This document shows, piece by piece, positions 1-64,000 of a DNA stretch of 64,000 nt. A model generated the notes under the pieces. That model saw nothing but the letters and a program-made list of their open reading frames with translations. It searched no databases and had not been told where the DNA came from. Position numbers and translations under genes: made by a program. The DNA comes from a bacterium (lineage in GTDB: Bacteria; Eisenbacteria; RBG-16-71-46): NCBI GenBank assembly GCA_043779265.1, contig JAYWEM010000001.1, positions 11,554 to 75,553 of the forward strand, written 5' to 3'. Numbering within the stretch: position 1 is the first letter of the stretch; the number at the start of each line of letters is the position of its first letter.

Positions 1-626
1 GATTCCCGCTCGATCCCGACTGGCCGATCATCGGAATGGTGACGCGACTGGTCGAACAGAAGGGGCTCGATCTGATCGAGCAGGCCGAGCAGGCGCTGTG
101 CGCGCTTCCCGCGCGCTTCGTCGTGCTCGGGGTGGGGCAGCCGCGTTACATGCAGTTCCTCCGCCGGCTCGCCGACGAGCGCCCGTGGCAGTGGCACTTC
201 GAGACGGCGCACGATGAGGCCCTGGCGCATCGCATCGAAGCGGGCTCCGACCTCTTCCTCATGCCGTCGCGCTACGAACCGTGCGGGCTGAACCAGCTGT
301 ACTCGCTGCGCTACGGCACGGTGCCGGTCGCGCGCGCCACCGGCGGCCTCGCCGACACGGTGCGCGAGTTCGACCCGGTCTCGCGAGAGGGCAACGGTTT
401 CGTCTTCCACGGCTATGCCGCCGACGAGATGGTGATGGCCCTGCGGCGAGCGCTCGCGGTGCACGCCGAGACCGATCTGTGGCGGGCGCTGCAGCGCCAC
501 GGCATGGAGCGCGACTCGAGCTGGCGTTCAGCGGCGAATCACTACGATCGCCTGTACGACGAGGCCGTCGATCGCGTCGCGAAGGGACGTGTGCCGACGC
601 TCGAGTCGGTGCGCGACACGTTCTAG
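1..626 (+). CDS. glgA: glycogen synthase, C-terminal fragment (5' end lies outside the window)
   Basis: Translation '...PSRYEPCGLNQLYSLRYGTVPVARATGGLADTV...' matches the GT5 glycogen/starch synthase C-terminus. The reading frame is open back to the window edge, so the ATG at 36 is internal. Confidence 0.8.
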   Translation, partial: FPLDPDWPIIGMVTRLVEQKGLDLIEQAEQALCALPARFVVLGVGQPRYMQFLRRLADERPWQWHFETAHDEALAHRIEAGSDLFLMPSRYEPCGLNQLYSLRYGTVPVARATGGLADTVREFDPVSREGNGFVFHGYAADEMVMALRRALAVHAETDLWRALQRHGMERDSSWRSAANHYDRLYDEAVDRVAKGRVPTLESVRDTF

Positions 627-629
627 GCC

Positions 630-1811
630 GTGGACCCCCAGATCTGGCAGCAGCGCCCGCTGTGGGCGATCGCGAGTCTGGCGCCGGTGCTGTTGGGAGT
701 GGTCTGGATGGCGCTTGCGCGCGAACTCCCGCCTCTGGCCAGGCGACCGGCACTGCTGGGCTGGCTGACGTGGACCGCCACGCGTGTCGGCTTCGCTGCA
801 CTCGTCTGGGGCGTATTCGGACACTCGGGGATCGATCAGAACGCCTTCTTCCTGCCGCAGGCTCGGCACGCGCTGGCGGGGGAGTTGCCCTATCGCGATT
901 TCGCGAGCGCCTATGCGCCACTTTTCGCCCCGCTCCTCGCGCTGGCACTGCGGCTCGTGGGCGAGGCCGGCCCGTTCATGCTGTTCCTGCTCGCCGACCT
1001 GATCGCGTGGCGGGCGATCTCGGCCGCCGAGGGCGAGACGAGCGAGGCGAGCTGGGCCTATGTCGCGACGCCGCTGACCTGGTACTTCACCGTGCGCTAC
1101 GGCCAGGATGAGGCGCTCGCAGCGGCGTTCCTGGCGCTCGCGTGGTGGGCGTTGCGTCGCGGCCGAGGCGGTGTGGCGGGGCTCGTGCTCGGGGCCGGAC
1201 TCGTCTTCACCAAGCCGCTCTTCGCGCTTCCCGCTCTGGTGCTAGTGATCGCCGCGGCTCCCCGCGCCCGCATCGCGCTCATCGCGTGGGCGACCGCATT
1301 GAGCGGAGCGGTCTATGGCGCGTTCGTGATGGCGGGCGCCGATGTGCTGCAACCGCTGCGCCTCGAGGGCGCCAGCTTCGGCGTCGGCCCGACGCTGTGG
1401 CGGGTCCCCGTCACGCTGTTCGGCTGGGATGCCGGGCCGATCGGCTGGTTGCCGTTCGGGCTGCTGGCTCTTGTCGGCATCGTGTTGCTCGCGAAGCGCC
1501 ACCGTGACGCAGCGGCTCAGGGCGTCTGGCAATACGGAGCGTTCGCGGCGCTCGCGCCCAAGTGCATGCCGATGTACGTGGCGATGTGGGCACCGCTGCT
1601 GGCGGTCTGGGCCGGTCGGGACGCGGATGCCCGCGGTTGGTGGATCGTTTACGGCGCGCTTCTGCCGCTCGCCTGGGCGCTCGACTCGGGCCCGCTGCAG
1701 GGGATGTTCGGCCCGATGTGGCAGGCGACCGCGGTGCTCGGGTTGACCGGGATCGCGGCACTCGCACTGTGGCCGCTCGTGCACGAAGCCTCGTCGCGCA
1801 CCGCAGCCTGA
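630..1811 (+). CDS. polytopic membrane protein, DUF2029/GT87-like glycosyltransferase
   Basis: About 10 predicted TM helices and a 'YRDF..Y.PL' motif typical of GT87/DUF2029 mannosyltransferase-like proteins. GTG start lies 3 nt after the glgA stop. Confidence 0.5.
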   Translation: MDPQIWQQRPLWAIASLAPVLLGVVWMALARELPPLARRPALLGWLTWTATRVGFAALVWGVFGHSGIDQNAFFLPQARHALAGELPYRDFASAYAPLFAPLLALALRLVGEAGPFMLFLLADLIAWRAISAAEGETSEASWAYVATPLTWYFTVRYGQDEALAAAFLALAWWALRRGRGGVAGLVLGAGLVFTKPLFALPALVLVIAAAPRARIALIAWATALSGAVYGAFVMAGADVLQPLRLEGASFGVGPTLWRVPVTLFGWDAGPIGWLPFGLLALVGIVLLAKRHRDAAAQGVWQYGAFAALAPKCMPMYVAMWAPLLAVWAGRDADARGWWIVYGALLPLAWALDSGPLQGMFGPMWQATAVLGLTGIAALALWPLVHEASSRTAA

Positions 1812-1829
1812 CCCGGCGCGCCACTCGCT

Positions 1830-3035
1830 TCAGTCGGTCTCGAGGAAGGCGGCGTGCAGCGCCCGCGTGGCGTCCTCACAGCGATCGCCCGGCACGCGCA
1901 GGATCATTGCCGAGGGAGCGGTGCGAAGCGCCAGCATCGCGACGCCGGCCTTCTCCAGCGCTCGCACCGCGCGCGTCGCCTCGGGCGAGCCGAGCCCGAG
2001 ACCGATCAGCGAGACGAACGCCGCGCCATGTTCGACCCTGATCGTCCATTCGCCGCCGGGCCCACGGATCTCGCGGAAGCGCGTCTTCAGCTCCTCGCCG
2101 TCCTCGCGGCTGCCGGTCCACACGAGCGCGCCATGCGTCGGCGTGACCTGCTCGTGCGCCACCAGGTGCAGCGCGGGGAAGGCCTCGTGCACGCTCTCGA
2201 CGATGCCGCGCGATTCAGCGACGCCGCCGGCGTTGCCCTCGGCCACCACCACGCAGACGTCGGATTGGTGCGCGACGGCCTCGACTCTCGGTTGCTCCAT
2301 GGTCTCCTCCACGATCTCGGTACCCGGATGGTCGTTGAATGCGCTCCGGACGGCCAGCGGCACGCGTTCGCGAGCCGCCAGATCGACGCAGCGCGCGTGC
2401 AGGACGCGGCCACCCAGGCGAGCGAGTGCAGCACAGGCCGCGAAGGATAGGCGCGGGATGACGCGGGCCGCCGGGACGACGGCGGGATCGGCGGTGAACA
2501 CGCCATCGACATCGGTGTGGATCTCGCAGCGCGCAGGCGCCAGGGCGGCCGCGAGCGCCACCGCCGTGGTGTCCGAGCCGCCTCGGCCGAGCGTGGTGAT
2601 CTCCTTGCTGACCGGGCTGACCCCCTGGAAGCCGGCGACGATCACCACCTTGCCGCGCTCGAGTGCCGCGCGGATCCTCTCCGGCCGCACCTCGATGATC
2701 CGCGCATGCGAGTGCGAGTCGTCGGTCAGGATGCCGCTCTGCGATCCGGTGAACGAGATCGCCTCGACCGAGAGGTCGTGCAGCGCCATCGCCGTCAGCG
2801 CCATCGACACACGCTCGCCGGTCGAGATCAGCATGTCCAGTTCGCGCCGGGACGGCGAGGGCGAGACCTGTCTGGCCAGCGCGATCAGGTCGTCGGTGGT
2901 ATCGCCCATGGCCGAGACCACAACCACGATCGAGTGGCCGGCGGCGCGGGCATCGGCGATGCGGCGGGCGACGGCGCGGATGCGATCGGGACCGTTGACC
3001 GAGGTGCCGCCGAACTTCTGGACGAGAGTGGCCAT
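1830..3035 (-). CDS. lysC: aspartate kinase
   Basis: N-terminus '[13 protein letters not shown]' plus '[13 protein letters not shown]' and C-terminal ACT-type regions; canonical aspartokinase over its full length. Confidence 0.9.
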
Positions 3036-3145
3036 GGGGCGCCTTTGTACACGCTTCGCGCCGCCGGCGCACGTTCGGCGCCTCTCGGTCCGCTGCTTGA
3101 CGCACCCGCGGCCGGCCGACTACATTCCTCGCCGCTTTCCTGTAT

Positions 3146-3222
3146 GCGGAAGTAGCTCAGCCCGGTAGAGCATCACCTTGCCAAGGTGAGGGTCGGGGGT
3201 TCGAATCCCCTCTTCCGCTCCA
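3146..3222 (+). tRNA. tRNA-Gly (anticodon GCC)
   Basis: Cloverleaf drawn by hand: acceptor GCGGAAG/CTTCCGC, D-arm GCTC-AGCCCGGTA-GAGC, anticodon stem TCACC/GGTGA with loop TTGCCAA (anticodon GCC), T-arm GGGGG-TTCGAAT-CCCCT, discriminator T, encoded CCA. Confidence 0.9.
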
Positions 3223-3282
3223 TAATGTGCGGGGTCGGCCCTCCAGTCGGCCCCGTGCCTTTTTCCCCAAGCGGAGCTCTTC

Positions 3283-3852
3283 ATGGCCCTGCCGCCCGGA
3301 GCCGATCGCGCCGCCATCGCCCGAGCCGTCGAGGGCTTGCTGGCCGCTTGTGGGCTGTCCGCCGCTGACGAGCCCCACCTCGCGCGCACACCCGAACGGG
3401 TCGCCGGCCTCTATGCCGAGGTGCTGGCGGGGCATGACCCGGCCACCGAGCCCGAACTCGCAACCTTCCCGCACGCGGGCGAGGGTGATCTGGTGCTGCT
3501 GCGCGACGTGACGTTCCACTCGATCTGCGTCCACCACCTGGTGCCGTTCTTCGGGCGGGCGCTGATCGCCTACCTGCCGGGCGATCGCATCATCGGACTC
3601 TCCGGGATGGCGCGACTGCTCGAACGCTATGCCCGCCGGGTTCAGCTCCAGGAGCGGCTGGGGCAGCAAGTGGCCGAACATCTCGAGCGTTTGGTCGCAC
3701 CGCGCGGACTCGCCGTGATCCTCGAGGCGAGGCATCTCTGCATGGAGATGCGCGGCATTCGCAAGGCCGGCCTCGTCGAGACGCGGATCGTCCGGGGGGA
3801 ACTCGCCGAGCCGCGCTGGGCGGAGTCACTTCGCCTCTCGCGCGAGGGCTGA
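3283..3852 (+). CDS. folE: GTP cyclohydrolase I
   Basis: Motifs '...FHSICVHHLVPFFG...' and 'RLQVQERL' are FolE signatures; length 189 aa. Confidence 0.9.
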   Translation: MALPPGADRAAIARAVEGLLAACGLSAADEPHLARTPERVAGLYAEVLAGHDPATEPELATFPHAGEGDLVLLRDVTFHSICVHHLVPFFGRALIAYLPGDRIIGLSGMARLLERYARRVQLQERLGQQVAEHLERLVAPRGLAVILEARHLCMEMRGIRKAGLVETRIVRGELAEPRWAESLRLSREG

Positions 3853-3862
3853 AGTCCACTGC

Positions 3863-4624
3863 ATGAGAGCCGCCCGCGTCAGTGCGATCATCGTGACGTG
3901 CGATCGGCCCACCCTCTTGGCGGACGCGCTTCGCTCGGTGGCGGCGCAGAGCCTGCGGCCGATCGAGGTCCGGTTGGCCGACGACGGCGATGTCCCCGCG
4001 CTCGACTCCCTGTCCGACCTGCCCCTGCTCGAACTGACGGCGTGCCTCGTTCGCGCCGGGCAGGCCGCGGCCGCACGCAACGAGGCTGCGAGCGGGGCGA
4101 GCGGCGACGTGCTGGCATTCCTCGATGACGACGATCGCTGGCGCCCGGATCATCTGGCGGGGCTCGTCCCGGCGTTCGAGGACCCCGAGGTCGGGCTCGC
4201 GTGGCGCGACAGCGTCGTGATCCGCGAGCGCATCGACGAGGACGGGAGCCGCAACGAGATCGAGCGCGCCACGATCGCGCGCGACTGGGATGATGCGCTC
4301 ATGCGCACCGATGACTACCTGCCGCCTTCGAGCTTCGCCATCCGGCGCAGCGTGTTCGAGTCGCTCGGAGGATTCGACACCTCGTTTCGCTATAGCGAGG
4401 ACTGGGACCTCGTGCTGCGCGTCGCGGCCGTCTCCCGCGTGCGGCGCATGCCGGGCGTGGGCGCGGAGGTGCGCCTGAGAGAACAGGGCAACGCCTCCGC
4501 CACGAGAGATGCCGAGCGTCTCGACTGTCTGGCGCGTCTCTCGGCACGGCATGGCCTTCCGACGCTCTCGCCCAAGACGTTCTGGGAGGTGGCGCAGGCC
4601 GTGGCCAAGGCGCCGCCCGCATGA
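3863..4624 (+). CDS. family 2 glycosyltransferase
   Basis: N-terminal 'VSAIIVTCDRP' and a 'DDD' motif are typical of a GT2 catalytic domain. Confidence 0.75.
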   Translation: MRAARVSAIIVTCDRPTLLADALRSVAAQSLRPIEVRLADDGDVPALDSLSDLPLLELTACLVRAGQAAAARNEAASGASGDVLAFLDDDDRWRPDHLAGLVPAFEDPEVGLAWRDSVVIRERIDEDGSRNEIERATIARDWDDALMRTDDYLPPSSFAIRRSVFESLGGFDTSFRYSEDWDLVLRVAAVSRVRRMPGVGAEVRLREQGNASATRDAERLDCLARLSARHGLPTLSPKTFWEVAQAVAKAPPA

Positions 4625-5547
4625 TCCGGCCCGAGCTGGCGATCATCGGTGCCGGCCCCGCAGGCGTCTCGGCCGCGCTCTGGGCGCGCGGTCTGTCGCT
4701 CAGCGCCCGGCTGATCGAACGAGGCGATGGCCCGGGCGGCCAACTGCACATGGTGCACTTCCGTCCGCGCGACGTGGCGGGTGTGATGGGTGTGGATGGT
4801 CCCGGACTCGCTCGACGCTACCGCGAGCAGTTGGAGGAAGCGGGTGTCGATGTGACCTGCGGCGCATCCGCCGTCTCGCTCGAACCGGCGGCGGACGCGA
4901 CCTCGCTGCCGGCGGTCCGCCTCTCCGATGGCACACGTCTCGAGTCCGCGGCCGTGCTCATCGCGACCGGAGCCAGGAGGCGACGGCTCGATGCGGTGGG
5001 TGCCGAAGCGTACCGGGGGCGCGGGGTCTCGTATTCGGCGACGCGCGATCGCGCGCTTCTCGCCGGGCGCGATGTGACGGTGGTGGGCGGGGGGGATGCG
5101 GCGTTCGAGAATGCGCTCAATCTCGCGGCGCTCGGTTGCTCGGTGCGGATCCTCTCGAGAGGCGTTCCTCGCGCCCGCCCGGATTTCCGCAGCCGCGTCG
5201 CCTCGGAGCCGAGCATCCAAGTCGAGGAGGGCGTGCGTGTGCTGGAGGTCTCGGGCAGCGGCCGCGTCGAGCGGCTGCGGATCGCGGACCCTCGGGGCGA
5301 GCGCGAGATCGCATGCGAGGCGCTGGTGGTCAAGATCGGCGTCATCCCCAACAGCGAATGGTGCCGAGAGGCAGTGGCCGTGAATGCGACGGGCACCATC
5401 CGGATCGACGCACGGTTCGCCACCTCGGCCGAGCGCATCTGGGCGGCGGGCGACGTGGCGGGGCCGCTCCTGCCCAGCATCCCGGTGGCGATGGCGCAGG
5501 GCGCCCAGGCGGTCGCCGTGATCCGTGAGAGGCTCCACGGTCACTGA
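4621..5547 (+). CDS. FAD/NAD(P)-binding pyridine nucleotide-disulfide oxidoreductase (thioredoxin-reductase-like)
   Basis: Two Rossmann dinucleotide motifs ('IIGAGPAG', 'VVGGGDAAFE') and a C-terminal 'AAGDVAG'. Overlaps the upstream GT2 gene by ATGA. Confidence 0.7.
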   Translation: MIRPELAIIGAGPAGVSAALWARGLSLSARLIERGDGPGGQLHMVHFRPRDVAGVMGVDGPGLARRYREQLEEAGVDVTCGASAVSLEPAADATSLPAVRLSDGTRLESAAVLIATGARRRRLDAVGAEAYRGRGVSYSATRDRALLAGRDVTVVGGGDAAFENALNLAALGCSVRILSRGVPRARPDFRSRVASEPSIQVEEGVRVLEVSGSGRVERLRIADPRGEREIACEALVVKIGVIPNSEWCREAVAVNATGTIRIDARFATSAERIWAAGDVAGPLLPSIPVAMAQGAQAVAVIRERLHGH

Positions 5548-5585
5548 GTGTCGGCGCGCGAGCGTCGCCTCATCCCTTATCCCGG

Positions 5586-6695
5586 ATGACGTTCGATCTG
5601 GCGTTGCGCCCGCCCCCGCGAACGTGCAGGGCAGTCGCGATCGGGCCGATGACCCAAGTGGCCCCGGCCACTCCACCGACCTGTCCGCACCCGCCCGGGA
5701 GAAGCATGGCGCAAGCCGCATCCATCCCCCCGAACTTCACGCCATCGCTCGCGCTCATCCGCGTGTGCGGGGTTCTGCTCGTGGCCGCTCCGTTCACAGC
5801 CGCGGCGATGGGAGGCCCTGCAGCGATCTGGGTCGCAACGGCGATGACGGGCTCGCTGCTGCTCCTGGCGTTCGTGCTCGCCGGTCGTGAGCGATCGAAC
5901 GCCTCGAGATGGTGCTCTTCGGTCGACCGCCTCGTGTTCGCCGGCATCGCGTTGAGCGTGCTGCAGGTGATCGACCGCAACGGCTCCGTGGAATCCTCGG
6001 CGTGGTTGCGGCAGATCCTCGCGTGCGGGCTCGGATTCTATTCACTGCTCGCCTTGGCGCGGCGGACGCCCGGTGCGAGTGACGCCCTGTGGGGTGTCTT
6101 CGGGCTCGCCTCGTTCGGATTGGGGCTGCATGCGATGTGGGCGAGCACCGGCGGGCTCGATCGACTCGTCGCGTGGTCAGCGGAAGCCGATCGAGCGTGG
6201 GCGAGTCAGTTCGGACTCGGCAAGGTGATGCTCGTCACGACGCTCATGACGGCCGGCCGCGCGCGCGAACCGGGTGCCAGCGCGGCTTGGCGTGTGGCAG
6301 TACTGGCCGGAGGACTCGGCACTCTGCTGCATGCCTCGGTCGGGGGGCTGGGCCTGGGCTCCCAGGCGCTCGCACTGCTCGAACAACCGCTCTATTTCAG
6401 CGTCACGATCGTGGCGCTGCTGCTCATCGCCTCCTTGGCGAAGCGGGCCTGGACGTTGCGTCGAGAGCGCCACCAGGAGGCCTGGAGATGGCGCGGACTG
6501 GGCCTCGCGTTCATGGCGGTCGGCGCGATCGCGGCATTGGGTGGCGCCTCGGGTGGCGAGTCGCTGCGCATCCTCGTCACGCTGGCCGCGGTCACCACGC
6601 TCGTCGCGGCCGAGGAGCCAGTGGCCGAGGCGGCCGCATCGATCGCGTCGCTCGAGTCGCCCACCGCGAACCCGGAGCAGCGCCGGGCCGCCTGA
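5586..6695 (+). CDS. hypothetical polytopic membrane protein (possibly O-antigen ligase/polymerase-like)
   Basis: Multiple hydrophobic helices. Start is uncertain; an alternative ATG ('MAQAAS') lies near 5706. No confident family assignment. Confidence 0.4.
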   Translation: MTFDLALRPPPRTCRAVAIGPMTQVAPATPPTCPHPPGRSMAQAASIPPNFTPSLALIRVCGVLLVAAPFTAAAMGGPAAIWVATAMTGSLLLLAFVLAGRERSNASRWCSSVDRLVFAGIALSVLQVIDRNGSVESSAWLRQILACGLGFYSLLALARRTPGASDALWGVFGLASFGLGLHAMWASTGGLDRLVAWSAEADRAWASQFGLGKVMLVTTLMTAGRAREPGASAAWRVAVLAGGLGTLLHASVGGLGLGSQALALLEQPLYFSVTIVALLLIASLAKRAWTLRRERHQEAWRWRGLGLAFMAVGAIAALGGASGGESLRILVTLAAVTTLVAAEEPVAEAAASIASLESPTANPEQRRAA

Positions 6696-6709
6696 TCGGG
6701 CATGCGAAC

Positions 6710-6736
6710 GGGGCGACGCCTCGTCGGCATCGCCCC
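6710..6736. terminator. GC hairpin between convergent genes
   Basis: GGGGCGA-N13-TCGCCCC inverted repeat lying between the stop of the plus-strand membrane protein and the stop of the minus-strand SPFH gene. Coordinates approximate. Confidence 0.35.
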
Positions 6737-6759
6737 GCTGCGATTCGTACGGTTCTCGC

Positions 6760-7635
6760 CTAGCCGCGCTTGACCGGCAGCACCGCCTTGTCGTCGAGCC
6801 CGAGCACGTTGAGGAAGTCCGAGTTGGCCGGAACGACGAACTTGGTCTGCTGCGCCAGCACGTCGCGCAGCACGTCGAGCCGCTTGCTGACCTCGGCGCG
6901 TTCCTGGAAGTGCTTCTCGGCGGCGTTCGAGACCAGCTCGATCGCCGTCGCCTCGGCCGTGGCGCGCAGCACCTTGGCCTGCGCTTCGCCCTCGGCCCGC
7001 AGGATTTCGGACTGCTTGACGCCCTCGGACTGCAGGATCTGCGACTGCTTGAAACCCTCGGCCTCCAGGATCGAGGCGCGCTTGTCGCGTTCGGCCTTCA
7101 TCTGGCGCGACATCGCCTCGGTGATGTCGGCGGGCGGATCGATCTTCTGCACTTCGACACGTGTGATCCTGACACCCCAGCCGTTGGTGGCCTCATCGAG
7201 CACCAGGCGCAGGTTCGAGTTGATCAGGTCACGGGCCGTGAGTGTCTCATCGAGCGCCTTGTCGCCGATCAGGTTACGCAGGTTCGTCTGCGCCAGTGTG
7301 GTGGCCGCGTACGCGAAGTCCTGCACCTCGAACGTGGACTTCACCGGATCACTGATGCGGTAGTAGATGACCGCATCGACGGTGACCGAGACGTTGTCCT
7401 TGGTGATCACCTTCTGGGGCTCGACGTTGATGACACGCTCGCGCATGTCCACTTTGATCATGTCCTCGATGACCGGCACCAGGAACGTCAGACCGGAATC
7501 CACCGTGTTGCGATAGCGCCCGAGTCGCAGCACCAGGCCCTTCTCGTACTGGGCCACGATACGGGCGGAACGCGCCAATGAGACCAGCGCGATGAAGATG
7601 AGCAGCATCATCAGAACGGACAGCAGACCTTCCAT
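6760..7635 (-). CDS. SPFH/band-7 (stomatin/prohibitin-like) protein
   Basis: N-terminal TM helix, then '[16 protein letters not shown]' and 'VEVQKIDPP', a coiled-coil region; typical stomatin-family protein. Confidence 0.85.
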
Positions 7636-7638
7636 GGA

Positions 7639-8082
7639 TCACCTCACCTGAAGCGTGACGCCGTCGACACCGGCAATGGAGACCACCACCCCGGGTTCGA
7701 ACGGACCTTTGGCGTCGGGCGCTGGCGTCGCACGCCACACCTCGTCGCCGACTTTGACCATTCCCGCCTCATGCTCGCCGATACGGGCCTCGACCATCGC
7801 CTGGCGGCCGATCAGGGCGTCCATGTTGCTCGCCGTGTGCTCCGCGGGCCTCAGATGGTCCCGGAGGTATCGCCGACCGATGACGATGTAGGCGACACAG
7901 AGCGCAGCCGTCGTGAGACCGCCGACGACCGGATTGCCCACCAGCAGGCCGACCGCGCCTCCGGCGACGAATGTGGAACCGACCAGCACGAGATCGAATC
8001 CGGCGAAGCCGCCGAGCATCACCTCGAGCAGGATCATGACCGCACCGAGGATGACCAGTGCCCATCCCCAATCGAAATCCAT
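7639..8082 (-). CDS. NfeD-family membrane protein (stomatin operon partner)
   Basis: N-terminal TM helices plus a C-terminal OB-fold-like segment ('GMVKVGDEVWRA'); sits immediately upstream of the SPFH gene in the classic NfeD-stomatin arrangement. Confidence 0.8.
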   Translation of the reverse strand: MDFDWGWALVILGAVMILLEVMLGGFAGFDLVLVGSTFVAGGAVGLLVGNPVVGGLTTAALCVAYIVIGRRYLRDHLRPAEHTASNMDALIGRQAMVEARIGEHEAGMVKVGDEVWRATPAPDAKGPFEPGVVVSIAGVDGVTLQVR

Positions 8083-8289
8083 GGCTGCCTCCTGCCGCGG
8101 GGGAGAGACCGCAGCGGGGCGACTCTATCAGTCGTGGGCGCAGGCACAACCGGGGGCTCAAGCTCCGGCGGGAGCCGCCGAGACTTCTGGGGGACCGCAA
8201 GCCCGAGCCGGAGCGCTCGGGTCTGCCGCCTTCCGGCGAGTGCCGGTCGGCAACGCCACCCCCGCACGCCCGCGTGGAGAGCCCATCCG

Positions 8290-8649
8290 ATGCAGATCGA
8301 GGATCGTCACGAGGGCCCCGTGCTCATCGTCAAGCCGATGGAGCCGGCGCTCGACGCCTATGCCGCCGGCAGCTTCCGCGACCACATGGCCGGGCACATC
8401 CAGAGCGGAGATCGCCGCATCGTGCTCGACCTGTCGCAGATCCAGTTCCTCGACAGCACCGGTCTCGGCGCCATCGTGTCGAGCTACAAGCGACTCGAGG
8501 GTGACGGCACCGTGGTGATCTGCCACGCCGGCGAGATGGTGATGGATGTTTTCCGACTGACGCGCATGGACCGGGTATTCCCGATCGTCCGCAGCGAGAC
8601 CGAAGCGGTGAGCCAGGCTGGCCGCTACGAGATCCGCCGCGCCGCCTGA
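8290..8649 (+). CDS. STAS-domain anti-sigma-factor antagonist (SpoIIAA/RsbV-like)
   Basis: 'RIVLDLSQIQFLDSTGLGAIVSSYKRL' places the conserved phosphorylatable Ser/Thr within the DSTG motif. Real start is the ATG at 8290 inside a longer track ORF. Confidence 0.8.
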   Translation: MQIEDRHEGPVLIVKPMEPALDAYAAGSFRDHMAGHIQSGDRRIVLDLSQIQFLDSTGLGAIVSSYKRLEGDGTVVICHAGEMVMDVFRLTRMDRVFPIVRSETEAVSQAGRYEIRRAA

Positions 8650-8736
8650 CCCACGCTTCCCCCGAAGCCACGAGCGCCCGCGCTCCCGAGAGGGAGGCGC
8701 GGGCGCTCTTCGTTGCGATCGGGTGGCTTCGTTCGC

Positions 8737-11700
8737 CTACGGAGTCACGACCACCGACCGCGTGGCCGTGAACTCGGAGGCGCGGAGCCGGGCGTAGTAG
8801 AGCCCCGAAGCCACGCGCCTGCCGCCCGCTCCGACGCCATCCCACGTGAACCGGTAGCGTCCTGCGGGCCGCTCCTCTCGAACGATGGTGTGGATGATGC
8901 GTCCCTGCGCATCGAGCACCTCGAGCCTGACCTGGCTTGCGCGAGGAAGATCGACCGCGAACGAGACACGCCCCGATGTGGGATTCGGCAGCGCCGGGCC
9001 CATGGCGAACTCACGCGGAAGGTCCGGATGCTCGACTGCGTTCCGCGATGAAGCCGTGGTGGTGGTGTTGCTGAAGTGGCCCGCGACCTCGAGGAAGAAT
9101 CTCCTCGTCAGCCCCTCGACCGGCGCCGGCGCGGCGAACAGTGCACTCGAAGGACTCTCAGGAGAGAGCACCAGCCCCTCACCATCCTCGGAACCGAGCG
9201 CGGCCACGTTCTCGAGCCCATCAGCCTGTAGCGCCTCGAGGAGATGCGTGGTCGTCGATGGAGCCAGCGAGCTCGCGAGGATGCGATCGAGCCCATGAAC
9301 TCGTGTGGACTGGTCGGCGACCAGCCGAACGCGATCGCCCGCGATCGCCCCGATCCCGAAGGTGTCGATCTTCCGTCTCGGATGGATTCGGCGGATCGTC
9401 TGCCACGCGCCGCCCTGTCTTGCCTGGATGGCGAGACCATCGCCTGTTCCGGCCGAGGCGCGCTCGCACCGAAGCGCGAGGCCCCGGGCTTCTGCGGACG
9501 CCGGCCAAGCGAACTCGAGTGCCTGCCCCGGTGCCATCAGCACGCCGTCCTCGGGCGAGCGGAAGAGGTCGCCGAGACTCACTCCCGACTCATCCAGCAC
9601 GACAGTCGGGGGCTCTGCAGTGCCAGCGAGGATGCCATCGGCTGTGGCGACCACCAGCACCTCGGCCGGGTGATCCACCACATGGAGTCGCATGGCATCG
9701 ATCAGCGCACCACCTCGTGCCGAGGTGGTGAGTCGGACGGCGTAGCGCTCGCCGGTGGCATCGAGCGAGAGATCCGGCAGGCTGGCCAGTTGACGAGCCA
9801 GTGTGCCCGGCTCCACACCGTCGAGGAACGTGTTGCGCTCGGTGAGATCCGATTGGGACGGCAACATGGAGAGGGCCCCGGCTCCACCGCGCCAGCTCAA
9901 CGGATCCCACTCGCCACCGCCACCTCCGCAGAATGGCTGGCAGGGCGGCACACTCTGCTGGATCGTGATCTTCACAACGCGAGTGTCGACGTCGCCGCTC
10001 CCATCGGTGGCCCGGATGATCGCGTAGTGCACACCCGCGGCGGGCTGGGACCAGATGAACTGCCCGTTGTTGATGGCCGAGCCGGCAGGAAGCGAGGAGT
10101 GGACGAAGGAGACCACCTCGCCGTCGGCGTCCGAGGCGTTGACCGCGAACGTGAGGGCGTTGGCGGTCTCTCCCGTTTGGTCGGGGACAGCTAGGACGGG
10201 GGCATGATCGTCGTGGATGCGCTCGATCCACAGATCGATGTCGCCGCTCGACCGATGTCGCCGTTCGTAGGCGAAACGCTGTCCGCTCTTGGACCAGGCC
10301 GGCCTGTCCTGGAAATACTGCAGGTGCTGCGCGCGATAGAACGTGTCCCGAGGGGCGGACAGGGTGTCGAGCATCGCGACTCGCTGGGCGATGGTGCCCG
10401 CGGGACAGCCGAGGAGCGGGTTATCGGGCGCAACGGATGCTCGATTGTTCAACGGTCGTCTGTCGGCGATGAGAATCGGCCCACCTGCAGGATGCGGGTC
10501 GAACCCGGTGAGACCGAATCCGATCGCAGGCTCCTCCGTGAACTCGCCGCCCCAACTCCAGACGCCGTGCAGCCTTCCCCCCTTGCCCTCGAGCGGCATG
10601 AGGATCCGGGTCCCGTCGGCGTTCCATCGCGGCTTGGTGAAGGAGATATAGGTTCCGATCGTATCGATCAATCGATCGCCCTGTCCGTCCAGCCCCACCC
10701 AGCGAAGGTAGGCGAGTTCGCTGTTCGGGGGGATGTGAACATAGGCGACACCCCGCCCGTTGGGCTGGAATGCGGGCATCGTCGCGTGTCCGGGCTGAGT
10801 CGAGATCGCATAGGGGCTCGCCGACGTGTCCGTCGTGGACCGTACGTAGATGGCCCCGGTGGATCCGATCATCGCCTCGAATGCGATCAGGTCGCGAAGC
10901 GGGGACCAATCGGGAGCGTACTGCTTGAAGTTGGTCATTCCGGTTCCGACGAGACGATGGGGCGAACCATCCATCCTTCGCCGATAGACCTTCGGCAGGG
11001 GTGATACGGAGAGGTCGGTGGCGCTGTACGCGATCTCATCGGAGTTCCAGGACCACGCCGGCAGGGCATCCCCGAACCCCGCCACCGCGCTGATGGGACC
11101 CGGAGGGGTGTAGGTGGCGCCCTCCGGGAGCAGCCGAACATCCAACCGATAGGGCACCCGCTCCCCGTATTGGGTCCCGAATTCATTTCCGCCATCGAGG
11201 GTCCCCGACTTGCCGTCCGCCAGAGTCAGCGTGAGGAACGCCGCCTTGTGTGTCGTGCCGAACTCGGGCACCACGATCGAGATCCTGCGACTGTCGAGCG
11301 AGTCGGTGCAGATGCTGTCGAGCGCGGTCGCCATGACCGCGGAGTTCGGGTAGCGGAACAGGTCGGACTCCTCACCCCCTCCATCGATTCGGTCATAGCC
11401 CACGACATTCGCGAGAATGCGAGCGTCCTTGTCCAGGAAGGTCCCGCCCGCGACCACATCGCAGGAGTAGCACTCGGTCGGCGTGATGTTCACGACGAGG
11501 GTCCTCGCGGTGCCGATGAGGCCGCTTGATGGCCGGATCACCCAGTGATTCGCGGCGTAGGGCGCGAGTGCGAGCGGCATCTCGGCGCCGCGGAAGCTGC
11601 GAATTCCCACCAACGTGGTCTCACGGTCGACCTGCGCTGAGCCCAGTTCCAGGATCGCCGGGATCGCGACGATGTCGTCCTCGTCGCAGCCGTCGATCGA

Positions 11701-12984
11701 CTGCCAGGCGCGCAGATGTCGTGCGGGCGAGAACCCGCTCCACGCGGGGTAGCCGAATTGGCTGTCTGCCAGCGCCGCATTGCCTACGAAAGTGGCGACG
11801 CGCCAGTTGTGCAGGAGAGCCCCGAGTCGAGCACGTCTCCCCAGCGGTCCGGCAGGAGTTCTGAAGTAGTCCTTCGATCGGCAGGTCACGCAGCTGTCGT
11901 CGGTCAGGAACGTGCCGAGGCCGTCGAGCGAGGCGTATCCAGCGCTTTTGCGCCACCGGTACATCAGGTCGTCGCGCATGCCGGAGAGCGTGCGAGCAGT
12001 GTCCGCGTTGAGGAAGTTGTAGGCGAGATAGGCCATGAAGGACGTGCGGCCCTGGTAGTTGGAGCGGGACCAGCGATTCGTCCAGCCTGATGATCCGCAG
12101 CCGATCGGATTTCCCTGCGAATCACGGAGCACATTGAGGTTGTTGGCGAGAAGCGGCCAAGTGTAGGGCACCTCCGCCGTCGCGGTGGTGTCGAACACGC
12201 CGCCGACCACCTCGGCGCCGGCGGACCATAGTTCGGAGTAGGACCCGGCGCGTGCCGCTCCGGGGAGGGAGTGCTGGAGTTCGTGGTTCCAGTTCAGGCG
12301 GTGGAGCCCGTGGAGCCTGGTCCAGCCCTCGCCGTCCAGGTCGATGGCGGCCGCCGAATGCGGACCCGTCACCTGCATCGAGTTCGCAGGCCGTACGTCC
12401 CCGTTGGCTCGGCCACTCGAGGCATCCTCATCGAGCGTCGTGAAGTCGGAGGGATAGGTCCCGCCTGTTCCCACGCGAGAGGGATGAACGAGATAGCCGT
12501 CGGCATGCGACCGGTCCTCGTTGGTGAACGTGCTCGCGCCGGTGATGTCCCCGCCATAGCCGACGCGGACCGCGGTGGAATCGCGCGGGTTCGTGGGATT
12601 CCAGTCGCTTCCCTGACGACGGAAGTAGTCGTAGACCACCTGGATGTTCCGAGCGTCAATGGCGATGGGGCTGCCGCCGAGCGCGAGCAGGGCAGCCGTG
12701 AACCCGTCAAGCGTGGCCCGGACCTCGAACGAGAGTGTGTCCGGGTACATCGAGTCCCAGAGATGCTCGACATCGCGAGCGGTCAGATCGATGCCCTTCT
12801 GCCCGGTCCGATGCGGATGGAAGGTCTCGACGCTCGGAACTCCGCCCGACGTGGTCTGCGTCGAGTCCGGGTTCGCTCCGCACGACTCGACCCCCGAAGC
12901 CTCGAGTCGAGCGGGAAGAAACACCAACGTCGCGATGAGCGCTGCGAACGCCGCATTCGCCATGATCGAGTGGGTCCGCCACAT
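8737..12984 (-). CDS. giant secreted multidomain protein (PD40/TolB-like beta-propeller repeats, Ig-like domain, C-terminal sorting-type domain)
   Basis: Signal peptide 'MANAAFAALIATLVFLPARLEAS'. PD40-like repeats ('DWSPLRDLIAFEA', 'WNADGTRIL') and a cadherin/Ig-like segment. C-terminal ~80 aa is shared with three other proteins in the window ('PNP..G...F......V.L.VLD..GR..........G.Y...WDG.......GLYY.RL'). The track ORF extends upstream to 13287; the start is probably ATG 12984 or 12963. Confidence 0.7.
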   Translation of the reverse strand: MWRTHSIMANAAFAALIATLVFLPARLEASGVESCGANPDSTQTTSGGVPSVETFHPHRTGQKGIDLTARDVEHLWDSMYPDTLSFEVRATLDGFTAALLALGGSPIAIDARNIQVVYDYFRRQGSDWNPTNPRDSTAVRVGYGGDITGASTFTNEDRSHADGYLVHPSRVGTGGTYPSDFTTLDEDASSGRANGDVRPANSMQVTGPHSAAAIDLDGEGWTRLHGLHRLNWNHELQHSLPGAARAGSYSELWSAGAEVVGGVFDTTATAEVPYTWPLLANNLNVLRDSQGNPIGCGSSGWTNRWSRSNYQGRTSFMAYLAYNFLNADTARTLSGMRDDLMYRWRKSAGYASLDGLGTFLTDDSCVTCRSKDYFRTPAGPLGRRARLGALLHNWRVATFVGNAALADSQFGYPAWSGFSPARHLRAWQSIDGCDEDDIVAIPAILELGSAQVDRETTLVGIRSFRGAEMPLALAPYAANHWVIRPSSGLIGTARTLVVNITPTECYSCDVVAGGTFLDKDARILANVVGYDRIDGGGEESDLFRYPNSAVMATALDSICTDSLDSRRISIVVPEFGTTHKAAFLTLTLADGKSGTLDGGNEFGTQYGERVPYRLDVRLLPEGATYTPPGPISAVAGFGDALPAWSWNSDEIAYSATDLSVSPLPKVYRRRMDGSPHRLVGTGMTNFKQYAPDWSPLRDLIAFEAMIGSTGAIYVRSTTDTSASPYAISTQPGHATMPAFQPNGRGVAYVHIPPNSELAYLRWVGLDGQGDRLIDTIGTYISFTKPRWNADGTRILMPLEGKGGRLHGVWSWGGEFTEEPAIGFGLTGFDPHPAGGPILIADRRPLNNRASVAPDNPLLGCPAGTIAQRVAMLDTLSAPRDTFYRAQHLQYFQDRPAWSKSGQRFAYERRHRSSGDIDLWIERIHDDHAPVLAVPDQTGETANALTFAVNASDADGEVVSFVHSSLPAGSAINNGQFIWSQPAAGVHYAIIRATDGSGDVDTRVVKITIQQSVPPCQPFCGGGGGEWDPLSWRGGAGALSMLPSQSDLTERNTFLDGVEPGTLARQLASLPDLSLDATGERYAVRLTTSARGGALIDAMRLHVVDHPAEVLVVATADGILAGTAEPPTVVLDESGVSLGDLFRSPEDGVLMAPGQALEFAWPASAEARGLALRCERASAGTGDGLAIQARQGGAWQTIRRIHPRRKIDTFGIGAIAGDRVRLVADQSTRVHGLDRILASSLAPSTTTHLLEALQADGLENVAALGSEDGEGLVLSPESPSSALFAAPAPVEGLTRRFFLEVAGHFSNTTTTASSRNAVEHPDLPREFAMGPALPNPTSGRVSFAVDLPRASQVRLEVLDAQGRIIHTIVREERPAGRYRFTWDGVGAGGRRVASGLYYARLRASEFTATRSVVVTP

Positions 12985-13114
12985 GTGCACACCCCCTGTG
13001 CTTCGGGCTCTCGAGCCCGTGTCCTGCGAACGGCTCCCGTCATCACGCGGTGATTGCAGGAATGCGAGATGCCGGAACGAGTGAGCTCGTTCGCTAAGAC
13101 GAAATATGGCTTTC

Positions 13115-13125
13115 GGGGGGGGGGG
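13115..13125. repeat. homopolymeric G11 tract in a divergent intergenic region
   Basis: 'tttcGGGGGGGGGGGcaagg' between the start of the giant minus-strand protein (~12984) and the plus-strand secreted gene at 13149. The flanking sequence is locally AT-rich. Confidence 0.8.
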
Positions 13126-13148
13126 CAAGGTCAAGTAACATCTCGAAC

Positions 13149-14891
13149 ATGTGGTGTCTGGGCGTTGGACTCTCGACGGGGCGGCGCTCGCGGCGAATCG
13201 CGCGGCTGGTGCTGACCGCTGTGCTGGCAGGTTCGGCACTCTCGCCTTCGGGAGCCGACGCGCTCCCCAGTGGCAGGGCATGGACACCGATCGACACGCT
13301 TCGGATCCATGGCCATCCGTACATGGCGGCAGAGAGGCTCGATACCGACTCCGCGGATGACCTGCGACTGATCGTCACCGGACAGTACGGGCCGGGTGAT
13401 GGCGCCTACGGGATGAAGTGGGCGGACAGCGCTTGGGTCGAGACGTGGTCGGGCATCCTGGACAACTACATCATGTGGCCGACGTCATCACCGCGCGACG
13501 AGCGAATGCTCGTCTGGAAGACCACGGTGCCTCCGGTGGGGCGGCGGAGTCACCTCGTGACGGCAACGGCCTTCGGCGACTCCATCTCGGCGCCCGATAC
13601 GGTGGCGGTGTGCGATGTCGAAGCCTTCATGTACACGGGCGCGGTCTGGGGCGACACGCGGTGGGTCGCGGTGCGGGACCTGGACAACACGACGCTTGGC
13701 TTTCCCTTTCATCTGCGAGTGTATCGCTCTCGAGCCTCAGAGCCGTGGACGCTCGTTCGCGACGAACACCTGGGCTTCTTCGGGGTCCGGGGCATCGCGA
13801 TGAGAGCGCTGGACTCCACCCGTGTCCTGATCGTGACCGCGAATCCGGACTTTCGAGTCCACTGGGGGGTGCTAGCGGACACGAACTGGAGCGTCTCGAA
13901 CTCGGCCTTGAGCGCCCAGGCGCTGGTGAACTCTCCTCAGTTCAGGGCGAATCCGGATCGAAGCGACTGGCTTGTCTGGGCACAAGGCGATCGTGGGATC
14001 TACGCGAACCGCCTGAGTGGAGAGGCCTGGGTCCAGACGGACACCCTACTCTCCGCCTTTCCCGACGGCTTGCGCTGGAACTTCTTTCAGCCCTACGTGA
14101 GCAAAGACTCCCATCCGTATCCCGCCGTTGCCTGGCACGGATTCAGCGACGCGAAACTCATCGACCACGTCTGGGTCGCGTTCCCGAACGACTCGGGCTT
14201 CGGTATCGGTGAGAAGCTCGATGGCACGGCGTTCGGCTACTTGCCGCAGGTGGCTCGCGACGAGAACGGCGACGTATGGGTGGCATTCTCGCGTGATCTG
14301 GCGGGGGCGTTCTGGCTGCACACCCATGCGACCGCGACGACGAGCGTGCCGGAGGTGGTGGAACTCGGTGGCCGGCCGCTCGTGCGCTGGTCGCTCAGCG
14401 TGCCGAGCCCCGAGACATGGTGGGCGGTCGAGCGAGCCGTGGGGTCTGGCGAGTTCGAGGTGGCGGCGCGCGTGCGAGCCACGGACGAGCAGGCGATGCA
14501 GTGGCATGACACGACGGGGCCAATGGATCAGCCGCTGCGCTATCGCATCCGCCGCGAGAGCAAGGACGTGCGGTATCGGTGGTGGAGCGAGGAGGCGGCC
14601 TGGGAGGTGCGCGGGCCGGTGCTGCGATTGAGCCGGGCGGGTGCCCATCCGGCGACCGAGGCGATCGAGTTCGAGGTCACGGGAGCCGCCGCGGGCGCGC
14701 TCACCATGCGGCTGCACGACCTGCAAGGGCGGCTGGTGCTGACCCGGCCGATCGTCGCCGCGGGCACGGCACACGACATCGTGCGCGTGCCCTTGGCGGG
14801 CACGTCGCTGCGGCCGGGGCTCTACCTGCTCAGTGTGCGGGGTGGCGACGGACGCAAGTCGGCCGGCCTGAAGGTCGCGGTGGTTCGCTGA
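13149..14891 (+). CDS. secreted hypothetical protein with C-terminal sorting-type domain
   Basis: Signal peptide 'RIARLVLTAVLAGSALSPSGADA'. C-terminus 'MRLHDLQGRLVLTR...GLYLLSVRGGDGRKSAGLKVAVVR' matches the shared tail domain. Confidence 0.6.
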   Translation: MWCLGVGLSTGRRSRRIARLVLTAVLAGSALSPSGADALPSGRAWTPIDTLRIHGHPYMAAERLDTDSADDLRLIVTGQYGPGDGAYGMKWADSAWVETWSGILDNYIMWPTSSPRDERMLVWKTTVPPVGRRSHLVTATAFGDSISAPDTVAVCDVEAFMYTGAVWGDTRWVAVRDLDNTTLGFPFHLRVYRSRASEPWTLVRDEHLGFFGVRGIAMRALDSTRVLIVTANPDFRVHWGVLADTNWSVSNSALSAQALVNSPQFRANPDRSDWLVWAQGDRGIYANRLSGEAWVQTDTLLSAFPDGLRWNFFQPYVSKDSHPYPAVAWHGFSDAKLIDHVWVAFPNDSGFGIGEKLDGTAFGYLPQVARDENGDVWVAFSRDLAGAFWLHTHATATTSVPEVVELGGRPLVRWSLSVPSPETWWAVERAVGSGEFEVAARVRATDEQAMQWHDTTGPMDQPLRYRIRRESKDVRYRWWSEEAAWEVRGPVLRLSRAGAHPATEAIEFEVTGAAAGALTMRLHDLQGRLVLTRPIVAAGTAHDIVRVPLAGTSLRPGLYLLSVRGGDGRKSAGLKVAVVR

Positions 14892-14894
14892 TCT

Positions 14895-15332
14895 CTACGC
14901 CGCCAGGCGCTTGGTCATCGCCAGGGTGTTGCGGCCGGCGGCGGAGCGATACTCCACGTGATCCATGATCGAATGGATCAGATGCAGTCCCATGCCGCCC
15001 TCGGGCAGGTTCGCGGTGTCCGCCGGGTCGAACTCGAATCGCGGCCGCTGCGGCCCGCGATTGGGAGCGCCCGCATCGCACACTTCCACATTCAGTTCGT
15101 CTCCCTGATGCACGAACGACACCATCACCACGTGCCCGGGTTCGAGGCGATAGGCGTGGCGGATCACGTTGTTGATGGCCTCGACCAGCGCCAGTTCGAC
15201 GAGCGCCGAGGCGCGCTGCTCGAGGCCCGCCTCGATGCACAGCGCCTTCAGCGCGCGTGCCGCGAACTGGACCTGGTCGAGCCGACTGTCGAGTCTCAGC
15301 TCGATCCGCCGCGGCCGGGGGGCGTTGCTCAT
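14895..15332 (-). CDS. anti-sigma regulatory factor, RsbW/SpoIIAB-like Ser/Thr kinase (HATPase_c)
   Basis: 'VELALVEAINNVIRHAY...VCDAGAP...GGMGLHLI' are GHKL ATPase motifs in a 145-aa protein. Start ATG overlaps the upstream phosphatase gene's stop (ATGA). Confidence 0.75.
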   Translation of the reverse strand: MSNAPRPRRIELRLDSRLDQVQFAARALKALCIEAGLEQRASALVELALVEAINNVIRHAYRLEPGHVVMVSFVHQGDELNVEVCDAGAPNRGPQRPRFEFDPADTANLPEGGMGLHLIHSIMDHVEYRSAAGRNTLAMTKRLAA

Positions 15333-16504
15333 GCCGCCCTCCGCTCGAGCCCGAGCAGCGTGACGTCGTCGGGGAAGTGGTCGCTCGCGCTCCAGGCGCG
15401 CAGATCGTGCTCGATCGCCGAGACCGTGGCGTCGAGCGAGTGCGAGCAGCCCTCGCGCACGGCCTGCTCGAGCCGATCGATCAGGAACGGCCTGCGCTCG
15501 GCGTTCGGACACTCGGTGACGCCGTCGGAGTAGAGGAACAGCCGATCGCCGGGGGCGAACGGGTGCGTCTCCTCCTCGAACGTGAGTCCCGGCAGCATGC
15601 CGATCGGGAATCCCGATTCGCCGATCCGCTTGAGCTCGCCGCCTCGCGCCAACACCGGCGAGGGATGTCCGCCCTGCGCGATCGTGAGTTGGTCGGTCTC
15701 GGCGTCGATCAGCCCATAGAGGATCGTGAAGTACTTCATCGAGTCGACGTCCGCCTGGAAGCGGTCGTTCAGTTCGGCGAGCACCTGCGCCGGCGGCAAC
15801 GGCAGCATGCGCCCCTTGGCGGTACTTCTCAGCAGCAGGCCCTCGGGCGACAGCATCTTGCTCAGGGAGAACGACAGCATGGCCGAGGAGACGCCGTGGC
15901 CGGCGACATCGAGCAGGTAGAAGGCGGTGAATCGCGCGCCCAGCGCGTGCACGCCGAATACGTCGCCTGCGACCATGTTGGCCGGATGCAATCGCCACGA
16001 GGATCGGACCGCCGGCCACTCCTGTCCTGGAGGGGGTAGCAACGTGCGCTGCAGACTGGCGGCGGCCTCGAGATCGGCGCGCGAGGACTCGAGCGCTTCG
16101 CCGAGACGGCGGCCGCGCTCGGCGAGATCGCTCTCGAGTTTCAGGACGCGCTCGCCGGCTCGCACCCGGGCTCGCAGTTCCTCGGCTTGGAACGGCTTCT
16201 CCATGAAGTCATCGGCGCCGGCATCCATTCCCTCGACCAGCGCGGCGACACCGCTGCGCCCGGTCAACAGCACCACGTACGTGTAGCCCGAGCACTGGCC
16301 GGCGCGGATACGGCGCGTCAGTTCGATGCCGTCGACGCCGGGCATCATCCAGTCGCTGATGACCATCCGGAACGGCTCGCTCTGGTAGAGCGCCCAGGCC
16401 TCCTCGCCGTCTCGCGCGACCACGACCTCGTGACCCCATTGCGTGAGGGTGCGGGTGAGGATGAGCCGGATGACGGATTCATCGTCCGCGACCAGGATGC
16501 GCAC
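15329..16504 (-). CDS. response-regulator receiver fused to PP2C/SpoIIE-type phosphatase (RsbU-like)
   Basis: Receiver 'RILVADDESVIRLIL...ISDWMMPGVDG', then PP2C motifs 'DVAGHGVSSAML' and 'DGVTE'. A GTG start near 16504 is more plausible than the track's extended 16705. Confidence 0.8.
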   Translation of the reverse strand: MRILVADDESVIRLILTRTLTQWGHEVVVARDGEEAWALYQSEPFRMVISDWMMPGVDGIELTRRIRAGQCSGYTYVVLLTGRSGVAALVEGMDAGADDFMEKPFQAEELRARVRAGERVLKLESDLAERGRRLGEALESSRADLEAAASLQRTLLPPPGQEWPAVRSSWRLHPANMVAGDVFGVHALGARFTAFYLLDVAGHGVSSAMLSFSLSKMLSPEGLLLRSTAKGRMLPLPPAQVLAELNDRFQADVDSMKYFTILYGLIDAETDQLTIAQGGHPSPVLARGGELKRIGESGFPIGMLPGLTFEEETHPFAPGDRLFLYSDGVTECPNAERRPFLIDRLEQAVREGCSHSLDATVSAIEHDLRAWSASDHFPDDVTLLGLERRAA

Positions 16505-16643
16505 GCTCGGGCCTCGCTTGCCCAAAGCTGGGCGGCGGGATAGGGATAGGGGGCGCCTCGTGGCCGGTGGGACCGGCCCTCTTCTGATTCTCGGTCGATT
16601 CGGCGCGCGGCTTGAGGCTTCGAGAACCTTGCAGGGAGGGCAC

Positions 16644-18197
16644 TTGGCGGCTGAGACACGGGATTTCACCGAAGCGGACCGGGCCCAACTGGCCGAGCGG
16701 GGCATCTCCGAGCCCGAAGCGGCCCGTCAACTCGGGCTGCTCGCGACTCCGCCGCCCCAGGCGGTACTCGTCCGTCCGTGCACGTTGGGCGATGGCGTAC
16801 GACAGATCGAGCTCGCCGAGCGCGCTGAACTGATCGCCGCCCACGCCGAGGCCGCCTCCGCCGGGCGCATCCGTTCGTTCATCCCCGCATCGGGCGCGGC
16901 CTCGCGCATGTTCAAGGACCTGCTCGCGGCCCAGGCGCTTCCGACGTCGATCACGCCAGCCGAGGTCCGGGCTCTGGCGGCCGAGGGCCGTTCCGATGCC
17001 GCATCGCTCGCGCAACTCGCCGAGTTGCTGCCGCGCTTCGCATTCGCCGAGCGCCTCGCCGAGCAGTTGCGCTCACGTGGACTCGATCCCACGAAGGTGT
17101 CGAGCGATGGGCCGTGGCAGGCACTGCTCTCGGCGTTGCTCGATACCGACGGCCTCGACTACGCGAACGCCCCCAAGGGCCTCCTGCCGTTCCACCGCAA
17201 CCATGGCGTCACGCGCACGGCGTTCGAGGAACATCTGAGAGAGGTGCCCGAAGTCGCGAGCGACAAGGCCGGGCGGGCGCGGATCCACTTCACCGTCTCG
17301 AGCGAGCATCGCGAGCGCTTCGAACGGGCGTTCGCCCGCAGTCGAGGTGCGCTCGACTTCGGCGCCAGTGTCCAGGATGTGAGCTTCTCCGAGCAACTCC
17401 CGGCGACTGACACATTGGCGGGAGCAGTCGGGGGTGGAGCATTCCGCGACGATGCGGGGCGGCTCGTGTTCCGGCCTGCGGGACATGGCGCGCTGCTCGC
17501 CAACCTCCATGCGCTCTCGGCCGACCTCGTGTTCATCAAGAACATCGACAACGTCGCGGTGCAGGCGCTGAGAGGCGAGGGCGTGATCTGGGCCAAGCTC
17601 CTGCTGGGGTTGGTGGCGCGCTATCACGCCCGAGGCGGGGCGCTCGCTGCGAGGCTCCGCGCGGGTGATGCCTCGGCGGCGAGCGACGCGGCAGCGTTCC
17701 TCGCGGAGACCACGGGTGAAGCGCTCCCCTCGGACGCGGACGTGAACGCCTGGTTGCTGGCACGGTTTGCGCGGCCGTGGCGCGTGGCGGGCATGGTGCC
17801 CAATACGGGCGAACCGGGCGGCGGACCCTTCTGGGTGCGCGGCGAGGGCGGCGCCGTGACGGCGCAGATCGTCGAGAGCGCCCAGGTCGACATGGGGAAC
17901 CCGCAGCAAGGGGACAGATTCCGCCACGGCACGCACTTCAATCCCGTGTTCATCGCCTGCGCCCTTCGCGGTACCGACGGACAGAGCGTGACACTCGATC
18001 GCTTCGTCGATGACGCAGCCGTCATCGTGACGCGCAAATCGCATGGCGGTCGCGACCTGCTGGCGCTCGAGCGGCCGGGTCTGTGGAACGGCGCCATGGC
18101 GAGATGGAACACGGTGTTCGTCGAAGTGCCGCTCGCTGTGTTCACGCCGGTCAAGACGGTGTTCGACTTGCTGCGGCCGGAGCATCAGGGCGACTGA
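16644..18197 (+). CDS. DUF4301-family protein
   Basis: 'DFTEADRAQLAERGIS...LVRPCTLGDGV...LLPFHRNHG' recalled as matching the N-terminal pattern of the DUF4301 family. Start is uncertain (TTG at 16644 with an upstream AGGGAGGG); the track ORF begins at 16443. Confidence 0.5.
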   Translation: MAAETRDFTEADRAQLAERGISEPEAARQLGLLATPPPQAVLVRPCTLGDGVRQIELAERAELIAAHAEAASAGRIRSFIPASGAASRMFKDLLAAQALPTSITPAEVRALAAEGRSDAASLAQLAELLPRFAFAERLAEQLRSRGLDPTKVSSDGPWQALLSALLDTDGLDYANAPKGLLPFHRNHGVTRTAFEEHLREVPEVASDKAGRARIHFTVSSEHRERFERAFARSRGALDFGASVQDVSFSEQLPATDTLAGAVGGGAFRDDAGRLVFRPAGHGALLANLHALSADLVFIKNIDNVAVQALRGEGVIWAKLLLGLVARYHARGGALAARLRAGDASAASDAAAFLAETTGEALPSDADVNAWLLARFARPWRVAGMVPNTGEPGGGPFWVRGEGGAVTAQIVESAQVDMGNPQQGDRFRHGTHFNPVFIACALRGTDGQSVTLDRFVDDAAVIVTRKSHGGRDLLALERPGLWNGAMARWNTVFVEVPLAVFTPVKTVFDLLRPEHQGD

Positions 18198-18216
18198 GGG
18201 GGGCTTCAGCCCGCCA

Positions 18217-20241
18217 TCAGCCGCCCATCAGTAGCACCGCACTGAGCGGCCCGGCCTCGTAGTGCGTGAGTCCCTCGAGCGGGCTGGCATCCTCGGGATC
18301 CGTCCAATCGAGGGGCGAGGCGAGTGAGGTGTCGGCGAGCCGCTTCCAACCCTCGCCCGCGTCGGGCGAGGGCAGTTCGAAGCGGCCGGCCTCGCCCGCT
18401 CCATTGAGGATCAGCAGCAGGTCGCGTTCGCCTTCGAGCCCGACCAACTGCATGACGAGCTGCCTCGAGTGATCCGACCAGTCGGCGTGCATCGCGCGCT
18501 CGCCGTGCCACATGACCGAGCCCGGGCCGGCGTGCGAGTGATCGAACCAGTCGCGTCGCCTCAGGCTGGGCGTGGCGCGGCGCAGCCGCATCAGCCCCCG
18601 CACGAAGCGATGGAACGCGTCACGCTCGCGGCTCGGGCTCCAGTCGAACCAGAAGCCGGGGGAGTCCTGGCAGTAGGGATTGTTGTTGCCCTGCTGGGTG
18701 CGAAGCCGGTCGTCGCCGTAGAGCCAGAGGACCGAGCCCTGCGAGCACAATTGCGTGATGGCGAGATTGCGCGCCCGCCTCAGTCGCACCTGCCGGATGT
18801 GCGCGTCCGCGGTCGGGCCCTCGTGCCCGGAGTTCCAACTCATGTGGTCGTCCGTGCCGTCGCGGTTGTCCTCGCCATTGGCCATGTTGTGCTTGCGCTC
18901 GTAGCTGACCAGGTCGGCGAGCGTGTAGCCATCGTGCGAGGTGAGGAAGTTGGTGCTGTGCCCCGGGCGTCTCGCTCCGGCGTACAGGTCACTCGATCCG
19001 GTGAGTCGCGTGCCGAGAGGTCCCACATGCCCGATGCCCGTCCAGAAGCGCCGCACGTCGTCGCGGAATCGACCGTTCAACTCGGCCCAGCGACCGTGGT
19101 GCGGGAAGCGCCCGACCTGATAGGCGCCGATGTCCCAGGCTTCCGCGATCAGCTTGCAGTGCGCCAGCCGCGGATCCTCCGAGATGCGGCGGATCAGTGG
19201 CGGATCGCTCAGCTCGCGGCCCTCGGTGTCCCGCGTCAGCGTCGTCGCGAGATCGAACCGGAAGCCATCCACTCGCAGCACGTTCGCCCAGTGGACGAGC
19301 GCTTCGACGATCTGGTCCTGCATCACGTCGCTCTGGCAGGCCACGGTGTGGCCGCAGCCCGTCGTGTCACGGTCGCGGCCCTCGCCATCGACCAGGTAGT
19401 AGCCCGGTCGATCGAAGCCCTTCCAGCTCAGCGCCGGCTGCGCCCGGCTGCCCTCGCCCGTGTGATTGAACACCACATCGAGCAGCACCTCGATCGAGGC
19501 GGTGTGGCAGGCGCGCACCAGCGTGCGGAACTCATCGAGGGCGCCCTGCGCGGTTCCCGCCGCGCTGTAGCCGGTCTTGAGTGCGAAGAACGACAGCGGA
19601 TCGTAGCCCCACACATTGAGCAGTCGCTCGCCCGTCAGGGGATTCGTTCGGCTGATGGCGGTCTCATCGAACTCGGCGACCGGCATCAACTGGATCGCCG
19701 TCACGCCGAGATCGATCAATCGCGGCAGCACCTCGATCAGTCCGAGGTAGGTGCCGGGGTGCGCGACGCCGCTCGAGGGGTGCCGCGTGAACGATCGCAC
19801 GTGCGTCTCGTGGATGATCGTGTCGGCGAGCGGCGTGTCCGGATGTCGATCGCCCTGCCAGTCGAACGCCAGCTCCGCGATCTGCGAGCGGAGCGAACGG
19901 CCCGAGGGCTCCCGCTGCCCCCACGACTCGCCACCCGCGACGAGAAGGCCGCAGGGATCGAGCAGCAGGGCGCTCGGGTCGAATCCCTCGCGAGGGCCCG
20001 CAGGACCCGCGAGTCGCCAGCCGTACTGTTGGCCGACCGTCGCTCCGGGCACGTGCACCTGCCACAGTCCGGACACGCTGCGGTGCGAGTCCTCGAGCGC
20101 GATCTCGCGGTCGGGGTTGCCGGAGCGATCGAACAGCTGCAGTCGCACCGAGGTGGCATTCGGCGCATGCACGCGGAAGTGCACGCCATCTGGAGTCCGC
20201 TCGCTTCCCGGTCGAGTCACGTGCGTGAGCCTAGCGGCCAC
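18217..20241 (-). CDS. glgX: glycogen debranching enzyme (isoamylase-type GH13)
   Basis: N-terminal CBM48-like region, 'GVTAIQLMPV', 'DGFRFDLA', 'EAWD', 'FLTSHDG'; canonical GlgX catalytic motifs. Confidence 0.9.
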   Translation of the reverse strand: MAARLTHVTRPGSERTPDGVHFRVHAPNATSVRLQLFDRSGNPDREIALEDSHRSVSGLWQVHVPGATVGQQYGWRLAGPAGPREGFDPSALLLDPCGLLVAGGESWGQREPSGRSLRSQIAELAFDWQGDRHPDTPLADTIIHETHVRSFTRHPSSGVAHPGTYLGLIEVLPRLIDLGVTAIQLMPVAEFDETAISRTNPLTGERLLNVWGYDPLSFFALKTGYSAAGTAQGALDEFRTLVRACHTASIEVLLDVVFNHTGEGSRAQPALSWKGFDRPGYYLVDGEGRDRDTTGCGHTVACQSDVMQDQIVEALVHWANVLRVDGFRFDLATTLTRDTEGRELSDPPLIRRISEDPRLAHCKLIAEAWDIGAYQVGRFPHHGRWAELNGRFRDDVRRFWTGIGHVGPLGTRLTGSSDLYAGARRPGHSTNFLTSHDGYTLADLVSYERKHNMANGEDNRDGTDDHMSWNSGHEGPTADAHIRQVRLRRARNLAITQLCSQGSVLWLYGDDRLRTQQGNNNPYCQDSPGFWFDWSPSRERDAFHRFVRGLMRLRRATPSLRRRDWFDHSHAGPGSVMWHGERAMHADWSDHSRQLVMQLVGLEGERDLLLILNGAGEAGRFELPSPDAGEGWKRLADTSLASPLDWTDPEDASPLEGLTHYEAGPLSAVLLMGG

Positions 20242-20274
20242 GTGCGGGAGGTGCCAACGGGCAAGTCCGGTGCT

Positions 20275-22785
20275 TCAGCGGAGTCGCGCGATGCGCGTCG
20301 AGCGCACGCCCGTCTCCGTCACGAGCCTCGCCAGATAGAGGCCCGGCGCGAGCAGGCGGCCATCCGCGCCACGCCCATCCCAGCGCACGAGATGCTCGCC
20401 CGGGGCATGAACGCCGCGGGCGAGTGAGGCGACTTCGCGACCGGCCAGATCATGCACGCTCAGCGAAGCCGCGCCCGCTCGCGCCAGCGAGAAGCGCAGC
20501 GTCGTCTCGCCCGATGCTGGATTCGGCCACGGCGCCGAGAGTCGGAGCGAGCGATCCGACAAGGCGGACGGCGCATCCACCAGCGCGGCGGGGCCCAGCA
20601 CCAGCAGGCCCATCGCGGGCAGCGCGACCTCGATCGACTGATTGAAGCCGTCCCACGAGATCGGTTCGGTCGAGAGCAGTCCTGGGTTCACGGGGCCGGC
20701 TCCCATGTAGGCCGGGGCCTGGCTGTTCACCAACTCGCTCCATCCGCCCGCGATCGGCATGCCGACTCGCACCGTGAGCGGGCTGTTGGCGAACGAGGCG
20801 ATCACCATGACCGACTGGCCGCTGCCATCGAAGCGGCGGAAGGCGATCCAGTTGGCGCCCTCATCGACCCGCGACACGTAGATGCTGCTGGAGGCGCGCA
20901 GCGGCGCGATCGATCGCCGAAGCTGCATCAGCTGCTGGTGATAGGCGAAGATGCCCGCGTAGGTCGTCTTCTTGCCCCAGTCGATGCGGTTGCCGGGATC
21001 CGTGCCGAAGTCAGCGCTCTCGAGCCACTCGTCACCCTGCAGCAGCGCCGGGACGCCGGGAGCGGTGAGCAGGAGTCCGGTCGCGAGCTTCATGCGGCCC
21101 TTGGCGTACTGGTCGTCGTGCGGGGCCGTGGTGTCGATGGTCTTCACCAGCCGCTGTCCGCCACTCGTCGGCCAGGCCTCGTCGTGGAGCTGGAAGTAGT
21201 TGAGCGCCTTGCGCCCGCTGATCGCCGCGCCGCTGCCCAACAGCGCCGAGCGGATCGAGTTCATGTTCGGGTCGCCAAGGCCCGCCGCGAGGATCGCTCC
21301 CCGCACCGCGTCACGGAACTGCATGTGGTACTGCGCATCGAACCCGGCACCGCCGCCCGACGTGGGCGAGGAGGTGGCGGCATTGTTCGGCAACTGCTCC
21401 GCGACGACGAACGCCTCGCCGCGGCGGCGGTCGATCTCATCATTCATCCGCTGCATCAGCGACCAGCCGGCGGCCGACTGCGCGCCGATCGTCATGTACG
21501 ACGTGGCGTCCATGCGGAAGCCGTCCAGCCGGTACTCCTCCAACCACAGCAGCGCACTGTCCGCGAAGTAGTCGCGCACCGCGGCGCGATCGAAGTCCGC
21601 CTGGGCACCCCACGGCGTGTCGATGTGCGGCGTGTCGAAGTACTGTTGCGAGCCGTCGTAGTTCCACAGCCAGTTGCTGTCGACCGTGAAGTGGTTCCAC
21701 ACGATGTCGAGCGTGACCGCGATGCCGTTCGCGTGGAAGCGGTCCACCATGTACTTGAGGTCATCCGGCGTCCCGTACTTCCACTCGGCGGCCCACTGGG
21801 TGATCGGGTTGTAGCCCGCCGAGAGGTCGCCGGGGAACTCGGTGATGGGACACAGCTGCACGCAGTTGATGCCGAGCGCCGCCAACTGGGGGGCGCGATC
21901 GCCCGCCGCCCGGTAGCCGCTCGGATGCGCGACGCCGCCCTGGGGATCGTTGAGGCCCGAGAACGTGCCCAAGTGGAGCTGATAGACGATGAGCGATTCG
22001 GCATCCGGGGTCACGAATGAATCGCTCGTCCACACATAGCGCAGCGGATCCTCGATGTGCGTGTTGCGATCGCTCTGCGCGTTCAGCGAGCGGCCGCGTG
22101 CGTCCATGTTCCACGTCAGGTTGTTGAAGAAGTACTTGTACTCCGAACGATCCGCGACGCCCGCGGCACGCACCACGAAGTGCTCGCCCTGTTTGATCAT
22201 CGGGGTGCCGAGTCCCCACGCGTTGAAAGCGCCTCGGACATGGGCTGTCGTGCTGGTGGGCGCCCAGACCTTGAAGACCGCGCCGCTTCCGCTCACCCGC
22301 GTCGCTCCGACCGGAGCGTGCGACAGCGTCGCGAAGTCGACGACGAAGTCGCTCCCGACCGGCACGCCGTCGGTGACGCCTGCGAACGAGAGGTAGTCGA
22401 GGTCGCCGCCGTCCTGGAGCTCGACGTGATACGTCACGAGTGCGGTCGGCAGCGTCGCCGGCACGTTCGCCGACCAGATGTCGTAGAACCCGCGCGTGCC
22501 CACCTTGGCCGCCTCGATCACCACCGGCGCCCCGGCCACGGTGGCGCGGACCCGGGCCGAGCTCAGGTCATTGCGGTAGGCCTGGAATCGGACCGCGAAG
22601 GATTCGCCATCGACCGGGCAGAGCGGGCGGCGATCGAGACGCTCGATATGCGAGAGCCCATTCCACTCGATGTTCCCGTCATTGCCGGCCGCGTGCGCCG
22701 CCTGCATTCCAGCCGGCAGAAGGGCCAGCCCCGCGATCAGCAGGGGCAGGGCGAGCGAAGCGTCTCGAGCGCGCGGTCGGGGCAT
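20275..22785 (-). CDS. secreted GH13 alpha-amylase-family enzyme with C-terminal sorting-type domain
   Basis: Signal peptide 'MPRPRARDASLALPLLIAGLALLPAGMQAAHA'. GH13 motifs 'VWNHFT', 'GFRMDAT', 'FQLHDE'. C-terminal tail 'LSVHDLAGREVASL...GLYLARLVTETGVRSTRIARLR'. Confidence 0.8.
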   Translation of the reverse strand: MPRPRARDASLALPLLIAGLALLPAGMQAAHAAGNDGNIEWNGLSHIERLDRRPLCPVDGESFAVRFQAYRNDLSSARVRATVAGAPVVIEAAKVGTRGFYDIWSANVPATLPTALVTYHVELQDGGDLDYLSFAGVTDGVPVGSDFVVDFATLSHAPVGATRVSGSGAVFKVWAPTSTTAHVRGAFNAWGLGTPMIKQGEHFVVRAAGVADRSEYKYFFNNLTWNMDARGRSLNAQSDRNTHIEDPLRYVWTSDSFVTPDAESLIVYQLHLGTFSGLNDPQGGVAHPSGYRAAGDRAPQLAALGINCVQLCPITEFPGDLSAGYNPITQWAAEWKYGTPDDLKYMVDRFHANGIAVTLDIVWNHFTVDSNWLWNYDGSQQYFDTPHIDTPWGAQADFDRAAVRDYFADSALLWLEEYRLDGFRMDATSYMTIGAQSAAGWSLMQRMNDEIDRRRGEAFVVAEQLPNNAATSSPTSGGGAGFDAQYHMQFRDAVRGAILAAGLGDPNMNSIRSALLGSGAAISGRKALNYFQLHDEAWPTSGGQRLVKTIDTTAPHDDQYAKGRMKLATGLLLTAPGVPALLQGDEWLESADFGTDPGNRIDWGKKTTYAGIFAYHQQLMQLRRSIAPLRASSSIYVSRVDEGANWIAFRRFDGSGQSVMVIASFANSPLTVRVGMPIAGGWSELVNSQAPAYMGAGPVNPGLLSTEPISWDGFNQSIEVALPAMGLLVLGPAALVDAPSALSDRSLRLSAPWPNPASGETTLRFSLARAGAASLSVHDLAGREVASLARGVHAPGEHLVRWDGRGADGRLLAPGLYLARLVTETGVRSTRIARLR

Positions 22786-22851
22786 GGGCAGGTCCTCAGC
22801 GAAGGTGGATGCAGCCGCGTTGGGGGGGTGAGTCTGACAGAACGACGGAAC

Positions 22852-22873
22852 CCCGGTCCAGAAGGACCGGGGC
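22852..22873 (-). terminator. hairpin downstream of msrB
   Basis: CCCCGGTCC-agaa-GGACCGGGG is a perfect 9-bp stem directly 3' of the msrB stop on the minus strand. Coordinates approximate. Confidence 0.4.
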
Positions 22874-22908
22874 CCGTGTGTGTCCGTTCCACCACTAGAG
22901 GGCCGCAC

Positions 22909-23460
22909 TCACATGGACGGAACGAACGACAGCGAAGCGGAGTTGATGCAATAGCGCAGACCGGTGGGATCTGGTCCGTCATCGAAAACGTGGCCCAGGT
23001 GGCCCTCGCAGCGAGCGCATTCGACTTCGATGGCCATCCCACCGAAGTGGGCATCGGGTTTCTCGATCACGTGCGCGGCGGCGATGGGTTTCCAGAAGCT
23101 CGGCCAGCCGGTCCGTGAGTCGAACTTGGTCTTCGAGCTGAACAGTCGGAGTCCACACCCGGCGCAACGGAACATGCCGGAGCGGTACTCCTTCCAATAG
23201 GCACCCGTGAAAGCGTGTTCGGTGCCCTCCTCGCGGAGGACGCGGAACTGCTCGTCGTCCAGCCGCGCCCTCCATTGCTCCGGCGTGAGCTGCAATTGCC
23301 CCACGGCGGAGTCACGCTTCGCGGACACCGAGGCGCGCTCACCCTTACCGGCGGTCGCCTTCGATGCCGCGTGGACGCTGAAACCCAACGCCAGCGCGAT
23401 CAGCGCGGCGGCGGTCAGCAGTCCCATCGAGAATCGGATCTTCAAGGTCGTCTCCTTCAT
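22909..23460 (-). CDS. msrB: peptide-methionine (R)-S-oxide reductase, secreted/periplasmic
   Basis: 'CAGCGLRLF...GWPSF...CARCEGHLGHVFDDGP...RYCINS' is the SelR/MsrB zinc-binding CxxC pair plus the catalytic region. N-terminal signal peptide present. Confidence 0.85.
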   Translation of the reverse strand: MKETTLKIRFSMGLLTAAALIALALGFSVHAASKATAGKGERASVSAKRDSAVGQLQLTPEQWRARLDDEQFRVLREEGTEHAFTGAYWKEYRSGMFRCAGCGLRLFSSKTKFDSRTGWPSFWKPIAAAHVIEKPDAHFGGMAIEVECARCEGHLGHVFDDGPDPTGLRYCINSASLSFVPSM

Positions 23461-23616
23461 TCGCGGGGCGGGGTGCTTCTCGCCCTCGTTCACTCTACGA
23501 AGAAGTGTGACGATTGAGATGCGCCAGTCGCTTCAGGATTGTCCCGGCCGGGTGAAATCCGCCCGAAGTTCAGGCAGCGTGAACCGGGAGCGGGCGACTC
23601 GCTGCCATCCGGTGAC

Positions 23617-24258
23617 TCAGGCGGCGGAGGCCAGGTCGTTGCGACGCACGTAGAGATCCATCTCATCGCGCGTGAATTCCTCCCACAGGCGGCCACTGTC
23701 GTGCAGCTGCACGAACGCATTGACCACATCGGGGAAGAACTGGGTGCCGGCGTGGCGCTTGAGTTCGTCGCATGCGGCACGAGGCGAGAGTCCCCGGCGG
23801 TAGGGGCGGTCCTCGGTCATGGCGTCATAAGCGGCACACGCCATCACGATGCGCGCTCCGACCGGGATGCGATCGGCCGACAGCTTCGAAGGATACCCGG
23901 CGCCATCCGGTCGCTCGTGATGAGCGAGCACGATCTCGGCGGCGACCTCGAGACCCGGGATGTCCTTGAGCATCTCCCAGCCGATCGTCGGGTGGGTCTG
24001 CACCATCGCGCGCTCGGCCGGATCCAAGGCCCTCGGGCGAAGCAGAACGTCGTTGAGGATCGCGTTGCGACCGAGGTCGTGGAGCATGGCACCCAGCTCG
24101 ATGTCGAGCAGCTCATCGCCGGGGACGCCCAACTCGCGCGCCACTCGAACGGAGTACCGCGCCATGCGCAGCGAGCGACCGCGGGTGGTGGACTCGCTGG
24201 CGTCGATGACCGACGTCAGGGCGCGGACGGTGAGCGAGAGGGGTGTGCGCGGGTCCAT
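23617..24258 (-). CDS. HD-GYP domain protein (predicted c-di-GMP phosphodiesterase)
   Basis: 'AMLHDLGR' and 'HHERPDGAGYP'. Start placed at the ATG of 'MDPRTP...'. Confidence 0.75.
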   Translation of the reverse strand: MDPRTPLSLTVRALTSVIDASESTTRGRSLRMARYSVRVARELGVPGDELLDIELGAMLHDLGRNAILNDVLLRPRALDPAERAMVQTHPTIGWEMLKDIPGLEVAAEIVLAHHERPDGAGYPSKLSADRIPVGARIVMACAAYDAMTEDRPYRRGLSPRAACDELKRHAGTQFFPDVVNAFVQLHDSGRLWEEFTRDEMDLYVRRNDLASAA

Positions 24259-24373
24259 GGGTCCTCCGGGCGAGGCGGGCCGAGAAACGGACCGCGTCTC
24301 AGTGGGTTCCCACGCGGTATCGGCCACGTCGGCACCGGACTTCAGCCCCCTCGAAGGAGGGGCGCACCGGCGC

Positions 24374-25663
24374 ATGGAATCACTCAAGCCATTCCGCTCA
24401 AGTGCCGATTTCACCGGCATCATGGCCCAGCCCCAGCCCCCAGATCCCCTGCGTCCGGATCGCCTCTCGCCTCAGGCCGAGGAGGCGGCGGATCACACCA
24501 TCCTCGCGGCGCGTCCCATCTCCGAATGGGTCGACGTGCAGGGGAAGGTGGTGCGCTCGGATGCCCGCATCGCCGAGCTGATGCTGGGACTGGTGAGCGA
24601 GACCTCCGCGGCCCGCACGGACGAGCGTCGGCTGCTCGAGGTCATCGCCGACTTCGCCTTCCGTGCCTTTCCCAATGCGACGCATCATCTGCTGATCGCG
24701 CTCGAGGACGATGCCGTGCTGCGTCCCCTGCTCGCGCGTACGCGAGGTGGTGGGCCGGCGCCGGCCACGATCAGCCGGACGCTCGTCCAGCGCGTGCTGG
24801 CCGATCGCCAGGCGATGCTGGTGGCGCATGGGCAGGGAGCCTTCGATCCGACGCAGAGCATGGTGCTGTCCCAGATGGAGACCGCCATCGCGGCGCCGCT
24901 GCTTGGCAGCCGGCTGCCGCTGGGTGTCATCCAGATGGACATCCGCCGTCCGGGTAAAGGCCGTTTCGGTCGCGAGGACCTGGACCTCCTGTCGGTCTTC
25001 GCCAGCCAGGCCGCGCTGGCGCTGGAACATCTTCGGATGCATCAGCAGCAGCGGCGCGCGTTCCAGAGCACGATCGGTGCGCTGGTGCACTCCCTCACGC
25101 TCAAGGACCCGGATGCGGCGCTCCACAGCGAGCGCGTCCAGGCCGTCGCCGTCGCGATCGGACAGCACCTCGGACTGACCGGGGACTCACTGCAGATCCT
25201 CTCGGTGGCCGCGCTGTTGCACGATCTCGGCAAGCAGGGTGTCCGCGATGAGGTGCTGTTCAAGGCGGGCCGGCTCACCGAGAACGAGCGCGCCGAGATG
25301 GATCATCACGCCGCTTACACGCAGACCATCCTCGACAAGATCGAGTACCCCGAGGAGCTTCGCGATGTGCCGCGGATCGCCGCCTACCATCACGAGAAGC
25401 TCGACGGCACCGGTCCCTTCGGGGTGGCGGGCGAGGACATCCCGATGGCGGCGCGCATCATCTCCGTCGCCGATGTGTTCGACGCGCTGATCTCGCCTCG
25501 CGTCTACAAGCAGCCGCTCGCTCCGGCCGCGGTGCTCGACGTGCTCGAGCGCGGACGCGACGTGGACTGGGACGGCAGCATCATCGATGCCCTGCGCAGC
25601 GTCGTGCTGAACGTGCTCGAGGAGACGTACGGCATGGACGAGGACGGGCAGCTGGCCGCCTGA
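24374..25663 (+). CDS. GAF–HD-GYP domain protein
   Basis: N-terminal GAF-like region, then 'LLHDLGK' and 'YHHEKLDGTGPFG' (HD-GYP). Divergent from the neighbouring HD-GYP gene across a ~115-bp spacer. Confidence 0.75.
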   Translation: MESLKPFRSSADFTGIMAQPQPPDPLRPDRLSPQAEEAADHTILAARPISEWVDVQGKVVRSDARIAELMLGLVSETSAARTDERRLLEVIADFAFRAFPNATHHLLIALEDDAVLRPLLARTRGGGPAPATISRTLVQRVLADRQAMLVAHGQGAFDPTQSMVLSQMETAIAAPLLGSRLPLGVIQMDIRRPGKGRFGREDLDLLSVFASQAALALEHLRMHQQQRRAFQSTIGALVHSLTLKDPDAALHSERVQAVAVAIGQHLGLTGDSLQILSVAALLHDLGKQGVRDEVLFKAGRLTENERAEMDHHAAYTQTILDKIEYPEELRDVPRIAAYHHEKLDGTGPFGVAGEDIPMAARIISVADVFDALISPRVYKQPLAPAAVLDVLERGRDVDWDGSIIDALRSVVLNVLEETYGMDEDGQLAA

Positions 25664-25716
25664 GGCTGTGGGGGCAGTGCTGAATCGGGGCTTCCGAAGA
25701 TGGAAGCGCGCGGCGC

Positions 25717-26790
25717 TCAGGCGGCCTGTTCGGTCCCGTTGATGTGACGCTCGAACCGGGTCCGATCGACGGAGTGCTCGTAGGCTTCCTCGCCGGTGAT
25801 CAACTCACGGCGGACCATGTCCTCGAGCTGCGCGTCGAGCGACTGCATGCCGACGCGGCCACCCGCCTGGATCGCGGACGGCAGCTTGTGCGTGTTGCCC
25901 TGGCGGATCATGGCGCTGACCGCGGTCGTGTTGACCAGCACCTCGGCCGCCACCATCCGGCCCGTCTGGTCGGTCTTGCGCACGAGCTGCTGCGCCACGA
26001 CGAGTCGCAGCGAATCGGACAGCATGGTGCGGATCTGATCCTGCCGACGGGGCGGGAACACGTTGATGATGCGGTCCACCGATCGCACGGCGCCGTTGGT
26101 GTGCAGCGTGCCGAGCACGAAAATGCCGGTCTCGGCGGCGGTGAGCGCCAGGCTCATCGTCTCGAGATCGCGCATCTCACCCACGAGGATGACATCGGGG
26201 TCTTCGCGAACGGAGGCGCGCAGCGCCTCGGCGAAACTCGGGGCGTCGCGACCGATCTCGCGCTGCGTGATCACCGACTGCTGGAACTCGTGCACGTACT
26301 CGATCGGGTCCTCGATCGTGAGGATGTGGCCACGACGCGTGCGGTTGAGATGGTCGATCATGCCGGCGAGTGTGGTCGACTTGCCGGATCCGGTCGGGCC
26401 GGTCACCAGCACGAGGCCCTTGCCGACGGCCAGGACCTGCTGCACGACCGCGGGCAACCCGAGCGTCTCGAGCGGCGGGACCTGGCTCGAGATCCGGCGC
26501 ATCGCCGCAGCGATGCCGCCGGTATGCAGGTAGACATTGACGCGGAAGCGTCCGGCGGTCTCGCACTCGTAGGCGAAGTCGACCGCGCATCGCTCGTCCA
26601 ACTGTCGGCGATGATCGTCGGTCATGAACTCGTTGAGGAAATCGCGGACGTCCTGCTCGGAGAGCTCGCGGAACCGCACGGGCTGGAGATTGCCGTGGAT
26701 GCGGATGCGCGGCGCCTGTCCCGAGACCAAGTGGAGGTCGGAGCCGCCTTGATTCACCGCGAGCTCGAGGAATGCGTCGATCCGGTTCAT
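25717..26790 (-). CDS. pilT: type IV pilus retraction ATPase PilT
   Basis: 'GLVLVTGPTGSGKSTT' (Walker A), 'ILVGEMRD', 'GTLHTN'; PilT/PilU family, 357 aa. Confidence 0.9.
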   Translation of the reverse strand: MNRIDAFLELAVNQGGSDLHLVSGQAPRIRIHGNLQPVRFRELSEQDVRDFLNEFMTDDHRRQLDERCAVDFAYECETAGRFRVNVYLHTGGIAAAMRRISSQVPPLETLGLPAVVQQVLAVGKGLVLVTGPTGSGKSTTLAGMIDHLNRTRRGHILTIEDPIEYVHEFQQSVITQREIGRDAPSFAEALRASVREDPDVILVGEMRDLETMSLALTAAETGIFVLGTLHTNGAVRSVDRIINVFPPRRQDQIRTMLSDSLRLVVAQQLVRKTDQTGRMVAAEVLVNTTAVSAMIRQGNTHKLPSAIQAGGRVGMQSLDAQLEDMVRRELITGEEAYEHSVDRTRFERHINGTEQAA

Positions 26791-27890
26791 GCCGCGGACC
26801 TCGAATCGCCGGTCATCATCGCGAGGAGTTCGGGTCGCGTGACATAGGCGGCGAAGCCCCACTTCTCCTCGGCCTTGAGGAACGCCTCATCCGGATCGAT
26901 CTCGCCGGCCCGCACGAGTGCGAGCAGCGACTGGTCCATGAGCTGCATGCCGAGGCGCTTGCCCATCGTGATCGAGCCCGGGATCTGGAACGTCTTGCCG
27001 TCGCGGATCAACTGCTGCACCGCCGGCGTCACGACCAGGATCTCGACCGCGGCGCGGCGGCCACGACCGTCGGCGGCCCGGATGAGCTCCTGACTGACGA
27101 CCGCCTTCAAGTTGTCCGCGAGCGAATGGCGAACCTGCGCCTGATTGTCGCTTGGATGCGCATCGACGATGCGATCGATGGTCTGGGCCGCGCCCCGGGT
27201 GTGGAGTGTGCCGAGTACCAAGTGGCCCGTCTCAGCGGCTTCGAGCGCCAGTGTCACGGTGTCGGCGTCGCGAAGCTCGCCGACCAGGATGACGTCGGGG
27301 TCCTGACGAAGTGCGGAGCGCAGACCTTCGCGGAAGCTCGGGACATGCGTGCCGAGCTCGCGCTGGACGACTTGCGCCTTGGCGCCCTTGTGCACGAACT
27401 CGACCGGGTCCTCGAGCGTCACGATGGTGAGCATGGAGGTGCGGTTGATCTCGCCGATCATCGCCGCGAGCGTCGTCGACTTGCCCGTTCCGGTGGAGCC
27501 GGTGACGAGCACGAGTCCCGATCGCAGCCGCGTGAATTGCTGGATCACTTTGGGCAAACTGAGATCCGCCAGGTCGGGAGTCCGATCGGGGACCGCGCGG
27601 CAGATCGCGCTCAGCCCGCGGCTATGGCGAACGACGTTGACGCGGAATCGACCGACTCCGGGAGCGGTGTACGCCAGGTCCACCGAGCCGCGCTCCTTCA
27701 GCTGGAGTTCGAGGTTCTCGTCGAGGAGCTCGCGCACGAAGCCCTCGGTCTCCTCCATCGAGAGTGCGCGGTACTTGACCGGCGTCAGCTCGCCATCGAG
27801 ACGCACGAGCGGCGGCAGTCCGACCACGAAATGGATATCGGAACCGCCTTGCTGCTTGCCGATCTCGAGGAACGCGTCGATGCGGGCCAT
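26787..27890 (-). CDS. pilU: PilT/PilU-family ATPase paralog
   Basis: 'GLVLVTGSTGTGKSTT', 'ILVGELRD', 'GTLHTRG'. Its stop overlaps the pilT start (ATGA). The gene name is assigned by position only. Confidence 0.8.
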   Translation of the reverse strand: MARIDAFLEIGKQQGGSDIHFVVGLPPLVRLDGELTPVKYRALSMEETEGFVRELLDENLELQLKERGSVDLAYTAPGVGRFRVNVVRHSRGLSAICRAVPDRTPDLADLSLPKVIQQFTRLRSGLVLVTGSTGTGKSTTLAAMIGEINRTSMLTIVTLEDPVEFVHKGAKAQVVQRELGTHVPSFREGLRSALRQDPDVILVGELRDADTVTLALEAAETGHLVLGTLHTRGAAQTIDRIVDAHPSDNQAQVRHSLADNLKAVVSQELIRAADGRGRRAAVEILVVTPAVQQLIRDGKTFQIPGSITMGKRLGMQLMDQSLLALVRAGEIDPDEAFLKAEEKWGFAAYVTRPELLAMMTGDSRSAA

Positions 27891-27903
27891 GGGTTCTCGT
27901 CCC

Positions 27904-30237
27904 CTAGCCCGAGTGCCGAAGCATCTCGAGCATCGCAGCGGCCGTCTGGGGACGGTCGTCCGCGAAGCGCGACATGGAACGCATGACGATCTCGTTGACC
28001 CCGGCCGGGATGCCAGCGGCGACCTGGTCGAGCGCCGGGACATCGGCCTCGAGGTGCTGGAACAGCACGTTCACGGCGTTCGCGCCGGCGAATGGCTGCT
28101 TCCCCGACAACATCTCGTAGAGCACGATTCCGAGCGAGTAGAGATCCGAACGCGCATCGATCTCGTGGCCGGTGATCTGCTCGGGTGAGATGTACTCGGG
28201 CGTGCCCACCAGGATGCCGCTCTGGGTCAGGCGCGAGCGCGAACTCTGCGAGACGGCTGCGAGGCCGAAGTCGACGATCTTGGCCGTGTCGAGCTTGTCG
28301 ATGAGCAGGTTGGCGGGCTTGATGTCGCGATGGATGATCCCCAGCGCGTGCGCCGCGGTCAGTCCCTCGAGCACCTGGTCGGCGATGTGCAGCACGCGCG
28401 CCACCGGCATGGGCCCGTCCTGCCGCAGTGCGGTGCCCAGATCGCGTCCATCGAAGTGCTCCATCGAGATCGCGTGCGCGCCGCGCAGATCGAGCAGGTC
28501 GTGGATGCGGATGACGTTGGAGTGCGTGATGCGCCGCGTCAGTTTCAGTTCCTGCACGAAGCGCTTGATCATCGCCTCGTCCATCGACAGCTGCGGGCTG
28601 AGGATCTTGAGCACCAGTTCCTCGCGCACCACGGTGTCCTCGACGAGGTACACGGTTCCGAATCCACCGCCGCCGATCCGCTGCAGCACTCGGAAGCGCT
28701 CGATGAGCACGGTACCCGGCTCGAGGCGCTGGAAGTGGAGCGTGCGATGCGAATCCTGATGGACGCCTTCGACACCGGCGCTCGGTGTTCCGCGCTTGGA
28801 GCCCGAGTCGGATCGACCGGTGTCCGGCCCGTAACTGCCGCGGACTTCCAGCGGCATCGGGTTGCTGCCACTGCCCCCGGCACCGGCCTCCCGCAGCGTG
28901 TCGAGCAGCGTGGTGCGCTCGCTGTCCGGCAGTTCCATCTTCGACATGCTCGACAGCGCGTGCAGCGCCTCGCGTCGGATCTCGCTGCTATCGGATCGCG
29001 CCAGCTGGCAGATGGGCTCGACCGCGCGGACGTCCGCGAGCTTCGCCAGGGCACGGATGCAGAGCGGAATGGCGCGCGTGTCACGGTGCAGCAGGTGGAG
29101 CAGTGGCTCGACGGCACGGTTGTCGCCCGTCTTGGCCAGAGCGTCGATGGCGCGCTCGCGCACCCACCAGTCGGGATCTTGGAGCGCGTCGATCAGCGCC
29201 GGGACCGCGCGCTTGTCCGGCACGGTGTTGAGGATCTCGACGGCGTAGCGCCGAACGAAATCATCGCCGTCGCGCACCAGCCCGATCACGGCCTCCACGA
29301 CGCGCGTGCCGCCCAGGGTGCCCAGGGCATCGGCGGCGCGAACGCGCACCCACCAGTCCTGGTCGCGCAGGGCCGAGACGAGGTCCTTGATGGCATCGAC
29401 GGTGACGACCTGATTGAGCACCTCGACCGCGCTGCGGCGCACGTATTCCGAGTCATCCTTCAGGGCATCGAGCAGGTGGGGCACGGCGTTGACGTCGCCG
29501 ACCGCGATCAACGTCTCGATGCTGGCGTTCTGCACCTTCATGTCGGAGTCACGCAGCATGCCACACAGGGCCGGGACGGCTGACGTGGCCTTGAGCTGCC
29601 CGAGCGCCTTGACCGCCTCGAGCCGCACCGCCGCCGTGGGGTCGGTGAGTCGTCCCGTCAGCGCCTGGATCGACTCGGGCGTGTCGAATCGGCCGAGCAG
29701 CCGCGAGAGATGCAGCCGCAGCCACCAGTCGTCGTTCGAGAGATAGGCTGCGGCATCGCGAACGATGGTGGCGTCGGCGCTGCGCTCGATCAAGCGGAAG
29801 ACGCTGCCACGGGCATCCTTCGTCAGCTCGGGCAGGAGGCGGAGCAGCGTGGACGTCTGCACGCGCGGCAGCTGCTCCTGAAGAACCGCTTCGAGACGCG
29901 CCTTGCTGACGCGCGAATCGGCGAACAGCGGCAGCAGCTCCGTCGGCTCGTAGTGCTCACCCGCTGCGAGGGCGCGGGTCGCGGCCTCGGCGACCGGAGC
30001 GCTCTGGGAGCGTAGCGCCTCGACGTAGTGCGACAGCGTCTCCTTCGTCAGCAGCCGGCCGAGGACGAACTGCAGCGAGTCCAAGCTGGCACCACCCTGA
30101 GCCGCGTCGAACAGCGACTTGATCGCGGATCCGCCCAGCGTCAACAGGTGCTCCTCCGCCGCTCGCGCCTCCGACTCATCCGTCGAGGCGAGGCGGCGAA
30201 CGAGGTGTCCGGCCTGGAAGCGCTTGAGGAGGTCCAT
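27904..30237 (-). CDS. Ser/Thr protein kinase with N-terminal HEAT (PBS-lyase-like) repeat array
   Basis: About 10 HEAT-like repeats ('DPDWWVRERAIDALAKTGD...'). C-terminal Hanks kinase: 'GGGGFGTVYL', 'VLK', 'HRDIKPANLL', 'DFGLA', 'GTPEYISPE'. Confidence 0.8.
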   Translation of the reverse strand: MDLLKRFQAGHLVRRLASTDESEARAAEEHLLTLGGSAIKSLFDAAQGGASLDSLQFVLGRLLTKETLSHYVEALRSQSAPVAEAATRALAAGEHYEPTELLPLFADSRVSKARLEAVLQEQLPRVQTSTLLRLLPELTKDARGSVFRLIERSADATIVRDAAAYLSNDDWWLRLHLSRLLGRFDTPESIQALTGRLTDPTAAVRLEAVKALGQLKATSAVPALCGMLRDSDMKVQNASIETLIAVGDVNAVPHLLDALKDDSEYVRRSAVEVLNQVVTVDAIKDLVSALRDQDWWVRVRAADALGTLGGTRVVEAVIGLVRDGDDFVRRYAVEILNTVPDKRAVPALIDALQDPDWWVRERAIDALAKTGDNRAVEPLLHLLHRDTRAIPLCIRALAKLADVRAVEPICQLARSDSSEIRREALHALSSMSKMELPDSERTTLLDTLREAGAGGSGSNPMPLEVRGSYGPDTGRSDSGSKRGTPSAGVEGVHQDSHRTLHFQRLEPGTVLIERFRVLQRIGGGGFGTVYLVEDTVVREELVLKILSPQLSMDEAMIKRFVQELKLTRRITHSNVIRIHDLLDLRGAHAISMEHFDGRDLGTALRQDGPMPVARVLHIADQVLEGLTAAHALGIIHRDIKPANLLIDKLDTAKIVDFGLAAVSQSSRSRLTQSGILVGTPEYISPEQITGHEIDARSDLYSLGIVLYEMLSGKQPFAGANAVNVLFQHLEADVPALDQVAAGIPAGVNEIVMRSMSRFADDRPQTAAAMLEMLRHSG

Positions 30238-30267
30238 CGAGTGGTCATCCCCTCCCTGGGGGTCGGC

Positions 30268-30900
30268 TCAGCGGGGAAGCAGCAGGTACATGGCTCCAGC
30301 GCCCAGTAAGGCGCCGAGCAGGAAGGTCACGACCAACGTGGAAGTCGAGCTCGACGCGGACGGCGCCGCCGATGTCGAGACCGAACCCGAACCCGAACCC
30401 ATGGCCGATGTTGCGGTGGGAGCCTGAGCCGTCGAGGCGATCGGCAGCGGCGGGGGTGGGGAGCTCTCCTTCTCGCGCTGCGTCTCGAGCAGATGCCCGA
30501 GCTCGGTGCGCGACAGGATGACCGTGTGCTGCTCGGCGTCCGACGGGCGGCGCGCATCCGCGGCCAGTGTCCGGCGATCGATCTCATAGCCGACCCACAG
30601 CGTGTACTTGCCGAAACGGACCACGTCGTTGTTGCGGACCACGGCCGTGTTGACCGCCTGGTCGTTCACGAACGTGCCGTTGGCGCTGCCCAGATCGACG
30701 ACCTGGTAGTCGCCATTGGACGTGCGCTCCATGCGGAAGTGGTCACGCGAGATGCCGGGATTGTCGACGAACACGTCGGCCGCGGGATCGCGTCCCACGC
30801 TGACGACCTGCTTGTCGAACGTGAAGTTGCGCACGGGGCGCCCCATCAGGGACAGGCGCAACTTGAGGAGCTGGGGTTCGGACATGGCGTCCTCCGACAC
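30268..30900 (-). CDS. FHA-domain protein with C-terminal membrane anchor
   Basis: FHA core 'VSVGRDPAADVFVDNPGISRDHFRM...GSANGTFVN'. Ser/Thr/Ala-rich linker, then a C-terminal TM helix. Start may be the ATG at 30885. Confidence 0.75.
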   Translation of the reverse strand: MSEDAMSEPQLLKLRLSLMGRPVRNFTFDKQVVSVGRDPAADVFVDNPGISRDHFRMERTSNGDYQVVDLGSANGTFVNDQAVNTAVVRNNDVVRFGKYTLWVGYEIDRRTLAADARRPSDAEQHTVILSRTELGHLLETQREKESSPPPPLPIASTAQAPTATSAMGSGSGSVSTSAAPSASSSTSTLVVTFLLGALLGAGAMYLLLPR

Positions 30901-31156
30901 GGGTTTCCGAGAGGCCGCCCGTCATCAAGAGCGAGACGGGGCGGTCCTGTTCCTTGGGCTCATCGGCGCATCGAGAGTTCGACTTGACTGCGATTTGCAC
31001 GCTTGAGCGGATGGGCCGGGAAGCGGGAGGTGCGCGCCGGTGCGCCCGGGTCGGGCGTCGGTCGGCCTGTGGGCCCCGGTGGTTCGGCCGCTCCGGCACC
31101 TCGTGCTAGCGTCGCCCGACCTCAGTGCCGAGATCCCCAACCGCGTCGGAGGCCTC

Positions 31157-33637
31157 ATGCCGTCCAAGTCGTTCCTGCGGTGCATCCTCGCTGGCTCGCT
31201 CCTGATCCTCGTGCCGGTCGCCTCGGCCGATCCGCGGCCGCCCGCGGCGCTCGACGCCTCGCAGATGCGTCTGGCGCTCCAGCGACTCCAGGTCGCGGGC
31301 AGTGCGCTCTACGTGGCCGCCCACCCGGATGACGAGAACACCTCGGTCATCACGTGGTTGGTGCAGGGGCGCAAGGTCCGGACCGGCTATCTGTCGATGA
31401 CGCGCGGGGACGGTGGACAGAATCTCATCGGATCCGAACTGGGCGACGGGCTCGGCGTGATCCGGACCCAGGAACTCCTGGCCGCGCGGCGTGTCGACGG
31501 TGGTGAGCAGTTGTTCACGCGGGCGGTCGACTTCGGGTTCTCCAAGAACTCGGAGGAGACCATGGAGATGTGGGGCCATGAGGCGCTTCTGTCCGACGTG
31601 GTCTGGGCCATCCGTCGATTCCGTCCGGATGTGCTCATCACCCGATTCCCACCCGATTCGAATGCGGGCCACGGGCACCACAGCGCGAGCGCGCAGCTCG
31701 CCGAGGAGGCGTTCTTGGCGGCGGCGGACCCCAAGCGCTTCCCGGAGCAACTGGCGCATGTGAAGCCCTGGCAGGCGAAACGCCTCGTGTGGAATGCCTT
31801 TGTGCGCGGTAGCACCGTGCTCGATCCGAGTTGGCTGCGGATCGATGTCGGCGCCTACGATCCGTTGCTCGGCCGCTCGTTCAGCGAGTTCGCCGGCGTC
31901 AGCCGCAGCTTCCATAAGAGTCAGGGTTTCGGCGCGCCCGAGCGCCGCGGCGTTCTGCCCAACTACTTCGCTCACAAGTTGGGCGAAGCGGCCAGCGCTG
32001 ATCTGTTCGATGGGGTGGACCTGACGTGGCGGCGATTCCCGGGCGGCGAGCGCGTGCAGGCGGCGCTCGCCGAGGCCGAGAAGCGCTACGATCCGACGCG
32101 GCCGCAGGCGATCCTCCCGTTCCTCGCCAAGGCGCACACCGCGCTCGCCTCACTTCCGGCCGGTGACCCGCTGGTCGAGGCTCGATGCGCCGAACTGGAG
32201 CACGTCATGGCCAGCTGCGCCGGGCTGTGGGTCGAGGCCATCGCGCTTCATGGCACGGCGATCCCCGGGTCGCCGCTTCGGGTCATGACCTCGGTGCTGC
32301 AGCGCGTCGAGACCCCGGTGGTCGTCGAGTCGGTCGAACTCGCGGGGAAGAAGATCCCCGCTGCGCGAACGCTGAGTCCCGGCCTCGCCTTGAATGACAC
32401 GCTGCAGATCCGCGTTCCCGTGGACCAGGCGCCGAGTCAGCCCTACTGGTTGGCACGGCCCTACCGAGGCGGCCGCTTCGATGTGGAGCCTCCGCTGTCG
32501 ATCGGGCTGGCCGAGAATCCTGCGGCGCTGACCGCGCGCATCCGCGTGAGGCTCGGCGAGGTCTCCTTCACGATCGAGCGAGGGGTCGCCTTCCGCTGGG
32601 TCGATCCGGTGCTGGGGGAGCGCTGGCGCGCGCTCGACGTGGCTCCGCCGGCGACGCTCGCACTCGACGAGGAGGCCTATCTGTTCCCCGATCGGGCCGC
32701 GCGCAATGTCGCAGTGACCGTGACGGCGCAGCGGGCCGGAGTCTCCGGAACGCTCGGGCTCAGCCTGCCCGAGGGTTGGACCAGTGTTCCCGCAACGGTT
32801 CCCGTCTCGATCGCGAAGGAGGCCGGCGAATCGCGCTTCGTGTTCCAGGTGACGCCGGCCGCCTCGGCGAGCGCCTCGCGGATCGTGGCCGCGATCGAGG
32901 TCGACGGCCGCAGCTGGTCGCACTCCCGCGTCACGATCGACCACCCGCACATCCCGCGGCAGACGCTCTTCCCGCCGGCGGATGCCCCGGCCGTGCGCAC
33001 GGATCTCGTTCGCCGCGGCGAGCGGATCGGCTACGTCATGGGCTCGGGCGACGTCGGCCCCATGGCACTGCGCCAAATGGGCTATCAGGTCACGCTGCTC
33101 TCCGATGCCGACTTGGAGAGCGCGGATCTCAGCCGCTTCGATGCGATCGTCACCGGCGTGCGCGCGCTCAACACGCGCTCGCGGTTGCGGGCACTGCAGC
33201 CGCGTCTGCTCGACTATGCTGAACAGGGCGGCACGTTGGTCGTGCAGTACGTGACCACGTCCGATGGTCCGGTCGAGAATCTCGGACCCTTCCCGTTCCG
33301 TGTCTCGCGTGATCGCGTCACGGTCGAAGCGGCCCCGGTTCGCTTCGCGCGCCCGGGCCACGCGCTGCTGAGCGGACCGAACGTCCTCGGCGCGGCCGAC
33401 TTCGAGGGCTGGGTGCAGGAGCGCGGGCTCTACTTCGCCAATCCCTGGGACCCGCGCTACGACGCGGTGCTGTCCTCGAACGATCCCCATGAACCCGCGC
33501 GTGACGGTGGACTGCTCTATGCGCGGCACGGCAAGGGGCAGTTCATCTACTGCGGCTATGCGCTCTTCCGTCAGTTGCCCGCAGGCGTCCCCGGAGCCTG
33601 GCGACTGTTCGCGAATCTCGTGAGCCCACGGCCGTGA
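31157..33637 (+). CDS. PIG-L/LmbE-family deacetylase with large C-terminal extension, secreted
   Basis: Signal peptide, then 'LYVAAHPDDEN' and 'GHGHH' (PIG-L metal-binding motifs), then ~550 aa of uncharacterised beta-rich sequence. Confidence 0.7.
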   Translation: MPSKSFLRCILAGSLLILVPVASADPRPPAALDASQMRLALQRLQVAGSALYVAAHPDDENTSVITWLVQGRKVRTGYLSMTRGDGGQNLIGSELGDGLGVIRTQELLAARRVDGGEQLFTRAVDFGFSKNSEETMEMWGHEALLSDVVWAIRRFRPDVLITRFPPDSNAGHGHHSASAQLAEEAFLAAADPKRFPEQLAHVKPWQAKRLVWNAFVRGSTVLDPSWLRIDVGAYDPLLGRSFSEFAGVSRSFHKSQGFGAPERRGVLPNYFAHKLGEAASADLFDGVDLTWRRFPGGERVQAALAEAEKRYDPTRPQAILPFLAKAHTALASLPAGDPLVEARCAELEHVMASCAGLWVEAIALHGTAIPGSPLRVMTSVLQRVETPVVVESVELAGKKIPAARTLSPGLALNDTLQIRVPVDQAPSQPYWLARPYRGGRFDVEPPLSIGLAENPAALTARIRVRLGEVSFTIERGVAFRWVDPVLGERWRALDVAPPATLALDEEAYLFPDRAARNVAVTVTAQRAGVSGTLGLSLPEGWTSVPATVPVSIAKEAGESRFVFQVTPAASASASRIVAAIEVDGRSWSHSRVTIDHPHIPRQTLFPPADAPAVRTDLVRRGERIGYVMGSGDVGPMALRQMGYQVTLLSDADLESADLSRFDAIVTGVRALNTRSRLRALQPRLLDYAEQGGTLVVQYVTTSDGPVENLGPFPFRVSRDRVTVEAAPVRFARPGHALLSGPNVLGAADFEGWVQERGLYFANPWDPRYDAVLSSNDPHEPARDGGLLYARHGKGQFIYCGYALFRQLPAGVPGAWRLFANLVSPRP

Positions 33638-33780
33638 GCGAGCGGAGCCGTGAGGAGGCGGCCGAGGTCGATCCGCCACCGCCCATCCTGGGGCGCTGGA
33701 GTCGCCTCTACGCCGTGGTGCTTGCGGTGCTCGCCGCGACGATCGTGCTGATGGGTTGGGTGACGGAGCGCTTCCGATGA
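33634..33780 (+). CDS. 48-aa single-TM micro-protein coupled to the symporter (possible symporter small subunit)
   Basis: Hand translation 'VSERSREEAAEVDPPPPILGRWSRLYAVVLAVLAATIVLMGWVTERFR*'. GTG start overlaps the PIG-L stop (GTGA) and its TGA overlaps the symporter ATG (ATGA). Below the ORF-track size cutoff. Confidence 0.3.
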   Translation: MSERSREEAAEVDPPPPILGRWSRLYAVVLAVLAATIVLMGWVTERFR

Positions 33781-35477
33781 ACGCGCTCGACTGGGGCGTG
33801 CTGGTCACGACGCTCGCTCTGTTCGTCGGCTACGGTGTGTGGCGCAGTCGCGAGACCCGCGATCTCACCGGCTATCTCGTGGCCGGCCGGCAGATGCCGT
33901 GGCCGATGGTGCTCCTGTCGGTGATGGCGACTCAGGCGAGCGCGGTCACGTTCCTCGCCACGCCGGGCCAGGGCTATGTCGCGGGACTGTCGTTCCTGCA
34001 ATTCTATCTCGGACTGCCGATCGCGATGGTCGTGTTGTCCGCGACGCTCGTGCCGCTCTATCAGCGACTTCGCGTCAAGACCGCCTACGAGTTCCTGGAG
34101 ATGCGTTTCGACGGCAAGACGCGCACGCTGGCCACCGCTCTGTTCCTGACCCAGCGCGGACTCGCCGCCGGCATCACGCTCTATGCGCCGGCGTTGCTGT
34201 TCAGCGTCGTGCTCGGCTGGGACATCCGGTGGACATGCATCGCGATGGGCGTACTGGTCGCGACTTATACCGCCATCGGTGGCTCGCGCGCCGTCGGTCA
34301 CACGCATGCACTCCAGTTCTGCATCATCATGGCGACGCTGGGCGTCGCATTCGCGCTCGTGATGCAGGGCCTGCCGGGTGGCCTCGGATTCGGTGACGCG
34401 CTCGCGGTGGCAGGGCGCGAGGGCAAGCTCAATGCGCTCGACTTCGAGTTCGACCCCACCAGTCGCTACAACGTGTGGGCCGGGCTCATCGGCGGATTCT
34501 TCCTGCAGATGAGCTACTTCGGCACCGACCAGTCGCAGGTCGGACGCCTCCTGACCGCGAAGTCCTCACGCGAGAGTCGCCTCGGGCTGCTGGCGAACGG
34601 GCTGCTCAAGGTGCCGATGCAGGCGTTCATCCTCCTCCTGGGAGTGATGGTCTACGTCGGCCACCAGTTCACGCCCGCCCCGATGTTCGCCAATCCCGCC
34701 GAGGTCACCAAGGTGAGCCAGGGCGCTCACGCGGAGCGCTGGCACGAGGCGGAGCGACAGCACGCCGCGGCCGATGTCGCTCACGGTGCAGCGCTGCAGG
34801 ACTGGCTCGAGGCGCGACGCCAGGGGGATGCGCAGGCCGAGCAGAGTGCCGAGGCGGCGCGCGTCCGCACCCGTGCCGATCGCGAGGCTGCGAGGACCTC
34901 CGCGCTCGGGGCGCTCAAGGACACGGACCCCGCCGCCAACACGAACGACACCAACCATCGCTTCCTCGTGTTCGTGCTCGGGGCGTTCCCGGCGGGCCTG
35001 ATCGGGCTGATGCTGGCTGCGGTCTTCGCTGCGGCGATGAACGCCACCTCGAGCGAGATCCACGCGCTCACGAGCACGACCATCGTCGATGTGGTCTCGC
35101 GCATCCCCGGCCTGCCGAAGAGCGAGGAGGCCCTGCTGACCTGGTCGAAGTTCGCCGCGCTGTTCTGGGTCGGCTTCGCCGTGCTGTTCGCCGAGAATGC
35201 CGGGCGGGCGGGTTCGCTGGTCGAGGTCGTGAACATCCTCGGCTCGCTGTTCTACGGCACCATCCTCGGCATCTTCCTGAGTGGGTTCTTCCTGCGCCGA
35301 GTCACCGGGACGCACGTCTTCATCGGCGCGATCGTCGCCGAGGTGACGGTCCTCCTGTGCTGGAAGCTCACCCCCATCTCGTTCCTCTGGTACAACCTCG
35401 TCGGTTGCGTCCTGACGATGGGTGTCGCCGCGCTGCTCGCGGCAAGACGCGAGAGTCCGACGCCCGCGTCCGTCTGA
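33777..35477 (+). CDS. sodium:solute symporter family (SSF) transporter
   Basis: 13+ TM helices with SSF-type N-terminal motifs ('GR.MPW', 'TFLATPGQGY') and a hydrophilic insertion loop. Confidence 0.85.
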   Translation: MNALDWGVLVTTLALFVGYGVWRSRETRDLTGYLVAGRQMPWPMVLLSVMATQASAVTFLATPGQGYVAGLSFLQFYLGLPIAMVVLSATLVPLYQRLRVKTAYEFLEMRFDGKTRTLATALFLTQRGLAAGITLYAPALLFSVVLGWDIRWTCIAMGVLVATYTAIGGSRAVGHTHALQFCIIMATLGVAFALVMQGLPGGLGFGDALAVAGREGKLNALDFEFDPTSRYNVWAGLIGGFFLQMSYFGTDQSQVGRLLTAKSSRESRLGLLANGLLKVPMQAFILLLGVMVYVGHQFTPAPMFANPAEVTKVSQGAHAERWHEAERQHAAADVAHGAALQDWLEARRQGDAQAEQSAEAARVRTRADREAARTSALGALKDTDPAANTNDTNHRFLVFVLGAFPAGLIGLMLAAVFAAAMNATSSEIHALTSTTIVDVVSRIPGLPKSEEALLTWSKFAALFWVGFAVLFAENAGRAGSLVEVVNILGSLFYGTILGIFLSGFFLRRVTGTHVFIGAIVAEVTVLLCWKLTPISFLWYNLVGCVLTMGVAALLAARRESPTPASV

Positions 35478-35502
35478 GCGGAGTCGTACGAAGCGAAACG
35501 AA

Positions 35503-35534
35503 ACGGCCGCGGCTCCCGAAAGGGCCGCGGCCGT
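35503..35534. terminator. GC hairpin between convergent genes
   Basis: ACGGCCGCGGC-N10-GCCGCGGCCGT, an 11-bp perfect stem between the symporter stop and the minus-strand gene stop. Coordinates approximate. Confidence 0.4.
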
Positions 35535-35555
35535 TCGCCAGGTGTACCGGTGCCG

Positions 35556-36422
35556 CTACTTCTTCTTCGTCGTCCAGCTCGACAGGTCCTTCTCGTAGGT
35601 GGCGAGCAGGTCCTTGTTGAACTTGGGGTCGGCCTTGGCGATCGAGACCGCCTTGGTCATGTGCGCGACGGCATCCTTGGCGCGCCCGGTCTTGTTGGCC
35701 ACGCGCGCGGAGACGGCCAGCGTGCGCGGGTTCTCCTCGGCCTTGACGGCCGTGGCAGCCCATGCGGTCGCCTCGTCCATCGCCACGTCGGCATCCATGC
35801 ACCACGCGGCCGCACCCATCGGCGTGCGCCAGTCGTCGGCCTTGGCCGCAGCGATGGCCTCACGTGCGGACTTCAGCACCATGCCGTTCACGTCCACCGC
35901 GATCGGCACCGAGACGCGCAGCTTCTCCCAGTGGATCGCGAGCTCGGCGCCCGAGGCGGTCGTGGGGTCGAGCGTGATGGCCATCCACTCCATGTGCGGA
36001 GCCGCGGCCGGGACGACATCGACACGCAGCTGGTCCTCCTCCGGCTTATAGCCGAACGCGCCCCACAGCTCCTTCTGCTTCGAGAACACGACCACCCACT
36101 TGTCCTTGGCCGGAAGCGTCACGATCGCGTAGGTGCCGGCCGGCAGTGTCTGCCCCGCCACCTGGATGTCGGTGCTGGTCACGAACTGCGTGGCCTCATT
36201 GGCGCCGGTGCGCCACGCCTCGCCGTACGGCACGAGCGTTCCCCAGATGGCGCGGTCCTTCACGCCGGGGCGGTGGTAGGTCACGGACAGCTCGGTGATG
36301 CCGATGGTCTGGCTGACCACGTTCTTCTGGCTGGCGCGCGGCAGCTGGAGCTGGGCGTGGGCCGGCGGGACGACACAGGCCAAGGCGAGCGCGACGATTG
36401 CGAGTCGGTGCATGGGGTGCAT
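35556..36422 (-). CDS. secreted DUF2911-like protein
   Basis: Signal peptide 'MHRLAIVALALACVVPPAHA'. The N-terminal ~170 aa match a remembered DUF2911 pattern ('GANEAT.F....D....G..LPAGTY'); TPR-like C-terminus. Assignment is from memory only. Confidence 0.45.
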   Translation of the reverse strand: MHPMHRLAIVALALACVVPPAHAQLQLPRASQKNVVSQTIGITELSVTYHRPGVKDRAIWGTLVPYGEAWRTGANEATQFVTSTDIQVAGQTLPAGTYAIVTLPAKDKWVVVFSKQKELWGAFGYKPEEDQLRVDVVPAAAPHMEWMAITLDPTTASGAELAIHWEKLRVSVPIAVDVNGMVLKSAREAIAAAKADDWRTPMGAAAWCMDADVAMDEATAWAATAVKAEENPRTLAVSARVANKTGRAKDAVAHMTKAVSIAKADPKFNKDLLATYEKDLSSWTTKKK

Positions 36423-36624
36423 GGGACTCCTCATCCGATTGAGTGCGGGCAAAGGGACAGCGCGGGGCACGCGACGTGCATCCACGATCGAAAGACCCCG
36501 CTGAAGCCCTCACGCTAGCAGAAGGTGCACGGTCGAGGGCGGGAACGCGTTGCATTTTGCATGCCCGTGACCCCCGCGGGAGCATTCGCCCACGGGGCCG
36601 CACCTCGCTTCTCTCGCTGGAGGC

Positions 36625-37059
36625 ATGAACATGCTGACCTGGACACTCCTTCTCTGTGGAGCGCTCGGCTCCGACCAGGGAGCGCAGCCGATGCCGCTGC
36701 AGCCAGCGCCCGCCGGCGCGCGTTGCGTCGTGGGCGCTCGCCCGCTCGCCTGGAGCCCATACACGAGCCGAACGGAGTCGGGTATGACGATCGACCTCGA
36801 TCCCGAGGCACGCGTCGCCTCGCCCGAGCGCGCATCCAGCCTGTACTCGCAGCAGGAGTTCGAATCGCTCGGCGACCTTCGCTCCGATGTGATGGCCGAC
36901 GGCTCGCTTCGTCTGGTGCTGGGCGACCGACTCCAGAGCTACAGCGTGCTGCGCGTGGATGGTGCCGGGAAGTTGCGTCTCGACTGCGCTCACAGCGAAC
37001 ACGAGGCCGATCGGATGAGCCGCACCCCGGCACCGGCACGTGCGAGGGAGGACCGATGA
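36625..37059 (+). CDS. small secreted hypothetical protein upstream of and coupled to the metalloprotease
   Basis: Signal peptide 'MNMLTWTLLLCGALGS'. Its stop overlaps the protease ATG (ATGA). No family recognised. Confidence 0.35.
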   Translation: MNMLTWTLLLCGALGSDQGAQPMPLQPAPAGARCVVGARPLAWSPYTSRTESGMTIDLDPEARVASPERASSLYSQQEFESLGDLRSDVMADGSLRLVLGDRLQSYSVLRVDGAGKLRLDCAHSEHEADRMSRTPAPARAREDR

Positions 37060-38723
37060 GAGCGCGGCATCTTCTCGCGAGCTTGTCGATAACGGCGCTC
37101 ACGATGGGCCCGGTCGCCTTCTCGCAAGCGGCCACCATCGTCATCATCAACAATGACGGTGCCGGAGAGGGGTTCAACGATCCGACGCCTGTTGCACCCA
37201 TCGGCGGCAATTCCGGGACCACGCTGGGGCAGCAGCGGCTCAATCTGTTCAACCATGCGGCGAGCCTGTGGGGCGCCATGCTCGACAGTCCGGTCACGAT
37301 CCAGGTGCGGGCGCAGATGAATCCACAGACCTGCACGCCGACCAGTGCCGTACTCGGGAGCGCGGGGCCGGTCACGGTCCACGCCAGCTTCCCAGGCGCG
37401 ATCGTCACCGGGGCCTGGTACCACCAGGCGCTCGCGAACAAGCTCACGGGATCGGACCTGGATGGTGTGAATCCCGACATCAACACGACGTTCAACTCGG
37501 ATGTCGACAACCCCACGTGCCTGGGGACCCGCAACTGGTATTACGGGTTCGATCACAACGAGGGCATCCACATCGACTTCCTGCCCGTGTTGATGCACGA
37601 GCTGGGACACGGTCTCGGCTTCAGCACGACGACCAGCAGCTCGACGGGCAACTTCATCTCCGGACTGCCCGCGATCTGGGACCATTACCTGATGGACAAG
37701 ACCTCGGGACTGTTGTGGAAGGACATGTCCGCGGTGCAGCGCCAGGCCTCCGCGATCAACACCGGCAACCTGGTGTGGACGGGGCCGGCGGTGCGCTTCA
37801 AGGCCCCGCTCGTGCTCGTACGTGCGGCGCAGTTGTCGGTGTCCGCACCGGGCGGGATCGCCGGAACCTATGAGGCCGGGCTCGCCAGCTTCGGTGCGGC
37901 GCTGACCGACGCGGGGCTTTCGGGTCAGGTCGTGCTCGTGGACGATGGCTTGGTGCCGACCGGCGAGGGCTGCGAGTCGCCGTTCGTCAATGCCGGTGCC
38001 GTCGCCGGCAACATCGCGCTGATCGACCGCGGCACGTGCGCTTTCACGCTCAAGGTGCTCAATGCCCAGAATGCTGGCGCGATCGGTGTGATCATCGCCA
38101 ACAACACGTCGGGCGCTGCAGCGCCGACGGGTACCGACCCCGCGATCACGATCCCCGTGCTCGGCATCTCGCAGGCCGACGGCAACCTGCTCAAGGCGAA
38201 TCTCGGCGCCGGCGTGCAGGCCACGCTGCGGCTCCACCCGAGCCAGCGTGCGGGAACGCACCCGGATGGTGAGATGCGCATGTTCTCGCCCAACCCGGTG
38301 CAGAGCGGCTCGAGTGTGTCGCACTTCGATGTGACCTCGACACCGAACCTGCTCATGGAGCCCTCGATCAACGCCGATCTGACGGCCGCGATCGACCTGA
38401 CCCGCGAGCTGTTCGAGGACATCGGCTGGTATCCGGCCACGACGGGTGTGCCCACGACGGCACCGGGCACGATCGCGCTGGCGGCGGGCCCCAACCCGGC
38501 CGGCCGCGACGTCACGGTCCGATTCGCACTCGATCGCGATGCGACCGTGGAGGTCAGCGTGCTGGACGTGGCGGGGCGCGAGGTCGCGAAGTTGCACCGC
38601 GGTCGCCTCGGTGCCGGCCCGCATGTGATGGCGTGGGATGCGCGGGTCGCCCCCGGCGTCTACCGCGTCCGCCTGCGTGCGGATCGGGCGGTCAGCACGC
38701 GCAGCATCGTCCGAGTCGACTGA
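37056..38723 (+). CDS. secreted zinc metalloprotease with PA domain and C-terminal sorting-type domain
   Basis: Signal peptide. 'HELGHGLGF' (HExxH). PA domain ('IALIDRGTCAFTLKVLNAQNAGAIGVIIANN'). C-terminal tail 'VSVLDVAGREVAKL...GVYRVRLRA...RSIVRVD'. Confidence 0.75.
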   Translation: MRARHLLASLSITALTMGPVAFSQAATIVIINNDGAGEGFNDPTPVAPIGGNSGTTLGQQRLNLFNHAASLWGAMLDSPVTIQVRAQMNPQTCTPTSAVLGSAGPVTVHASFPGAIVTGAWYHQALANKLTGSDLDGVNPDINTTFNSDVDNPTCLGTRNWYYGFDHNEGIHIDFLPVLMHELGHGLGFSTTTSSSTGNFISGLPAIWDHYLMDKTSGLLWKDMSAVQRQASAINTGNLVWTGPAVRFKAPLVLVRAAQLSVSAPGGIAGTYEAGLASFGAALTDAGLSGQVVLVDDGLVPTGEGCESPFVNAGAVAGNIALIDRGTCAFTLKVLNAQNAGAIGVIIANNTSGAAAPTGTDPAITIPVLGISQADGNLLKANLGAGVQATLRLHPSQRAGTHPDGEMRMFSPNPVQSGSSVSHFDVTSTPNLLMEPSINADLTAAIDLTRELFEDIGWYPATTGVPTTAPGTIALAAGPNPAGRDVTVRFALDRDATVEVSVLDVAGREVAKLHRGRLGAGPHVMAWDARVAPGVYRVRLRADRAVSTRSIVRVD

Positions 38724-38741
38724 CCCGAGGCGCGGAGACGA

Positions 38742-38778
38742 CCGAGGCCCCGCAGCGCTCAGCGCCGCGGGGCCTCGG
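38742..38778. terminator. long GC hairpin between the convergent protease and CheY genes
   Basis: CCGAGGCCCCGCAGCGCT-c-AGCGCCGCGGGGCCTCGG, an ~18-bp stem with one mismatch. Coordinates approximate. Confidence 0.5.
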
Positions 38779-38795
38779 TCATGATGGAATCGGCG

Positions 38796-39209
38796 TCAAC
38801 CGTCGGTGCCGGTCGCAGCCTCGGGGGGCGCATCGGCCGCCGGGCGCGCGGCGTTCATCAGTTCCTGGATCTTGCGGGTCAGGATGTCGGGCGTGAACGG
38901 CTTGACCACGAAGCCGCTGACGCCGGCGCGCGTCGCCTCGGACATGTCGTCCTTGATGTGGCGGGCGGTGACGAGCAGGACGGGGATGTGGACCAGGGCC
39001 GGATCCTGGCGGATCTTGCGGACCAGATCGACGCCGGACATGCCCGGCATGTTCCAGTCGGTCATGATCAACGCGAGATCCGCAGTGCATTGGGTGATCG
39101 CGGCTTCGGCGTCGGCAGCCTCGAGCACGGTCTCGAACCCCATCTGCTTGAGACTGTTGACGAGGATGCGCCTCGTCAGCGACGAGTCATCCACGACCAG
39201 GCACTTCAT
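38796..39209 (-). CDS. single-domain CheY-like response regulator
   Basis: 'KCLVVDDSSLTRRIL...LIMTDWNMPGMSG...LLVTA...K' gives the receiver-domain Asp pocket and the conserved Thr/Lys. Confidence 0.85.
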   Translation of the reverse strand: MKCLVVDDSSLTRRILVNSLKQMGFETVLEAADAEAAITQCTADLALIMTDWNMPGMSGVDLVRKIRQDPALVHIPVLLVTARHIKDDMSEATRAGVSGFVVKPFTPDILTRKIQELMNAARPAADAPPEAATGTDG

Positions 39210-39237
39210 CGCGCCATCCCCCTCGATCGAACCGGAC

Positions 39238-39546
39238 TCAGATGTCGCTCGCGATGCGGAGGAGCACTTCGTCGATGACTTCGGGCTTGTCGTAGTCGCC
39301 TCGGGCGATCCGCTCGGAGATGCCGTGGAGACGTCCCTCGTCCAACTCGCCGTGCGGAATGCTCTCGGGTCCCGCGTGCGTCTGCAGCAGACGAGCGGGG
39401 GTCGAGATCTGCACCTCGTCGTTGCGAGTCGGGGCTCCGCTGGCGCCTGCGGTGCGCTCCGGCTTGGAGCCGGTGCGCGTGGGAACGTCCTCGCGCGTGC
39501 GGTCGATGCGCGAGGAAGGTCCGGGCGTAGTGGGTCGGATGGTCAT
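39238..39546 (-). CDS. flgM: putative anti-sigma-28 factor FlgM
   Basis: 102-aa protein whose C-terminus 'LHGISERIARGDYDKPEVIDEVLLRIASDI' resembles the conserved FlgM sigma-28-binding helix. Lies inside a longer 247-aa track ORF whose remainder is not protein-like. Confidence 0.5.
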   Translation of the reverse strand: MTIRPTTPGPSSRIDRTREDVPTRTGSKPERTAGASGAPTRNDEVQISTPARLLQTHAGPESIPHGELDEGRLHGISERIARGDYDKPEVIDEVLLRIASDI

Positions 39547-39700
39547 GATCCCCTCGTTGCGTGGTCCCGGCTGGAGGGCGGAGCGCCACTCGGTTCGCCG
39601 GATGCCGTGGGGGACGAATCCCCCTCGGCTCGCTTCCAGTATCGGAAGGTCCTTGCGCCGACTTGAGTGTGTCCCTTGCAGAATGCGCTCCGGCGGGGGC

Positions 39701-40105
39701 TCACGCGGCCGCTTCCGAGCTCGCCGGCTCGGAGCTGCGCGTGGACAGCCCGTCGGCGAGCTGGCGATTGATGCCGACCAGGGCCTGGATCCCCTCGCGA
39801 TTCGGCTCGGACAACAACGCGAACGTCCGCCGGTCGACGAATCGCGAGAGCTGCAGCAGATTGACGCGCAAGGAGCGGGGCAGCGAGCACTCGGGCGATA
39901 CCCACTCGCCCTGGAAGAACGTCCACAGGCGCTGATTGTGCCGCAGCGCCTGGGATAACTGCTCCTCGCAGCCGGGCTCACCCCAGATGCGCTGGCAGTC
40001 CTCCAACTGGCGCGCCGCCCGGCTCAGGGCAGCCGCTTCGAGTTCCCTCCCGGACGAAGCCGTGCGGGACCCGGAGTCATACGCGCGGCGTGGGCCGTTG
40101 AACAT
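39701..40105 (-). CDS. flaF: flagellin synthesis regulator FlaF-like
   Basis: 'NQRLWTFF...LPRSLRVNLLQLSRFV' parallels Caulobacter FlaF 'NRRVWSAL...LPESLRASIISIAIWV', recalled from memory. Confidence 0.6.
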   Translation of the reverse strand: MFNGPRRAYDSGSRTASSGRELEAAALSRAARQLEDCQRIWGEPGCEEQLSQALRHNQRLWTFFQGEWVSPECSLPRSLRVNLLQLSRFVDRRTFALLSEPNREGIQALVGINRQLADGLSTRSSEPASSEAAA

Positions 40106-40484
40106 GCTCGAGAAGCTCCTTCTCGTGGGCCATCAGGTCGCGGCCCAGTTTGAGCGCGTGGTAGTAGCGTCCCTCTTCGACGCACTTGTCGATCGGTTCG
40201 AGGTATCGGCGAGAGCTGGGGCTGGCATCCAGCACATCTTCGACCAACAGCCGGTAGCTGCGCTCGTGGGACTCGCGCCGCTGCGGGTCGACGTACATCA
40301 ACTGGATGGAGAGCACGATGTGCTCGCACGGGCTCTGCACCGCCGCAGGACTGAGGATGTCACTCCCGCGCAGCACCGGGACCTCGGTCTCCACGAAGAG
40401 CTCGGCCCGGTTGCGACCGTTGGTGAGGACCGCACCGCCGATGATCGCGCGTTCCTGCGGTTTGAGTGTGAGACGGAGCGCCAT
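40077..40484 (-). CDS. flbT: flagellin post-transcriptional regulator FlbT-like
   Basis: 'MALRLTLKPQERAIIGGAVLTNGRNRAELFVE' resembles the FlbT N-terminus ('MALKLSLKPGEK..LNGAV..NG'), recalled from memory. Overlaps flaF by 29 nt. Confidence 0.6.
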   Translation of the reverse strand: MALRLTLKPQERAIIGGAVLTNGRNRAELFVETEVPVLRGSDILSPAAVQSPCEHIVLSIQLMYVDPQRRESHERSYRLLVEDVLDASPSSRRYLEPIDKCVEEGRYYHALKLGRDLMAHEKELLEHVQRPTPRV

Positions 40485-40665
40485 GGGGTTCCTGTCGTCA
40501 GACGTCGGTGTCTTTGTCCCGGATGCGTCATGCATCCTTCGGCGGGCACCGGTGGCGGGGGAGGCTTCTGGTCCCCCGTTCACCGGCCCGCGTTTTCTTA
40601 CGTTTCAAGGCCAGCCTGCGCCGGAGTCGGTTCCGCCGATCCGGACGCCTGCGGGCCCGCCTCGG

Positions 40666-41481
40666 CTAGAAAAGCCGGAGAACGGACTGCTGCGCCTGCG
40701 ATGAGAGCTGCAGAGCGACGACGCCAAGCTGCTGACGCGTCTGCAGGGCGAGCATGTTCGCACCCTCTTCGTTCGAGTCCGCCGCCGTGAGCATGTCCGC
40801 GCCCTCGGTCAGCGTGTTGATCATCTCGGTGGTGAACTCCTGACGCGTGGTCACGACGCCGTTGCTGGACGACAGCGTCTTGGCCTGTGTACGGAGCTCG
40901 GTCAGTGCGGCGTCGAGGTCCGAGACGGCACCGTCGACATCCGCGTCCGCAGCCCAGGAGTTGGCAGCTGCGTCGATCGCCAGATCGCCGGCGACCGTGG
41001 CATCGAAGCCCGAGATCGTCAGCGCCGAGGATCCGTCCTCGTTGAACTCCACCGTCAGGTCGTCGCCGTCCAGGAAGTTCGTGCCCTTGTAGCCGGAGTC
41101 GGTCGCAAGGTTGTCGATCTGGGTGCGCAGCGCGTCGAACTGGGTCGCGAGCGTCGCACGGTCGGCAGTCGACGCCGAACGGGCGGAAGCTGCGAGACCC
41201 TTCATCTGCTCGACGATCTTGGTGATCGCCTCGATACCCTTGAGCGACGCCTTCACCGTCTGGATCGCCTCACCCATCGTGTCCTTGCGGGCCGCGAGGT
41301 CCTGGGCACGGTTGGTGTGGTTCTGGGCGGCGAAGTAGGCCGCCGCGTCATCGACGGCGGAGTTGACGCGCTTGCCGGTGGCCAGACGCGTCGTCGTGCG
41401 GCCCTGCAGGGCTGCCGTCATCTGCAGCTGGATCAGGTTGCCACGCATTCCGCCCGACAGGTTGATGTCATTGATCGCCAT
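40666..41481 (-). CDS. flagellin (271 aa, alphaproteobacterial-type short flagellin)
   Basis: N-terminal 'MAINDINLSGGMRGNLIQLQ...LATGKRVNSAVDDAAAY' and C-terminal 'LALQTRQQLGVVALQLSSQAQQSVLRLF' are the conserved flagellin D0/D1 segments. Confidence 0.9.
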   Translation of the reverse strand: MAINDINLSGGMRGNLIQLQMTAALQGRTTTRLATGKRVNSAVDDAAAYFAAQNHTNRAQDLAARKDTMGEAIQTVKASLKGIEAITKIVEQMKGLAASARSASTADRATLATQFDALRTQIDNLATDSGYKGTNFLDGDDLTVEFNEDGSSALTISGFDATVAGDLAIDAAANSWAADADVDGAVSDLDAALTELRTQAKTLSSSNGVVTTRQEFTTEMINTLTEGADMLTAADSNEEGANMLALQTRQQLGVVALQLSSQAQQSVLRLF

Positions 41482-41787
41482 GGTGAAACGGTCCCCTTCT
41501 CGGGATCTGGAGGTTGTCATCCCGGCTTCTGCCTGGCGGTCGACGCTTCGGCCGACAGACAGGAGTCTCGGCTGACCATTCCCCGGCTTGAGACCACGCC
41601 AAGCGAGATTCGCTGGCCTGGGTGCGATGCCCCACGCTTCGGCGGCCGAGTCGGGAGCGGATCGGGACGACAACAGACCAGCGGGCGGGTGCATGCCGCA
41701 CCCGGCCCGCTGGCCGTGACCTCCGTGTCGCTCCGATGGCGGCGGGCGGATCCTCCGCCCTCGTCGCCTCCGGTTCCCGGTGTTCGA

Positions 41788-42603
41788 CTAGAAGAGTCGG
41801 AGCACCGACTGCTGCGCCTGCGAGGAGAGCTGCAGGGCGACGACGCCGAGCTGCTGACGCGTCTGCAGGGCGAGCATGTTGGCGCCCTCCTCGTTCGAAT
41901 CCGCCGCCGTGAGCATGTCGGCGCCCTCGGTCAACGTGTTGATCATCTCGGTCGTGAACTCCTGCCGTGTCGTCACGACGCCATTGCTCGAGGAGAGCGT
42001 CTTGGCCTGCGTGCGCAGCTCGGTCAAAGCGGCATCCATCTCACCGATGGCGACGTCGACATCGGTGTCCGCCACCCATGCGTTGGCGGCTCCGGCGATG
42101 GCGAGATCGCCGCCGACCGTGGCATCGAAGCCCGAGATCGTCAGCGCCGAGGTTCCATCCTCGTTGAACTCCACCGTCAGAGTGTCCGCGCTCAGGAAGT
42201 TCGTGCCCTTGTAACCGGAATCGGCCGCCAGGTTGTCGATCTGCTCGCGCAGCGCATCGAACTGGGTCGCCAGCGTGGCGCGGTCGTTCGCGGTGGCCGA
42301 GCGTGCGGAGGCCGCGAGGCCCTTCATCTGCTCGATCAGGCGCGAGATGCCCTCGATGCCCTTGAGCGAGGCCTTCACGGTCTGGATCGCCTCGCCCATC
42401 GAGTCCTTGCGGGCGGCCAGATCACTGGCGCGGTTCTGGTGGTTCTGGGCGGCGAAGTACGCCGACGCATCGTCCACCGCGGAGTTCACGCGCTTGCCCG
42501 TCGCGAGGCGGGTCGTGGTGCGGCCCTGCAGTGCGGCCACCATCTGCAGCTGGATCAGGTTGCCACGCATGCCGCCGGACAGGGTGATGTCGTTGATCGC
42601 CAT
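41788..42603 (-). CDS. flagellin paralog (271 aa)
   Basis: About 90% identical to the downstream flagellin. Termini are identical at protein level and the centre differs. The DNA carries many synonymous differences. Confidence 0.9.
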   Translation of the reverse strand: MAINDITLSGGMRGNLIQLQMVAALQGRTTTRLATGKRVNSAVDDASAYFAAQNHQNRASDLAARKDSMGEAIQTVKASLKGIEGISRLIEQMKGLAASARSATANDRATLATQFDALREQIDNLAADSGYKGTNFLSADTLTVEFNEDGTSALTISGFDATVGGDLAIAGAANAWVADTDVDVAIGEMDAALTELRTQAKTLSSSNGVVTTRQEFTTEMINTLTEGADMLTAADSNEEGANMLALQTRQQLGVVALQLSSQAQQSVLRLF

Positions 42604-42888
42604 GACTCGAACTCCCTTCTGGAGTGCTGTTCTCGCCCTCGGCATTCTGCCGGGGCGCGTGTTTCACACGCTGGGCCCTACTCTCGGCAGAGTGGGGCCG
42701 GGCTGAAGGGGGGGATGTGCTGGATCGCGCGATGGCTCGTGCGGATCGCGGACGGCACCCGCAAATGGCGGCAAGTGCGTCGTGCGGCTCGGCGCGATGC
42801 ATGGCGCTGAGCGGGACGAGCAGGGATAGGCGAAGCGCCGCGACCCCTTTCGGGAGCCGCGGCGCCTGATGCCTGCCTCAGCCGTGGA

Positions 42889-43755
42889 TCAGCGCAGGTA
42901 TTCGGTCAGTGTCGCCTGCATGACACGACCGATGGTGGCATAGGCTCGCTCGAGCGCCGCCTGCTCCTGCTGCAGGCGCACGATGGCCTCCGCCGGATCG
43001 ACGCTCACCAAGGCGTCCCGCCGCTCGAGCAGGAAGGACTGGATGCGGGCCAACCGAAGTCCACCATCCTGGATCTCCTTCAGGCGCGAGCCGGTCTCGG
43101 CCTGTGCCCGCATCACGGTCTGGGTCGAACTCTCGAGGTCGACCGAGACAGTTCGGATGTCCGCCTGAGTGCCGCTCTGGAGCGCGGTGATCAGGTCGTC
43201 CATCGCCGCCATCGCACCGCCGAACAGGGCGCCGCCCTCGTGGTTGACCGTCACGCCGACGCCATCGCCCACGGTGACGCTGCGCGAGGCGCTGTCCCCG
43301 ACGTACGTTCCGTCCGCCCGGAAGGGCGGCGTGGTCGTCTGCGCCCCTCCGAAGAGGTACTCGTTCCCGACCCGGGTGTTGCCGAGCGAGACCAGTTGGG
43401 CCTTGAGTTGTTGGACGGCCGAGAGCGCCGCCAATCGCTGCGGGTCGGTGGGGTCGTTGCCGGTCGTCGTCGCCGCCAGATTCTTGGCTTCCCGGAGGGC
43501 GGCGAGGACACTGGAGAGCGAGATGTCCTCGGCCGATAACCGCGTCGTCGCGAAAGTTCCGTTGCGGCGGTATTGTTCGATGTCCCGGGCCTGTGCCTCC
43601 AGGCGCATCATCTGGGAAGCGTCGATCGGATCGTCGGAGATCGAACGGACTCGGCGTCCTGTTGCAGCTTCGGAAGCAGCACGTTCCAGCGCTTGAAGCC
43701 GGCCGCGAAGGCCGGAGGTCAGACTGCGCTGGATCATCTGATTGGTGATCCGCAT
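42889..43755 (-). CDS. flgL: flagellar hook-associated protein 3
   Basis: 'MRITNQMIQRSLTSGLRGRLQALERA' is the FlgL/flagellin-like N-terminal helix. C-terminal 'RLQQEQAALERAYATIGRVMQATLTEYL'. Start taken at the ATG of 'MRITNQ'. Confidence 0.8.
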   Translation of the reverse strand: MRITNQMIQRSLTSGLRGRLQALERAASEAATGRRVRSISDDPIDASQMMRLEAQARDIEQYRRNGTFATTRLSAEDISLSSVLAALREAKNLAATTTGNDPTDPQRLAALSAVQQLKAQLVSLGNTRVGNEYLFGGAQTTTPPFRADGTYVGDSASRSVTVGDGVGVTVNHEGGALFGGAMAAMDDLITALQSGTQADIRTVSVDLESSTQTVMRAQAETGSRLKEIQDGGLRLARIQSFLLERRDALVSVDPAEAIVRLQQEQAALERAYATIGRVMQATLTEYLR

Positions 43756-43891
43756 GGAACCCCCTCGTCGGTGCGGGTCTGAGAGCAGTATCGGAAACGC
43801 ATGGAAGCGGCTTGAGCTTCGACTGCCCGACCGGGCGGCGAGCTCGGGCTTCACGGTCCCTCCCCGCTCGCGGGAGGTCCGACGAGGGGAC

Positions 43892-45253
43892 ATGTCCAAC
43901 ATCCTGTGCATTGACGACGAACCATCGGTCGGCGTGGTGCTGGAACACCACCTGGCTGAGATCGGGCACACGCCGGTTCTCGCCACTTCAGTCGCCGAGG
44001 CCCTAGAAGCGCTCGCGCGGCAGTCCTTCGACCTCATCATCTCGGACTACCGCATGCCGCAGGCGAGTGGACTCGACCTGCTCGAGACGCTCCGCCAGCA
44101 GGGCATCGATGTTCCGGTGATCATCATGACGGGCTATTCCAGCGTCGAGCACGCCGTGCTCTCGATGCGCCATGGGGCGGTGGACTACCTCACCAAGCCG
44201 CTGCGCCAGGAGGCCGTGCGACTGGCGGTCAAGAACGCCATCGAGATGGCCCGGCTCAAGCGCGAGAACGACCAGTTCCGCCGTGAGATCGTCTCCCTGC
44301 GCGGGCGGCGCACGATCGTCGGGAGCTCCGCCGCGCTGCGATCGGTCCTCGACATGGTCGCCGCGGTCGCGCCGACTCGAGCCGCCGTCCTTCTGGAAGG
44401 CGAGTCGGGGACGGGCAAGGAGTTGATCGCCCGAGCCGTGCACGAGCAGAGCCCGCGCCGCGAACAGCCGTTCGTCACGGTCAACTGCGCCGCGCTTCCC
44501 GAGGGCCTGGTCGAGAGCACGCTGTTCGGCCACGAGCGAGGAGCGTTCACGGGCGCGACCCAGCGTCAGGCGGGCGCGTTCGAGCGAGCGCATCGCGGCA
44601 CGCTGCTTCTGGACGAAGTCTCCGAGATGCGCCTCGATCTGCAGGCGAAACTGCTGCGGGCGCTCCAGGAGCAGGAGTTCGAGCGCGTCGGCGGGGGCAC
44701 CACCGTCCGAGTGGATGTCCGTGTCGTGGCCACCACCAACCGCGACCTCGCTGCCGAGGTCGCCGCCGGACGTTTCCGCCAGGACCTCTACTATCGGTTG
44801 AATGTGATGCCGATCCGGACGCCGCCGCTGCGCGATCGTCCCGAGGACCTGCCGGTGCTGGTGCAGCATTTCGTCGAGACGTTCTCCGCCGAACTGGGAG
44901 TGAAGGCCCCGGTGGTGCCCGACGCGACGATGAAGTCGATCTCGGAACGGAAGTGGCCGGGCAACGTGCGCGAGCTGGCCAATGCCATCGAGCGCGCGAT
45001 CATCCTCTCGCGCGGAGGCCCGCTCGTCCCCTCGCTGGTCGGCGTGATGACGGCGATGCGCCCGGAGCCCACCGTGACCGCCGCGTCGCCGGCGGCCCTC
45101 CCAGCCCTGGATCTCGGCGAACTCGAGCGCATCGCCATCGAACAGGCCCTCGCCCATACCGGTGGCCACCGTACCCGAGCGGCCGAACTGCTCGGCATCA
45201 GCGAGCGGACCCTGCGCAACAAGCTGAACGCGCCTCCGGCCGCCGTCGCCTGA
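43892..45253 (+). CDS. sigma-54-dependent response regulator (NtrC family; FlbD/FleR-like flagellar activator)
   Basis: Receiver ('ILCIDDEP...LIISDYRMP'), AAA+ sigma54-interaction domain ('GESGTGKE', 'GAFTGA', 'ATTNRDL') and a C-terminal HTH ('ELLGISERTLRNKL'). Confidence 0.85.
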   Translation: MSNILCIDDEPSVGVVLEHHLAEIGHTPVLATSVAEALEALARQSFDLIISDYRMPQASGLDLLETLRQQGIDVPVIIMTGYSSVEHAVLSMRHGAVDYLTKPLRQEAVRLAVKNAIEMARLKRENDQFRREIVSLRGRRTIVGSSAALRSVLDMVAAVAPTRAAVLLEGESGTGKELIARAVHEQSPRREQPFVTVNCAALPEGLVESTLFGHERGAFTGATQRQAGAFERAHRGTLLLDEVSEMRLDLQAKLLRALQEQEFERVGGGTTVRVDVRVVATTNRDLAAEVAAGRFRQDLYYRLNVMPIRTPPLRDRPEDLPVLVQHFVETFSAELGVKAPVVPDATMKSISERKWPGNVRELANAIERAIILSRGGPLVPSLVGVMTAMRPEPTVTAASPAALPALDLGELERIAIEQALAHTGGHRTRAAELLGISERTLRNKLNAPPAAVA

Positions 45254-45462
45254 TCCTCGGACATGCCGGATCGTCTCCTCTGCCGCGCTCGGTCTTCCGC
45301 CGGGCGCGGCAGAGTCTTCCGGAAGGACCTGCCGCTCGTGAGCCGTTGCGGCACCGAGGCGAGGCTGTCGATCCGCTGAGGCGGTGAACCGCGGATCCCC
45401 CAACCGCCGCACTCGCGCGCATTTCGCAGCTTGCTCGGCACTCGCGCGAAACTCCGCGGGGA

Positions 45463-45478
45463 TACGGCATCGGCCTTG
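45463..45478 (+). promoter_or_regulatory. candidate sigma-54 (-24/-12) promoter upstream of flgB
   Basis: cGGCAT-cggcc-TTGCA compared with the consensus TGGCAC-N5-TTGCW, with correct spacing and two mismatches; ~35 nt upstream of the flgB ATG. A CTTCCGGAAG palindrome sits ~140 bp further upstream. Confidence 0.3.
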
Positions 45479-45513
45479 CAGAGGCCCCTCCGGCCATCTT
45501 CGAGGGGGGAGCC

Positions 45514-45813
45514 ATGATCAAGGGTCTGTTCGGAGCGGGAAGTCTGAGTTCGATGCTGCGGGGAGGTCTCGAGGAGACCACTGCGACGCATCGCACGATC
45601 GCCGCCAGGGTCTCGGGCGCGCTGGCGTCCAGCACCAGCACCGATTTCGCGTCGGCACTCGATGCCCAGACGTCGCAACAGCGCTTGAGCGAAGTCGACC
45701 TCGAGCGCGAGATGGTGGCGCTCGCCGATACGCAGCTCCGATTCGAAGCCGATGCCAAGCTGCTCACCGAGGCCTACTCGCGCCTCCGCACGGCGATCCG
45801 CGACCGTGGCTGA
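45514..45813 (+). CDS. flgB: flagellar basal-body rod protein FlgB
   Basis: 99 aa with C-terminal 'EVDLEREMVALADTQLRFEADAKLLTEAYSRLRTAI', the FlgB rod-protein heptad region. First gene of the plus-strand flagellar operon; SD GAGGGGGGA lies upstream. Confidence 0.65.
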   Translation: MIKGLFGAGSLSSMLRGGLEETTATHRTIAARVSGALASSTSTDFASALDAQTSQQRLSEVDLEREMVALADTQLRFEADAKLLTEAYSRLRTAIRDRG

Positions 45814-45859
45814 GCCGATCGGACGATTCACCCAGTGGCCGCGGCCGGTGCGGCAGTTG

Positions 45860-46228
45860 ATGCGCCCGCTCGGCATGTCGGCCGACGGTATGGCCGTCCA
45901 GCAACGATTCCTCGAGGTCATCTCACGCAACCTCGCCAACGCCGAGGTGACGCGCACCGCCGAGGGCGGGCCGTTCAAGCGCCAGGTGGCGTCGCTCCAG
46001 GGGGGCGGCGAGGGCGCACGGCTCGAGGTCAGCCAGGATCCGCGGCCGGGCCGCATGCAGTACGACCCGAGTCATCCGGACGCGAACACCGATGGGTTCG
46101 TCGAGTACCCGAACGTCGACGTCAATCGCGAACTCGTGGACCTCATGCTCGCCCGTCGCGTGCACGAGGCGAACGTGAGCGTCTTCCAGGCCGCGAAGAG
46201 CATGCTCCGCCGCGCACTCGAGATCTGA
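45860..46228 (+). CDS. flgC: flagellar basal-body rod protein FlgC
   Basis: 'MSADGMAVQQRFLEVISRNLANAEVT...YDPSHPDANTDGFVEYPNVDVNRELVDLMLARRVHEANVSVFQAAKSML' is the FlgC signature. Start chosen at the ATG of 'MRPLGMS'. Confidence 0.8.
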   Translation: MRPLGMSADGMAVQQRFLEVISRNLANAEVTRTAEGGPFKRQVASLQGGGEGARLEVSQDPRPGRMQYDPSHPDANTDGFVEYPNVDVNRELVDLMLARRVHEANVSVFQAAKSMLRRALEI

Positions 46229-46238
46229 GGGAGAACGC

Positions 46239-46499
46239 ATGAGCATCCAAGGTCCGTCAGCCGCACCGAGTCGATTCCCGGAACTCCGTCCCGGCCGCCC
46301 GGGGCCTCCCGCGCAGGCTGCGGATCCCGCTCCGTCCGCCGCGAAGGCGCGCGAGGCTTCTCTATGGGAGACGCTGACCGACGACGAGCGCGCGTTCTTC
46401 GACCAGCAGGCCGCGCTCGGACCGCTCACGTACGGCAAGCAGCGTGCGGCCTCTGCTCCCGCGGCGCCGACCGGCCAGCGGCTCGATGTGAGGGCTTGA
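46239..46499 (+). CDS. hypothetical Pro/Ala-rich 86-aa protein inside the flagellar operon
   Basis: Good RBS (GGGAGAA-N5-ATG). Tightly packed between flgC (stop 46228) and fliE (start 46503). No family recognised. Confidence 0.35.
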   Translation: MSIQGPSAAPSRFPELRPGRPGPPAQAADPAPSAAKAREASLWETLTDDERAFFDQQAALGPLTYGKQRAASAPAAPTGQRLDVRA

Positions 46500-46502
46500 G
46501 CG

Positions 46503-46805
46503 ATGTCCGATCTGCGGATCGAGAGCGCACTGCGCGGGGCCTTCGAGCGGCCCGAGGTGGGCGGGGCGCCCGAGGCGGCCCCGAGCGGCTCGTCGTTCGC
46601 GGACCTGTTCTCACGCGCGGTCAATGACACCAGCGGCATGCAGGAGAACGCACAGGACATGATCGCCGCCTTTCTGCGCGGCGAGCCGGTCGAGCTGCAC
46701 CAGGTCATGGCAGCGAGCGAGGAAGCCGCGATCTCGCTCGAGCTGCTCGTGGAGATCCGCAACAAGCTCACGGATGCGTATCGCACCGTGATGAACCTCA
46801 GCTAG
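46503..46805 (+). CDS. fliE: flagellar hook-basal body complex protein FliE
   Basis: 'FLRGEPVELHQVMAASEEAAISLELLVEIRNKLTDAYRTVMNL' is the conserved FliE C-terminus. Confidence 0.75.
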   Translation: MSDLRIESALRGAFERPEVGGAPEAAPSGSSFADLFSRAVNDTSGMQENAQDMIAAFLRGEPVELHQVMAASEEAAISLELLVEIRNKLTDAYRTVMNLS

Positions 46806-46811
46806 GAGCCC

Positions 46812-48299
46812 ATGGCCGACTCCCCGCAGCCCCTCACCGAGATGTTCCGTGGCATGGATGCCACTCGCCGATTCGCCTTGGCGGGGGCACTGGTCGCCCT
46901 CGTGGTCGGGGTCGGCCTGGTCGGACGGTGGGCTTCCACGCCGACGTACGTGACGCTGTTCTCCGACCTCGAACTCAAAGAGTCCGGCGAGATCGCGGAT
47001 CGGCTCGCCAAGGCGAACATCCCCAACCGCCTCGAGGGCGGCGGGACGCTCATCCAGGTGCCGTCTGCGGATGCCGCACGAGCACGTGTCGCGCTCGCCA
47101 AGGATGGACTGCCTTCATCGGGTCGCCCCGGCCTCGAACTGTTCGACAAGCCCTCGTGGGGCATGACCGATTTCACGCAGCGCGTCACGTACCAGCGCGC
47201 GCTCGAAGGCGAACTCGCTCGGACGATCGGGCAGATCAAGGGTATCGAGCGCGCCGAGGTCCACCTGCTGATGCCCAACACCGACGGGCTCCGGCGCCGC
47301 AATCGCGATGCCGCGGCATCGGTCGTCCTGACGCTGCGTGGCGGTACGCCGCCGCAGGGCGAGACGGTGCAGGGCATCGCGTACATCGTGGCCAACAGTG
47401 TCGAGGGTCTGGCGGCGGACAACGTGGCGATCATGGATGACGCTGGCCGCGTGCTGTCGCTGCCGGCGCAGGGACTGGGCGGCGTCGGTCTGACCGGACG
47501 CCAGCAGGAGGTCTCGCGCGGGCTGGAGCAGCGCACGATCGAGAAGATCGAATCGCTGGTGGGGACGGTCGTCGGAGTCGGCCGCGTGCGTGCGCAGGTC
47601 TCGGCCATGGTCAGTTTCGATCAGGTCGATGCGACCATCGAGACGTTCGACCCGGATCGCCAGGTGCTGCAGAACGAGCAGCGCAGCGAGGGTGGGTCGT
47701 CGGATGGCACTGGGCAGCAGACCATCATCGCGAACCAGTATCAGAACTCGCGCCGTCTCGAGAAGAGCACCAGCCTTGCTGGTCGCCTGACCAAGCTGAC
47801 GGTCGCGGTGCTCGTCGACGAGCGCGCCATGCGGCCGGGCGAGAAGGAGCGTCAGCTCGGCGACATCGCCGTCATGGTGCGCAACGCCGTGGGTGTCGAT
47901 TCGACGCGCGGTGATCGCCTCGACGTGCTGGCCCTGCCGTTCGAGCCGGTGCAGAGCGCGGATTCGACCGCCCTGGCCAAGCCCGGAGTCGATCCGCTCG
48001 CGATGGTCGAGCGCGTGAGTCACCCGTTGATCGGCGTGATCGCGATCCTCGTCATGGTGTTCCTCGCCTTCCAGCTGCGATCGGTCCTGATGCCGCCGCG
48101 GCCGCGAGCGCTCGCCGCCGCCCGCGCCGGTGGGGGAGTGGAGGTGCTCTCGGCAGCGGGTCCGTCCGAGCCCGAGTTGTCGCCGGAGGCGCAGGAGATC
48201 CACCGCCTGAAGAGCAAGCTCCAGCAGGATTCGACGGACCGTCCTGATGTGACGGCCCAGGTCGTCAAGGCGTGGTTGACCGAGAGCCGCGGATCATGA
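46812..48299 (+). CDS. fliF: flagellar M-ring protein FliF
   Basis: N-terminal TM helix, 'LFSDLELKESGEIADRLAKANIP' and a C-terminal TM helix; ~495 aa. Confidence 0.9.
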   Translation: MADSPQPLTEMFRGMDATRRFALAGALVALVVGVGLVGRWASTPTYVTLFSDLELKESGEIADRLAKANIPNRLEGGGTLIQVPSADAARARVALAKDGLPSSGRPGLELFDKPSWGMTDFTQRVTYQRALEGELARTIGQIKGIERAEVHLLMPNTDGLRRRNRDAAASVVLTLRGGTPPQGETVQGIAYIVANSVEGLAADNVAIMDDAGRVLSLPAQGLGGVGLTGRQQEVSRGLEQRTIEKIESLVGTVVGVGRVRAQVSAMVSFDQVDATIETFDPDRQVLQNEQRSEGGSSDGTGQQTIIANQYQNSRRLEKSTSLAGRLTKLTVAVLVDERAMRPGEKERQLGDIAVMVRNAVGVDSTRGDRLDVLALPFEPVQSADSTALAKPGVDPLAMVERVSHPLIGVIAILVMVFLAFQLRSVLMPPRPRALAAARAGGGVEVLSAAGPSEPELSPEAQEIHRLKSKLQQDSTDRPDVTAQVVKAWLTESRGS

Positions 48300-49336
48300 A
48301 GCCGGCGACGGGACGTCAGCGCCTCGCCGAGGACACGCCGCTCTCCGGAGCACAGAAGAGCGCGGTGCTCTGCATGGCGCTCGGACCGGATCGGTCCGCC
48401 CGCATCCTGCAGATGCTCACCTCGCGTGAAGTCGAGGTCGTCTCACGCGAGATCGCCGCCATGCCGATCGTCGCTGCCGATCGACTGACCGGGGTCATCA
48501 CCGAGTTCCAGCAGGTGTCGAGGGCAGTCGAGTCAGTGGCCCGAGGCGGCATCGACTATGCGCAGCAGATCCTCGAGCAGGCGCTCGGGCCCCAGAAGGC
48601 GCAGGTCGTGTTCGAGCGCATCCAGGAGCAGCTCATCGACACCGGTCTCAAGCGGCTCCGCAACGCCGAGCCCGATGTGCTCGCCGGCATCCTGCGAGGC
48701 GAGCATCCCCAGACCATCGCCCTGATCCTCGCGCATCTCGAGGTGCGTCTCGCCTCGGGTGTGGTCCAGCACATGGACAGCGAGCTGGCGGCCGAAGTGC
48801 TCTACCGCGTGGCTCGGATGGACAAGATCGCGCCGGAGATGCTGATGCTGGTCGAGGCCGGACTGTCCAGCAAGACCGACCTGTCGCTGTCCGAGGAGAT
48901 GACGCTCTCCGGCGGACCTGAAACGGTGGCCAAGATGCTCAACCTGACCGGCGGAACGCTCGAGAAGCAGTTGCTCGAGACGATCGGCACGCGGAGCCAG
49001 GAAATCGCCGGTCAGATCAAGGCGCTGATGTTCGTCTTCGAGGATCTGTTGCTCGTCGATGGCCGTGGGATCCAGCGGGTGCTGCGCGACGTGGATACCA
49101 AGGACCTCGCTCTGGCTCTGAAGGCGGCGAGCGCCGAACTGAAGCAGCACATCATGAGCAACATGTCCGAACGTGCCGGTCAGGCGCTCACCGAGGAGAT
49201 CGAGATGATGGGCCCGGTGCGAGTCAAGGACGTCGAGGAGGCGCATGCCCGCATCGTCGAGGCGGTGCGCGCCCTGGCGGACTCCGGCGAGATCATGATC
49301 AGCGGTCGTGGAGGGGCGGATGACATCATCGCCTGA
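48296..49336 (+). CDS. fliG: flagellar motor switch protein FliG
   Basis: 'SGAQKSAVLCMALGPDRSARIL' and a C-terminal 'VRVKDVEEAHARIV' motor domain. ATGA overlap with fliF. Confidence 0.9.
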   Translation: MKPATGRQRLAEDTPLSGAQKSAVLCMALGPDRSARILQMLTSREVEVVSREIAAMPIVAADRLTGVITEFQQVSRAVESVARGGIDYAQQILEQALGPQKAQVVFERIQEQLIDTGLKRLRNAEPDVLAGILRGEHPQTIALILAHLEVRLASGVVQHMDSELAAEVLYRVARMDKIAPEMLMLVEAGLSSKTDLSLSEEMTLSGGPETVAKMLNLTGGTLEKQLLETIGTRSQEIAGQIKALMFVFEDLLLVDGRGIQRVLRDVDTKDLALALKAASAELKQHIMSNMSERAGQALTEEIEMMGPVRVKDVEEAHARIVEAVRALADSGEIMISGRGGADDIIA

Positions 49337-49970
49337 GCGCTCGAACTGGCAGCCCTTCGCGCTCGCGATCGCCGAGCACGACGGGGGCATGAGGCTGGTG
49401 ACGGCCACTCCTGCGTCCGCGAATCCGATTCCCGACTGGCCTCCCGCGCTGAGGGCGCCGAGCGAGGAGATCGCGGCGCAGGCGCACGATCACTCCTTCC
49501 GATCGGGATACGAGTCCGCGCTCGATGAGGAGCGCGGACGACTCGAGGGCGAGGCGCGCGTCGCCCTCGGGGTCGTCGCCCGCGTTGCCGAGCAGTTGGT
49601 GACGCTGCAGACGGACTTCGCTCGCGACCGTGAACGCGACCTGCACACCCTGGCGGTCGCGATCGCCCGGCAGGTGGTGCAGCACGAACTGACGATCTCG
49701 CCCGAGCGACTGACATCGCTGATCCAGGCGGCGATCGAGTTGTTGCCGCATGACCCGCGCATCGAAGTGCACCTGCACCCGAGCGATCTCGCCGCTCTCG
49801 GCGACGCACTGGCGGGCCTCGTTCCCTCGGGTCGCGGACTCGATCTGGTGTGGACGCCCGACTCCACGATGGAGCGAGGCGGGTTCCTGCTCGAGACGCC
49901 ACAGCGGATCATCGATGGCCGCGCCGACGTCGCCTTGCGTGAACTCTGGGAGCGACTGGGCCATGACTGA
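49320..49970 (+). CDS. fliH: flagellar assembly protein FliH
   Basis: Position between fliG and fliI. 'GYESALDEERGRLEGEA...' coiled-coil and a C-terminal FliH/YscL-like segment. Start could also be the GTG at 49308. Confidence 0.65.
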   Translation: MTSSPERSNWQPFALAIAEHDGGMRLVTATPASANPIPDWPPALRAPSEEIAAQAHDHSFRSGYESALDEERGRLEGEARVALGVVARVAEQLVTLQTDFARDRERDLHTLAVAIARQVVQHELTISPERLTSLIQAAIELLPHDPRIEVHLHPSDLAALGDALAGLVPSGRGLDLVWTPDSTMERGGFLLETPQRIIDGRADVALRELWERLGHD

Positions 49971-51309
49971 CACGATCCACGGGATGAGTGCCGCGCTCGA
50001 GCGCATCGCCGGCGAGCCTCGGTTCCGCGTGTTCGGTCGCGTGACGCGCGTGATCGGCCAGGTCGTCGAGACCAGCTCGCTCCCGGTCGCCGTTGGCGAC
50101 GTGTGTCGGATCGCGCCCGATGCGGAGCGCGGCATCCTCGCGCAGGTCGCCGGCTTCCATGATCGCGGCGTCATGCTCATGCCGCTGGGTGAACTCGAGG
50201 GCGTGCAGCCAGGGGCCACGGTGATCCCGCTCGGCCGGGCGTTCCATGCTCGCGCCAGCGAGTCGCTTATCGGGCGTGTCCTCGACGGACTCGGCCGTCC
50301 CATGGACGGCGGCCGGCCGCTGGGACCGTCCCGCGACATCCCACTCTCGGCCGAGCCTCCGAATCCTCTCGAGCGTCCGCGCATCCGCGAACCGCTCACC
50401 ACCGGCGTGCGCGCGATCGACGGGCTGCTCACACTCGGCCGCGGCCAGCGCGTCGGCATCCTGGCGGGCTCGGGCGTGGGCAAGAGCGTGCTGCTGGGCA
50501 TGATCGCGCGCCACACGAATGCCGACATCAACGTCATCGCACTGCTCGGGGAGCGAGGTCGTGAGGTCCGCGAGTTCATCGAGCGAGACCTGGGTCCCGA
50601 GGGCCTGGCGCGCTCGGTCGTGATCGTCGCCACCAGCGATCAGTCGGCGGTGGTCCGCGCGACGGGCGCCCTGGTCGCGACCGCGATCGCCGAGTACTTC
50701 CGGGACACCGGTCGCGATGTGCTGCTGATGATGGACTCCGTCACCCGCGTCGCGATGGCGTGGCGCGAGATGGGGCTGGCCGTCGGAGAACCGCCCACCA
50801 CCAAAGGCTACCCGCCTTCGGCGTTCGCGCAGTTGCCTCGGCTTCTCGAGCGAGCGGGCACGTCGTCGAAGGGGAGCATCACCGGGCTGTACACGGTGTT
50901 GGTCGAGGGCGACGACTTCAACGAGCCGATCGCCGATGCGGCCCGCTCGATCCTCGACGGCCACATCGTGCTCAGTCGCCGTCTGGCGAGTGCCAAGCAC
51001 TTTCCCGCGATCGACGTGCTCGAGAGCGTGAGCCGCGTTCGCGACGAAGTAACGCCGCCCGAGGCGCTGGAGGCAGCCGACTCGTTCCTCAAGCTCGAGT
51101 CCGCCTATCGGTCGCATGAGGACCTGATCGCTGTTGGAGCCTACAAGGGCGGTGCGGACCCGCAGGTGGACGCCGCCATCGCATCGCGCGCGCGGATGCT
51201 GACTTTCCTCCGCCAGTCCCCGGTGGATGCCACGAAGCTGAGCGAGACGCGGAGCCGCCTGACCGAGTTGCGCGCCCTCGCCGAACGCCCGCGCATGGAG
51301 GTGTCATGA
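49963..51309 (+). CDS. fliI: flagellum-specific ATP synthase FliI
   Basis: Walker A 'GSGVGKSVLL' and Walker B 'VLLMMDSVTR'; F1/T3SS ATPase fold. Overlaps fliH by 8 nt. Confidence 0.9.
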   Translation: MTDTIHGMSAALERIAGEPRFRVFGRVTRVIGQVVETSSLPVAVGDVCRIAPDAERGILAQVAGFHDRGVMLMPLGELEGVQPGATVIPLGRAFHARASESLIGRVLDGLGRPMDGGRPLGPSRDIPLSAEPPNPLERPRIREPLTTGVRAIDGLLTLGRGQRVGILAGSGVGKSVLLGMIARHTNADINVIALLGERGREVREFIERDLGPEGLARSVVIVATSDQSAVVRATGALVATAIAEYFRDTGRDVLLMMDSVTRVAMAWREMGLAVGEPPTTKGYPPSAFAQLPRLLERAGTSSKGSITGLYTVLVEGDDFNEPIADAARSILDGHIVLSRRLASAKHFPAIDVLESVSRVRDEVTPPEALEAADSFLKLESAYRSHEDLIAVGAYKGGADPQVDAAIASRARMLTFLRQSPVDATKLSETRSRLTELRALAERPRMEVS

Positions 51310-51758
51310 AGCGATTCCAGTTCCGGCTCGACCGCCTGCTCTGGCTGAGGGAGAAGGCCGAGCAGCAGGAAGCGGCGGCTCTGGGCACGGCGATGAGCGA
51401 CGAGCGTCGAGAGCGGGATCGGCTCGCGCGTGCAGACGCGATGGAGACGAAAGCGGCCGAGCAGGCGGCGGCGACCAGTTCCTCGGGAACGGTCATCGCG
51501 GGGGCGCGCGCGCATCTCGATCTGGCGCGCGAAGCGGCGGCGCGGATGGCGGAGGGCGCGAGCGAGGACGTGGCTGCCGCTACGGCTCGCACCGAGGCGG
51601 CGCGTGAGTTGTTCGGAGAGAAGCGCAAGGACCGGCGCGCAGTCGAGCGCCTGAAGGAACAGCGTCAAACGGCGTGGCACGAGGAGTTCGGCCGCGAGGA
51701 CCGCAAGACCATGGACGACGTGGCCCAGAGGCTGCGCACGACGGAAGGGAACCGATGA
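51306..51758 (+). CDS. fliJ: flagellar export chaperone-like protein FliJ
   Basis: 150-aa coiled-coil protein immediately after fliI, with ATGA overlaps on both sides ('FQFRLDRLLWLREKAEQQE'). Confidence 0.6.
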   Translation: MKRFQFRLDRLLWLREKAEQQEAAALGTAMSDERRERDRLARADAMETKAAEQAAATSSSGTVIAGARAHLDLAREAAARMAEGASEDVAAATARTEAARELFGEKRKDRRAVERLKEQRQTAWHEEFGREDRKTMDDVAQRLRTTEGNR

Positions 51759-52393
51759 AACTCGTGATCTTCGGCGCGGTCGCTCTGGTGGTGGGACTGG
51801 CGGGCGGCACGGGGGCGCGTGTGTTCACGTCGCCCGCACTGCCTGCTGGCGCGGACTCGCTCATCGCAGTGGCGGACTCGCTCTACAAGTGGAAGGCGGC
51901 GAACGGCGGAGCGGGGCACGACGCCCATGGAGCCACCGCGAATGCCGACGCTCACGCCGACGCTCACGCCGATGCTCATGCCGTCGGGCACGGCGGTGAG
52001 GCGCACGGCGCCGTGCCGGCGGCGATCGCGCAAGGCGCAGGGGATCCGCATGCCGTCGCAGCGGCCGCCGCAGCGCACGGTTCGGACTCGCGCCCGGACA
52101 CCGTGGCCGCAGCCGTCAAGCCGCCCGCTCCCGTCCATGAACAGCCGGCTCCACCCAAGGTGGCCGAGGGTCCTGGACCCGAACGCTACAAGCGGGTGGG
52201 CAGCATCCTGCTCAGCATGAAGCCCGCCGAGGCGGCCGAGGTCATCACCTATCTCGACAACCAGCAGGTCCAGGGACTGCTTGAGGCCATGGGGCCGAGG
52301 CAGGCTGCCCAGATCCTGTCGCAGCTTCCGGCCGAGCGAGCCGCCGCTCTCTCCAAGCGGCTACTCGCATCGCCTCATCCGGAGCCGCGGTGA
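51755..52393 (+). CDS. flagellar MgtE-N-domain protein (FlbB/MotE-like) with His-rich repeat
   Basis: N-terminal signal/TM segment. C-terminal 'LLSMKPAEAAEVITYLDNQQVQGLLEAMGPRQAAQILSQLP' (MgtE_N-like). Central (ADAH)n repeat. Confidence 0.5.
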   Translation: MKLVIFGAVALVVGLAGGTGARVFTSPALPAGADSLIAVADSLYKWKAANGGAGHDAHGATANADAHADAHADAHAVGHGGEAHGAVPAAIAQGAGDPHAVAAAAAAHGSDSRPDTVAAAVKPPAPVHEQPAPPKVAEGPGPERYKRVGSILLSMKPAEAAEVITYLDNQQVQGLLEAMGPRQAAQILSQLPAERAAALSKRLLASPHPEPR

Positions 52394-54261
52394 GCAGCGC
52401 ACTGCCTCCCATCGTGCCGGCCGAGCCGCCGGCGCATCGCGCCGCCGCGCCTGAGGATGTCGTCGATTCGGGCGCGTTCGAACGCGCGCTCGGGCTCGCG
52501 GCGAGCGCACACGCGCCTGTCGTGGTGCCCGCGCGGGCGCTGCCCATCTCGCTGCCCATGTCGCCGGTCCAGGAGGGCGAGGCGCGACTGCCGGGGGAGT
52601 CGCAGCTCCCGGCCGACTCCGGATCCGGAGCGTCGTCGTCCGTCCCCGTGATGGTGACGGTGCCACGCGACGGACACCTCGGAGATCCGATCGGCTCGAC
52701 CGCATTCCGCTTCCCGCAACCGGGCCCGGAGCGTGCGCCGATGTCGGGTCCTCCGCCTCACGAGGCGCAACCGATGGTCGAGGGCAGGCACGGCTCGCCG
52801 AGTGATGCGCACCGAAGGGGCGCTGCGATGCCCGCATCGGACCTGGATCCGCTTCGCACTCCGCAGCAGGACTCGTCGGCGGGGACTCGCGGCTCGACTC
52901 CCGCCATGCCGATCGGGCAGCGGGTCCAGCTCGCCGCGGATGGGTTTCCGCTGCCTGCTCCGGCGAGCGATTCGGGGGACGTGCCGACGTCGCGGTTCGC
53001 CATCCGCGCGCCGCTCCGTGAGGCTCCGGTCGCACCGCTTCGCACGCCACCCGTCCGCGATCCCGTGGAACAGGTCCCCACGACGCATGAGGCGGGCGAG
53101 TCCGCGCCCGTGGTCCGCGCGCTGCCCGCCGCACTTGCGCTCGATGTGCGCGTGATCGCCTCACGCATCGCACCCGCGCTGCGCCGTGGAGGCATGCTCG
53201 ATGCGGAGCGTCCGCGCGCGATCGCAGCGCAGCCACAGGCGAGTGCATCGCCACGCACTCTCGAGCCCAACCCTGCTCAGGTCGCTCCCCGGGCAGCCGG
53301 CGAACTCCTCATGCGCCTGGGGCAGCCGTTGTTCGAGGCGGACGCCTCGGCGCCTGCAACCGTCGATCCATCCGTCCCGAGTGAGCGTCCGCTCCCGGCT
53401 GCATCGGTGCTCCACGCCACGTCTTCGACGCGATTCCCGCTCATGGCGGCGCACGCGTTCGAGTCCGCATCGATCGCCCCGGTCGAATCGTCGGCTGTCC
53501 CGCCCCCGGCAGCGGTCCGTGCGAGCTCGGAGCCGTCGAGTCCGGACGCGACGATGCGCGCAGCCGATTCCGAGTCAGCGGAGGAGACGTCGATCCCACG
53601 CACGAGTCCTCCCGTCGCACGCACGGTGGCGCACTCGACGATGCAGCAGGGACAGGAGCGGTCCGGACAGCGGAAGCGTGAACAGGCGGCACCGGCGCCC
53701 GCTGCCGTCGCTGCGTCGGGCGCTGCGACCGAGCCGGCGACCCAGCCGATCGCTCTCGCAAGCCCGAGCGTTCCGGCTCCAGCCGCCGGTGCTTCGCTCG
53801 GGACGGCCGATGCCGCCGGCACTCCCGGAGCCGACTCGGCAACGCTCCAGCGCGCTGAGGCGGCGCTCCTGTCGCGATTGAGCCCGGAGCGCCGTGCCGC
53901 CGACCAGGTGACGCTGCGCTTCGAGGGCGAGGGCGGTCTGGAGGGACGATTGCGCGTGAGCGTGAGGGGCGATCAGGTGCACGCGCGATTCCTCACCGAG
54001 GACGCGAAGACGATGGAGCGCCTCAGCGGCGAGATGCGATCGCTGCAGCGATCGCTCGAGGAGCGGGGATTCCGCGATGCCCGCGTGTCGATTCAGGACC
54101 TGCGCACACCGGCTGGTGCAGAAGCACGGCCTGATGCGCGCAGTGCAGAGGAGCGCCGGCAGGGAGAGCCGGGGCGTCGTCATTCAGGGGGTGAGCAACA
54201 CGAGGACTCCGGGCCGGATGGCCATCGGGGTCGTCGCAACGCACGAGAGGGGAGGCGCTGA
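52390..54261 (+). CDS. fliK: flagellar hook-length control protein FliK
   Basis: Long Pro/Ala-rich low-complexity body. C-terminal Flg_hook domain 'VTLRFEGEGGLEGRLRVSVRGDQVHARFLTEDAKTMERL'. Confidence 0.7.
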   Translation: MSSALPPIVPAEPPAHRAAAPEDVVDSGAFERALGLAASAHAPVVVPARALPISLPMSPVQEGEARLPGESQLPADSGSGASSSVPVMVTVPRDGHLGDPIGSTAFRFPQPGPERAPMSGPPPHEAQPMVEGRHGSPSDAHRRGAAMPASDLDPLRTPQQDSSAGTRGSTPAMPIGQRVQLAADGFPLPAPASDSGDVPTSRFAIRAPLREAPVAPLRTPPVRDPVEQVPTTHEAGESAPVVRALPAALALDVRVIASRIAPALRRGGMLDAERPRAIAAQPQASASPRTLEPNPAQVAPRAAGELLMRLGQPLFEADASAPATVDPSVPSERPLPAASVLHATSSTRFPLMAAHAFESASIAPVESSAVPPPAAVRASSEPSSPDATMRAADSESAEETSIPRTSPPVARTVAHSTMQQGQERSGQRKREQAAPAPAAVAASGAATEPATQPIALASPSVPAPAAGASLGTADAAGTPGADSATLQRAEAALLSRLSPERRAADQVTLRFEGEGGLEGRLRVSVRGDQVHARFLTEDAKTMERLSGEMRSLQRSLEERGFRDARVSIQDLRTPAGAEARPDARSAEERRQGEPGRRHSGGEQHEDSGPDGHRGRRNAREGRR

Positions 54262-54263
54262 GC

Positions 54264-55052
54264 ATGATCACGCCCATCACGAATCCGGAGTTCTTCAACG
54301 CGACCGGCACCGGCGCGCCGTCGGCGCCCAAGAAGGAACTCGACAAGGACGCGTTCCTCACGCTGCTGATCCGGCAGCTGAAGAACCAGGATCCACTGAG
54401 CCCGTTGCAGCCGCATGAACTCGCGGCCCAGTTGGCGCAGTTCAGCAGCGTCGAGCAGCTCAGCAATCTCAATGCCTCGATGGCGGCACAGACCCTCGCG
54501 AGCCAGATGGCGGCACTCGTCGGTCAGACGGCGCTGTCGGCGTCGCTGCTCGGGCGCGATGTCGTGGCCTATGGATCGCAGGTGAACGTCACGTCCGGCA
54601 CGACCCCGAGCGTGCGTATCGACGTGGGCGGCGCCGGCGGTCAGGGCACGCTGTCGCTCAAGGACTCGACGGGTCGGGTGATCGCCACGCGCGAACTCGG
54701 TCGTGTCGGGCCCGGCATGCAGAATCTGGCGCTTCCCAACGATCTGCCCGCAGGCAACTGGACCTACGAGGTCAAGGTCCGCTCGGGCGATCGGGATGTG
54801 CCGGTGACGAGGTTCACGAGCGGCACCGTGAGCGCCGTGGAGTTCAAGAACGGGCGCATCGTGCTCAAGCTCGGAACGCTCGAGATCTCGCTCGATGACC
54901 TGCTGCAGATCGAGAGCGGCGGCCAGGTCACGACCACAGGCGGCGGCGGCACGGGAGGCACCGGCGGCACCGGTGGCACCGGCGGTGGCGACGTGCCGGG
55001 TCAGACCGACGATCCGCTGGAACGCCTGCGACGAGCCATCCGAGCGTACTGA
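54264..55052 (+). CDS. flgD: flagellar hook capping/assembly protein FlgD
   Basis: 'KKELDKDAFLTLLIRQLKNQDPLSPLQPHELAAQLAQFSSVEQL' is the FlgD N-terminal signature; Ig-like middle; Gly/Thr repeat near the C-terminus. Confidence 0.85.
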   Translation: MITPITNPEFFNATGTGAPSAPKKELDKDAFLTLLIRQLKNQDPLSPLQPHELAAQLAQFSSVEQLSNLNASMAAQTLASQMAALVGQTALSASLLGRDVVAYGSQVNVTSGTTPSVRIDVGGAGGQGTLSLKDSTGRVIATRELGRVGPGMQNLALPNDLPAGNWTYEVKVRSGDRDVPVTRFTSGTVSAVEFKNGRIVLKLGTLEISLDDLLQIESGGQVTTTGGGGTGGTGGTGGTGGGDVPGQTDDPLERLRRAIRAY

Positions 55053-55108
55053 GACCTTCACACCACACGATCACGAAGTCCTCACCATCCCGAGGAGGGA
55101 ACACCATC

Positions 55109-56362
55109 ATGATGCGAGCACTCTTCGCCGGCGTGTCCGGTCTGCGCAATCATCAGACGCGAATGGACGTCATCGGTAACAACATCGCCAACGTCAACAC
55201 CGTGGCGTTCAAGTCATCGCGCGTGACGTTCAAGGAGGCGTTCGTCCAGCTGCTGCAGGGCGCGTCGCGTCCTCCGGGCAATCAGGGCGGTATCAATCCG
55301 ATCCAGATCGGTACGGGCATGAACGTCGCCAGCATCGATCAGTTGTTCACGCAGGGCAGTCTCGAGAGCACCGGGCAGCCGCTCGACCTGGCGATCCAGG
55401 GCGACGCGCTGTTCGTGCTCGCCGACGGCCCCCGCACCCTGTTCACGCGAGCTGGCAACTTCCAGCTCGACGCCAACGGCCGCCTCATCTCGCCGAGCTC
55501 GGGCAACGTCGTCCAGGGCATCAATGCCGACTCGCTCGGTAACTTCTCGACGGGCTCGACCATCACCGACGTGCAGCTGCGTCTGGGTGAGAAGTCGCCG
55601 GCACAGGCGACGGGCAACGTCACGCTGTCGGGCAACCTCGACGCCAATGCGGCGATCGGCGCGACGCACACGATGGGAATCACCGTGTACGACTCGGCCG
55701 GCACGCCGCACGACATGCAGCTCACGTTCACGAACACGGGCGCGGGGGCCTGGAGCTGGCAGGGCAGCTCCGCCACGGCGACGGTGGCTCCGGCGGGATC
55801 CGGCACGGCGACGTTCAGCCCGACCGGCAGCCTGCTCGGCTTCACGTTCCCGGGCGGCGGCACGAACATCGCGATGACGCCGACGAGCGGTGGCGCTCCA
55901 TTCAATGTCGTGGTCAATCCCGGCACGATCAACGGCATCGACGGACTGGCGAGCTTCGCGAATCCGTCGAACGGCGTGATCAGCGGCCAGGATGGCTATC
56001 AATCGGGTAGCCTTCAGGGGATCAGCGTCGACAACTCGGGCATCATCACGGGCTACTTCACGAACGGCGTCTCGCGTGCGCTCGCACAGGTGGCGCTGGC
56101 GCAGTTCACGAATCCCTCGGGTCTGCTGCGAACGGGTGACAACACGTACTCGGAGTCGGCCAACTCGGGCGGCCCGGTGATCGGCTTCGCGGGCGGCACC
56201 ATCTCCTCCAGTATCACGCCCGGTGCACTCGAGGGTTCGAACGTCGACATCTCGCAGGAGTTCACCAACATGATCATCGCGCAGCGTGGCTTCCAGGCGA
56301 ACGCGCGAGTGATCTCGACGTCGGACGAGATGCTCAACGAGCTGGTGAACCTCCGCCGGTAA
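55109..56362 (+). CDS. flgE: flagellar hook protein FlgE
   Basis: 'MMRALFAGVSGLRNHQTRMDVIGNNIANVNTVAFK' and a C-terminal 'QEFTNMIIAQRGFQANARVISTSDEMLNELVNLRR'. Confidence 0.9.
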   Translation: MMRALFAGVSGLRNHQTRMDVIGNNIANVNTVAFKSSRVTFKEAFVQLLQGASRPPGNQGGINPIQIGTGMNVASIDQLFTQGSLESTGQPLDLAIQGDALFVLADGPRTLFTRAGNFQLDANGRLISPSSGNVVQGINADSLGNFSTGSTITDVQLRLGEKSPAQATGNVTLSGNLDANAAIGATHTMGITVYDSAGTPHDMQLTFTNTGAGAWSWQGSSATATVAPAGSGTATFSPTGSLLGFTFPGGGTNIAMTPTSGGAPFNVVVNPGTINGIDGLASFANPSNGVISGQDGYQSGSLQGISVDNSGIITGYFTNGVSRALAQVALAQFTNPSGLLRTGDNTYSESANSGGPVIGFAGGTISSSITPGALEGSNVDISQEFTNMIIAQRGFQANARVISTSDEMLNELVNLRR

Positions 56363-56380
56363 TCGCTGAGTCGAGTTGAA

Positions 56381-56418
56381 CGCCGGGCCCGGAGCCGCAG
56401 ATGGCTCCGGGCCCGGCG
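56381..56418 (+). terminator. perfect 15-bp GC hairpin downstream of flgE
   Basis: CGCCGGGCCCGGAGC-cgcagatg-GCTCCGGGCCCGGCG begins ~19 nt after the flgE stop. There is no U-tract, which is common in high-GC genomes. Coordinates approximate. Confidence 0.5.
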
Positions 56419-56600
56419 TGCTTCCGCCCGGACCGGAAGTTCCTGCCGCCTCCCCGGCATCTCCTGCACCGAGGCTCCGGAGTGGGTGCTCCGGAGAGGC
56501 CCATCGGCGACGGGCACCGGCGCTGGCAGAGCCCCGCAACTCACGCAGTCGCCGCCGTTTGGTCGCCTGCCCGAATCGCCTCGATCAGCCTGCAGCCCGA

Positions 56601-56615
56601 TGGCACATCCATTGC
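56601..56615 (+). promoter_or_regulatory. consensus sigma-54 promoter (-24 TGGCAC / -12 TTGC) for the fliL–flhA operon
   Basis: TGGCAC-atcca-TTGCg is an exact match to TGGCAC-N5-TTGC, ~50 nt upstream of the fliL ATG (56664). Two copies of the palindrome CTCCGGAG lie ~105–125 bp upstream, at about 56474–56496. Coordinates approximate. Confidence 0.55.
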
Positions 56616-56663
56616 GGTGTGCGAGGTGGAGCGTCGTCCATCCACCCATCGAGGCAGGGAGCC

Positions 56664-57281
56664 ATGAGCGAGACCAAGTCGGAGACCCCGGCGGCCAAGG
56701 AGGGCGCCGTGGGAGCGGAGGGCGCCAAGGCGAAGGCCGGCCCGCCCATCGTGCTGATCGCCGTCGTGCTGGTGGCTGTGATCGCGGGCGCCGCGCTCGG
56801 AGCATTCCTCATCGCGCCGCCGATGATCCAGTCGAAGCAGAAGGCCGAGTTGGCGACACGCATCGCGGAGGCTGAGGCGGGGCCGGACGCGAAGAAGAAG
56901 AAGAAGGACAAGGGGAAGGGCAAGAAGAAGGACGATGGACACGGCGGCGGACATGGCGGCGATGCCTCCAAGTCGCCGATCTACCGTGTCGACAACGTCA
57001 TCGTGAACCCGGCGGGATCACACGGCCAACGATTCCTCATGTGCTCGGTCGCGGTCCAGCTGGATGATGAGGCGCTGGTCGAGGTGTTGCGCGCCCGTGA
57101 CGTCGAAGTCCGCGACCTCGTCATCTCGACGCTCGAGTCGAACACACTCGCTCAGCTGACCCAGCCGGGCGCGCGAGACACGTTGCGCATTCGTCTCACT
57201 CACGTGCTGCAGCCCCTGCTCGATCACGAGGGCGAAGGCGCGCACATGCGGGTGTTCCTGCCGCAGTTCGTCATCCAGTGA
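56664..57281 (+). CDS. fliL: flagellar basal body-associated protein FliL
   Basis: Single N-terminal TM helix, Lys-rich low-complexity linker, C-terminal 'YRVDNVIVNPAGSHGQRFLMCSVAVQLDDE...' (FliL fold). Confidence 0.75.
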   Translation: MSETKSETPAAKEGAVGAEGAKAKAGPPIVLIAVVLVAVIAGAALGAFLIAPPMIQSKQKAELATRIAEAEAGPDAKKKKKDKGKGKKKDDGHGGGHGGDASKSPIYRVDNVIVNPAGSHGQRFLMCSVAVQLDDEALVEVLRARDVEVRDLVISTLESNTLAQLTQPGARDTLRIRLTHVLQPLLDHEGEGAHMRVFLPQFVIQ

Positions 57282-57291
57282 GCGTCCTTCG

Positions 57292-58368
57292 ATGAGCGAC
57301 CTCCGCAACTTGGATGATCCGGACGGTCTCTACAAGCGGGGCCCGGCCGCGAACAAGATGACGTCGGACTCGCTGACCCAGCGCGAGATCGACACGATCC
57401 TCCAGCGCACGACCACGGTGCCGCTCGCGCCGGTGCTCGCCGAGGAGGTCGTTCCCTACAACTTCAGTCGGCCGCCTCGCATCTCCAAGGAGCGACGGGC
57501 GACGCTGGAGTCCATCTACGCGCGGTTCGCCCTGTCGTTGCAGGGGTTGCTCAGCTCCCTGCTGCGTACGCCCGTCGACATCGACGCGAGCAGCATCGAG
57601 CAGTCCATGTTCTCGGAGTTCATCCTCTCGCTCGGCCGTCCCTGTGCTTCCTTCATCTTCAACGTGGGTGACCGCCTGGGAGCGCAGGGGGCGATGGATC
57701 TCAGCACCGATTTCTCCTTCCACTTCGTCGACCGGCTGTTCGGCGGACCCGGCGATGCCGTCGATCTCCAGCGCTCCCTCACGCCACTCGAACAGTCCGT
57801 GGTCCGGAATTTAAGCGACCGCACGCTCGGACTGCTTCGCGAAGCCTGGGCGGAGCACCTCCCGATCAATCCCAAGGTGACCGGTTTCGAGTCGAATCCC
57901 GAGATGCTGCAGATCACGAGCCGCGAGGACAACGTGCTGGTGACGAACCTCGAGATCCGCTCGGCGTCGTACCAGGGGTTCATCTCGCTGTGTCTGCCGA
58001 TGGCCGCGCTCGAGACGTTCCTCCAGGAGAAGGGCATGGCCCGCCAGAGCGTGCGGCTGTCCGAGTCGGAGCAGGGTGACCAGCGCCGGCTCGCGATCGG
58101 TGGACTGCAGCACGCGCATGTCTCCGGCTCCGCCCGCCTGCCGCAGTTGTGGCTCACCGCGCGTCAGATCTCCGAACTGGCCCCGGGCCGCGTGCTGCAG
58201 ACGTCGCACCCGGTCGACGCTCCCATCGAACTTCATCTCAATGGCCGGCTCCGGTTCATCGGCGCGCTCGGTCAGGTCCGTCGTCAACTCGGGCTCCGTA
58301 TCTCGGAGCGCGTTCACACACCGGATGCCGAAAGGCCCGTCCGGACTCGTCAGGGGAGGGTGATGTGA
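57292..58368 (+). CDS. fliM: flagellar motor switch protein FliM
   Basis: N-terminal 'LTQREIDTIL' (CheY-P binding-like), then 'EVVPYNFSRPPRISKERRATLE', a CheC-like middle and a SpoA-like C-terminus. Confidence 0.85.
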   Translation: MSDLRNLDDPDGLYKRGPAANKMTSDSLTQREIDTILQRTTTVPLAPVLAEEVVPYNFSRPPRISKERRATLESIYARFALSLQGLLSSLLRTPVDIDASSIEQSMFSEFILSLGRPCASFIFNVGDRLGAQGAMDLSTDFSFHFVDRLFGGPGDAVDLQRSLTPLEQSVVRNLSDRTLGLLREAWAEHLPINPKVTGFESNPEMLQITSREDNVLVTNLEIRSASYQGFISLCLPMAALETFLQEKGMARQSVRLSESEQGDQRRLAIGGLQHAHVSGSARLPQLWLTARQISELAPGRVLQTSHPVDAPIELHLNGRLRFIGALGQVRRQLGLRISERVHTPDAERPVRTRQGRVM

Positions 58369-58691
58369 GTCTCCAGGATCCCGTTCCGGATCTGCCTTCG
58401 ATCTCCGAAGTCGTCATGGAGGATGCGGTGGGGCCGCCCTCGTTCGATGCACTGCTCGATGTCTCCATGCCGGTGGCGATCGAGATCGGCCGTGCCAGCA
58501 TGACCGTGGCGGAGATCCTGCAGGTTGGGGTCGGCTCGGTCGTCCAGCTCGATCGCATCGTCGGCGAGCCGGTGGACATCTATGTGAGCGATCGCCGCTT
58601 CGCGCAGGGTGAGGTCGTGGTCGTGGGCGAGCACTTCGGTGTTCGGATCACCCGCGTGCTCGGCCAGGTGGCTTCACAAGAGGCGGCCTGA
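58365..58691 (+). CDS. fliN: flagellar motor switch protein FliN
   Basis: SpoA domain 'VAIEIGRASMTVAEILQVGVGSVVQLDRIVGEPVDIYVSDRRFAQGEVVVVGEHFGVRI'. GTG start overlaps the fliM stop. Confidence 0.85.
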   Translation: MSLQDPVPDLPSISEVVMEDAVGPPSFDALLDVSMPVAIEIGRASMTVAEILQVGVGSVVQLDRIVGEPVDIYVSDRRFAQGEVVVVGEHFGVRITRVLGQVASQEAA

Positions 58692-58695
58692 CCCG

Positions 58696-59949
58696 ATGCT
58701 CGCACTTCTCGGCCCGCTCGCCATCGCGCTCGGATTGTGTGCTCTCGCGGCTGCCGTGCTCCGTCGCTGGCCCATGAACGGCCTGACCCGAGGCTCCGCC
58801 TGCACGCTGCGTGTCCTGCAGCGCACGTCGGTGGGGCCGCGTCAGGGTGTCGCACTGCTCCAGGTCGATGAACGCGTGCTCGTCGTCTCGCTCGGCGACG
58901 ATGGTGCCCGCCTCCTCACGGAACTCGAGGGTGAATCGCGGATCCGTGCCCTGGCCTCGCTGCCCCCGGCGCCCGTGGCCGGCGCCCCGCTCCTGAGCTT
59001 CCCGGCCGAGCTGAAGGCGTTGCGCGTCATGTTCACCCGAGGCGCTCGTTCGGTCGGTTCGCGTGCCGCCGCCCTGATGCTGGCGACGCTGATGCTGACC
59101 GCGAGTGCGTACGCGCAGACGTCGACTCCGCCGACCTCGACCTCACTTCCTCCGGGCGTGCGGTCGCTGATTCCTCCTCCGGTTGCCGTCCCGGGTCCCG
59201 CCAAGGGGCCGGTGGCCAACACGGCCGCCCAGCCGCGGTCGTCGAGGCTGCCCGGTCCGGTCGTCACCCCGCCGCCGATGCCCGAGGTCGACATCCGCAT
59301 CGGCGAGGGCAAGGACCAGATCCGCCTCTCGGGAGCCGTCGGGCTCGTCGTGTTCCTCGGCGTGCTCACGTTGCTGCCTGCGCTGTTCCTCCTGATGACC
59401 AGCTTCACACGCATCCTGATCGTGATGCACTTCCTGCGCTCGGCGCTCGGCACACAGACGACGCCGCCGTCGCAGCTGCTCGTCGCGCTCTCGGTGCTGC
59501 TCACCGGTGTGGTGATGCACCCGGTGCTCGAGCAGACGAATCAGCAGGCGCTGCAGCCTTACTTCCAAGGGCAGATCACTCAGGCCGAGGCCTACACGCA
59601 GGCCGTGGCGCCGTTCCGCGACTTCATGTTGCGCAACGTCCGCGAGCAGGACCTCGCCACGTTCGCTCGGCTGGCCCGCATCGACGAAGTGTCCGATGAG
59701 AGCGAACTGCCGACGCTCGTCGTGGTCTCCGCATTCGTCATCAGCGAGCTTCGCATCGCGTTCCAGATGGGATTCGTCCTCTATCTGCCTTTCGTCGTGA
59801 TCGATGTCATCGTCGCCTCCGTCCTCATGAGTCTGGGTATGTTCATGCTGCCGCCGATCATGATCTCCATGCCGCTCAAGCTCCTGCTCTTCGTGCTGGC
59901 GGATGGCTGGTCGTTGATCGTCCAGAACCTCGTCGCGAGCTTCCGCTAG
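58696..59949 (+). CDS. fliP: FliO–FliP in-frame fused ORF (FliO-like N-terminal 111 aa, then complete FliP with its signal peptide)
   Basis: Residues 1–111 are FliO-like: one TM helix followed by 'RVLQRTSVGPRQGVALLQVDERVLVVSLGDDGARLL'. There is no stop codon before an in-frame ATG (~59029) that starts a typical FliP signal peptide 'MFTRGARSVGSRAAALMLATLMLTASAYAQ'. A Pro-rich linker follows, then FliP motifs 'LMTSFTRILIVMHFLRSALGTQTTPPSQ'. Confidence 0.75.
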   Translation: MLALLGPLAIALGLCALAAAVLRRWPMNGLTRGSACTLRVLQRTSVGPRQGVALLQVDERVLVVSLGDDGARLLTELEGESRIRALASLPPAPVAGAPLLSFPAELKALRVMFTRGARSVGSRAAALMLATLMLTASAYAQTSTPPTSTSLPPGVRSLIPPPVAVPGPAKGPVANTAAQPRSSRLPGPVVTPPPMPEVDIRIGEGKDQIRLSGAVGLVVFLGVLTLLPALFLLMTSFTRILIVMHFLRSALGTQTTPPSQLLVALSVLLTGVVMHPVLEQTNQQALQPYFQGQITQAEAYTQAVAPFRDFMLRNVREQDLATFARLARIDEVSDESELPTLVVVSAFVISELRIAFQMGFVLYLPFVVIDVIVASVLMSLGMFMLPPIMISMPLKLLLFVLADGWSLIVQNLVASFR

Positions 59950-59951
59950 TC

Positions 59952-60224
59952 ATGTCCGGCGCCCTCGGCATCGATCTCTTGAGACAGGCGGTCATGCTGT
60001 CCTTGCAGGTGGCGGCTCCGATGCTGGCCACGGCGTTGATCGTCGGTCTACTGGTCAGCGTGTTCCAGGCGGTGACGCAGCTCCAGGAGCAGACGCTGAC
60101 GTTCATCCCGAAGCTCCTGGTCATCGCGACCGTGTTCATCCTCGCGCTGCCGTGGGCGCTGAATCGCCTGGTCGAGTACATGGCGATGATCCTGCGCAGT
60201 CTGCCGGCGGTGGCGGCCTCGTGA
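59952..60224 (+). CDS. fliQ: flagellar export apparatus protein FliQ
   Basis: 90 aa with two TM helices; 'LLRQAVMLSLQVAAPMLATALIVGLLVSVFQAVTQLQEQTLTFIPK'. Confidence 0.9.
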   Translation: MSGALGIDLLRQAVMLSLQVAAPMLATALIVGLLVSVFQAVTQLQEQTLTFIPKLLVIATVFILALPWALNRLVEYMAMILRSLPAVAAS

Positions 60225-61012
60225 ATGTGATCCCCGAGTTCCTCCGCACCGCGTGGTCGCCCGAGAACTGGCCGACCTTCGTGCTGCTGACCGCTCGCAT
60301 CGGCGGCCTGATGTCCACGGCGCCGCTGTGGTCGATGACCGCCATCCCGATGCGACTGCGCTCGGCGATCACGGTGCTGATCGGGCTCGTGCTCCTGCCG
60401 GGGACGAAGCCCGTTCCCGCGCCGGTGGATGTGGTCGGATTCCCGCTCCCCGTCGCCACCGAGATGATCATCGGCATCGCGATCGGGTTGGTGGCGGCCG
60501 TGCTGGTGCATGCAGCGACGATGGCGGGCGAAGTGCTCTCGCTCCAGATGGGACTGTCGCTCGGACCGGCGTACTCGCCCGTGCCCGAGATGCAGGTGAG
60601 CGGTGTCGCTCCCTTCGTCTCCCTCATGGCGTTGTTCGTCTATGTCGCCGTCGGGGGCCATCTCGTGATGCTCGAGGGCCTCGCTCGCTCGATCGAACTG
60701 CTCCCTCCGGGAGGCGGGGCGAACTTGGGCGGAGGAACGCTGCTCGTGGTCGCGGCCAATCAGATGTTCACGTGCGCCGTGACGATCGCGGGCCCGGTGA
60801 TGGCGACGCTGCTGCTCGTCAACGTGGCCCTCGCGATCCTCAGCCGAGCCGTGCCGCAGATCAACGCCATGCTCATCTCGTTCCCGGTCTCGATCGGCGT
60901 CGGTCTCCTGATGCTGGCCGCTTCGATGCCCTTGGTCTCCTCCACGACCGCCCAATGGTTCGGCGAGGTCCCCACGCAGATCGAGCGCGTGTTGGACACG
61001 CTGATGCCCTGA
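60221..61012 (+). CDS. fliR: flagellar export apparatus protein FliR
   Basis: Six-TM protein following fliQ. GTG start overlaps the fliQ stop (GTGA). Confidence 0.85.
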   Translation: MNVIPEFLRTAWSPENWPTFVLLTARIGGLMSTAPLWSMTAIPMRLRSAITVLIGLVLLPGTKPVPAPVDVVGFPLPVATEMIIGIAIGLVAAVLVHAATMAGEVLSLQMGLSLGPAYSPVPEMQVSGVAPFVSLMALFVYVAVGGHLVMLEGLARSIELLPPGGGANLGGGTLLVVAANQMFTCAVTIAGPVMATLLLVNVALAILSRAVPQINAMLISFPVSIGVGLLMLAASMPLVSSTTAQWFGEVPTQIERVLDTLMP

Positions 61013-61021
61013 GAGGACGCC

Positions 61022-62104
61022 ATGGCGGAAGACGAAGGCCAGGACAGGACCGAGGACCCCACCGGGAAACGACGCGAGCAGGCGCGTGAGGAAGGCCAGA
61101 TCGCGCGCAGCCCCGATCTCGCGGCGGTCGCGATGCTGCTCGCAGGCGCTGGCGTCCTCGCGGCATCGGGCGGGGCGCCCCTTGCGGATTTCGCCGTCGG
61201 CGTGACGCGAAGCTCGGCGGCGTCCCTGTCGGCGGGTGAGCTCACCTCCGCCGGCGCCACACAGATGCTCACGGGGATCGTCACCGGCTTGCTTCGCGCA
61301 CTCGCCCCGTTCGCGATCGGCGTGACGCTGGTCACGATCCTCGTCCAGGTGGCGCAGACGCGCGGCCTGTTCACGACCAAGCCGCTCACCCCCAAGCTGT
61401 CCCACTTGAATCCGGTCAGCGGGATCAAGCGGATCGTCGGCATGGATGGCGTCGTCAATCTGTTGAAGGCGGTACTGAAGACGGCGGCCCTGGGCGCGGT
61501 CACGGCGTCCGTTCTGCACCAGTCGTGGCCCGAACTGATGTCGCTGGCCGAGCAGGGAGCGCCGGCGATTGCAGCGGTGATGGGCGGGCTCACGTTCAAG
61601 CTGACGGTGATCACGGGTCTCGCGTTCGCGGTCGTGGCCATCGCCGACTACGGCTACCAGTGGTACAAGAGCGAAAAGCAACTCAAGATGACGAAGCAGC
61701 AGGTCAAGCACGAGGGTCGCGAGTCCGACGGCGATCCGCACGTGAAGGCCCGCATTCGCTCGATGCAGCGCCAGCTCGCCCGCCAGCGCATGCTGCAGGC
61801 GGTTGCCACGGCCGACGTCGTGGTCACGAACCCGACGCACATCGCCGTCGCCCTGCGCTACGATCCCTCGGTCAGTCCGGCTCCGATCGTGGTCGCAATG
61901 GGCGAGCGCAAGCTCGCCGAGCGCATCAAGGCCATCGCACGCGCGGCCGCCGTGCCGACGATCGAGAACAAGCCCATCGCGCGGGCGCTGCTCGCGACCT
62001 CGTCGATCGGACATCCCATCCCGCCGGCGCTTTACGCGGCTGTCGCCGAGATCCTGGCCTTCGTCTATCGCCGACGTCGGGCGAATGAAGGGGCGGCGGC
62101 GTGA
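61022..62104 (+). CDS. flhB: flagellar export switch protein FlhB
   Basis: 'EDPTGKRREQAREEGQIARS', four TM helices and the NPTH autocleavage motif ('VVVTNPTHIAVAL'). Confidence 0.9.
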   Translation: MAEDEGQDRTEDPTGKRREQAREEGQIARSPDLAAVAMLLAGAGVLAASGGAPLADFAVGVTRSSAASLSAGELTSAGATQMLTGIVTGLLRALAPFAIGVTLVTILVQVAQTRGLFTTKPLTPKLSHLNPVSGIKRIVGMDGVVNLLKAVLKTAALGAVTASVLHQSWPELMSLAEQGAPAIAAVMGGLTFKLTVITGLAFAVVAIADYGYQWYKSEKQLKMTKQQVKHEGRESDGDPHVKARIRSMQRQLARQRMLQAVATADVVVTNPTHIAVALRYDPSVSPAPIVVAMGERKLAERIKAIARAAAVPTIENKPIARALLATSSIGHPIPPALYAAVAEILAFVYRRRRANEGAAA

Positions 62105-64000
62105 GCTCGATCGGCCTGACAACGCCGCCGGCTGCGGTTCCACCGATGGGGGGAGGCGCCTCGACGCGTCCCGCTCCCGGCAAGGGCACCTCCGGCCGAG
62201 GCGCCCCTCCGGGGGGCCGTCGGCCATCGCTGCGCTTGCCCGCTGCGGCTGAAACGCTCGTCGGACTGGGCGTCGTCACGATCGTCGCACTGCTCATCGT
62301 TCCGCTGCCGCCGTTCATCCTCGATGCGCTTCTGGCGCTGTCCTTCGCGCTGTCGATCGTCGTGCTGTTGGTCACACTGTCCTGCCGTGAGCCGCTCGAG
62401 TTCAGCATCTTCCCGACGCTGCTGCTGCTGCTCACACTGTTCCGACTCGGACTCAATGTCAGTAGTACGAGGCTGATCCTCGCGACCGGACAGGCCGGTG
62501 AGGTGATCCACGCCTTCGGTCAGTTCGTCGTCGGTGGCAACGTCGTCGTCGGCCTCGTCATCTTCCTGATCCTGGTGGTCATCAACTTCATGGTGATCAC
62601 CAAGGGCGCCGGGCGCGTCGCTGAAGTCGCAGCGCGCTTCACGTTGGATGCCATGCCCGGTCGTCAGATGAGCATCGACGCGGACCTGTCCGCGGGGATC
62701 ATCGACGAGCACGAGGCTCGCCGCCGCCGCGAGGAGATCAGCCGCTACGCCGACTTCTACGGAGCGATGGACGGCTCCGCGAAGTTCGTGCGCGGGGATG
62801 CGGTCGCGGGGCTTGTCATCACCGCCATCAATCTGGTGGGTGGCTTCGTGATCGGGATGACCCAGCAGGGGATGAGCGCCGAAGATGCGCTGACCACGTT
62901 CACCCTGCTCTCGGTGGGTGATGGACTCGTGACCCAGATCCCGGCGCTCATCGTGAGCACGGCCTCGGGTCTGCTGGTGACCTACGGTTCGGGCGGTGTG
63001 GCGCTCGGACCGACCCTCAACGCCCAGCTGGCACGCGATCCCCGAGTCATGTGGATGGCGTCGGCCATCCTGACCCTGTTCGCACTCGTGCCCGGGTTGC
63101 CGACCTTGCCGTTCCTGACGCTCGCCGCAGCGTGCGCCGGTCTCGCGATGTGGCTCTCGCGTCAGGCGGATGCCGCCGAGCAGGAGGAGGCCGATGCCGT
63201 CGAACCCATGCCCACGCCATCGTCGCAGCCCGCGCTCAGCGAGGTGCTCGCGGTCGAGCCACTCGAACTCGAAGTCGGCTACGGGCTCATTCCGCTCATC
63301 GATGAGGCGCAAGGGGGTGACCTGCTGCAGCGCATCGGGATCCTCCGCAAGCAGCTCGCCTTCGAGTTGGGCATCCTCGTCCCCGCGGTTCGCATCCGCG
63401 ACAACATCCAGTTGAGCGCTCAGGAGTATCTGGTTCGCATCCGCGGCGTGAAGAGTTCGGGCGGCGAGATCATGCCGCGGCAGTTGTTCGCGCTCGATAC
63501 CGGCGGTGCGAGCGGAACGCTCGAGGGTGTGCATACCAAGGACCCGAGTTTCGGGCTGCCCGCGACCTGGATCGCACCCGATCGTCGTGCCTCCGCCGAG
63601 GCGCTCGGGTGGAGCGTCGTCGAGCCACCGACCGTGCTCGCCACGCATCTGATGGAGACCATCCGCCAGCACGCGGCCGAGCTGCTGACTCGCCAGCATG
63701 TCCGCGAACTGGTCGATGCGCTCAAGGAGACCCACCCGGCACTCGTCGACGACACGGTGCCCGGGCGAGTGCCGCTCGCCACGCTGCATCGCGTGATGCA
63801 GCGACTGCTCAAGGAGGGGCTCCCGGTTCGCGATCTGGCGACGATCCTCGAAGCGCTCTCCGATGCGTCGGAACTCACCAAGGATCCCGAGATGTTGACC
63901 GAGCACGCTCGGCGAGCGCTCGCACCCGTGCTCGCGCAGTTGCTCGGTGGCGGAGATCGCGCAGTGCGTGCGATCACGGTGGGTCCCCGCCTCGAGTTGA
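62101..64000 (+). CDS. flhA: flagellar export gate protein FlhA (3' end outside the window)
   Basis: 'LIVPLPPFILDALLALSFALSIVVLL', 'FPTLLLLLTLFRL', 'GRQMSIDADL' and a cytoplasmic FHIPEP domain. GTG start overlaps the flhB stop. ORF is open to the window end. Confidence 0.9.
   Translation, partial: MSSIGLTTPPAAVPPMGGGASTRPAPGKGTSGRGAPPGGRRPSLRLPAAAETLVGLGVVTIVALLIVPLPPFILDALLALSFALSIVVLLVTLSCREPLEFSIFPTLLLLLTLFRLGLNVSSTRLILATGQAGEVIHAFGQFVVGGNVVVGLVIFLILVVINFMVITKGAGRVAEVAARFTLDAMPGRQMSIDADLSAGIIDEHEARRRREEISRYADFYGAMDGSAKFVRGDAVAGLVITAINLVGGFVIGMTQQGMSAEDALTTFTLLSVGDGLVTQIPALIVSTASGLLVTYGSGGVALGPTLNAQLARDPRVMWMASAILTLFALVPGLPTLPFLTLAAACAGLAMWLSRQADAAEQEEADAVEPMPTPSSQPALSEVLAVEPLELEVGYGLIPLIDEAQGGDLLQRIGILRKQLAFELGILVPAVRIRDNIQLSAQEYLVRIRGVKSSGGEIMPRQLFALDTGGASGTLEGVHTKDPSFGLPATWIAPDRRASAEALGWSVVEPPTVLATHLMETIRQHAAELLTRQHVRELVDALKETHPALVDDTVPGRVPLATLHRVMQRLLKEGLPVRDLATILEALSDASELTKDPEMLTEHARRALAPVLAQLLGGGDRAVRAITVGPRLEL

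Follow-up and report, generated by a model that had tools for sequence, protein, structure and literature searches.

Near position 13,000 of the window, by which we mean the whole 64-kb stretch of DNA analysed, two genes are transcribed divergently from a common intergenic region that contains a long run of guanines (Table 1). The products of both genes are predicted to be surface-exposed or secreted. The leftward gene codes for a large protein with a signal-peptide-like N-terminus and an HELQH (HExxH) motif at residue 234. Its C-terminus matches FlgD_ig with 48.3 bits, against a Pfam cut-off of 27, and reaches 20.8 bits with TIGR04183 (Por_Secre_tail), the profile for T9SS type A C-terminal sorting domains, just below the NCBIfam cut-off of 23. 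A sequence search of the PDB with its N-terminal 695 aa gave no match. The rightward gene codes for a protein of 580 aa, also with a signal-peptide-like N-terminus, for which the Pfam search gave no match. An AlphaFold model of this protein, built with 25 homologs and with a pLDDT of 86.8, predicts a signal helix together with a beta-propeller and domains of the beta-sandwich type, and a Foldseek search with the model retrieved bacterial sialidases and propeller lectins with a probability of 1.0 and a low whole-chain TM-score. The 580-aa protein scores 19.8 bits with TIGR04183, again just below the cut-off of 23, and PF18962 is precomputed on several of its homologs.

Table 1. Coordinates of the genes and of the observed, predicted and candidate elements of the intergenic region.
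Feature	Position	Strand	Description
Gene of the 1415-aa secreted protein	8737..12984	minus	signal peptide, HELQH, PD40/TolB-like propeller, Big_9, FlgD_ig
Shine-Dalgarno-like GGGGGTG	12990..12996	minus	5 nt upstream of the large-gene ATG; conserved in all five orthologs
Predicted conserved hairpin	13026..13094	minus	5' end of the large-gene leader
GGAAC motif	13073..13077		conserved; inside the predicted leader hairpin
Candidate -10(-), CATATT	13103..13108	minus	20 nt from TTGACC
Candidate -35(+), TTTCGG, weak	13111..13116	plus	19-nt spacer to TAACAT; by-eye alignment and scripted scan
G11 homopolymer	13115..13125	both	central spacer element common to both predicted promoters, proposed slippage-prone switch
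GGTCAAG box	13129..13135	both	on the plus strand, conserved CAAG box abutting -10(+)
Putative -35(-), TTGACC, near consensus	13129..13134	minus	TTGAC(n) conserved in nearly all loci
Putative -10(+) hexamer, TAACAT	13136..13141	plus	10 nt downstream of the tract, 7 nt before ATG 13149
Gene of the 580-aa secreted protein	13149..14891	plus	signal peptide, beta-propeller (sialidase/lectin-like), Ig-like domains, sorting-type tail

The initial annotation had described an uninterrupted run of 11 G in a locally AT-richer stretch between the two genes. The run, which reads as C11 on the minus strand, is found at exactly the position given there, 23 nt upstream of the rightward ATG and 130 nt upstream of the leftward one, and the flanks of the tract, as read from the sequence, have about 40% GC in a window of 68% GC. 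Its placement between two divergent genes also holds; the length of 1516 aa ascribed to the leftward product does not. That figure belongs to the maximal ORF, which extends through the tract to GTG 13287 and overlaps the rightward gene by 139 nt, and comparison with orthologs identifies it as an over-extension of a true protein of 1415 aa. We reject the longer reading because the start at ATG 12984 is the gene call on the source contig, because an arrangement of GGGGGTG, 3-6 nt, ATG and signal peptide is common to all orthologs (four close orthologs), and because an in-frame stop separates the conserved ATG from the tract in three of the four. From the start at ATG 12984 it follows that the tract is intergenic and non-coding.

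These observations also bear on whether the tract could act inside the coding sequence, as an in-frame translational switch in which frameshifts within the 1516-aa frame turn the protein on and off. The leftward ORF can indeed be extended through the tract, and one ortholog (L002) reads through without a stop, but the overlap with the rightward gene, the stops in the other orthologs, the shared start region and the source-contig call all speak against it, and the tract lengths of the orthologs do not keep the reading frame. We give this explanation practically no credence.

Between the tract and the start of the large gene lies the leader of this gene, in which a conserved hairpin is predicted. 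RNAalifold, run with five orthologs, predicted 31 base pairs over the full length of the leader, of which 7 show compensatory changes. The single-sequence z-score was -2.78, and an Rfam search of the intergenic region gave no match. The GGAAC motif inside this hairpin was considered as part of an ECF-sigma promoter, a reading that was abandoned since no consistent -10 is found at 16-17 nt.

The G11 tract is the longest G/C run of the window, where no other G/C run exceeds 7; the next-longest are three runs of G7, followed by 14 runs of G6 or C6. A naive calculation from base composition (68% GC) would predict about 0.6 runs of at least 11 per window. The runs actually present, however, decay by a factor of 0.21 with each added base; extrapolation of this decay gives 0.007 runs of at least 11, and a run of 11 was reached in 0.5% of order-3 Markov simulations whose training data still included the tract itself. 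On the strength of the run-length decay and the Markov results, the tract is a genuine outlier, beyond any effect of base composition. It is not a poly-G artefact of two-colour sequencing chemistry either: it is internal to a contig of 191 kb, independent samples also have a homopolymer there, and in some relatives the repeated base is C or T.

To place the locus in a wider context, about 60 related loci were compared. A protein search yielded 41 homologs of the 580-aa protein, in metagenome-assembled genomes (MAGs) labelled Candidatus Eisenbacteria or Eiseniibacteriota. In essentially every locus with upstream sequence the divergent partner is a homolog of the large protein, with 27-84% identity. 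The gene pair is present in 2-4 copies in several Eisenbacteria MAGs, and each copy has a tract of its own; a search of the 64-kb window revealed no paralog of the two genes and just two FlgD_ig tails, both unrelated. As judged from these sequences, the gene pair and its quasi-palindromic promoter are a deeply conserved module in Candidatus Eisenbacteria.

The architecture of the promoter region was compared over 27 non-redundant promoters, defined by a homopolymer, a CAAG box and nAnnnT. The layout common to the family is -10(-), CTTG, homopolymer, GTCAAG, -10(+). In every member (G)TCAAG lies downstream of the tract and a hexamer follows it directly, with the consensus TAnAAT, in which A2 is conserved in all 27 promoters and T6 in 26 of them; we infer that this hexamer serves as the -10. 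The conserved protein begins, in about 19 distinct loci, at an in-frame ATG or GTG located 6-8 nt past the hexamer, a distance implying that the rightward mRNA would be leaderless; the 580-aa gene is thus probably leaderless as well. The -35 element of the same direction is the weakest assignment: relatives have cTTGnn after an A-rich block, whereas the window has a weaker CTTTCG, and TTTCGG is proposed here only as a candidate. On the opposite strand, the GTCAAG box reads as CTTGAC(a/g), in which TTGAC is a closer match to the -35 consensus than the rightward -35. Left of the tract, 19 of the 27 promoters contain a minus-strand module nnAG-n-nAnnnT, which shuffled flanks yield in 2% of cases. 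The hexamers of this left-hand (C)AAG-n-nAnnnT arrangement include GATTTT and TATTTT, and in the window CATATT. Taken together, these elements predict two back-to-back divergent promoters that share the tract in both of their spacers.

The distance between the predicted rightward elements is held within narrow bounds in spite of tract lengths from 6 to 14 nt: the spacer measures 17 nt in 2 promoters, 18 in 10, 19 in 4, 20 in 2 and 21 in 1, so that the mode of 18 accounts for 10 of 19. The minus-strand spacer is always 1 nt longer, giving a family mode of 18 (+) and 19 (-) and a minus-strand range of 19-22 nt; the spacers of the window, 19 (+) and 20 (-), are each one above the family mode. These predicted spacers (18-19 and 19-20 nt) exceed the 17-nt optimum of E. 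coli sigma-70, which may not be that of Eisenbacteria; matches to TTGACn-N-TAnnnT, counted over 439 kb, were too scarce to define the spacer that the organism prefers. The sequence TCAAGTAnnnT occurs a single time in the window, at the tract, and this architecture is consequently specific to the gene pair rather than the general promoter style of the genome. A simple scan for sigma-70 promoters and terminators between 12800 and 13400 gave no match, and it is through the comparison of related loci that the promoter is recognised. The quasi-palindrome CTTGAC...GTCAAG was also considered as a hairpin or operator and was rejected on two grounds: its arms are only 4-6 nt long, and the covariation of TTGC...GCAAG with TTGA...TCAAG is inconsistent across clades (L013, L014, L046-48).

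The leftward promoter is the less secure of the two, and its function is presented here as a prediction. The tract might serve the rightward promoter only, with a separate promoter elsewhere for the large gene, in which case the minus-strand TTGAC and nAnnnT would be by-products of the CAAG box and of an A-rich UP-like element. The rightward -10 is the most strongly conserved element and receives independent support from the leaderless ATG, spacers of 19-22 nt, as on the minus strand, would be long for a sigma-70 promoter, and the A-rich block upstream of the rightward -35 could be such an UP element. Against this, the divergent pairing of the genes is conserved throughout the phylum, inspection by eye of the intergenic regions of distant loci revealed no other conserved promoter-like module, the minus-strand TTGAC is nearer to consensus than its rightward counterpart, and the minus-strand hexamer keeps a fixed 1-nt offset from (C)AAG at the frequency given above, far from that of the shuffles. 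A switch acting on one side only is possible, and we regard it as rather doubtful.

Homopolymers recur at this position across the family. Among orthologous tracts, the window and L002 have G11, L003 G9, L004 G6, L005 G12 and L009 G7; in L006/L010 a scaffold gap interrupts the tract (G16, N-gap, G19), which therefore measures at least 16-19. More distant members have G8-G12, C6-C14 and, once, T8 (a range of 6-14 nt in intact assemblies), and L050 has an interrupted A-rich run in its place. In 370 kb of non-redundant related DNA we counted 34 runs of at least 8 nt, and all runs of at least 9 nt lie at the tract promoter, except for the junk at the scaffold gap of L006. A few members of the family have no long tract (L055, L067, L026 and the second copy in L024), which shows that the promoter can do without one.

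Such members raise the possibility that the tract is a static spacer, a structural filler that is for example stiff and GC-rich, and that the differences between lineages reflect slow drift, neutral or compensated, with no switching at all. The constraint on total spacer length whatever the length of the tract is in keeping with this idea, as are three relatives (L046, L047 and L048) with G8, G9 and G10 in which the 18-nt spacer is kept and the only differences are point substitutions at the edge of the tract; this last pattern points to selection on spacer length and is silent on mutability. For a filler, however, any sequence would serve; what is kept, across proteins that are only 30-70% identical, is an unbroken homopolymer whose base switches between G, C and T, and long homopolymers are otherwise strongly avoided in these genomes. 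We argue from this combination (no interruption over deep divergence, changes of base, and avoidance of long runs elsewhere) that selection acts on the homopolymer itself. Furthermore, the tract is the sole difference in one lineage and varies amid very few SNPs in two others, as described below. Overall, a purely static role appears unlikely to us.

Tract length was compared within related lineages. For the locus of the window, the identical protein is present on three contigs, but two were collapsed as duplicates, one of these being in all probability the NCBI version of the assembly itself, and they added no independent information. The first lineage (P0014) has the same pair of divergent genes; its 10 assemblies, independent and from different runs, cover 3.0-4.7 kb, with G12 in 6 cases and G11 in 4, and the tract is the sole variable column among these otherwise identical assemblies. 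In a second lineage (P0025; 5 assemblies) the tract is G9 in 3 and G8 in 1, one contig starts inside it, and a single SNP is the only other difference among the three closest contigs. In a third (P0015) two assemblies over 1.9 kb have G12 and G11 with one SNP elsewhere. The tract is invariant in two lineages with shorter runs, P0008 (C5G6; 3 assemblies, two SNPs) and P0019 (G7; 2 assemblies, no other differences). Between near-identical assemblies, then, only tracts of at least 9 nt differ and those of 7 nt or less do not, a dependence on length that is expected both under slippage and under sequencing error. Contigs often end in or beside the tract (L007, L008, L012, L033, L066 and L089).

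This pattern of lengths, together with the contig breaks, fits a hypermutable tract; Illumina homopolymer error would give the same pattern. It could be, then, that the tract is real and that the G11/G12 and G8/G9 differences and the broken contigs are errors of Illumina sequencing or of the assembler. Illumina error is high at poly-G/C runs of at least 8 nt, with 22 of 31 such tracts at contig ends (PMC4235727); obvious junk (C25, G19 and an N-gap) is present at the tract of the NCBI MAG scaffold L006/L010; and the restriction of variation to tracts of at least 9 nt is what error also predicts. Such an explanation would nevertheless require a wrong consensus in 4 of 10 assemblies of the first lineage, while both alleles recur across many different sequencing runs. 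Between species, moreover, the tract differs by several nucleotides (G6 to G12 and beyond) in a setting of conserved flanks, and differences of that size cannot be error. Error would also affect the evidence for variation and leave the place of the tract in the promoter as it is. We consider it improbable that error accounts for the differences.

We thus favour the interpretation, which we hold to be reasonably probable, that the G11 tract is a slipped-strand promoter-spacer switch that would co-regulate both secreted-protein genes. In the proposed mechanism, two overlapping divergent promoters of the sigma-70 type would share G11 as their spacer, the elements being ordered, 5' to 3', as the reverse complement of CATATT, n, CTTT, G11, CAAG, GTCAAG and TAACAT. 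Rightward transcription would start at or next to ATG 13149 and produce a leaderless mRNA for the 580-aa protein, and leftward transcription from TTGACC / CATATT, with a start predicted near 13096, would give the 1415-aa protein a transcript whose leader measures about 110 nt. Slipped-strand mispairing at replication would add or remove one G, and both spacers would change together. Through the resulting shift of each -35 relative to its -10, both genes would gain or lose transcription, in a heritable and reversible manner. The positions of the two start sites, the occurrence of such length changes in vivo at a high rate, their effect on expression and a working leftward promoter are all predictions within this proposal.

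Phase variation had been suggested in the initial annotation from the tract and its position, with a uniform tract length, together with promoters lying away from the tract, named as findings that would weigh against it. The comparison points the other way in both respects: predicted -10 and -35 elements flank the tract on both strands, and tract length is not uniform across orthologs and differs by one G, at the level of assemblies, within three related lineages. The suggestion is accordingly supported, by predicted elements and by tract lengths in relatives.

Several features, as seen in silico, would place the locus in the known class of promoter-spacer phase-variable loci. The run of 11 is above the length of about 8 nt from which mononucleotide runs are taken as slippage-prone in this class, the repeat lies between predicted -35 and -10 elements (the rightward -35 being weak in the window), and predicted signal peptides of both proteins point to surface or secreted products. 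The class in which a homopolymer lies within an ORF does not apply, the tract being outside both coding sequences. The divergent promoters with a shared spacer, as predicted here, correspond to the arrangement of hifA/hifB in Haemophilus influenzae, while the TA array and the fimbrial genes of that locus are absent.

The combined divergent promoter of hifA/hifB is the closest analogue of the Eisenbacteria locus, an analogue and not a member of the same family. A repeat in the shared spacer of two overlapping promoters reportedly sets, through its length, the expression of both hifA and hifB. The hifA/hifBCDE fimbrial locus is that of van Ham et al. (1993, Cell 73:1187), as listed in reference 37 of PMC4235727. 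Like hifA/hifB, the Eisenbacteria locus would have the -35 and -10 elements of both directions bracketing the repeat. The repeat is a TA dinucleotide in hifA/hifB and a mononucleotide G/C run in Eisenbacteria; the former is a single locus of a host-adapted pathogen, the latter a multi-copy family in an uncultured soil phylum; and the cargo is fimbrial in one case and consists of beta-propeller and HExxH proteins with FlgD_ig-type tails in the other.

Unidirectional examples are more numerous. Meningococcal opc, a surface-protein gene, has its tract in the spacer of the core promoter, where expression is graded with tract length; the equivalent in porA is a poly-G tract. The passage of PMC3960869 that cites Sarkari et al. 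1994 attributes variable expression of opc to a poly-C promoter tract of variable length, acting by a transcriptional mechanism. Both opc and porA are unidirectional, single-copy genes of a human commensal and pathogen, whereas the promoter predicted in Eisenbacteria is bidirectional and its rightward gene would be leaderless. In the vlp family of Mycoplasma hyorhinis, a multigene family of surface proteins, a poly-A tract lies between the -35 and the -10 of each vlp gene, with combinatorial ON/OFF expression as a result, and Bordetella fim2/fim3 have a poly-C promoter tract. The presence of 2-4 pairs, each with its own tract, in several Eisenbacteria MAGs recalls the vlp family; vlp and fim2/fim3 differ from the present locus in their bases, proteins and phyla and in their unidirectional promoters. 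Helicobacter pylori sabA has a run of T beside the promoter -35, outside the core spacer, which acts via DNA geometry. Regulation of the SabA adhesin by a repetitive DNA element is presented as rheostat-like in PMC4081817. The sabA tract is thus outside the core spacer and the Eisenbacteria tract inside the predicted ones; sabA shows that tracts of this kind can be rheostats rather than ON/OFF switches.

The kind of mechanism proposed here is already known; what is new is its setting, in an uncultured soil phylum, in a multi-copy conserved gene pair, and with a bidirectional promoter that would be leaderless on one side. Whether divergent pairs of this type, present throughout the phylum and in multiple copies, each have a bidirectional promoter built on a hypermutable homopolymer spacer is a generalization to which we give about an even chance. 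If it is true, it would represent a simple-sequence contingency-locus system in a free-living, uncultivated soil lineage, with combinatorial heritable ON/OFF variation of beta-propeller and HExxH/PD40 proteins, and its plausible purpose would be escape from phages or predators, or hedging between lifestyles of attachment and degradation. What is known of simple-repeat phase variation comes almost wholly from host-adapted pathogens, a 2025 review names soil and ocean bacteria as a gap in the knowledge of phase variation (PMC11868660), and our literature search combining Eisenbacteria with phase variation found no paper. The locus is a candidate defined by its sequence, with a grammar (CTTG, tract, GTCAAG, TAnAAT, leaderless start) by which it can be recognised. 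There are also practical consequences for the handling of Eisenbacteria MAGs, in which these tracts break contigs, leave junk at scaffold gaps and cause over-extended ORF calls, the 1516 aa instead of 1415 aa of the leftward protein being one example.

The homopolymer in the shared spacer of the predicted divergent promoters of the large secreted protein and the 580-aa protein varies among relatives. Three related promoters (L046, L047 and L048) all keep an 18-nt spacer between the predicted -35 and -10 elements, and contain pure runs of G8, G9 or G10, which differ in length only because the first base, or the first two, are substituted (GAGGGGGGGG, CGGGGGGGGG, GGGGGGGGGG). Comparison of these promoters shows how point mutation erodes or extends the tracts while the spacer length stays constrained. 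Ten further contigs (L035-L044), assembled from different SRA runs, show no difference over 3.0-4.7 kb except in the tract. The runs come from several projects, as judged by their accessions alone. Soil organisms are not usually so clonal from one run to another; the identity could reflect a clone that is very widespread, sampling sites that are related, or carry-over between samples.

The tract is also a place where assemblies break. At the tract position in L006 (NCBI MAG GCA_964568385.1, contig CAZMQP010000036.1; positions 5616-5800, the same as L010) we found an N-gap surrounded by runs of G16, C8, C14, C25 and G19, which is assembly junk arising at the homopolymer. Two Logan contigs from the same species as L006 (L007 and L008) have their first base within the tract or just past it. 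In contig L009 (380-410), the tract and promoter (G7 CAAGGTCAAGTAACAT) adjoin a different upstream sequence at the place where the 5' end of the large gene is normally found, the upstream neighbour being a minus-strand FlgD_ig C-terminal fragment of 100 aa. Either the DNA was rearranged at the tract, or this short contig is a chimera.

The minus-strand protein itself had first been described as 1516 aa long, which proved to be an over-extended ORF: the conserved start is the ATG at 12984, giving 1415 aa. The over-extension (12985-13287, minus strand) crosses the tract and enters the 580-aa gene by 139 nt, and such over-calls come easily because the sequence is GC-rich and stop-poor. The predicted leader of the large gene, of about 110 nt, folds as a single sequence into a long hairpin with an MFE of -29.9 kcal/mol and a z-score of -2.78. 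RNAalifold with five orthologs predicted 31 pairs across the whole leader, seven of them with compensatory changes, and no match was found in Rfam. The hairpin may thus belong to the leaders of this gene more generally, as a conserved structure at the 5' terminus that serves stability or regulation.

The N-terminal region of the large protein has no sequence match in Pfam, NCBIfam or PDB and contains an HELQH motif, of the HExxH type; it could represent a secreted metalloprotease domain that has not yet been classified. Two further tails, similar to the C-terminus of the large protein, form part of other secreted proteins in the window, and no long homopolymer lies near them. Downstream of the 580-aa gene, the partner-switching module consists of a HATPase_c_2 anti-sigma-type kinase and a Response_reg/SpoIIE phosphatase, and the synteny of the kinase, phosphatase and DUF4301 genes is kept in ortholog L003 (7577-9186). 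These genes may have a regulatory connection with the divergent pair.

Location of features in the window
Feature	Position	Strand	Remark
Long hairpin	13026-13094	minus	fold of the predicted leader of the large gene
N-terminal region of large protein	11500-12984 (residues 1-500)	minus	HELQH motif at residue 234
FlgD_ig-like C-terminal tail	20323-20553	minus	~38% identity to tail of large protein
FlgD_ig-like C-terminal tail	38490-38711	plus	~38% identity to tail of large protein
Partner-switching module, then DUF4301 gene	14895-16400		downstream of 580-aa gene

Follow-up and report, generated by a model that had tools for sequence, protein, structure and literature searches.

A HEAT-repeat Ser/Thr kinase encoded with twin PilT-like ATPases and its conservation across phyla

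Four close-set genes occupy positions 25717–30900 on the minus strand of the analysed stretch of bacterial DNA (64,000 nucleotides; hereafter, the window). According to ORF calls and reading of the sequence, they occur in the order FHA protein, HEAT-repeat kinase, ATPase A, and ATPase B, with two HD-domain genes beyond ATPase B:

30268–30885, minus strand: tail-anchored FHA protein, 205 aa (Pfam FHA, public gene call)
27904–30237, minus strand: HEAT-repeat Hanks-type Ser/Thr kinase, 777 aa (Pfam HEAT_2 and Pkinase)
26787–27890, minus strand: PilT-family ATPase of clade A, 367 aa (TIGR01420)
25717–26790, minus strand: PilT-family ATPase of clade B, 357 aa (TIGR01420)
24374–25663, plus strand: GAF and HD-GYP-like protein, 429 aa (Pfam GAF_3 and HD_5)
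23617–24258, minus strand: stand-alone canonical HD-GYP protein, 213 aa (Pfam HD_5, E=9e-31)

The tight packing reported in an earlier, sequence-only reading of this DNA was borne out by the ORFs and the sequence: the spacers were 30 nt (FHA/kinase) and 13 nt (kinase/A), and the A and B genes overlapped by 4 nt (ATGA; −4). The longest ORF of the FHA gene starts from GTG 30900, and ATG 30885, the start in the public gene call, has GGAGGA upstream. Rfam searches at the gathering threshold found no regulatory RNA or riboswitch at the locus, the sole match being a tRNA-Gly elsewhere in the window. Consensus scanning of the locus gave no promoter-like site and one terminator-like site, which lies within the kinase gene, on the other strand; as this was no more common than expected by chance, the promoter and terminator scan was uninformative.

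The kinase gene encodes an N-terminal HEAT array followed by a kinase domain, as had been described: Pfam HEAT_2 matched in five stretches (E=4e-53) and Pkinase at aa 516–727 (E=1e-47). The protein was divided into a HEAT solenoid (aa 1–450, nt 28888–30237), a disordered linker (aa 454–498), and the kinase domain (aa 510–777, nt 27907–28710), and the AlphaFold2 model (mean pLDDT 83) contained 28 helices, the disordered linker, and a kinase fold. The G-loop (GGGGFGTV), K544, HRD (636–638), DFG (656–658), and TPEYISPE motifs were conserved in 77 orthologues, and the activation-loop residue T671 (codon 28225–28227) was identical in all 77. With a Pkinase domain and the G-loop, Lys, HRD, DFG, and APE-type motifs, the protein qualifies by sequence as a Hanks-type Ser/Thr kinase; judged from conserved catalytic residues, the kinase and both ATPases look enzymatically active. 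The HEAT part matched alphaRep-type repeats, and the repeats at aa 255–370 were almost invariant across phyla, even at positions that are variable in alphaRep-type repeats. No PASTA domain was found in the kinase by Pfam, and no transmembrane-like segment was seen in the AlphaFold2 model. Assignment to the PknB/Stk1 PASTA kinases was rejected, with NF033483 scoring 289 bits (cut-off 450) and covering the kinase domain alone. The HEAT(N)–kinase(C) architecture, initially taken to be atypical, in fact characterises a large uncharacterised orthologous family. This family is currently annotated merely as ‘HEAT repeat domain-containing protein’.

The FHA protein consists of an FHA domain (approximately aa 25–101; PF00498, E=4e-18, 66 bits with a Pfam cut-off of 20.7), a low-complexity linker, and, in line with the membrane anchor noted previously, a single C-terminal hydrophobic segment (aa 180–204) with one transmembrane helix at aa 184–203. 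All 24 FHA proteins taken from Eisenbacteria-type loci shared such a segment. The residues that bind pThr, namely GR (aa 31–32), SRDH (46–49), and NGT (69–71), were kept in 23 orthologues, as was T121 in ‘HTVxL’. From its fold and these residues, the protein has the characteristics of a phosphothreonine-reader domain, with binding predicted. The FHA gene is not, as first suggested, a fixed member of a four-gene order: it was located upstream of the kinase only in Eisenbacteria-type loci and in locus L085, many Gammaproteobacteria carried an FHA gene of a different family downstream of the core, and minimal three-gene versions had none. Between the two phyla, the FHA proteins are non-orthologous.

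Both ATPases contain a T2SSE domain (Pfam, E=5e-43 and 3e-47) and passed the NCBIfam PilT/PilU model TIGR01420 (414 and 446 bits for A and B, respectively; cut-off 319), with profile positions 2–340 of 343 aligned. Secretion ATPases of the GspE, PilB, DotB, and TraJ types were rejected, all NCBIfam scores being far under the equivalog cut-offs (GspE, 135–144 bits vs. 617–630; PilB, 124–130 vs. 676; DotB, 159–164 vs. 463; TraJ, 146–160 vs. 368). The PilT-family assignment, against which the sequence-only reading had set a GspE-like result on profile search, was thus upheld. The two proteins are approximately 47–51% identical to P. aeruginosa PilT, and phmmer gave 303 and 328 bits for A and B against this protein (PDB 3jvu, the best PDB match of A) and 255 and 265 bits against PilU (PDB 9n32). 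Because both scored higher against PilT, neither ATPase is PilU; the PilU-like gene of a real pilT–pilU pair in locus L142 was also distant (41% identical to A and 35% to B). The initial naming of the genes as pilU followed by pilT was therefore replaced by two distinct paralogue clades, A and B, both closer to PilT. Identities across phyla were 52% (A–A), 51% (B–B), and 45–47% (A–B), and the two clades were separated from the canonical PilT references in a neighbour-joining tree (bootstrap values of 99 for A and 84 for B). A and B appear to be old, co-inherited paralogues.

Each clade carries its own signatures. ATPase A has a variant Walker A motif (GSTGTGKST); the Lys of Walker A, the Glu of the Asp box and of Walker B, and the two His-box histidines were complete in A, as in 69/69 A-type sequences. 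B-type sequences share these residues apart from the first His-box His (PaPilT H222), which was replaced in 70/70 of them (by Ile in 60, by Val in 7, and by Thr, Ala, or Met in 3). The window ATPase B has Ile at this position (I223, codon 26122–26124). In PaPilT, the H222A substitution leads to approximately threefold slower retraction and less twitching (bioRxiv 10.1101/2020.02.12.946426; PMC10187167). At its C-terminus, ATPase A also carries a conserved extension, ‘YVTRPELL’ (T351, codon 26838–26840), and the TxxD/E motif of the A-type tail has Thr or Ser in 64 of the 69 sequences. In two-motor systems, the C-terminal tail of PilU makes contact with PilT (bioRxiv 10.1101/2025.10.30.685630).

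We counted 72 genome loci with a 3′ flank of at least 2.4 kb, belonging to Ca. Eisenbacteria, Gammaproteobacteria (e.g., Ectothiorhodospira), and one Acidobacteriota-labelled contig. Both ATPases followed the kinase in 71 of them, in at least two phyla, with the ATPase matches being fragmented in two of the 71 (L044 and L048). The median spacers were approximately 1 nt (kinase/A) and 5 nt (A/B). When the test was reversed and independent metagenome loci were chosen using an A-specific DNA motif or probe, the kinase preceded A in 57/58 cases and B followed A in 92/92. The order persisted at kinase identities of 33–35% (L084 and L085); the exceptions were a kinase without ATPases (L069) and A and B without the kinase (L161). 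The HEAT-kinase is almost always encoded directly before the same two PilT-like ATPases. A check of the four-gene order in relatives, suggested earlier, was therefore successful for the kinase, A, and B, and the idea of phospho-Ser/Thr signalling wired to PilT-family ATPases is supported by gene order more strongly than foreseen. Full-text literature searches retrieved no paper on the kinase/FHA/PilT-like module, and the kinase, A, and B represent a widespread, undescribed signalling-plus-motor module.

Recurrent genes around this core encoded FHA proteins, a PP2C phosphatase, GAF-HD-GYP and HD-GYP proteins, and a protein of approximately 158 aa. The two HD-GYP proteins said to lie immediately downstream in the window were found to differ: the 23617–24258 product has an HD_5 domain with the canonical motif HHERPDGAGYP and is a predicted c-di-GMP phosphodiesterase, as claimed, whereas the 24374–25663 gene lies on the plus strand and converges on the operon, and its GAF/HD_5 product has a degenerate GYP motif (HHEKLDGTGPFG). 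Both belong to a conserved neighbourhood, the GAF/HD-GYP-like gene being placed and oriented alike in most Eisenbacteria-type loci and an HD-type gene being present in 11 of the 12 such loci with long flanks. The gammaproteobacterial counterpart of the GAF/HD-GYP-like protein has a fused N-terminal FHA domain, and the L071-type gammaproteobacterial module comprises PP2C, this FHA-GAF-HD_5 fusion, and two FHA proteins. The fusion was also found in an Eisenbacteria-type locus (L022), and PP2C followed the HD gene in the Eisenbacteria-type loci L017, L021, L024, L025, and L028. Approximately one-fourth of the gammaproteobacterial loci contained the three-gene core alone, with no FHA, PP2C, or HD-GYP gene within 8 kb, which means that a pThr-reader step is not universal. 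The small ~158 aa protein (weak DUF6812) was encoded beside the core in Gammaproteobacteria as well as in L084 and L085; neither the window nor the Eisenbacteria-type loci had a homologue of it.

What was observed here, namely the genes present, their motifs, their synteny, and the fusions of domains, suggests, with somewhat more confidence than doubt, a threonine-phosphorylation switch on a dedicated PilT-like motor pair that is coupled to c-di-GMP hydrolysis and probably controls type IV pilus (T4P) retraction. We infer from this which protein would phosphorylate which, how the parts would bind one another, and that the pilus would be the target. The invariant core is three co-transcribed genes, encoding a cytoplasmic HEAT-kinase, a catalytically complete A, and a B without the first His-box His. 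The N-terminal 450 residues of the kinase form an alphaRep-like protein-binding solenoid, which would hold the A/B ATPase assembly. The kinase would autophosphorylate on T671 and then phosphorylate a motor threonine, the best candidate being T351 in the C-terminal TxxD/E tail of A; these phospho-acceptor sites are guesses drawn from conservation. The phosphothreonine would be read by FHA-domain partners. In this genome, the tail-anchored inner-membrane FHA protein may pull the phosphorylated motor or kinase complex to the membrane, while in Gammaproteobacteria the readers may be soluble double-FHA proteins and the FHA-GAF-HD-GYP enzyme. PP2C, where encoded, would reset the switch, and the HD-GYP enzymes would couple it to local c-di-GMP hydrolysis. 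The output would most likely be control of T4P retraction by an auxiliary motor pair with a PilT/PilU-like division, in which A may be the engine running at full speed, with B as its slow or regulatory counterpart.

Alternatively, the twin ATPases may have been repurposed away from T4P and, together with the HEAT-kinase, make up a stand-alone hexameric ATPase device gated by phosphorylation. Such a device could act, for example, on c-di-GMP turnover, on another envelope machine, or on a flagellar/sessile switch. We consider this reading credible but unlikely. The module was never beside pilus genes in 206 loci, whose flanks contained no prepilin-like N-terminus and no additional PilB-like ATPase gene. 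No PilB, PilC, PilM–Q, or pilin gene was present in the 64-kb window, which confirms throughout it the earlier remark that no other pilus genes are nearby, and a prepilin-motif scan was negative in the window, the first 86 loci, and 1.94 Mb of locus DNA. The literature searches also found no paper linking the HEAT-kinase, A, or B proteins to pili. However, canonical pilT–pilU operons are typically unlinked to other pil genes in P. aeruginosa, so that the absence of pilus neighbours is weak evidence. Repurposing would further fit the separation of both clades from the canonical PilT references used, the loss in B of a His-box residue required for full motor speed, and the non-canonical Walker A and private C-terminal tail of A; PilT-family ATPases also serve non-pilus machines, such as DotB. 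On the other hand, A and B pass the PilT/PilU model over its full length at the stated identity to P. aeruginosa PilT, and no alternative membrane platform is encoded in the module. The nearest motility genes in the window are flagellar (38.8–64 kb), forming a large cluster 8 kb from the module, but this neighbourhood does not recur in any relative and flagellar linkage was rejected.

A free-standing non-pilus machine would have the HEAT solenoid clamp a mixed or stacked A/B hexamer, threonine phosphorylation gate the ATPase cycle, and FHA-tagged HD-GYP enzymes relay the state as a c-di-GMP signal. We regard this scheme as slightly more doubtful still; if true, PilT-family motors would have been recruited as signalling devices.

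It is very improbable that the locus is an anti-phage defence or conflict system in a variable island, spread by horizontal transfer. The flanking genes do vary among genomes, the distribution across phyla is patchy, helicase and AAA genes lie upstream in L084, and the kinase domain matched the PD-T4-6, MAD6, and PglW kinase models of PADLOC. These matches, however, spanned only the generic kinase domain, on which ground the candidate was rejected, and the FHA, A, B, and HD-GYP proteins had no meaningful defence matches. Moreover, the neighbours were mostly housekeeping genes (GlnE, MetRS, ribonucleotide reductase, and rpsF), the accessory GAF, HD-GYP, PP2C, and FHA domains are typical of signalling rather than effectors, no nuclease, toxin, or methylase was found, and no GC anomaly was detected at the locus within the 64-kb window. 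Incidental co-location of an ordinary pilT–pilU pair with an unrelated kinase and FHA gene is refuted for practical purposes by the synteny (71/72 forward and 57/58 reverse, in different phyla and with kinases as little as 33% identical): although tandem PilT-family genes are common and canonical pilT–pilU pairs were met by chance in L142 and L196, the module has overlapping or near-zero spacers, neither ATPase is PilU-like, and A and B have clade-specific signatures.

The preferred reading, a kinase-controlled T4P retraction motor pair, was compared with known systems. Like the PilT/PilU pair of P. aeruginosa, V. cholerae, and M. xanthus, A and B are encoded in tandem, co-transcribed, approximately 360 aa long, and in possession of the core NTPase motifs, pass TIGR01420, and include one partner with a C-terminal extension (PilU there, A here). 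Unlike that pair, they include no PilU orthologue, it is the first of the two genes (A) that encodes the extended partner, the first His-box His is missing from every B, and a HEAT-repeat Hanks kinase precedes them; such a kinase at pilT/pilU loci was not found in the literature searched. In the Sulfolobus archaellum, Ser/Thr kinases and an FHA protein (ArnA/ArnB/ArnC/ArnD) regulate a type IV filament. A kinase and an FHA protein on a type IV filament would be common to both systems, but the Arn system is archaeal, mainly affects archaellum gene expression, and has no PilT-like retraction ATPases. The Xanthomonas RpfG–GGDEF–PilZ complex functionally ties an HD-GYP phosphodiesterase to PilT/PilU and pilus motility, one case of the wider control of pilus motors by c-di-GMP. 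In contrast to that system, the HD-GYP genes here are syntenic with the ATPases and FHA-fused in Gammaproteobacteria, and the module has no gene for a PilZ or GGDEF partner.

The T6SS threonine phosphorylation pathway (PpkA/PppA/Fha1-TagH) similarly has a Hanks kinase, a PP2C, and an FHA reader encoded beside the machine presumed to be controlled, and its FHA protein reportedly docks on the phosphothreonine of a machine component, e.g., Fha–TssL (PMC3953482). Membership of this pathway was rejected (TIGR03354, TagH, 32 bits vs. a cut-off of 120), and no T6SS genes were found in the window or the annotated loci. Unlike the membrane-spanning PpkA, the kinase here is a cytoplasmic protein whose HEAT part would be its sensor or scaffold. 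Its supposed target is a pair of PilT-like ATPases, and HD-GYP enzymes belong to the set. Another tandem pair is formed by the non-canonical PilT paralogues MXAN_6705 and MXAN_6706 of M. xanthus, which are conserved across Myxococcales; deletion of MXAN_6706 causes a partial S-motility defect (PMC13584747). MXAN_6705 differs from A and B in its long disordered N-terminus, and the neighbouring gene, MXAN_6704, encodes a GNAT acetyltransferase rather than a HEAT-kinase (PMC4048283).

The module bears on what triggers T4P to switch from extension to retraction, and on why many bacteria keep extra PilT paralogues. The answer proposed here is a motor pair under a eukaryote-like kinase/phosphatase/FHA switch tied to c-di-GMP breakdown. 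If true, the threonine-phosphorylation logic of the T6SS would extend to the PilT motor family, B would be a natural ‘slow’ His-box variant motor, and the large HEAT-kinase family would gain a function. The carriers are a large group of environmental bacteria that includes Eisenbacteria from soil and sediment, Gammaproteobacteria that oxidise sulfur or are phototrophic, and apparently also some Acidobacteriota. Genetic and biochemical work is feasible because some carriers are in culture, namely Ectothiorhodospira haloalkaliphila, E. shaposhnikovii, E. mobilis, Acidihalobacter, and Lentisalinibacter orientalis.

The module at 25717–30900 of the window proved to be a conserved operon that combines an active-looking kinase with two PilT-family ATPases, recurrently accompanied by FHA, PP2C, and HD-GYP partners, some of them fused. 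The G+C content of the window was ~68%, which produced many spurious ORFs, and the real genes were chosen by third-position G+C. The genes of the locus were as follows:

30268–30885, minus strand: FHA protein, 205 aa; ATG start with GGAGGA upstream (the longest ORF runs from a GTG at 30900)
27904–30237, minus strand: kinase, 777 aa
26787–27890, minus strand: ATPase A, 367 aa
25717–26790, minus strand: ATPase B, 357 aa
24374–25663, plus strand, convergent with the operon: GAF + HD_5 protein, first gene past B; degenerate GYP motif, HHEKLDGTGPFG
23617–24258, minus strand: canonical HD-GYP protein (HHERPDGAGYP), next after the GAF + HD_5 gene

The gaps between FHA, kinase, A, and B were 30 nt, 13 nt, and a 4-nt ATGA overlap, exactly matching the spacers (30, 13, and −4 nt) given for four packed minus-strand genes in the sequence-only reading. 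The domains claimed there were also recovered with Pfam and NCBIfam. Pfam placed an FHA domain in the 205-aa protein (E=4e-18), five HEAT_2 stretches (E=4e-53) ahead of a Pkinase domain (aa 516–727; E=1e-47) in the kinase, and a T2SSE domain in both A and B. The FHA protein ended in a single hydrophobic helix plus one or two residues and is thus predicted to be tail-anchored. Against the NCBIfam PilT/PilU model TIGR01420 (cut-off 319), A and B scored 414 and 446 bits, respectively; their scores were far under the cut-offs of the GspE, PilB, DotB, and TraJ models, which disposed of the GspE-like alternative. Of the two HD-GYP genes reported downstream, the second was canonical, whereas the first was the convergent gene with the degenerate motif.

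For a forward test of gene order, the window proteins were compared with all fetched loci by tblastn, and scoring covered the 72 non-self loci whose sequence ran on for at least 2.4 kb past the 3′ end of the kinase gene. Two full-length ATPase genes were found in 69 of these loci, and both genes were present with fragmented matches in two more (L044 and L048). The remaining locus (L069, 8001–14388, from a Thiotrichales MAG) carried rpsF, DUF2232, and dnaB in place of the ATPases after a full-length kinase. The A-type gene always came first and the B-type gene second, with median spacers of ~1 nt (kinase–A) and 5 nt (A–B), and the same order was kept at 33–35% kinase identity (the distant loci L084 and L085). 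In the reverse test, a degenerate DNA probe based on a C-terminal motif of A matched 63 fetched loci, once each and always at the 3′ end of A, with zero off-target matches. When metagenome contigs were scanned with this probe, 109 of 120 stretches lay in A-type genes. Of the 58 metagenome A genes with 500 nt or more of upstream sequence, 57 were preceded by a kinase homologue, the exception being a soil metagenome contig (L161, 1–2475) with A, B, and 1.4 kb of upstream sequence without a kinase; a B-type gene followed A in all 92 cases with 500 nt or more on the downstream side. These forward and reverse linkage counts show that kinase, A, and B are essentially inseparable. The four-gene order expected from the sequence-only reading therefore held for these three genes, whereas FHA was a lineage-specific accessory. 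The unit is a three-gene core with lineage-specific FHA, PP2C, HD-GYP, and small-protein accessories, and we are highly confident that the core genes constitute one functional module.

The kinase had more than 120 full-length relatives at 53–86% identity, and those with names were Candidatus Eisenbacteria, barring two MAG entries (Methylomirabilota and Verrucomicrobiae). A kinase-alignment scan of one genome per species yielded at least 588 relatives. The 80 best-matching loci fell into two groups: ~27 were from Eisenbacteria or Krumholzibacteriia, and ~50 were from Gammaproteobacteria, with full-length matches at 36–41% identity. The gammaproteobacterial carriers included cultured organisms (Ectothiorhodospira haloalkaliphila, E. 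shaposhnikovii, E. mobilis, and Lentisalinibacter orientalis) as well as MAGs assigned to Thioalkalivibrio, Thiohalophilus, and Woeseiaceae. Full-length members down to ~31% identity, including Acidihalobacter and an Acidobacteriota-labelled MAG, emerged when 1.8 billion cluster representatives were searched, and the only annotations on these were 'HEAT repeat domain-containing protein', 'protein kinase domain-containing protein', 'non-specific serine/threonine protein kinase', or 'hypothetical protein'. With so many relatives and only generic annotations, the HEAT(N)–kinase(C) architecture, previously called atypical, is no oddity but a large uncharacterised family.

Among 77 kinase orthologues, the catalytic residues were conserved and the activation-loop T671 ('SRLTQSG') was invariant, whereas the linker at aa 441–510 showed no conservation. 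An AlphaFold2 model (mean pLDDT 83) consisted of a 28-helix solenoid (aa 1–450), a disordered linker (aa 454–498), and a normal kinase fold in which the activation loop is flexible. The HEAT part matched repeats of the alphaRep class, which are protein binders, and the repeats at aa 255–370 were almost invariant across phyla. The retention of repeat positions that normally vary suggests a conserved binding partner, for which A and B would be the obvious candidates.

The two ATPases formed separate lineages. Identity across phyla was 52% for A–A and 51% for B–B comparisons, compared with 45–47% between A and B even inside one genome and 46–51% between either one and P. aeruginosa PilT (PaPilT). 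In neighbour-joining trees with five reference sequences (four PilT-like, one PilU-like), clades A and B received bootstrap values of 99 and 84%, respectively, and their sister grouping was weak (60%). By sequence, A and B are distinct, old paralogues. The name 'PilU' did not survive comparison with solved structures, where both ATPases scored higher against PaPilT (303 and 328 bits) than against PilU (255 and 265 bits); the PilU-like second gene of a real pilT-pilU pair, recovered by chance in L142, likewise shared only 41% identity with A and 35% with B.

Both A and B retained the lysine of Walker A, the glutamates of the Asp box and Walker B, and the second histidine of the His box. The first histidine of that box (H222 in PaPilT) was kept in 69 of 69 A-type sequences, whereas all 70 B-type sequences had another residue in its place: Ile (60 sequences), Val (7), or one of Thr, Ala, and Met (3). 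In P. aeruginosa, PilT-H222A slows pilus retraction approximately threefold and reduces twitching (10.1101/2020.02.12.946426; PMC10187167), and by analogy B is plausibly a slow or regulatory motor. A-type proteins had a variant Walker A motif (G-x-T-G-T-G-K-S) and, at the C-terminus, a conserved extension, F..(F/Y)-V-(T/S)-x-P-(D/E)-L-L, whose Thr or Ser was present in 64 of 69 sequences (YVT351RPELL in the window). This tail forms a TxxD/E motif, which some FHA domains prefer. In PilT/PilU systems, the PilU C-terminal tail contacts PilT (10.1101/2025.10.30.685630). Canonical pilT-pilU-like pairs in two loci (L142, 3837–6141; L196, 3182–5109) also carried the probe motif 'IDPDEAY.KA.DK' at the C-terminus; this part of the probe motif is thus older than clade A, and only the following F..FVTxPxLL tail is A-specific.

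The accessory genes differed between lineages. All 24 FHA proteins extracted from Eisenbacteria-type loci were tail-anchored, and their genes lay directly upstream of the kinase in every locus but L022, which encoded an FHA-GAF-HD fusion. The pThr-binding residues and a Thr in 'HTVxL' were conserved. The convergent GAF-HD gene and the HD-GYP gene followed B in most Eisenbacteria-type loci, and at least one HD-type gene was present in 11 of the 12 with long flanks. In deeper branches (L017, L021, L024, L025, and L028), a PP2C phosphatase gene came after the HD-GYP gene. The window itself contained a response-regulator/SpoIIE (PP2C-type) phosphatase gene ~9 kb from the module (15329–16705, minus strand), and L001 had a similar gene no more than 8 kb from its module (20229–21362, minus strand); this phosphatase could be the missing one of this lineage or an unrelated partner-switching component.

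The fullest gammaproteobacterial version (L071) comprised, in this order, PP2C, a 686-aa FHA-GAF-HD_5 fusion, a small ~160-aa protein, kinase, A, B, and two soluble FHA proteins. The fusion of FHA to a GAF-HD-GYP enzyme is direct evidence, at the sequence level, that predicted pThr reading and c-di-GMP hydrolysis share a pathway with the kinase. The small conserved protein (~158 aa; L071 7225–7722, L041 7440–7916, L084 12038–12514, and L085 6118–6591) had only a weak DUF6812 match and the motifs IPKKLK..V.LWVHP.GR..G, FYN, MDGS..GT, and VNKAY. It was encoded upstream of the kinase in most Gammaproteobacteria and after B in L084 and L085, and was absent from Eisenbacteria-type loci and the window. 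About a quarter of the gammaproteobacterial loci and the Ectothiorhodospira genomes had the core only, with or without the small protein, flanked by unrelated housekeeping genes. Gammaproteobacterial FHA partners of ~220–230 aa were encoded downstream of B (L032, L033, L040, L043, L071, and L075), often as two tandem paralogues, and the C-terminal half of these proteins (…NG..L….D.I.IAGFEVEF…) resembles a degenerate second FHA domain.

We propose that the HEAT domain would scaffold the ATPases and that the kinase would autophosphorylate on T671 and then phosphorylate a motor, most plausibly on the A tail. FHA partners would read the mark, at the inner membrane in the window genome; PP2C would reset the switch, and the HD-GYP enzymes may lower local c-di-GMP. 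Retraction of type IV pili through an auxiliary motor pair is the likeliest output, and we regard the full mechanism with this output as just about probable. The gene arrangement described in the sequence-only reading was confirmed, and its interpretation, in which signalling was wired to pilus retraction, was supported in part and sharpened. No pilus genes were found in the remainder of the 64-kb window, but this is little argument against a pilus output, since pilT and pilU in their canonical operons likewise lie apart from the other pil clusters. Motors repurposed for a pilus-independent role are a possible, rather doubtful alternative. A defence system is a weak one, drawing only on generic kinase-domain matches, and the synteny rules out co-location by chance.

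The closest functional analogue of the locus was the T6SS threonine phosphorylation pathway (PpkA/PppA/Fha1), and the closest structural analogue of the module output was the PilT/PilU pair. The locus belongs to neither system, since its FHA protein is not TagH-type, no T6SS genes were found at the locus, and neither ATPase is PilU. In M. xanthus, two non-canonical PilT paralogues encoded side by side have a mild motility phenotype (PMC13584747), and their neighbour gene encodes a GNAT (PMC4048283). No description of a Hanks kinase/FHA link to PilT-family ATPases was found in the literature searched; on that basis, the parts of the module are familiar and their tightly conserved combination is previously undescribed.

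The rest of the window encoded carbohydrate enzymes, the response-regulator/SpoIIE phosphatase, and several secreted proteins, and its sole RNA family match at the Rfam gathering threshold was tRNA-Gly (GCC; 3146–3222, plus strand). Three unrelated large proteins ended in an FlgD_ig domain, namely a 1545-aa Big_9/PD40 protein (8737–13374, minus strand), an alpha-amylase with CBM48 (20275–22908, minus strand), and a PA-domain protein (37056–38723, plus strand); this shared C-terminus looks like a tag for sorting or anchoring. A large flagellar gene cluster occupied 38796–64000, with a response regulator, FlaF, a sigma-54 activator, rod proteins, FlgD, FlgE, FliE, F, G, H, I, and J, FliM, FliO/P, FliR, FlhB, and FlhA, and three tandem flagellin genes on the minus strand (40666–44040). 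FlbT was encoded just past FlaF, and the presence of this pair on an Eisenbacteria contig is notable because it is best known from Alphaproteobacteria, where it controls flagellin translation.

Follow-up and report, generated by a model that had tools for sequence, protein, structure and literature searches.

The locus at positions 58696–59949 (+ strand) of the window, i.e. of the whole 64,000-nt stretch of DNA analysed, raises the question of whether FliO and FliP are naturally encoded there as one protein, and what may become of such a protein in the membrane. Of the parts of the flagellar export gate, FliO is understood least; the Salmonella protein aids FliP oligomerisation and then leaves.

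The locus consists of a single open reading frame of 417 aa that holds a FliO domain and a complete FliP, and no stop codons are present between the two domains in the window sequence. The open reading frame listed here, 58609..59949 (+), begins at a GTG and comprises 446 aa; the ATG at 58696 lies in the same frame and yields the 417 aa. The public gene call for the same contig is an identical 417 aa protein, and the identical fusion protein is called on contigs of two assemblies. The fusion gene starts 5 nt past the fliN stop codon (TGA, 58689–58691), and fliQ starts 2 nt past the stop codon of the fusion gene. The gene and its neighbors are:

57292–58368, fliM, preceding fliN (ORF listing, gene call)
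58365..58691, + strand, fliN (108 aa), directly upstream (ORF listing, gene call)
58696..59949, + strand, fliO-fliP fusion gene, 417 codons plus a TAG stop
59952..60224, + strand, fliQ (90 aa), directly downstream (ORF listing, gene call)

The gene is part of a tightly coupled fliM-fliN-fliOP-fliQ-fliR-flhB-flhA operon. The downstream order is fliQ (PF01313), fliR (PF01311), flhB (PF01312) and flhA (PF00771), with fliM and fliN preceding. The operon context expected of FliP, with fliQ and fliR directly downstream, is therefore present. FliO is also found where it is expected, between fliN and fliP, and it runs into FliP. The parts of the fusion gene are as follows.

58708..58767, + strand, FliO transmembrane helix, aa 5–24 (AF2 helix H5-24, sequence)
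58759..59013, + strand, FliO Pfam domain, aa 22–106 (Pfam, AF2)
59008..59115, + strand, internal Sec-type signal peptide of FliP (alignment, sequence; cut site predicted)
59029..59031, + strand, internal ATG (Met112), where the signal-peptide n-region starts (sequence, alignment)
59116..59265, + strand, Pro-rich periplasmic linker, N-terminus of mature FliP, aa 141–190 (alignment, AF2)
59266..59334, + strand, conserved segment PxVDIRIGEGxDxLxLSG, aa 191–213 (alignment, AF2)
59335..59946, + strand, FliP core, aa 214–417, with PF00813 at aa 221–412 (Pfam, NCBIfam, structure alignment)

The FliO segment shows PF04347 at 34.2 bits (cut-off 22) in the full protein, and aa 1–111 alone give 37.8 bits with the same model. 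The FliO equivalog TIGR03500 (NCBIfam) is the best-scoring family for the segment, yet its score of 45.2–48.3 bits is below the cut-off of 55.25, an observation that counts against the reading proposed below. The transmembrane helix ends with Arg23-Arg24, at its predicted cytoplasmic end. It is followed by the FliO core, which in the AF2 model is a four-strand beta domain at aa 38–77 (58807–58926); the stretch VALLQVDERVLVVSLGDDGARLL is within this domain. The block-mean pLDDT is 91–97 over residues 41–80 and 67 for block 31–40.

The FliP part is in the same frame as FliO. PF00813 has a score of 247.1 bits (cut-off 26.9) and covers profile positions 2–191 of 191, and TIGR01103 (fliP, NCBIfam) has a score of 247 bits against a cut-off of 217.45. 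The FliP core matches PDB 6f2d chain A (FliP) with an E-value = 3.6e-56 and aligns with residues 41–243 of Salmonella FliP in solved FliPQR structures. The conserved segment is a predicted beta hairpin just ahead of FliP TM1, and within it P193, P196, G205 and G213 are invariant. The AF2 order along the fusion is: transmembrane helix, beta domain, signal-peptide helix, disordered linker, FliP helices.

The fusion is the normal state of the Gemmatimonadota/Candidatus Eisenbacteria lineage. Both PF04347 and PF00813 are present in one protein of 370–444 aa in 118 of the 120 best database homologues. In each of the ten Gemmatimonadota/Eisenbacteria species representatives that were recovered, a single open reading frame, uninterrupted from stop to stop, encodes FliO and FliP with both Pfam domains, and the FliO Pfam scores in ten related loci are all above the cut-off (31.6–52.4 bits). 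The fused open reading frame is also present in genomes of this lineage with a GC content of just 57–58%. A lineage FliO HMM shows FliO inside the FliP open reading frame in 14 loci (L001 and L002 from the window's own contig, and 12 GTDB loci); in 59 other loci (Firmicutes, Planctomycetota and others) FliO has an upstream open reading frame of its own. Two Peptococcaceae-like genomes (L056, and L064, Ca. Syntrophopropionicum) also have both Pfam domains in one open reading frame; these fusions arose independently. The natural fusion in one continuous frame proposed in the initial annotation is thus borne out, with both domains in one frame throughout the clade. When orthologous loci were checked for a stop codon between fliO and fliP, the fusion proved to be common. 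It is also already in public databases, where the proteins are named FliP with both Pfam domains recorded, so the arrangement itself is not new. Natural FliO-FliP fusions were known before now.

A search with FliO only against 1.84 billion representatives gave a mixture of short and fused proteins, where the short ones are inseparable from fragments without genomic context. Two Planctomycetota loci (L074 and L076) were considered as additional fusions and rejected as high-GC artefacts: their FliP open reading frames extend 255–294 codons upstream by chance, with no FliO Pfam domain in frame and FliO in another frame. P0099 (299 aa, FliP only), which resembled a split relative, is uninformative, as its gene begins 101 nt from a contig end.

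Few residues separate the FliO domain from the signal peptide. The signal peptide displays an n-region at aa 105–123 with five K/R residues, an h-region at aa 124–136 and the c-region SAYA at aa 137–140; the predicted signal peptidase I cut is after Ala140 (A-Y-A|Q). In 84 aligned fusions the A-x-A|Q motif has Ala at −1 in 79, Gln at +1 in 72 and Ala at −3 in 55, and the −3 residue in the others is mostly small or aliphatic. Between L77 and P166, Ala140 alone reaches at least 90% conservation. The h-region is only about 13 residues long in the aligned fusions and the c-region often has a Pro. The motif at the join matches the cleavage motif of Salmonella FliP, where the cut falls between residues 21 and 22 and leaves Gln as the first residue (PMC2947984). 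Features expected of a polyprotein with an internal signal peptide are present, i.e. n-, h- and c-regions, small residues at −3 and −1, and an in-to-out orientation after a cytoplasmic segment. This orientation relies on the N-out/C-in topology of Salmonella FliO (PMC2947984).

The linker that follows is of low confidence (disordered) in the AF2 model, and its length and sequence vary among relatives. The initial annotation described it as unusually long. This holds in comparison with Salmonella, since the predicted cleavage site is 73 aa (17 Pro) from FliP TM1 here and about 19 aa in Salmonella FliP. It does not hold within the clade, where the length is typical: the distance from the cleavage site to the TSFTRI motif is 94–96 aa here, with a clade median of 84 aa and a range of 56–113. 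In solved FliP chains that are not fused (8z5s and 6s3l, 289 and 299 aa), about 87–98 residues precede the conserved core.

We favor, with somewhat better than even confidence, a clade-wide, topologically seamless precursor of 417 aa that would be cut by signal peptidase I. Translation from the ATG at 58696 would give one membrane precursor of 44.5 kDa. Its FliO helix would insert N-out/C-in and the beta domain would remain cytoplasmic, and the retained FliP signal peptide (aa ~105–140) would then cross from inside to outside as it would at a free N-terminus, with the remaining FliP following in its usual orientation. A signal peptidase I cut after Ala140 would most likely come next, because the short h-region and the conserved A-x-A|Q c-region have been kept. 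The predicted products are a 14.5 kDa FliO, whose second helix would be the signal peptide, and a 30 kDa mature FliP beginning with Gln. The fusion may thus act as a polyprotein, where each FliP is made and inserted beside one FliO chaperone, and after cleavage FliO could leave, as in Salmonella. The further proposal that this is a self-splitting assembly device, whose cleavage would leave a lineage-specific two-helix FliO, 1:1 with FliP and chaperoning it in cis, has about even chances of being correct. The independently fused Peptococcaceae-like proteins keep a signal peptide that ends in AAA|Q, which argues for cleavage. In bacteria, signal peptides that follow another membrane helix are cut less commonly than those at an N-terminus. 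The A-x-A|Q motif may also simply have been inherited from a free FliP ancestor, or be kept for packing.

Other explanations of the locus concern the reading frame itself and its expression. High-GC DNA produces long spurious open reading frames; the window, with 68% GC, has a 783-aa antisense example at 59876–62227, and the upstream extensions at the two Planctomycetota loci are of this type. Nevertheless, the probability is negligible here that a chance open frame, a missed stop codon or a frameshift from sequencing or assembly explains the fusion. The FliO and FliP Pfam domains share a frame with few residues from FliO to the signal peptide, and the coding-type GC3 in the fusion frame (0.82–0.90) holds from FliO across the junction and the linker into FliP, while indels relative to the two closest relatives are whole codons. 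An artefact is excluded because the same stop-free open reading frame is conserved in more than 100 homologues (50–84% identity) and in the ten related species genomes, including those of 57–58% GC, and the earlier concern over a frameshift or missed stop falls away. Dual expression in this genome, with starts at 58696 for the fusion and at 59029 for a free pre-FliP of 32.9 kDa having a normal N-terminal signal peptide, appears quite improbable. The internal ATG that the initial annotation placed near 59029 is present exactly at 59029–59031, where the n-region starts, and a weak GAAGG lies 11 nt upstream of it. The three closest sequences have possible start codons within two codons of one place (ATG in the window, GTG in L003, TTG in L004), and therefore some internal initiation may occur in this sub-group. 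Anti-SD pairing is weak before 59029 (−4.8 kcal/mol, compared with −7.8 at the fliO start), but some true operon starts are also weakly paired (fliM −3.9, fliQ −2.2 kcal/mol). On the other hand, Met is outside the five commonest residues in the Met112 column of the 84 aligned fusions, a Met within the 8–40 residues before the cleavage site is present in only 39 of 118 fusions, and four relatives (L008, L009, L011, L019) have no in-frame ATG, GTG or TTG ahead of the n-region. The suggested programmed internal start is therefore not supported as a conserved mechanism, either by the columns of the alignment or by the relatives' DNA. A search of the join for a promoter-like site, a terminator-like site or an unusual RNA structure gave no candidate (fold z-score +1.16, no better than shuffles). 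Even with dual expression the fusion product would remain, because ribosomes coming from fliO meet no stop codon.

It is also conceivable, though unlikely, that the fusion is permanent, with the former signal peptide left uncut to serve as a second transmembrane helix and with FliO tethered to FliP. A Pro-rich linker of 50–70 aa might then provide slack, so that FliO stays in the membrane while FliP lifts into FliPQR; this too is doubtful. Internal hydrophobic segments frequently stay uncleaved, and the linker is predicted to be disordered and is longer in the fused clade (by the median distance to TSFTRI) than in Salmonella (by the distance to the equivalent TM1 position). However, long N-terminal stretches are also found in the solved unfused FliP chains. 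The −1 Ala and +1 Gln are the most conserved positions in an otherwise variable stretch of 90 residues, which a simple membrane anchor would hardly explain. The short h-region and the common Pro in the c-region are signal-peptide-like and not transmembrane-like. In addition, the finished Salmonella basal body is without FliO (PMC5542435), which is taken as a need for FliO release. The cleaved precursor is thus the preferred reading.

A lineage-fixed fusion in which the signal-peptidase site is kept supports direct FliO-FliP contact during membrane insertion, and suggests that a 1:1 supply of FliO and FliP suffices. It also constitutes a ready-made construct to test whether FliO must be released. 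If the two-helix FliO is real, it would amount to a natural experiment on the transfer of FliP by FliO into the FliP5Q4R1 gate. Current models are not overturned by the lineage-wide fusion. In gene surveys FliO can be wrongly scored as absent in Gemmatimonadota and Eisenbacteria, because databases give the fusions no other name than FliP.

Barker et al. 2010 (PMC2947984) cite a natural fliO-fliP fusion in Buchnera sp. APS, taken from the genome of Shigenobu et al. 2000, and it has been used as "Rosetta-stone" evidence for FliO-FliP interaction. As far as it is described there, it is similar to the present fusion in being one polypeptide with the order FliO then FliP. It lies in the reduced genome of an endosymbiont and was treated as a single curiosity, whereas the fusion here is fixed across a free-living lineage and has a conserved signal-peptidase motif at the join. 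In the part of the text of a 2025 FliO survey that was available (PMC12403147), no FliO-FliP fusion is mentioned.

The fliLMNOPQR operon of Salmonella and E. coli shares with the present locus the gene order fliN, fliO, fliP, fliQ, fliR, a FliO that has one transmembrane helix plus a small beta domain in the cytoplasm, and a FliP with a Sec signal peptide that has A-x-A|Q (the cut being predicted here). It differs in that here the genes are not separated by a stop codon, the signal peptide lies internally and the mature FliP linker is about 50 aa longer. The Peptococcaceae-like fusions, of separate origin, also show one open reading frame, both Pfam domains and an AAA|Q signal peptide. In their Pelotomaculum relatives (L045, L037), fliO and fliP overlap by 46 nt in different frames; these genomes have a GC content of 47–48%.

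The FbcH cytochrome b/c1 precursor of Bradyrhizobium japonicum, in work attributed to Thöny-Meyer et al. of 1991, reportedly has an internal signal peptide before its second half, with cleavage shown and 1:1 products. It resembles the fusion described here in placing two membrane proteins of one complex in one precursor; the families are unrelated, and cleavage is a prediction in the present case. Natural export-gate fusions of FliR and FlhB are also said to exist, together with an engineered Salmonella version attributed to Van Arnam et al. of 2004. There too neighboring export-apparatus genes are joined in one frame and function is kept. The partners are different, however: FliR and FlhB both remain part of the completed machine, from which FliO normally departs.

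A single open reading frame on the + strand of the window (58609..59949) can potentially encode 446 amino acids if a GTG start is used. An in-frame ATG at 58696, about 4–5 nt downstream of the fliN TGA (58689–58691), gives a 417 aa product that ends with a TAG (59947–59949); aa positions are numbered from this ATG. Public gene calling yields the identical 417 aa sequence on two contigs, one a metagenome contig of 191 kb and the other from a second assembly. As the initial annotation stated, fliO and fliP are found in this one open reading frame (58696–59949, + strand), and Pfam places both domains on the same polypeptide:

aa 22–106: FliO, PF04347 (34.2 bits, cut-off 22)
aa 221–412: FliP, PF00813 (247 bits)

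With NCBIfam, the fliP model TIGR01103 scores above its cut-off, and the top family for the N-terminal part is TIGR03500 (FliO equivalog), at 45–48 bits and below the cut-off of 55.25. Public gene calls give the surrounding order as flgE, fliL, fliM, fliN, fliOP, fliQ, fliR, flhB, flhA. The operon is tightly packed at positions 57292–62104 (fliM/fliN overlap by 4 nt, fliN and fliOP are 4 nt apart, fliOP and fliQ are 2 nt apart, and fliQ/fliR overlap by 4 nt in the public gene calls), which is consistent with translational coupling along its entire length.

A long open frame by itself means little in a genome of 68% GC (the value for the window). A 783 aa open reading frame at 59876–62227 (− strand), antisense to fliQ, fliR and flhB and rich in Arg, Gly and Asp, is almost certainly a high-GC artefact and no gene. 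Two Planctomycetota loci (L074:2176–3681 and L076:2257–3648; GC 67%–70%) had the appearance of fusions, their FliP frames being free of stops for 255–294 codons upstream. FliO lies in a different, overlapping frame in both, and the extension is a chance, high-GC false “fusion”.

The comparative evidence is decisive. The 120 best database homologues extend to roughly 50% identity, and in 118 of them PF04347 and PF00813 are annotated on a single protein (369–444 aa). Of the two exceptions, one is encoded by a gene whose start lies 101 nt from the end of its contig, and the other is truncated within FliO. With one genome per GTDB species, ten loci show full-length similarity: L003 (a metagenome-assembled genome of an unclassified “uncultured bacterium”), L004 (Ca. 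Eisenbacteria sp. RBC018), and L005–L011 and L019 (Gemmatimonadota, one a Gemmatimonas). All ten carry both Pfam domains inside one stop-to-stop frame, some in genomes of just 57%–58% GC. An HMM built from the FliO part of this lineage placed FliO within the FliP frame in 14 loci (L001 and L002 from the window's own contig, and 12 GTDB loci) and in a separate frame directly upstream of FliP in 59 loci from Firmicutes, Planctomycetota and others. These three comparisons leave almost no doubt that the conserved fusion is real, old and clade-specific; it is fixed throughout Gemmatimonadota and Eisenbacteria. Judging by the best hits, the source of the window is most likely a Ca. Eisenbacteria-like or Gemmatimonadota-related organism. 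The natural fusion proposed initially is thus upheld and its novelty is not, as the fusion is the common arrangement among related genomes. Such proteins are already in the databases, where NCBI and JGI name those of 370–444 aa just “FliP”. A few of the homologues bear the taxon labels Burkholderiaceae or Ca. Sulfotelmatobacter; these look like mis-binned contigs because the sequences are so similar to those of Gemmatimonadota/Eisenbacteria.

The GC3 of the fusion frame stays at 0.82–0.90 from FliO through the junction and the linker to FliP. Relative to the two closest sequences (84% and 79% identity), changes in FliO and FliP are mostly synonymous and in the third position, and whole codons are gained or lost in the junction and linker.

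The join was analyzed in the 119 fusions that are 360 aa or longer, with column counts from an 84-sequence alignment. Both the length and the sequence of the region between FliO and FliP vary, and in every case it resembles a Sec signal peptide: the n-region is basic, the h-region is short, rich in Leu and Ala and frequently has a Pro close to its end, and A-x-A and then Gln follow. Ala occupies position 138 (−3) in 55/84 sequences, with Val, Leu, Gly or Ser in most of the others, and position 140 (−1) in 79/84; Gln occupies position 141 (+1) in 72/84. From Leu77 to Pro166, Ala140 is the sole residue conserved in at least 90% of the alignment. In the window the three regions are (the slash denotes the predicted cut):

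n-region: ELKALRVMFTRGARSVGSR (5 K/R)
h-region: AAALMLATLMLTA
c-region: SAYA/QTS

FliP has kept its own cleavable-looking signal peptide, as first noted. Salmonella FliP is cut between residues 21 and 22, and Gln is the first residue of the mature form (PMC2947984). What the join preserves is a signal-peptidase motif and not an internal start.

A programmed internal start near 59029 had also been suggested. The ATG is exactly at that position and encodes Met112. The Met112 column is a gap in 54/84 sequences, its commonest residues being Leu, Arg, Gly and Ala, and a Met occurs 8–40 residues ahead of the cleavage site in just 39 of 118 fusions. In the DNA of L008, L009, L011 and L019 there is no in-frame ATG, GTG or TTG before the n-region, and the next candidates are inside the hydrophobic core; FliP of these loci can only be obtained within the fusion. 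Ahead of 59029, pairing to the 3′ end of the 16S rRNA is predicted at −4.8 kcal/mol, weaker than at fliO (−7.8), fliN (−11.9) and flhB (−8.2) and stronger than at fliM (−3.9) and fliQ (−2.2). No promoter-like or terminator-like sites were found in 58300–59400, and shuffled sequences fold just as well as the RNA around the join. The three closest sequences each have a candidate start at nearly the same place, no more than two codons apart (the window has ATG, L003 has GTG and L004 has TTG), and a minor internal start, though unlikely, may occur in this sub-group. The fusion as conserved does not work through such a start.

An AlphaFold2 model (input, an alignment of 84 fusions; mean pLDDT 71) displays the following:

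aa 5–24: helix
aa 38–77: four strands (block-mean pLDDT 91–97 over residues 41–80)
aa 80–87: short helix
aa 102–119 and 122–136: helices
aa 137–198: low-confidence coil
aa 199–212: hairpin
aa 214–416: FliP helices

A 2025 phylogenomic survey describes the FliO core as one transmembrane helix together with a small beta sheet in the cytoplasm (PMC12403147), which the helix at 5–24 and the strands at 38–77 match. No FliO chain was found among solved structures. Residues 214–416 align with Salmonella FliP residues 41–243 in the solved structures of FliPQR. The segment PxVDIRIGEGxDxLxLSG (aa 191–213, window 59266–59334), a part of mature FliP with four invariant residues, forms the predicted beta hairpin directly before FliP TM1. 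It may correspond to the N-terminal “beta-cap” newly described on FliPQR (PMC12403130).

The variable Pro-rich linker proper spans about aa 141–190. From the predicted cut to the start of TM1 there are 73 residues (17 Pro), versus ~19 in Salmonella FliP, and in this respect the linker is unusually long, as initially described. The distance from the cleavage site to the TSFTRI motif, however, is 94–96 aa in the window against a median of 84 aa (range 56–113) in the fused clade, and FliP chains in solved structures (289 and 299 aa) have about 87–98 residues before the core. The linker is long next to the model organism and not exceptional.

FliP bears a Sec signal peptide, and FliO stabilises FliP, promotes its assembly and is absent from the finished basal body (PMC5542435). 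Given the N-out/C-in topology of Salmonella FliO (PMC2947984), placing the FliP signal peptide behind the FliO cytoplasmic domain should alter nothing: it would insert from the cytoplasm as before, and A-x-A would face the periplasm. Since its orientation would be unchanged, a polyprotein is proposed. Signal peptidase I would cleave a precursor of 44.5 kDa behind Ala140, yielding a FliO that carries the signal peptide (14.5 kDa, two helices) and a mature FliP of 30.0 kDa. This would secure co-insertion and a 1:1 supply of FliO and FliP, with FliO then free to dissociate. The reading frame, its two domains and their conservation, and that of the motif, are shown by the data, and the topology, the cleavage and its benefit are inferred from them. 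The main alternative is that the signal peptide stays uncleaved and FliO remains tethered to FliP. The long flexible linker would suit such a tether, which is considered improbable. Cleavage at an internal signal peptide reportedly has a precedent in the Bradyrhizobium FbcH cytochrome b/c1 precursor. A polyprotein, cleavage included, is the reading given moderately better than even chances.

A search of 1.84 billion representatives with the FliO part also yielded longer proteins. P0144 (608 aa), P0168 (610 aa) and P0173 (542 aa) have a FliO-like N-terminal domain followed by 300–500 more residues, with at most a short, weak local match to FliP (phmmer). P0142 (419 aa) and P0197 (450 aa) have a FliO-like N-terminus and 300–500 further residues with no FliP match at all by phmmer. 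These five are longer FliO architectures. P0146, P0161, P0170 and P0198 (487–529 aa) are FliO-FliP fusions in which ~160–200 residues separate the two matches. The 2025 survey (PMC12403147) describes additions to FliO (LysM, AMIN) and variation in its length, and a FliP fusion was not found in the parts covered.

The FliO-FliP fusion arose more than once. Two Peptococcaceae-like Firmicutes of 47%–48% GC (L056:1065–2267 and L064:2470–3675, Ca. Syntrophopropionicum) also have both in one frame and, like the clade of the window, keep the end of the signal peptide (...REAAA/QP). In their Pelotomaculum relatives (L045, L037) fliO and fliP overlap by 46 nt in different frames, which suggests that a small indel in the overlapping stretch suffices to join them. 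Natural FliO-FliP fusions were previously on record: Barker et al. 2010 cite the fliO-fliP gene fusion of Buchnera sp. APS as supporting a FliO-FliP interaction (PMC2947984).
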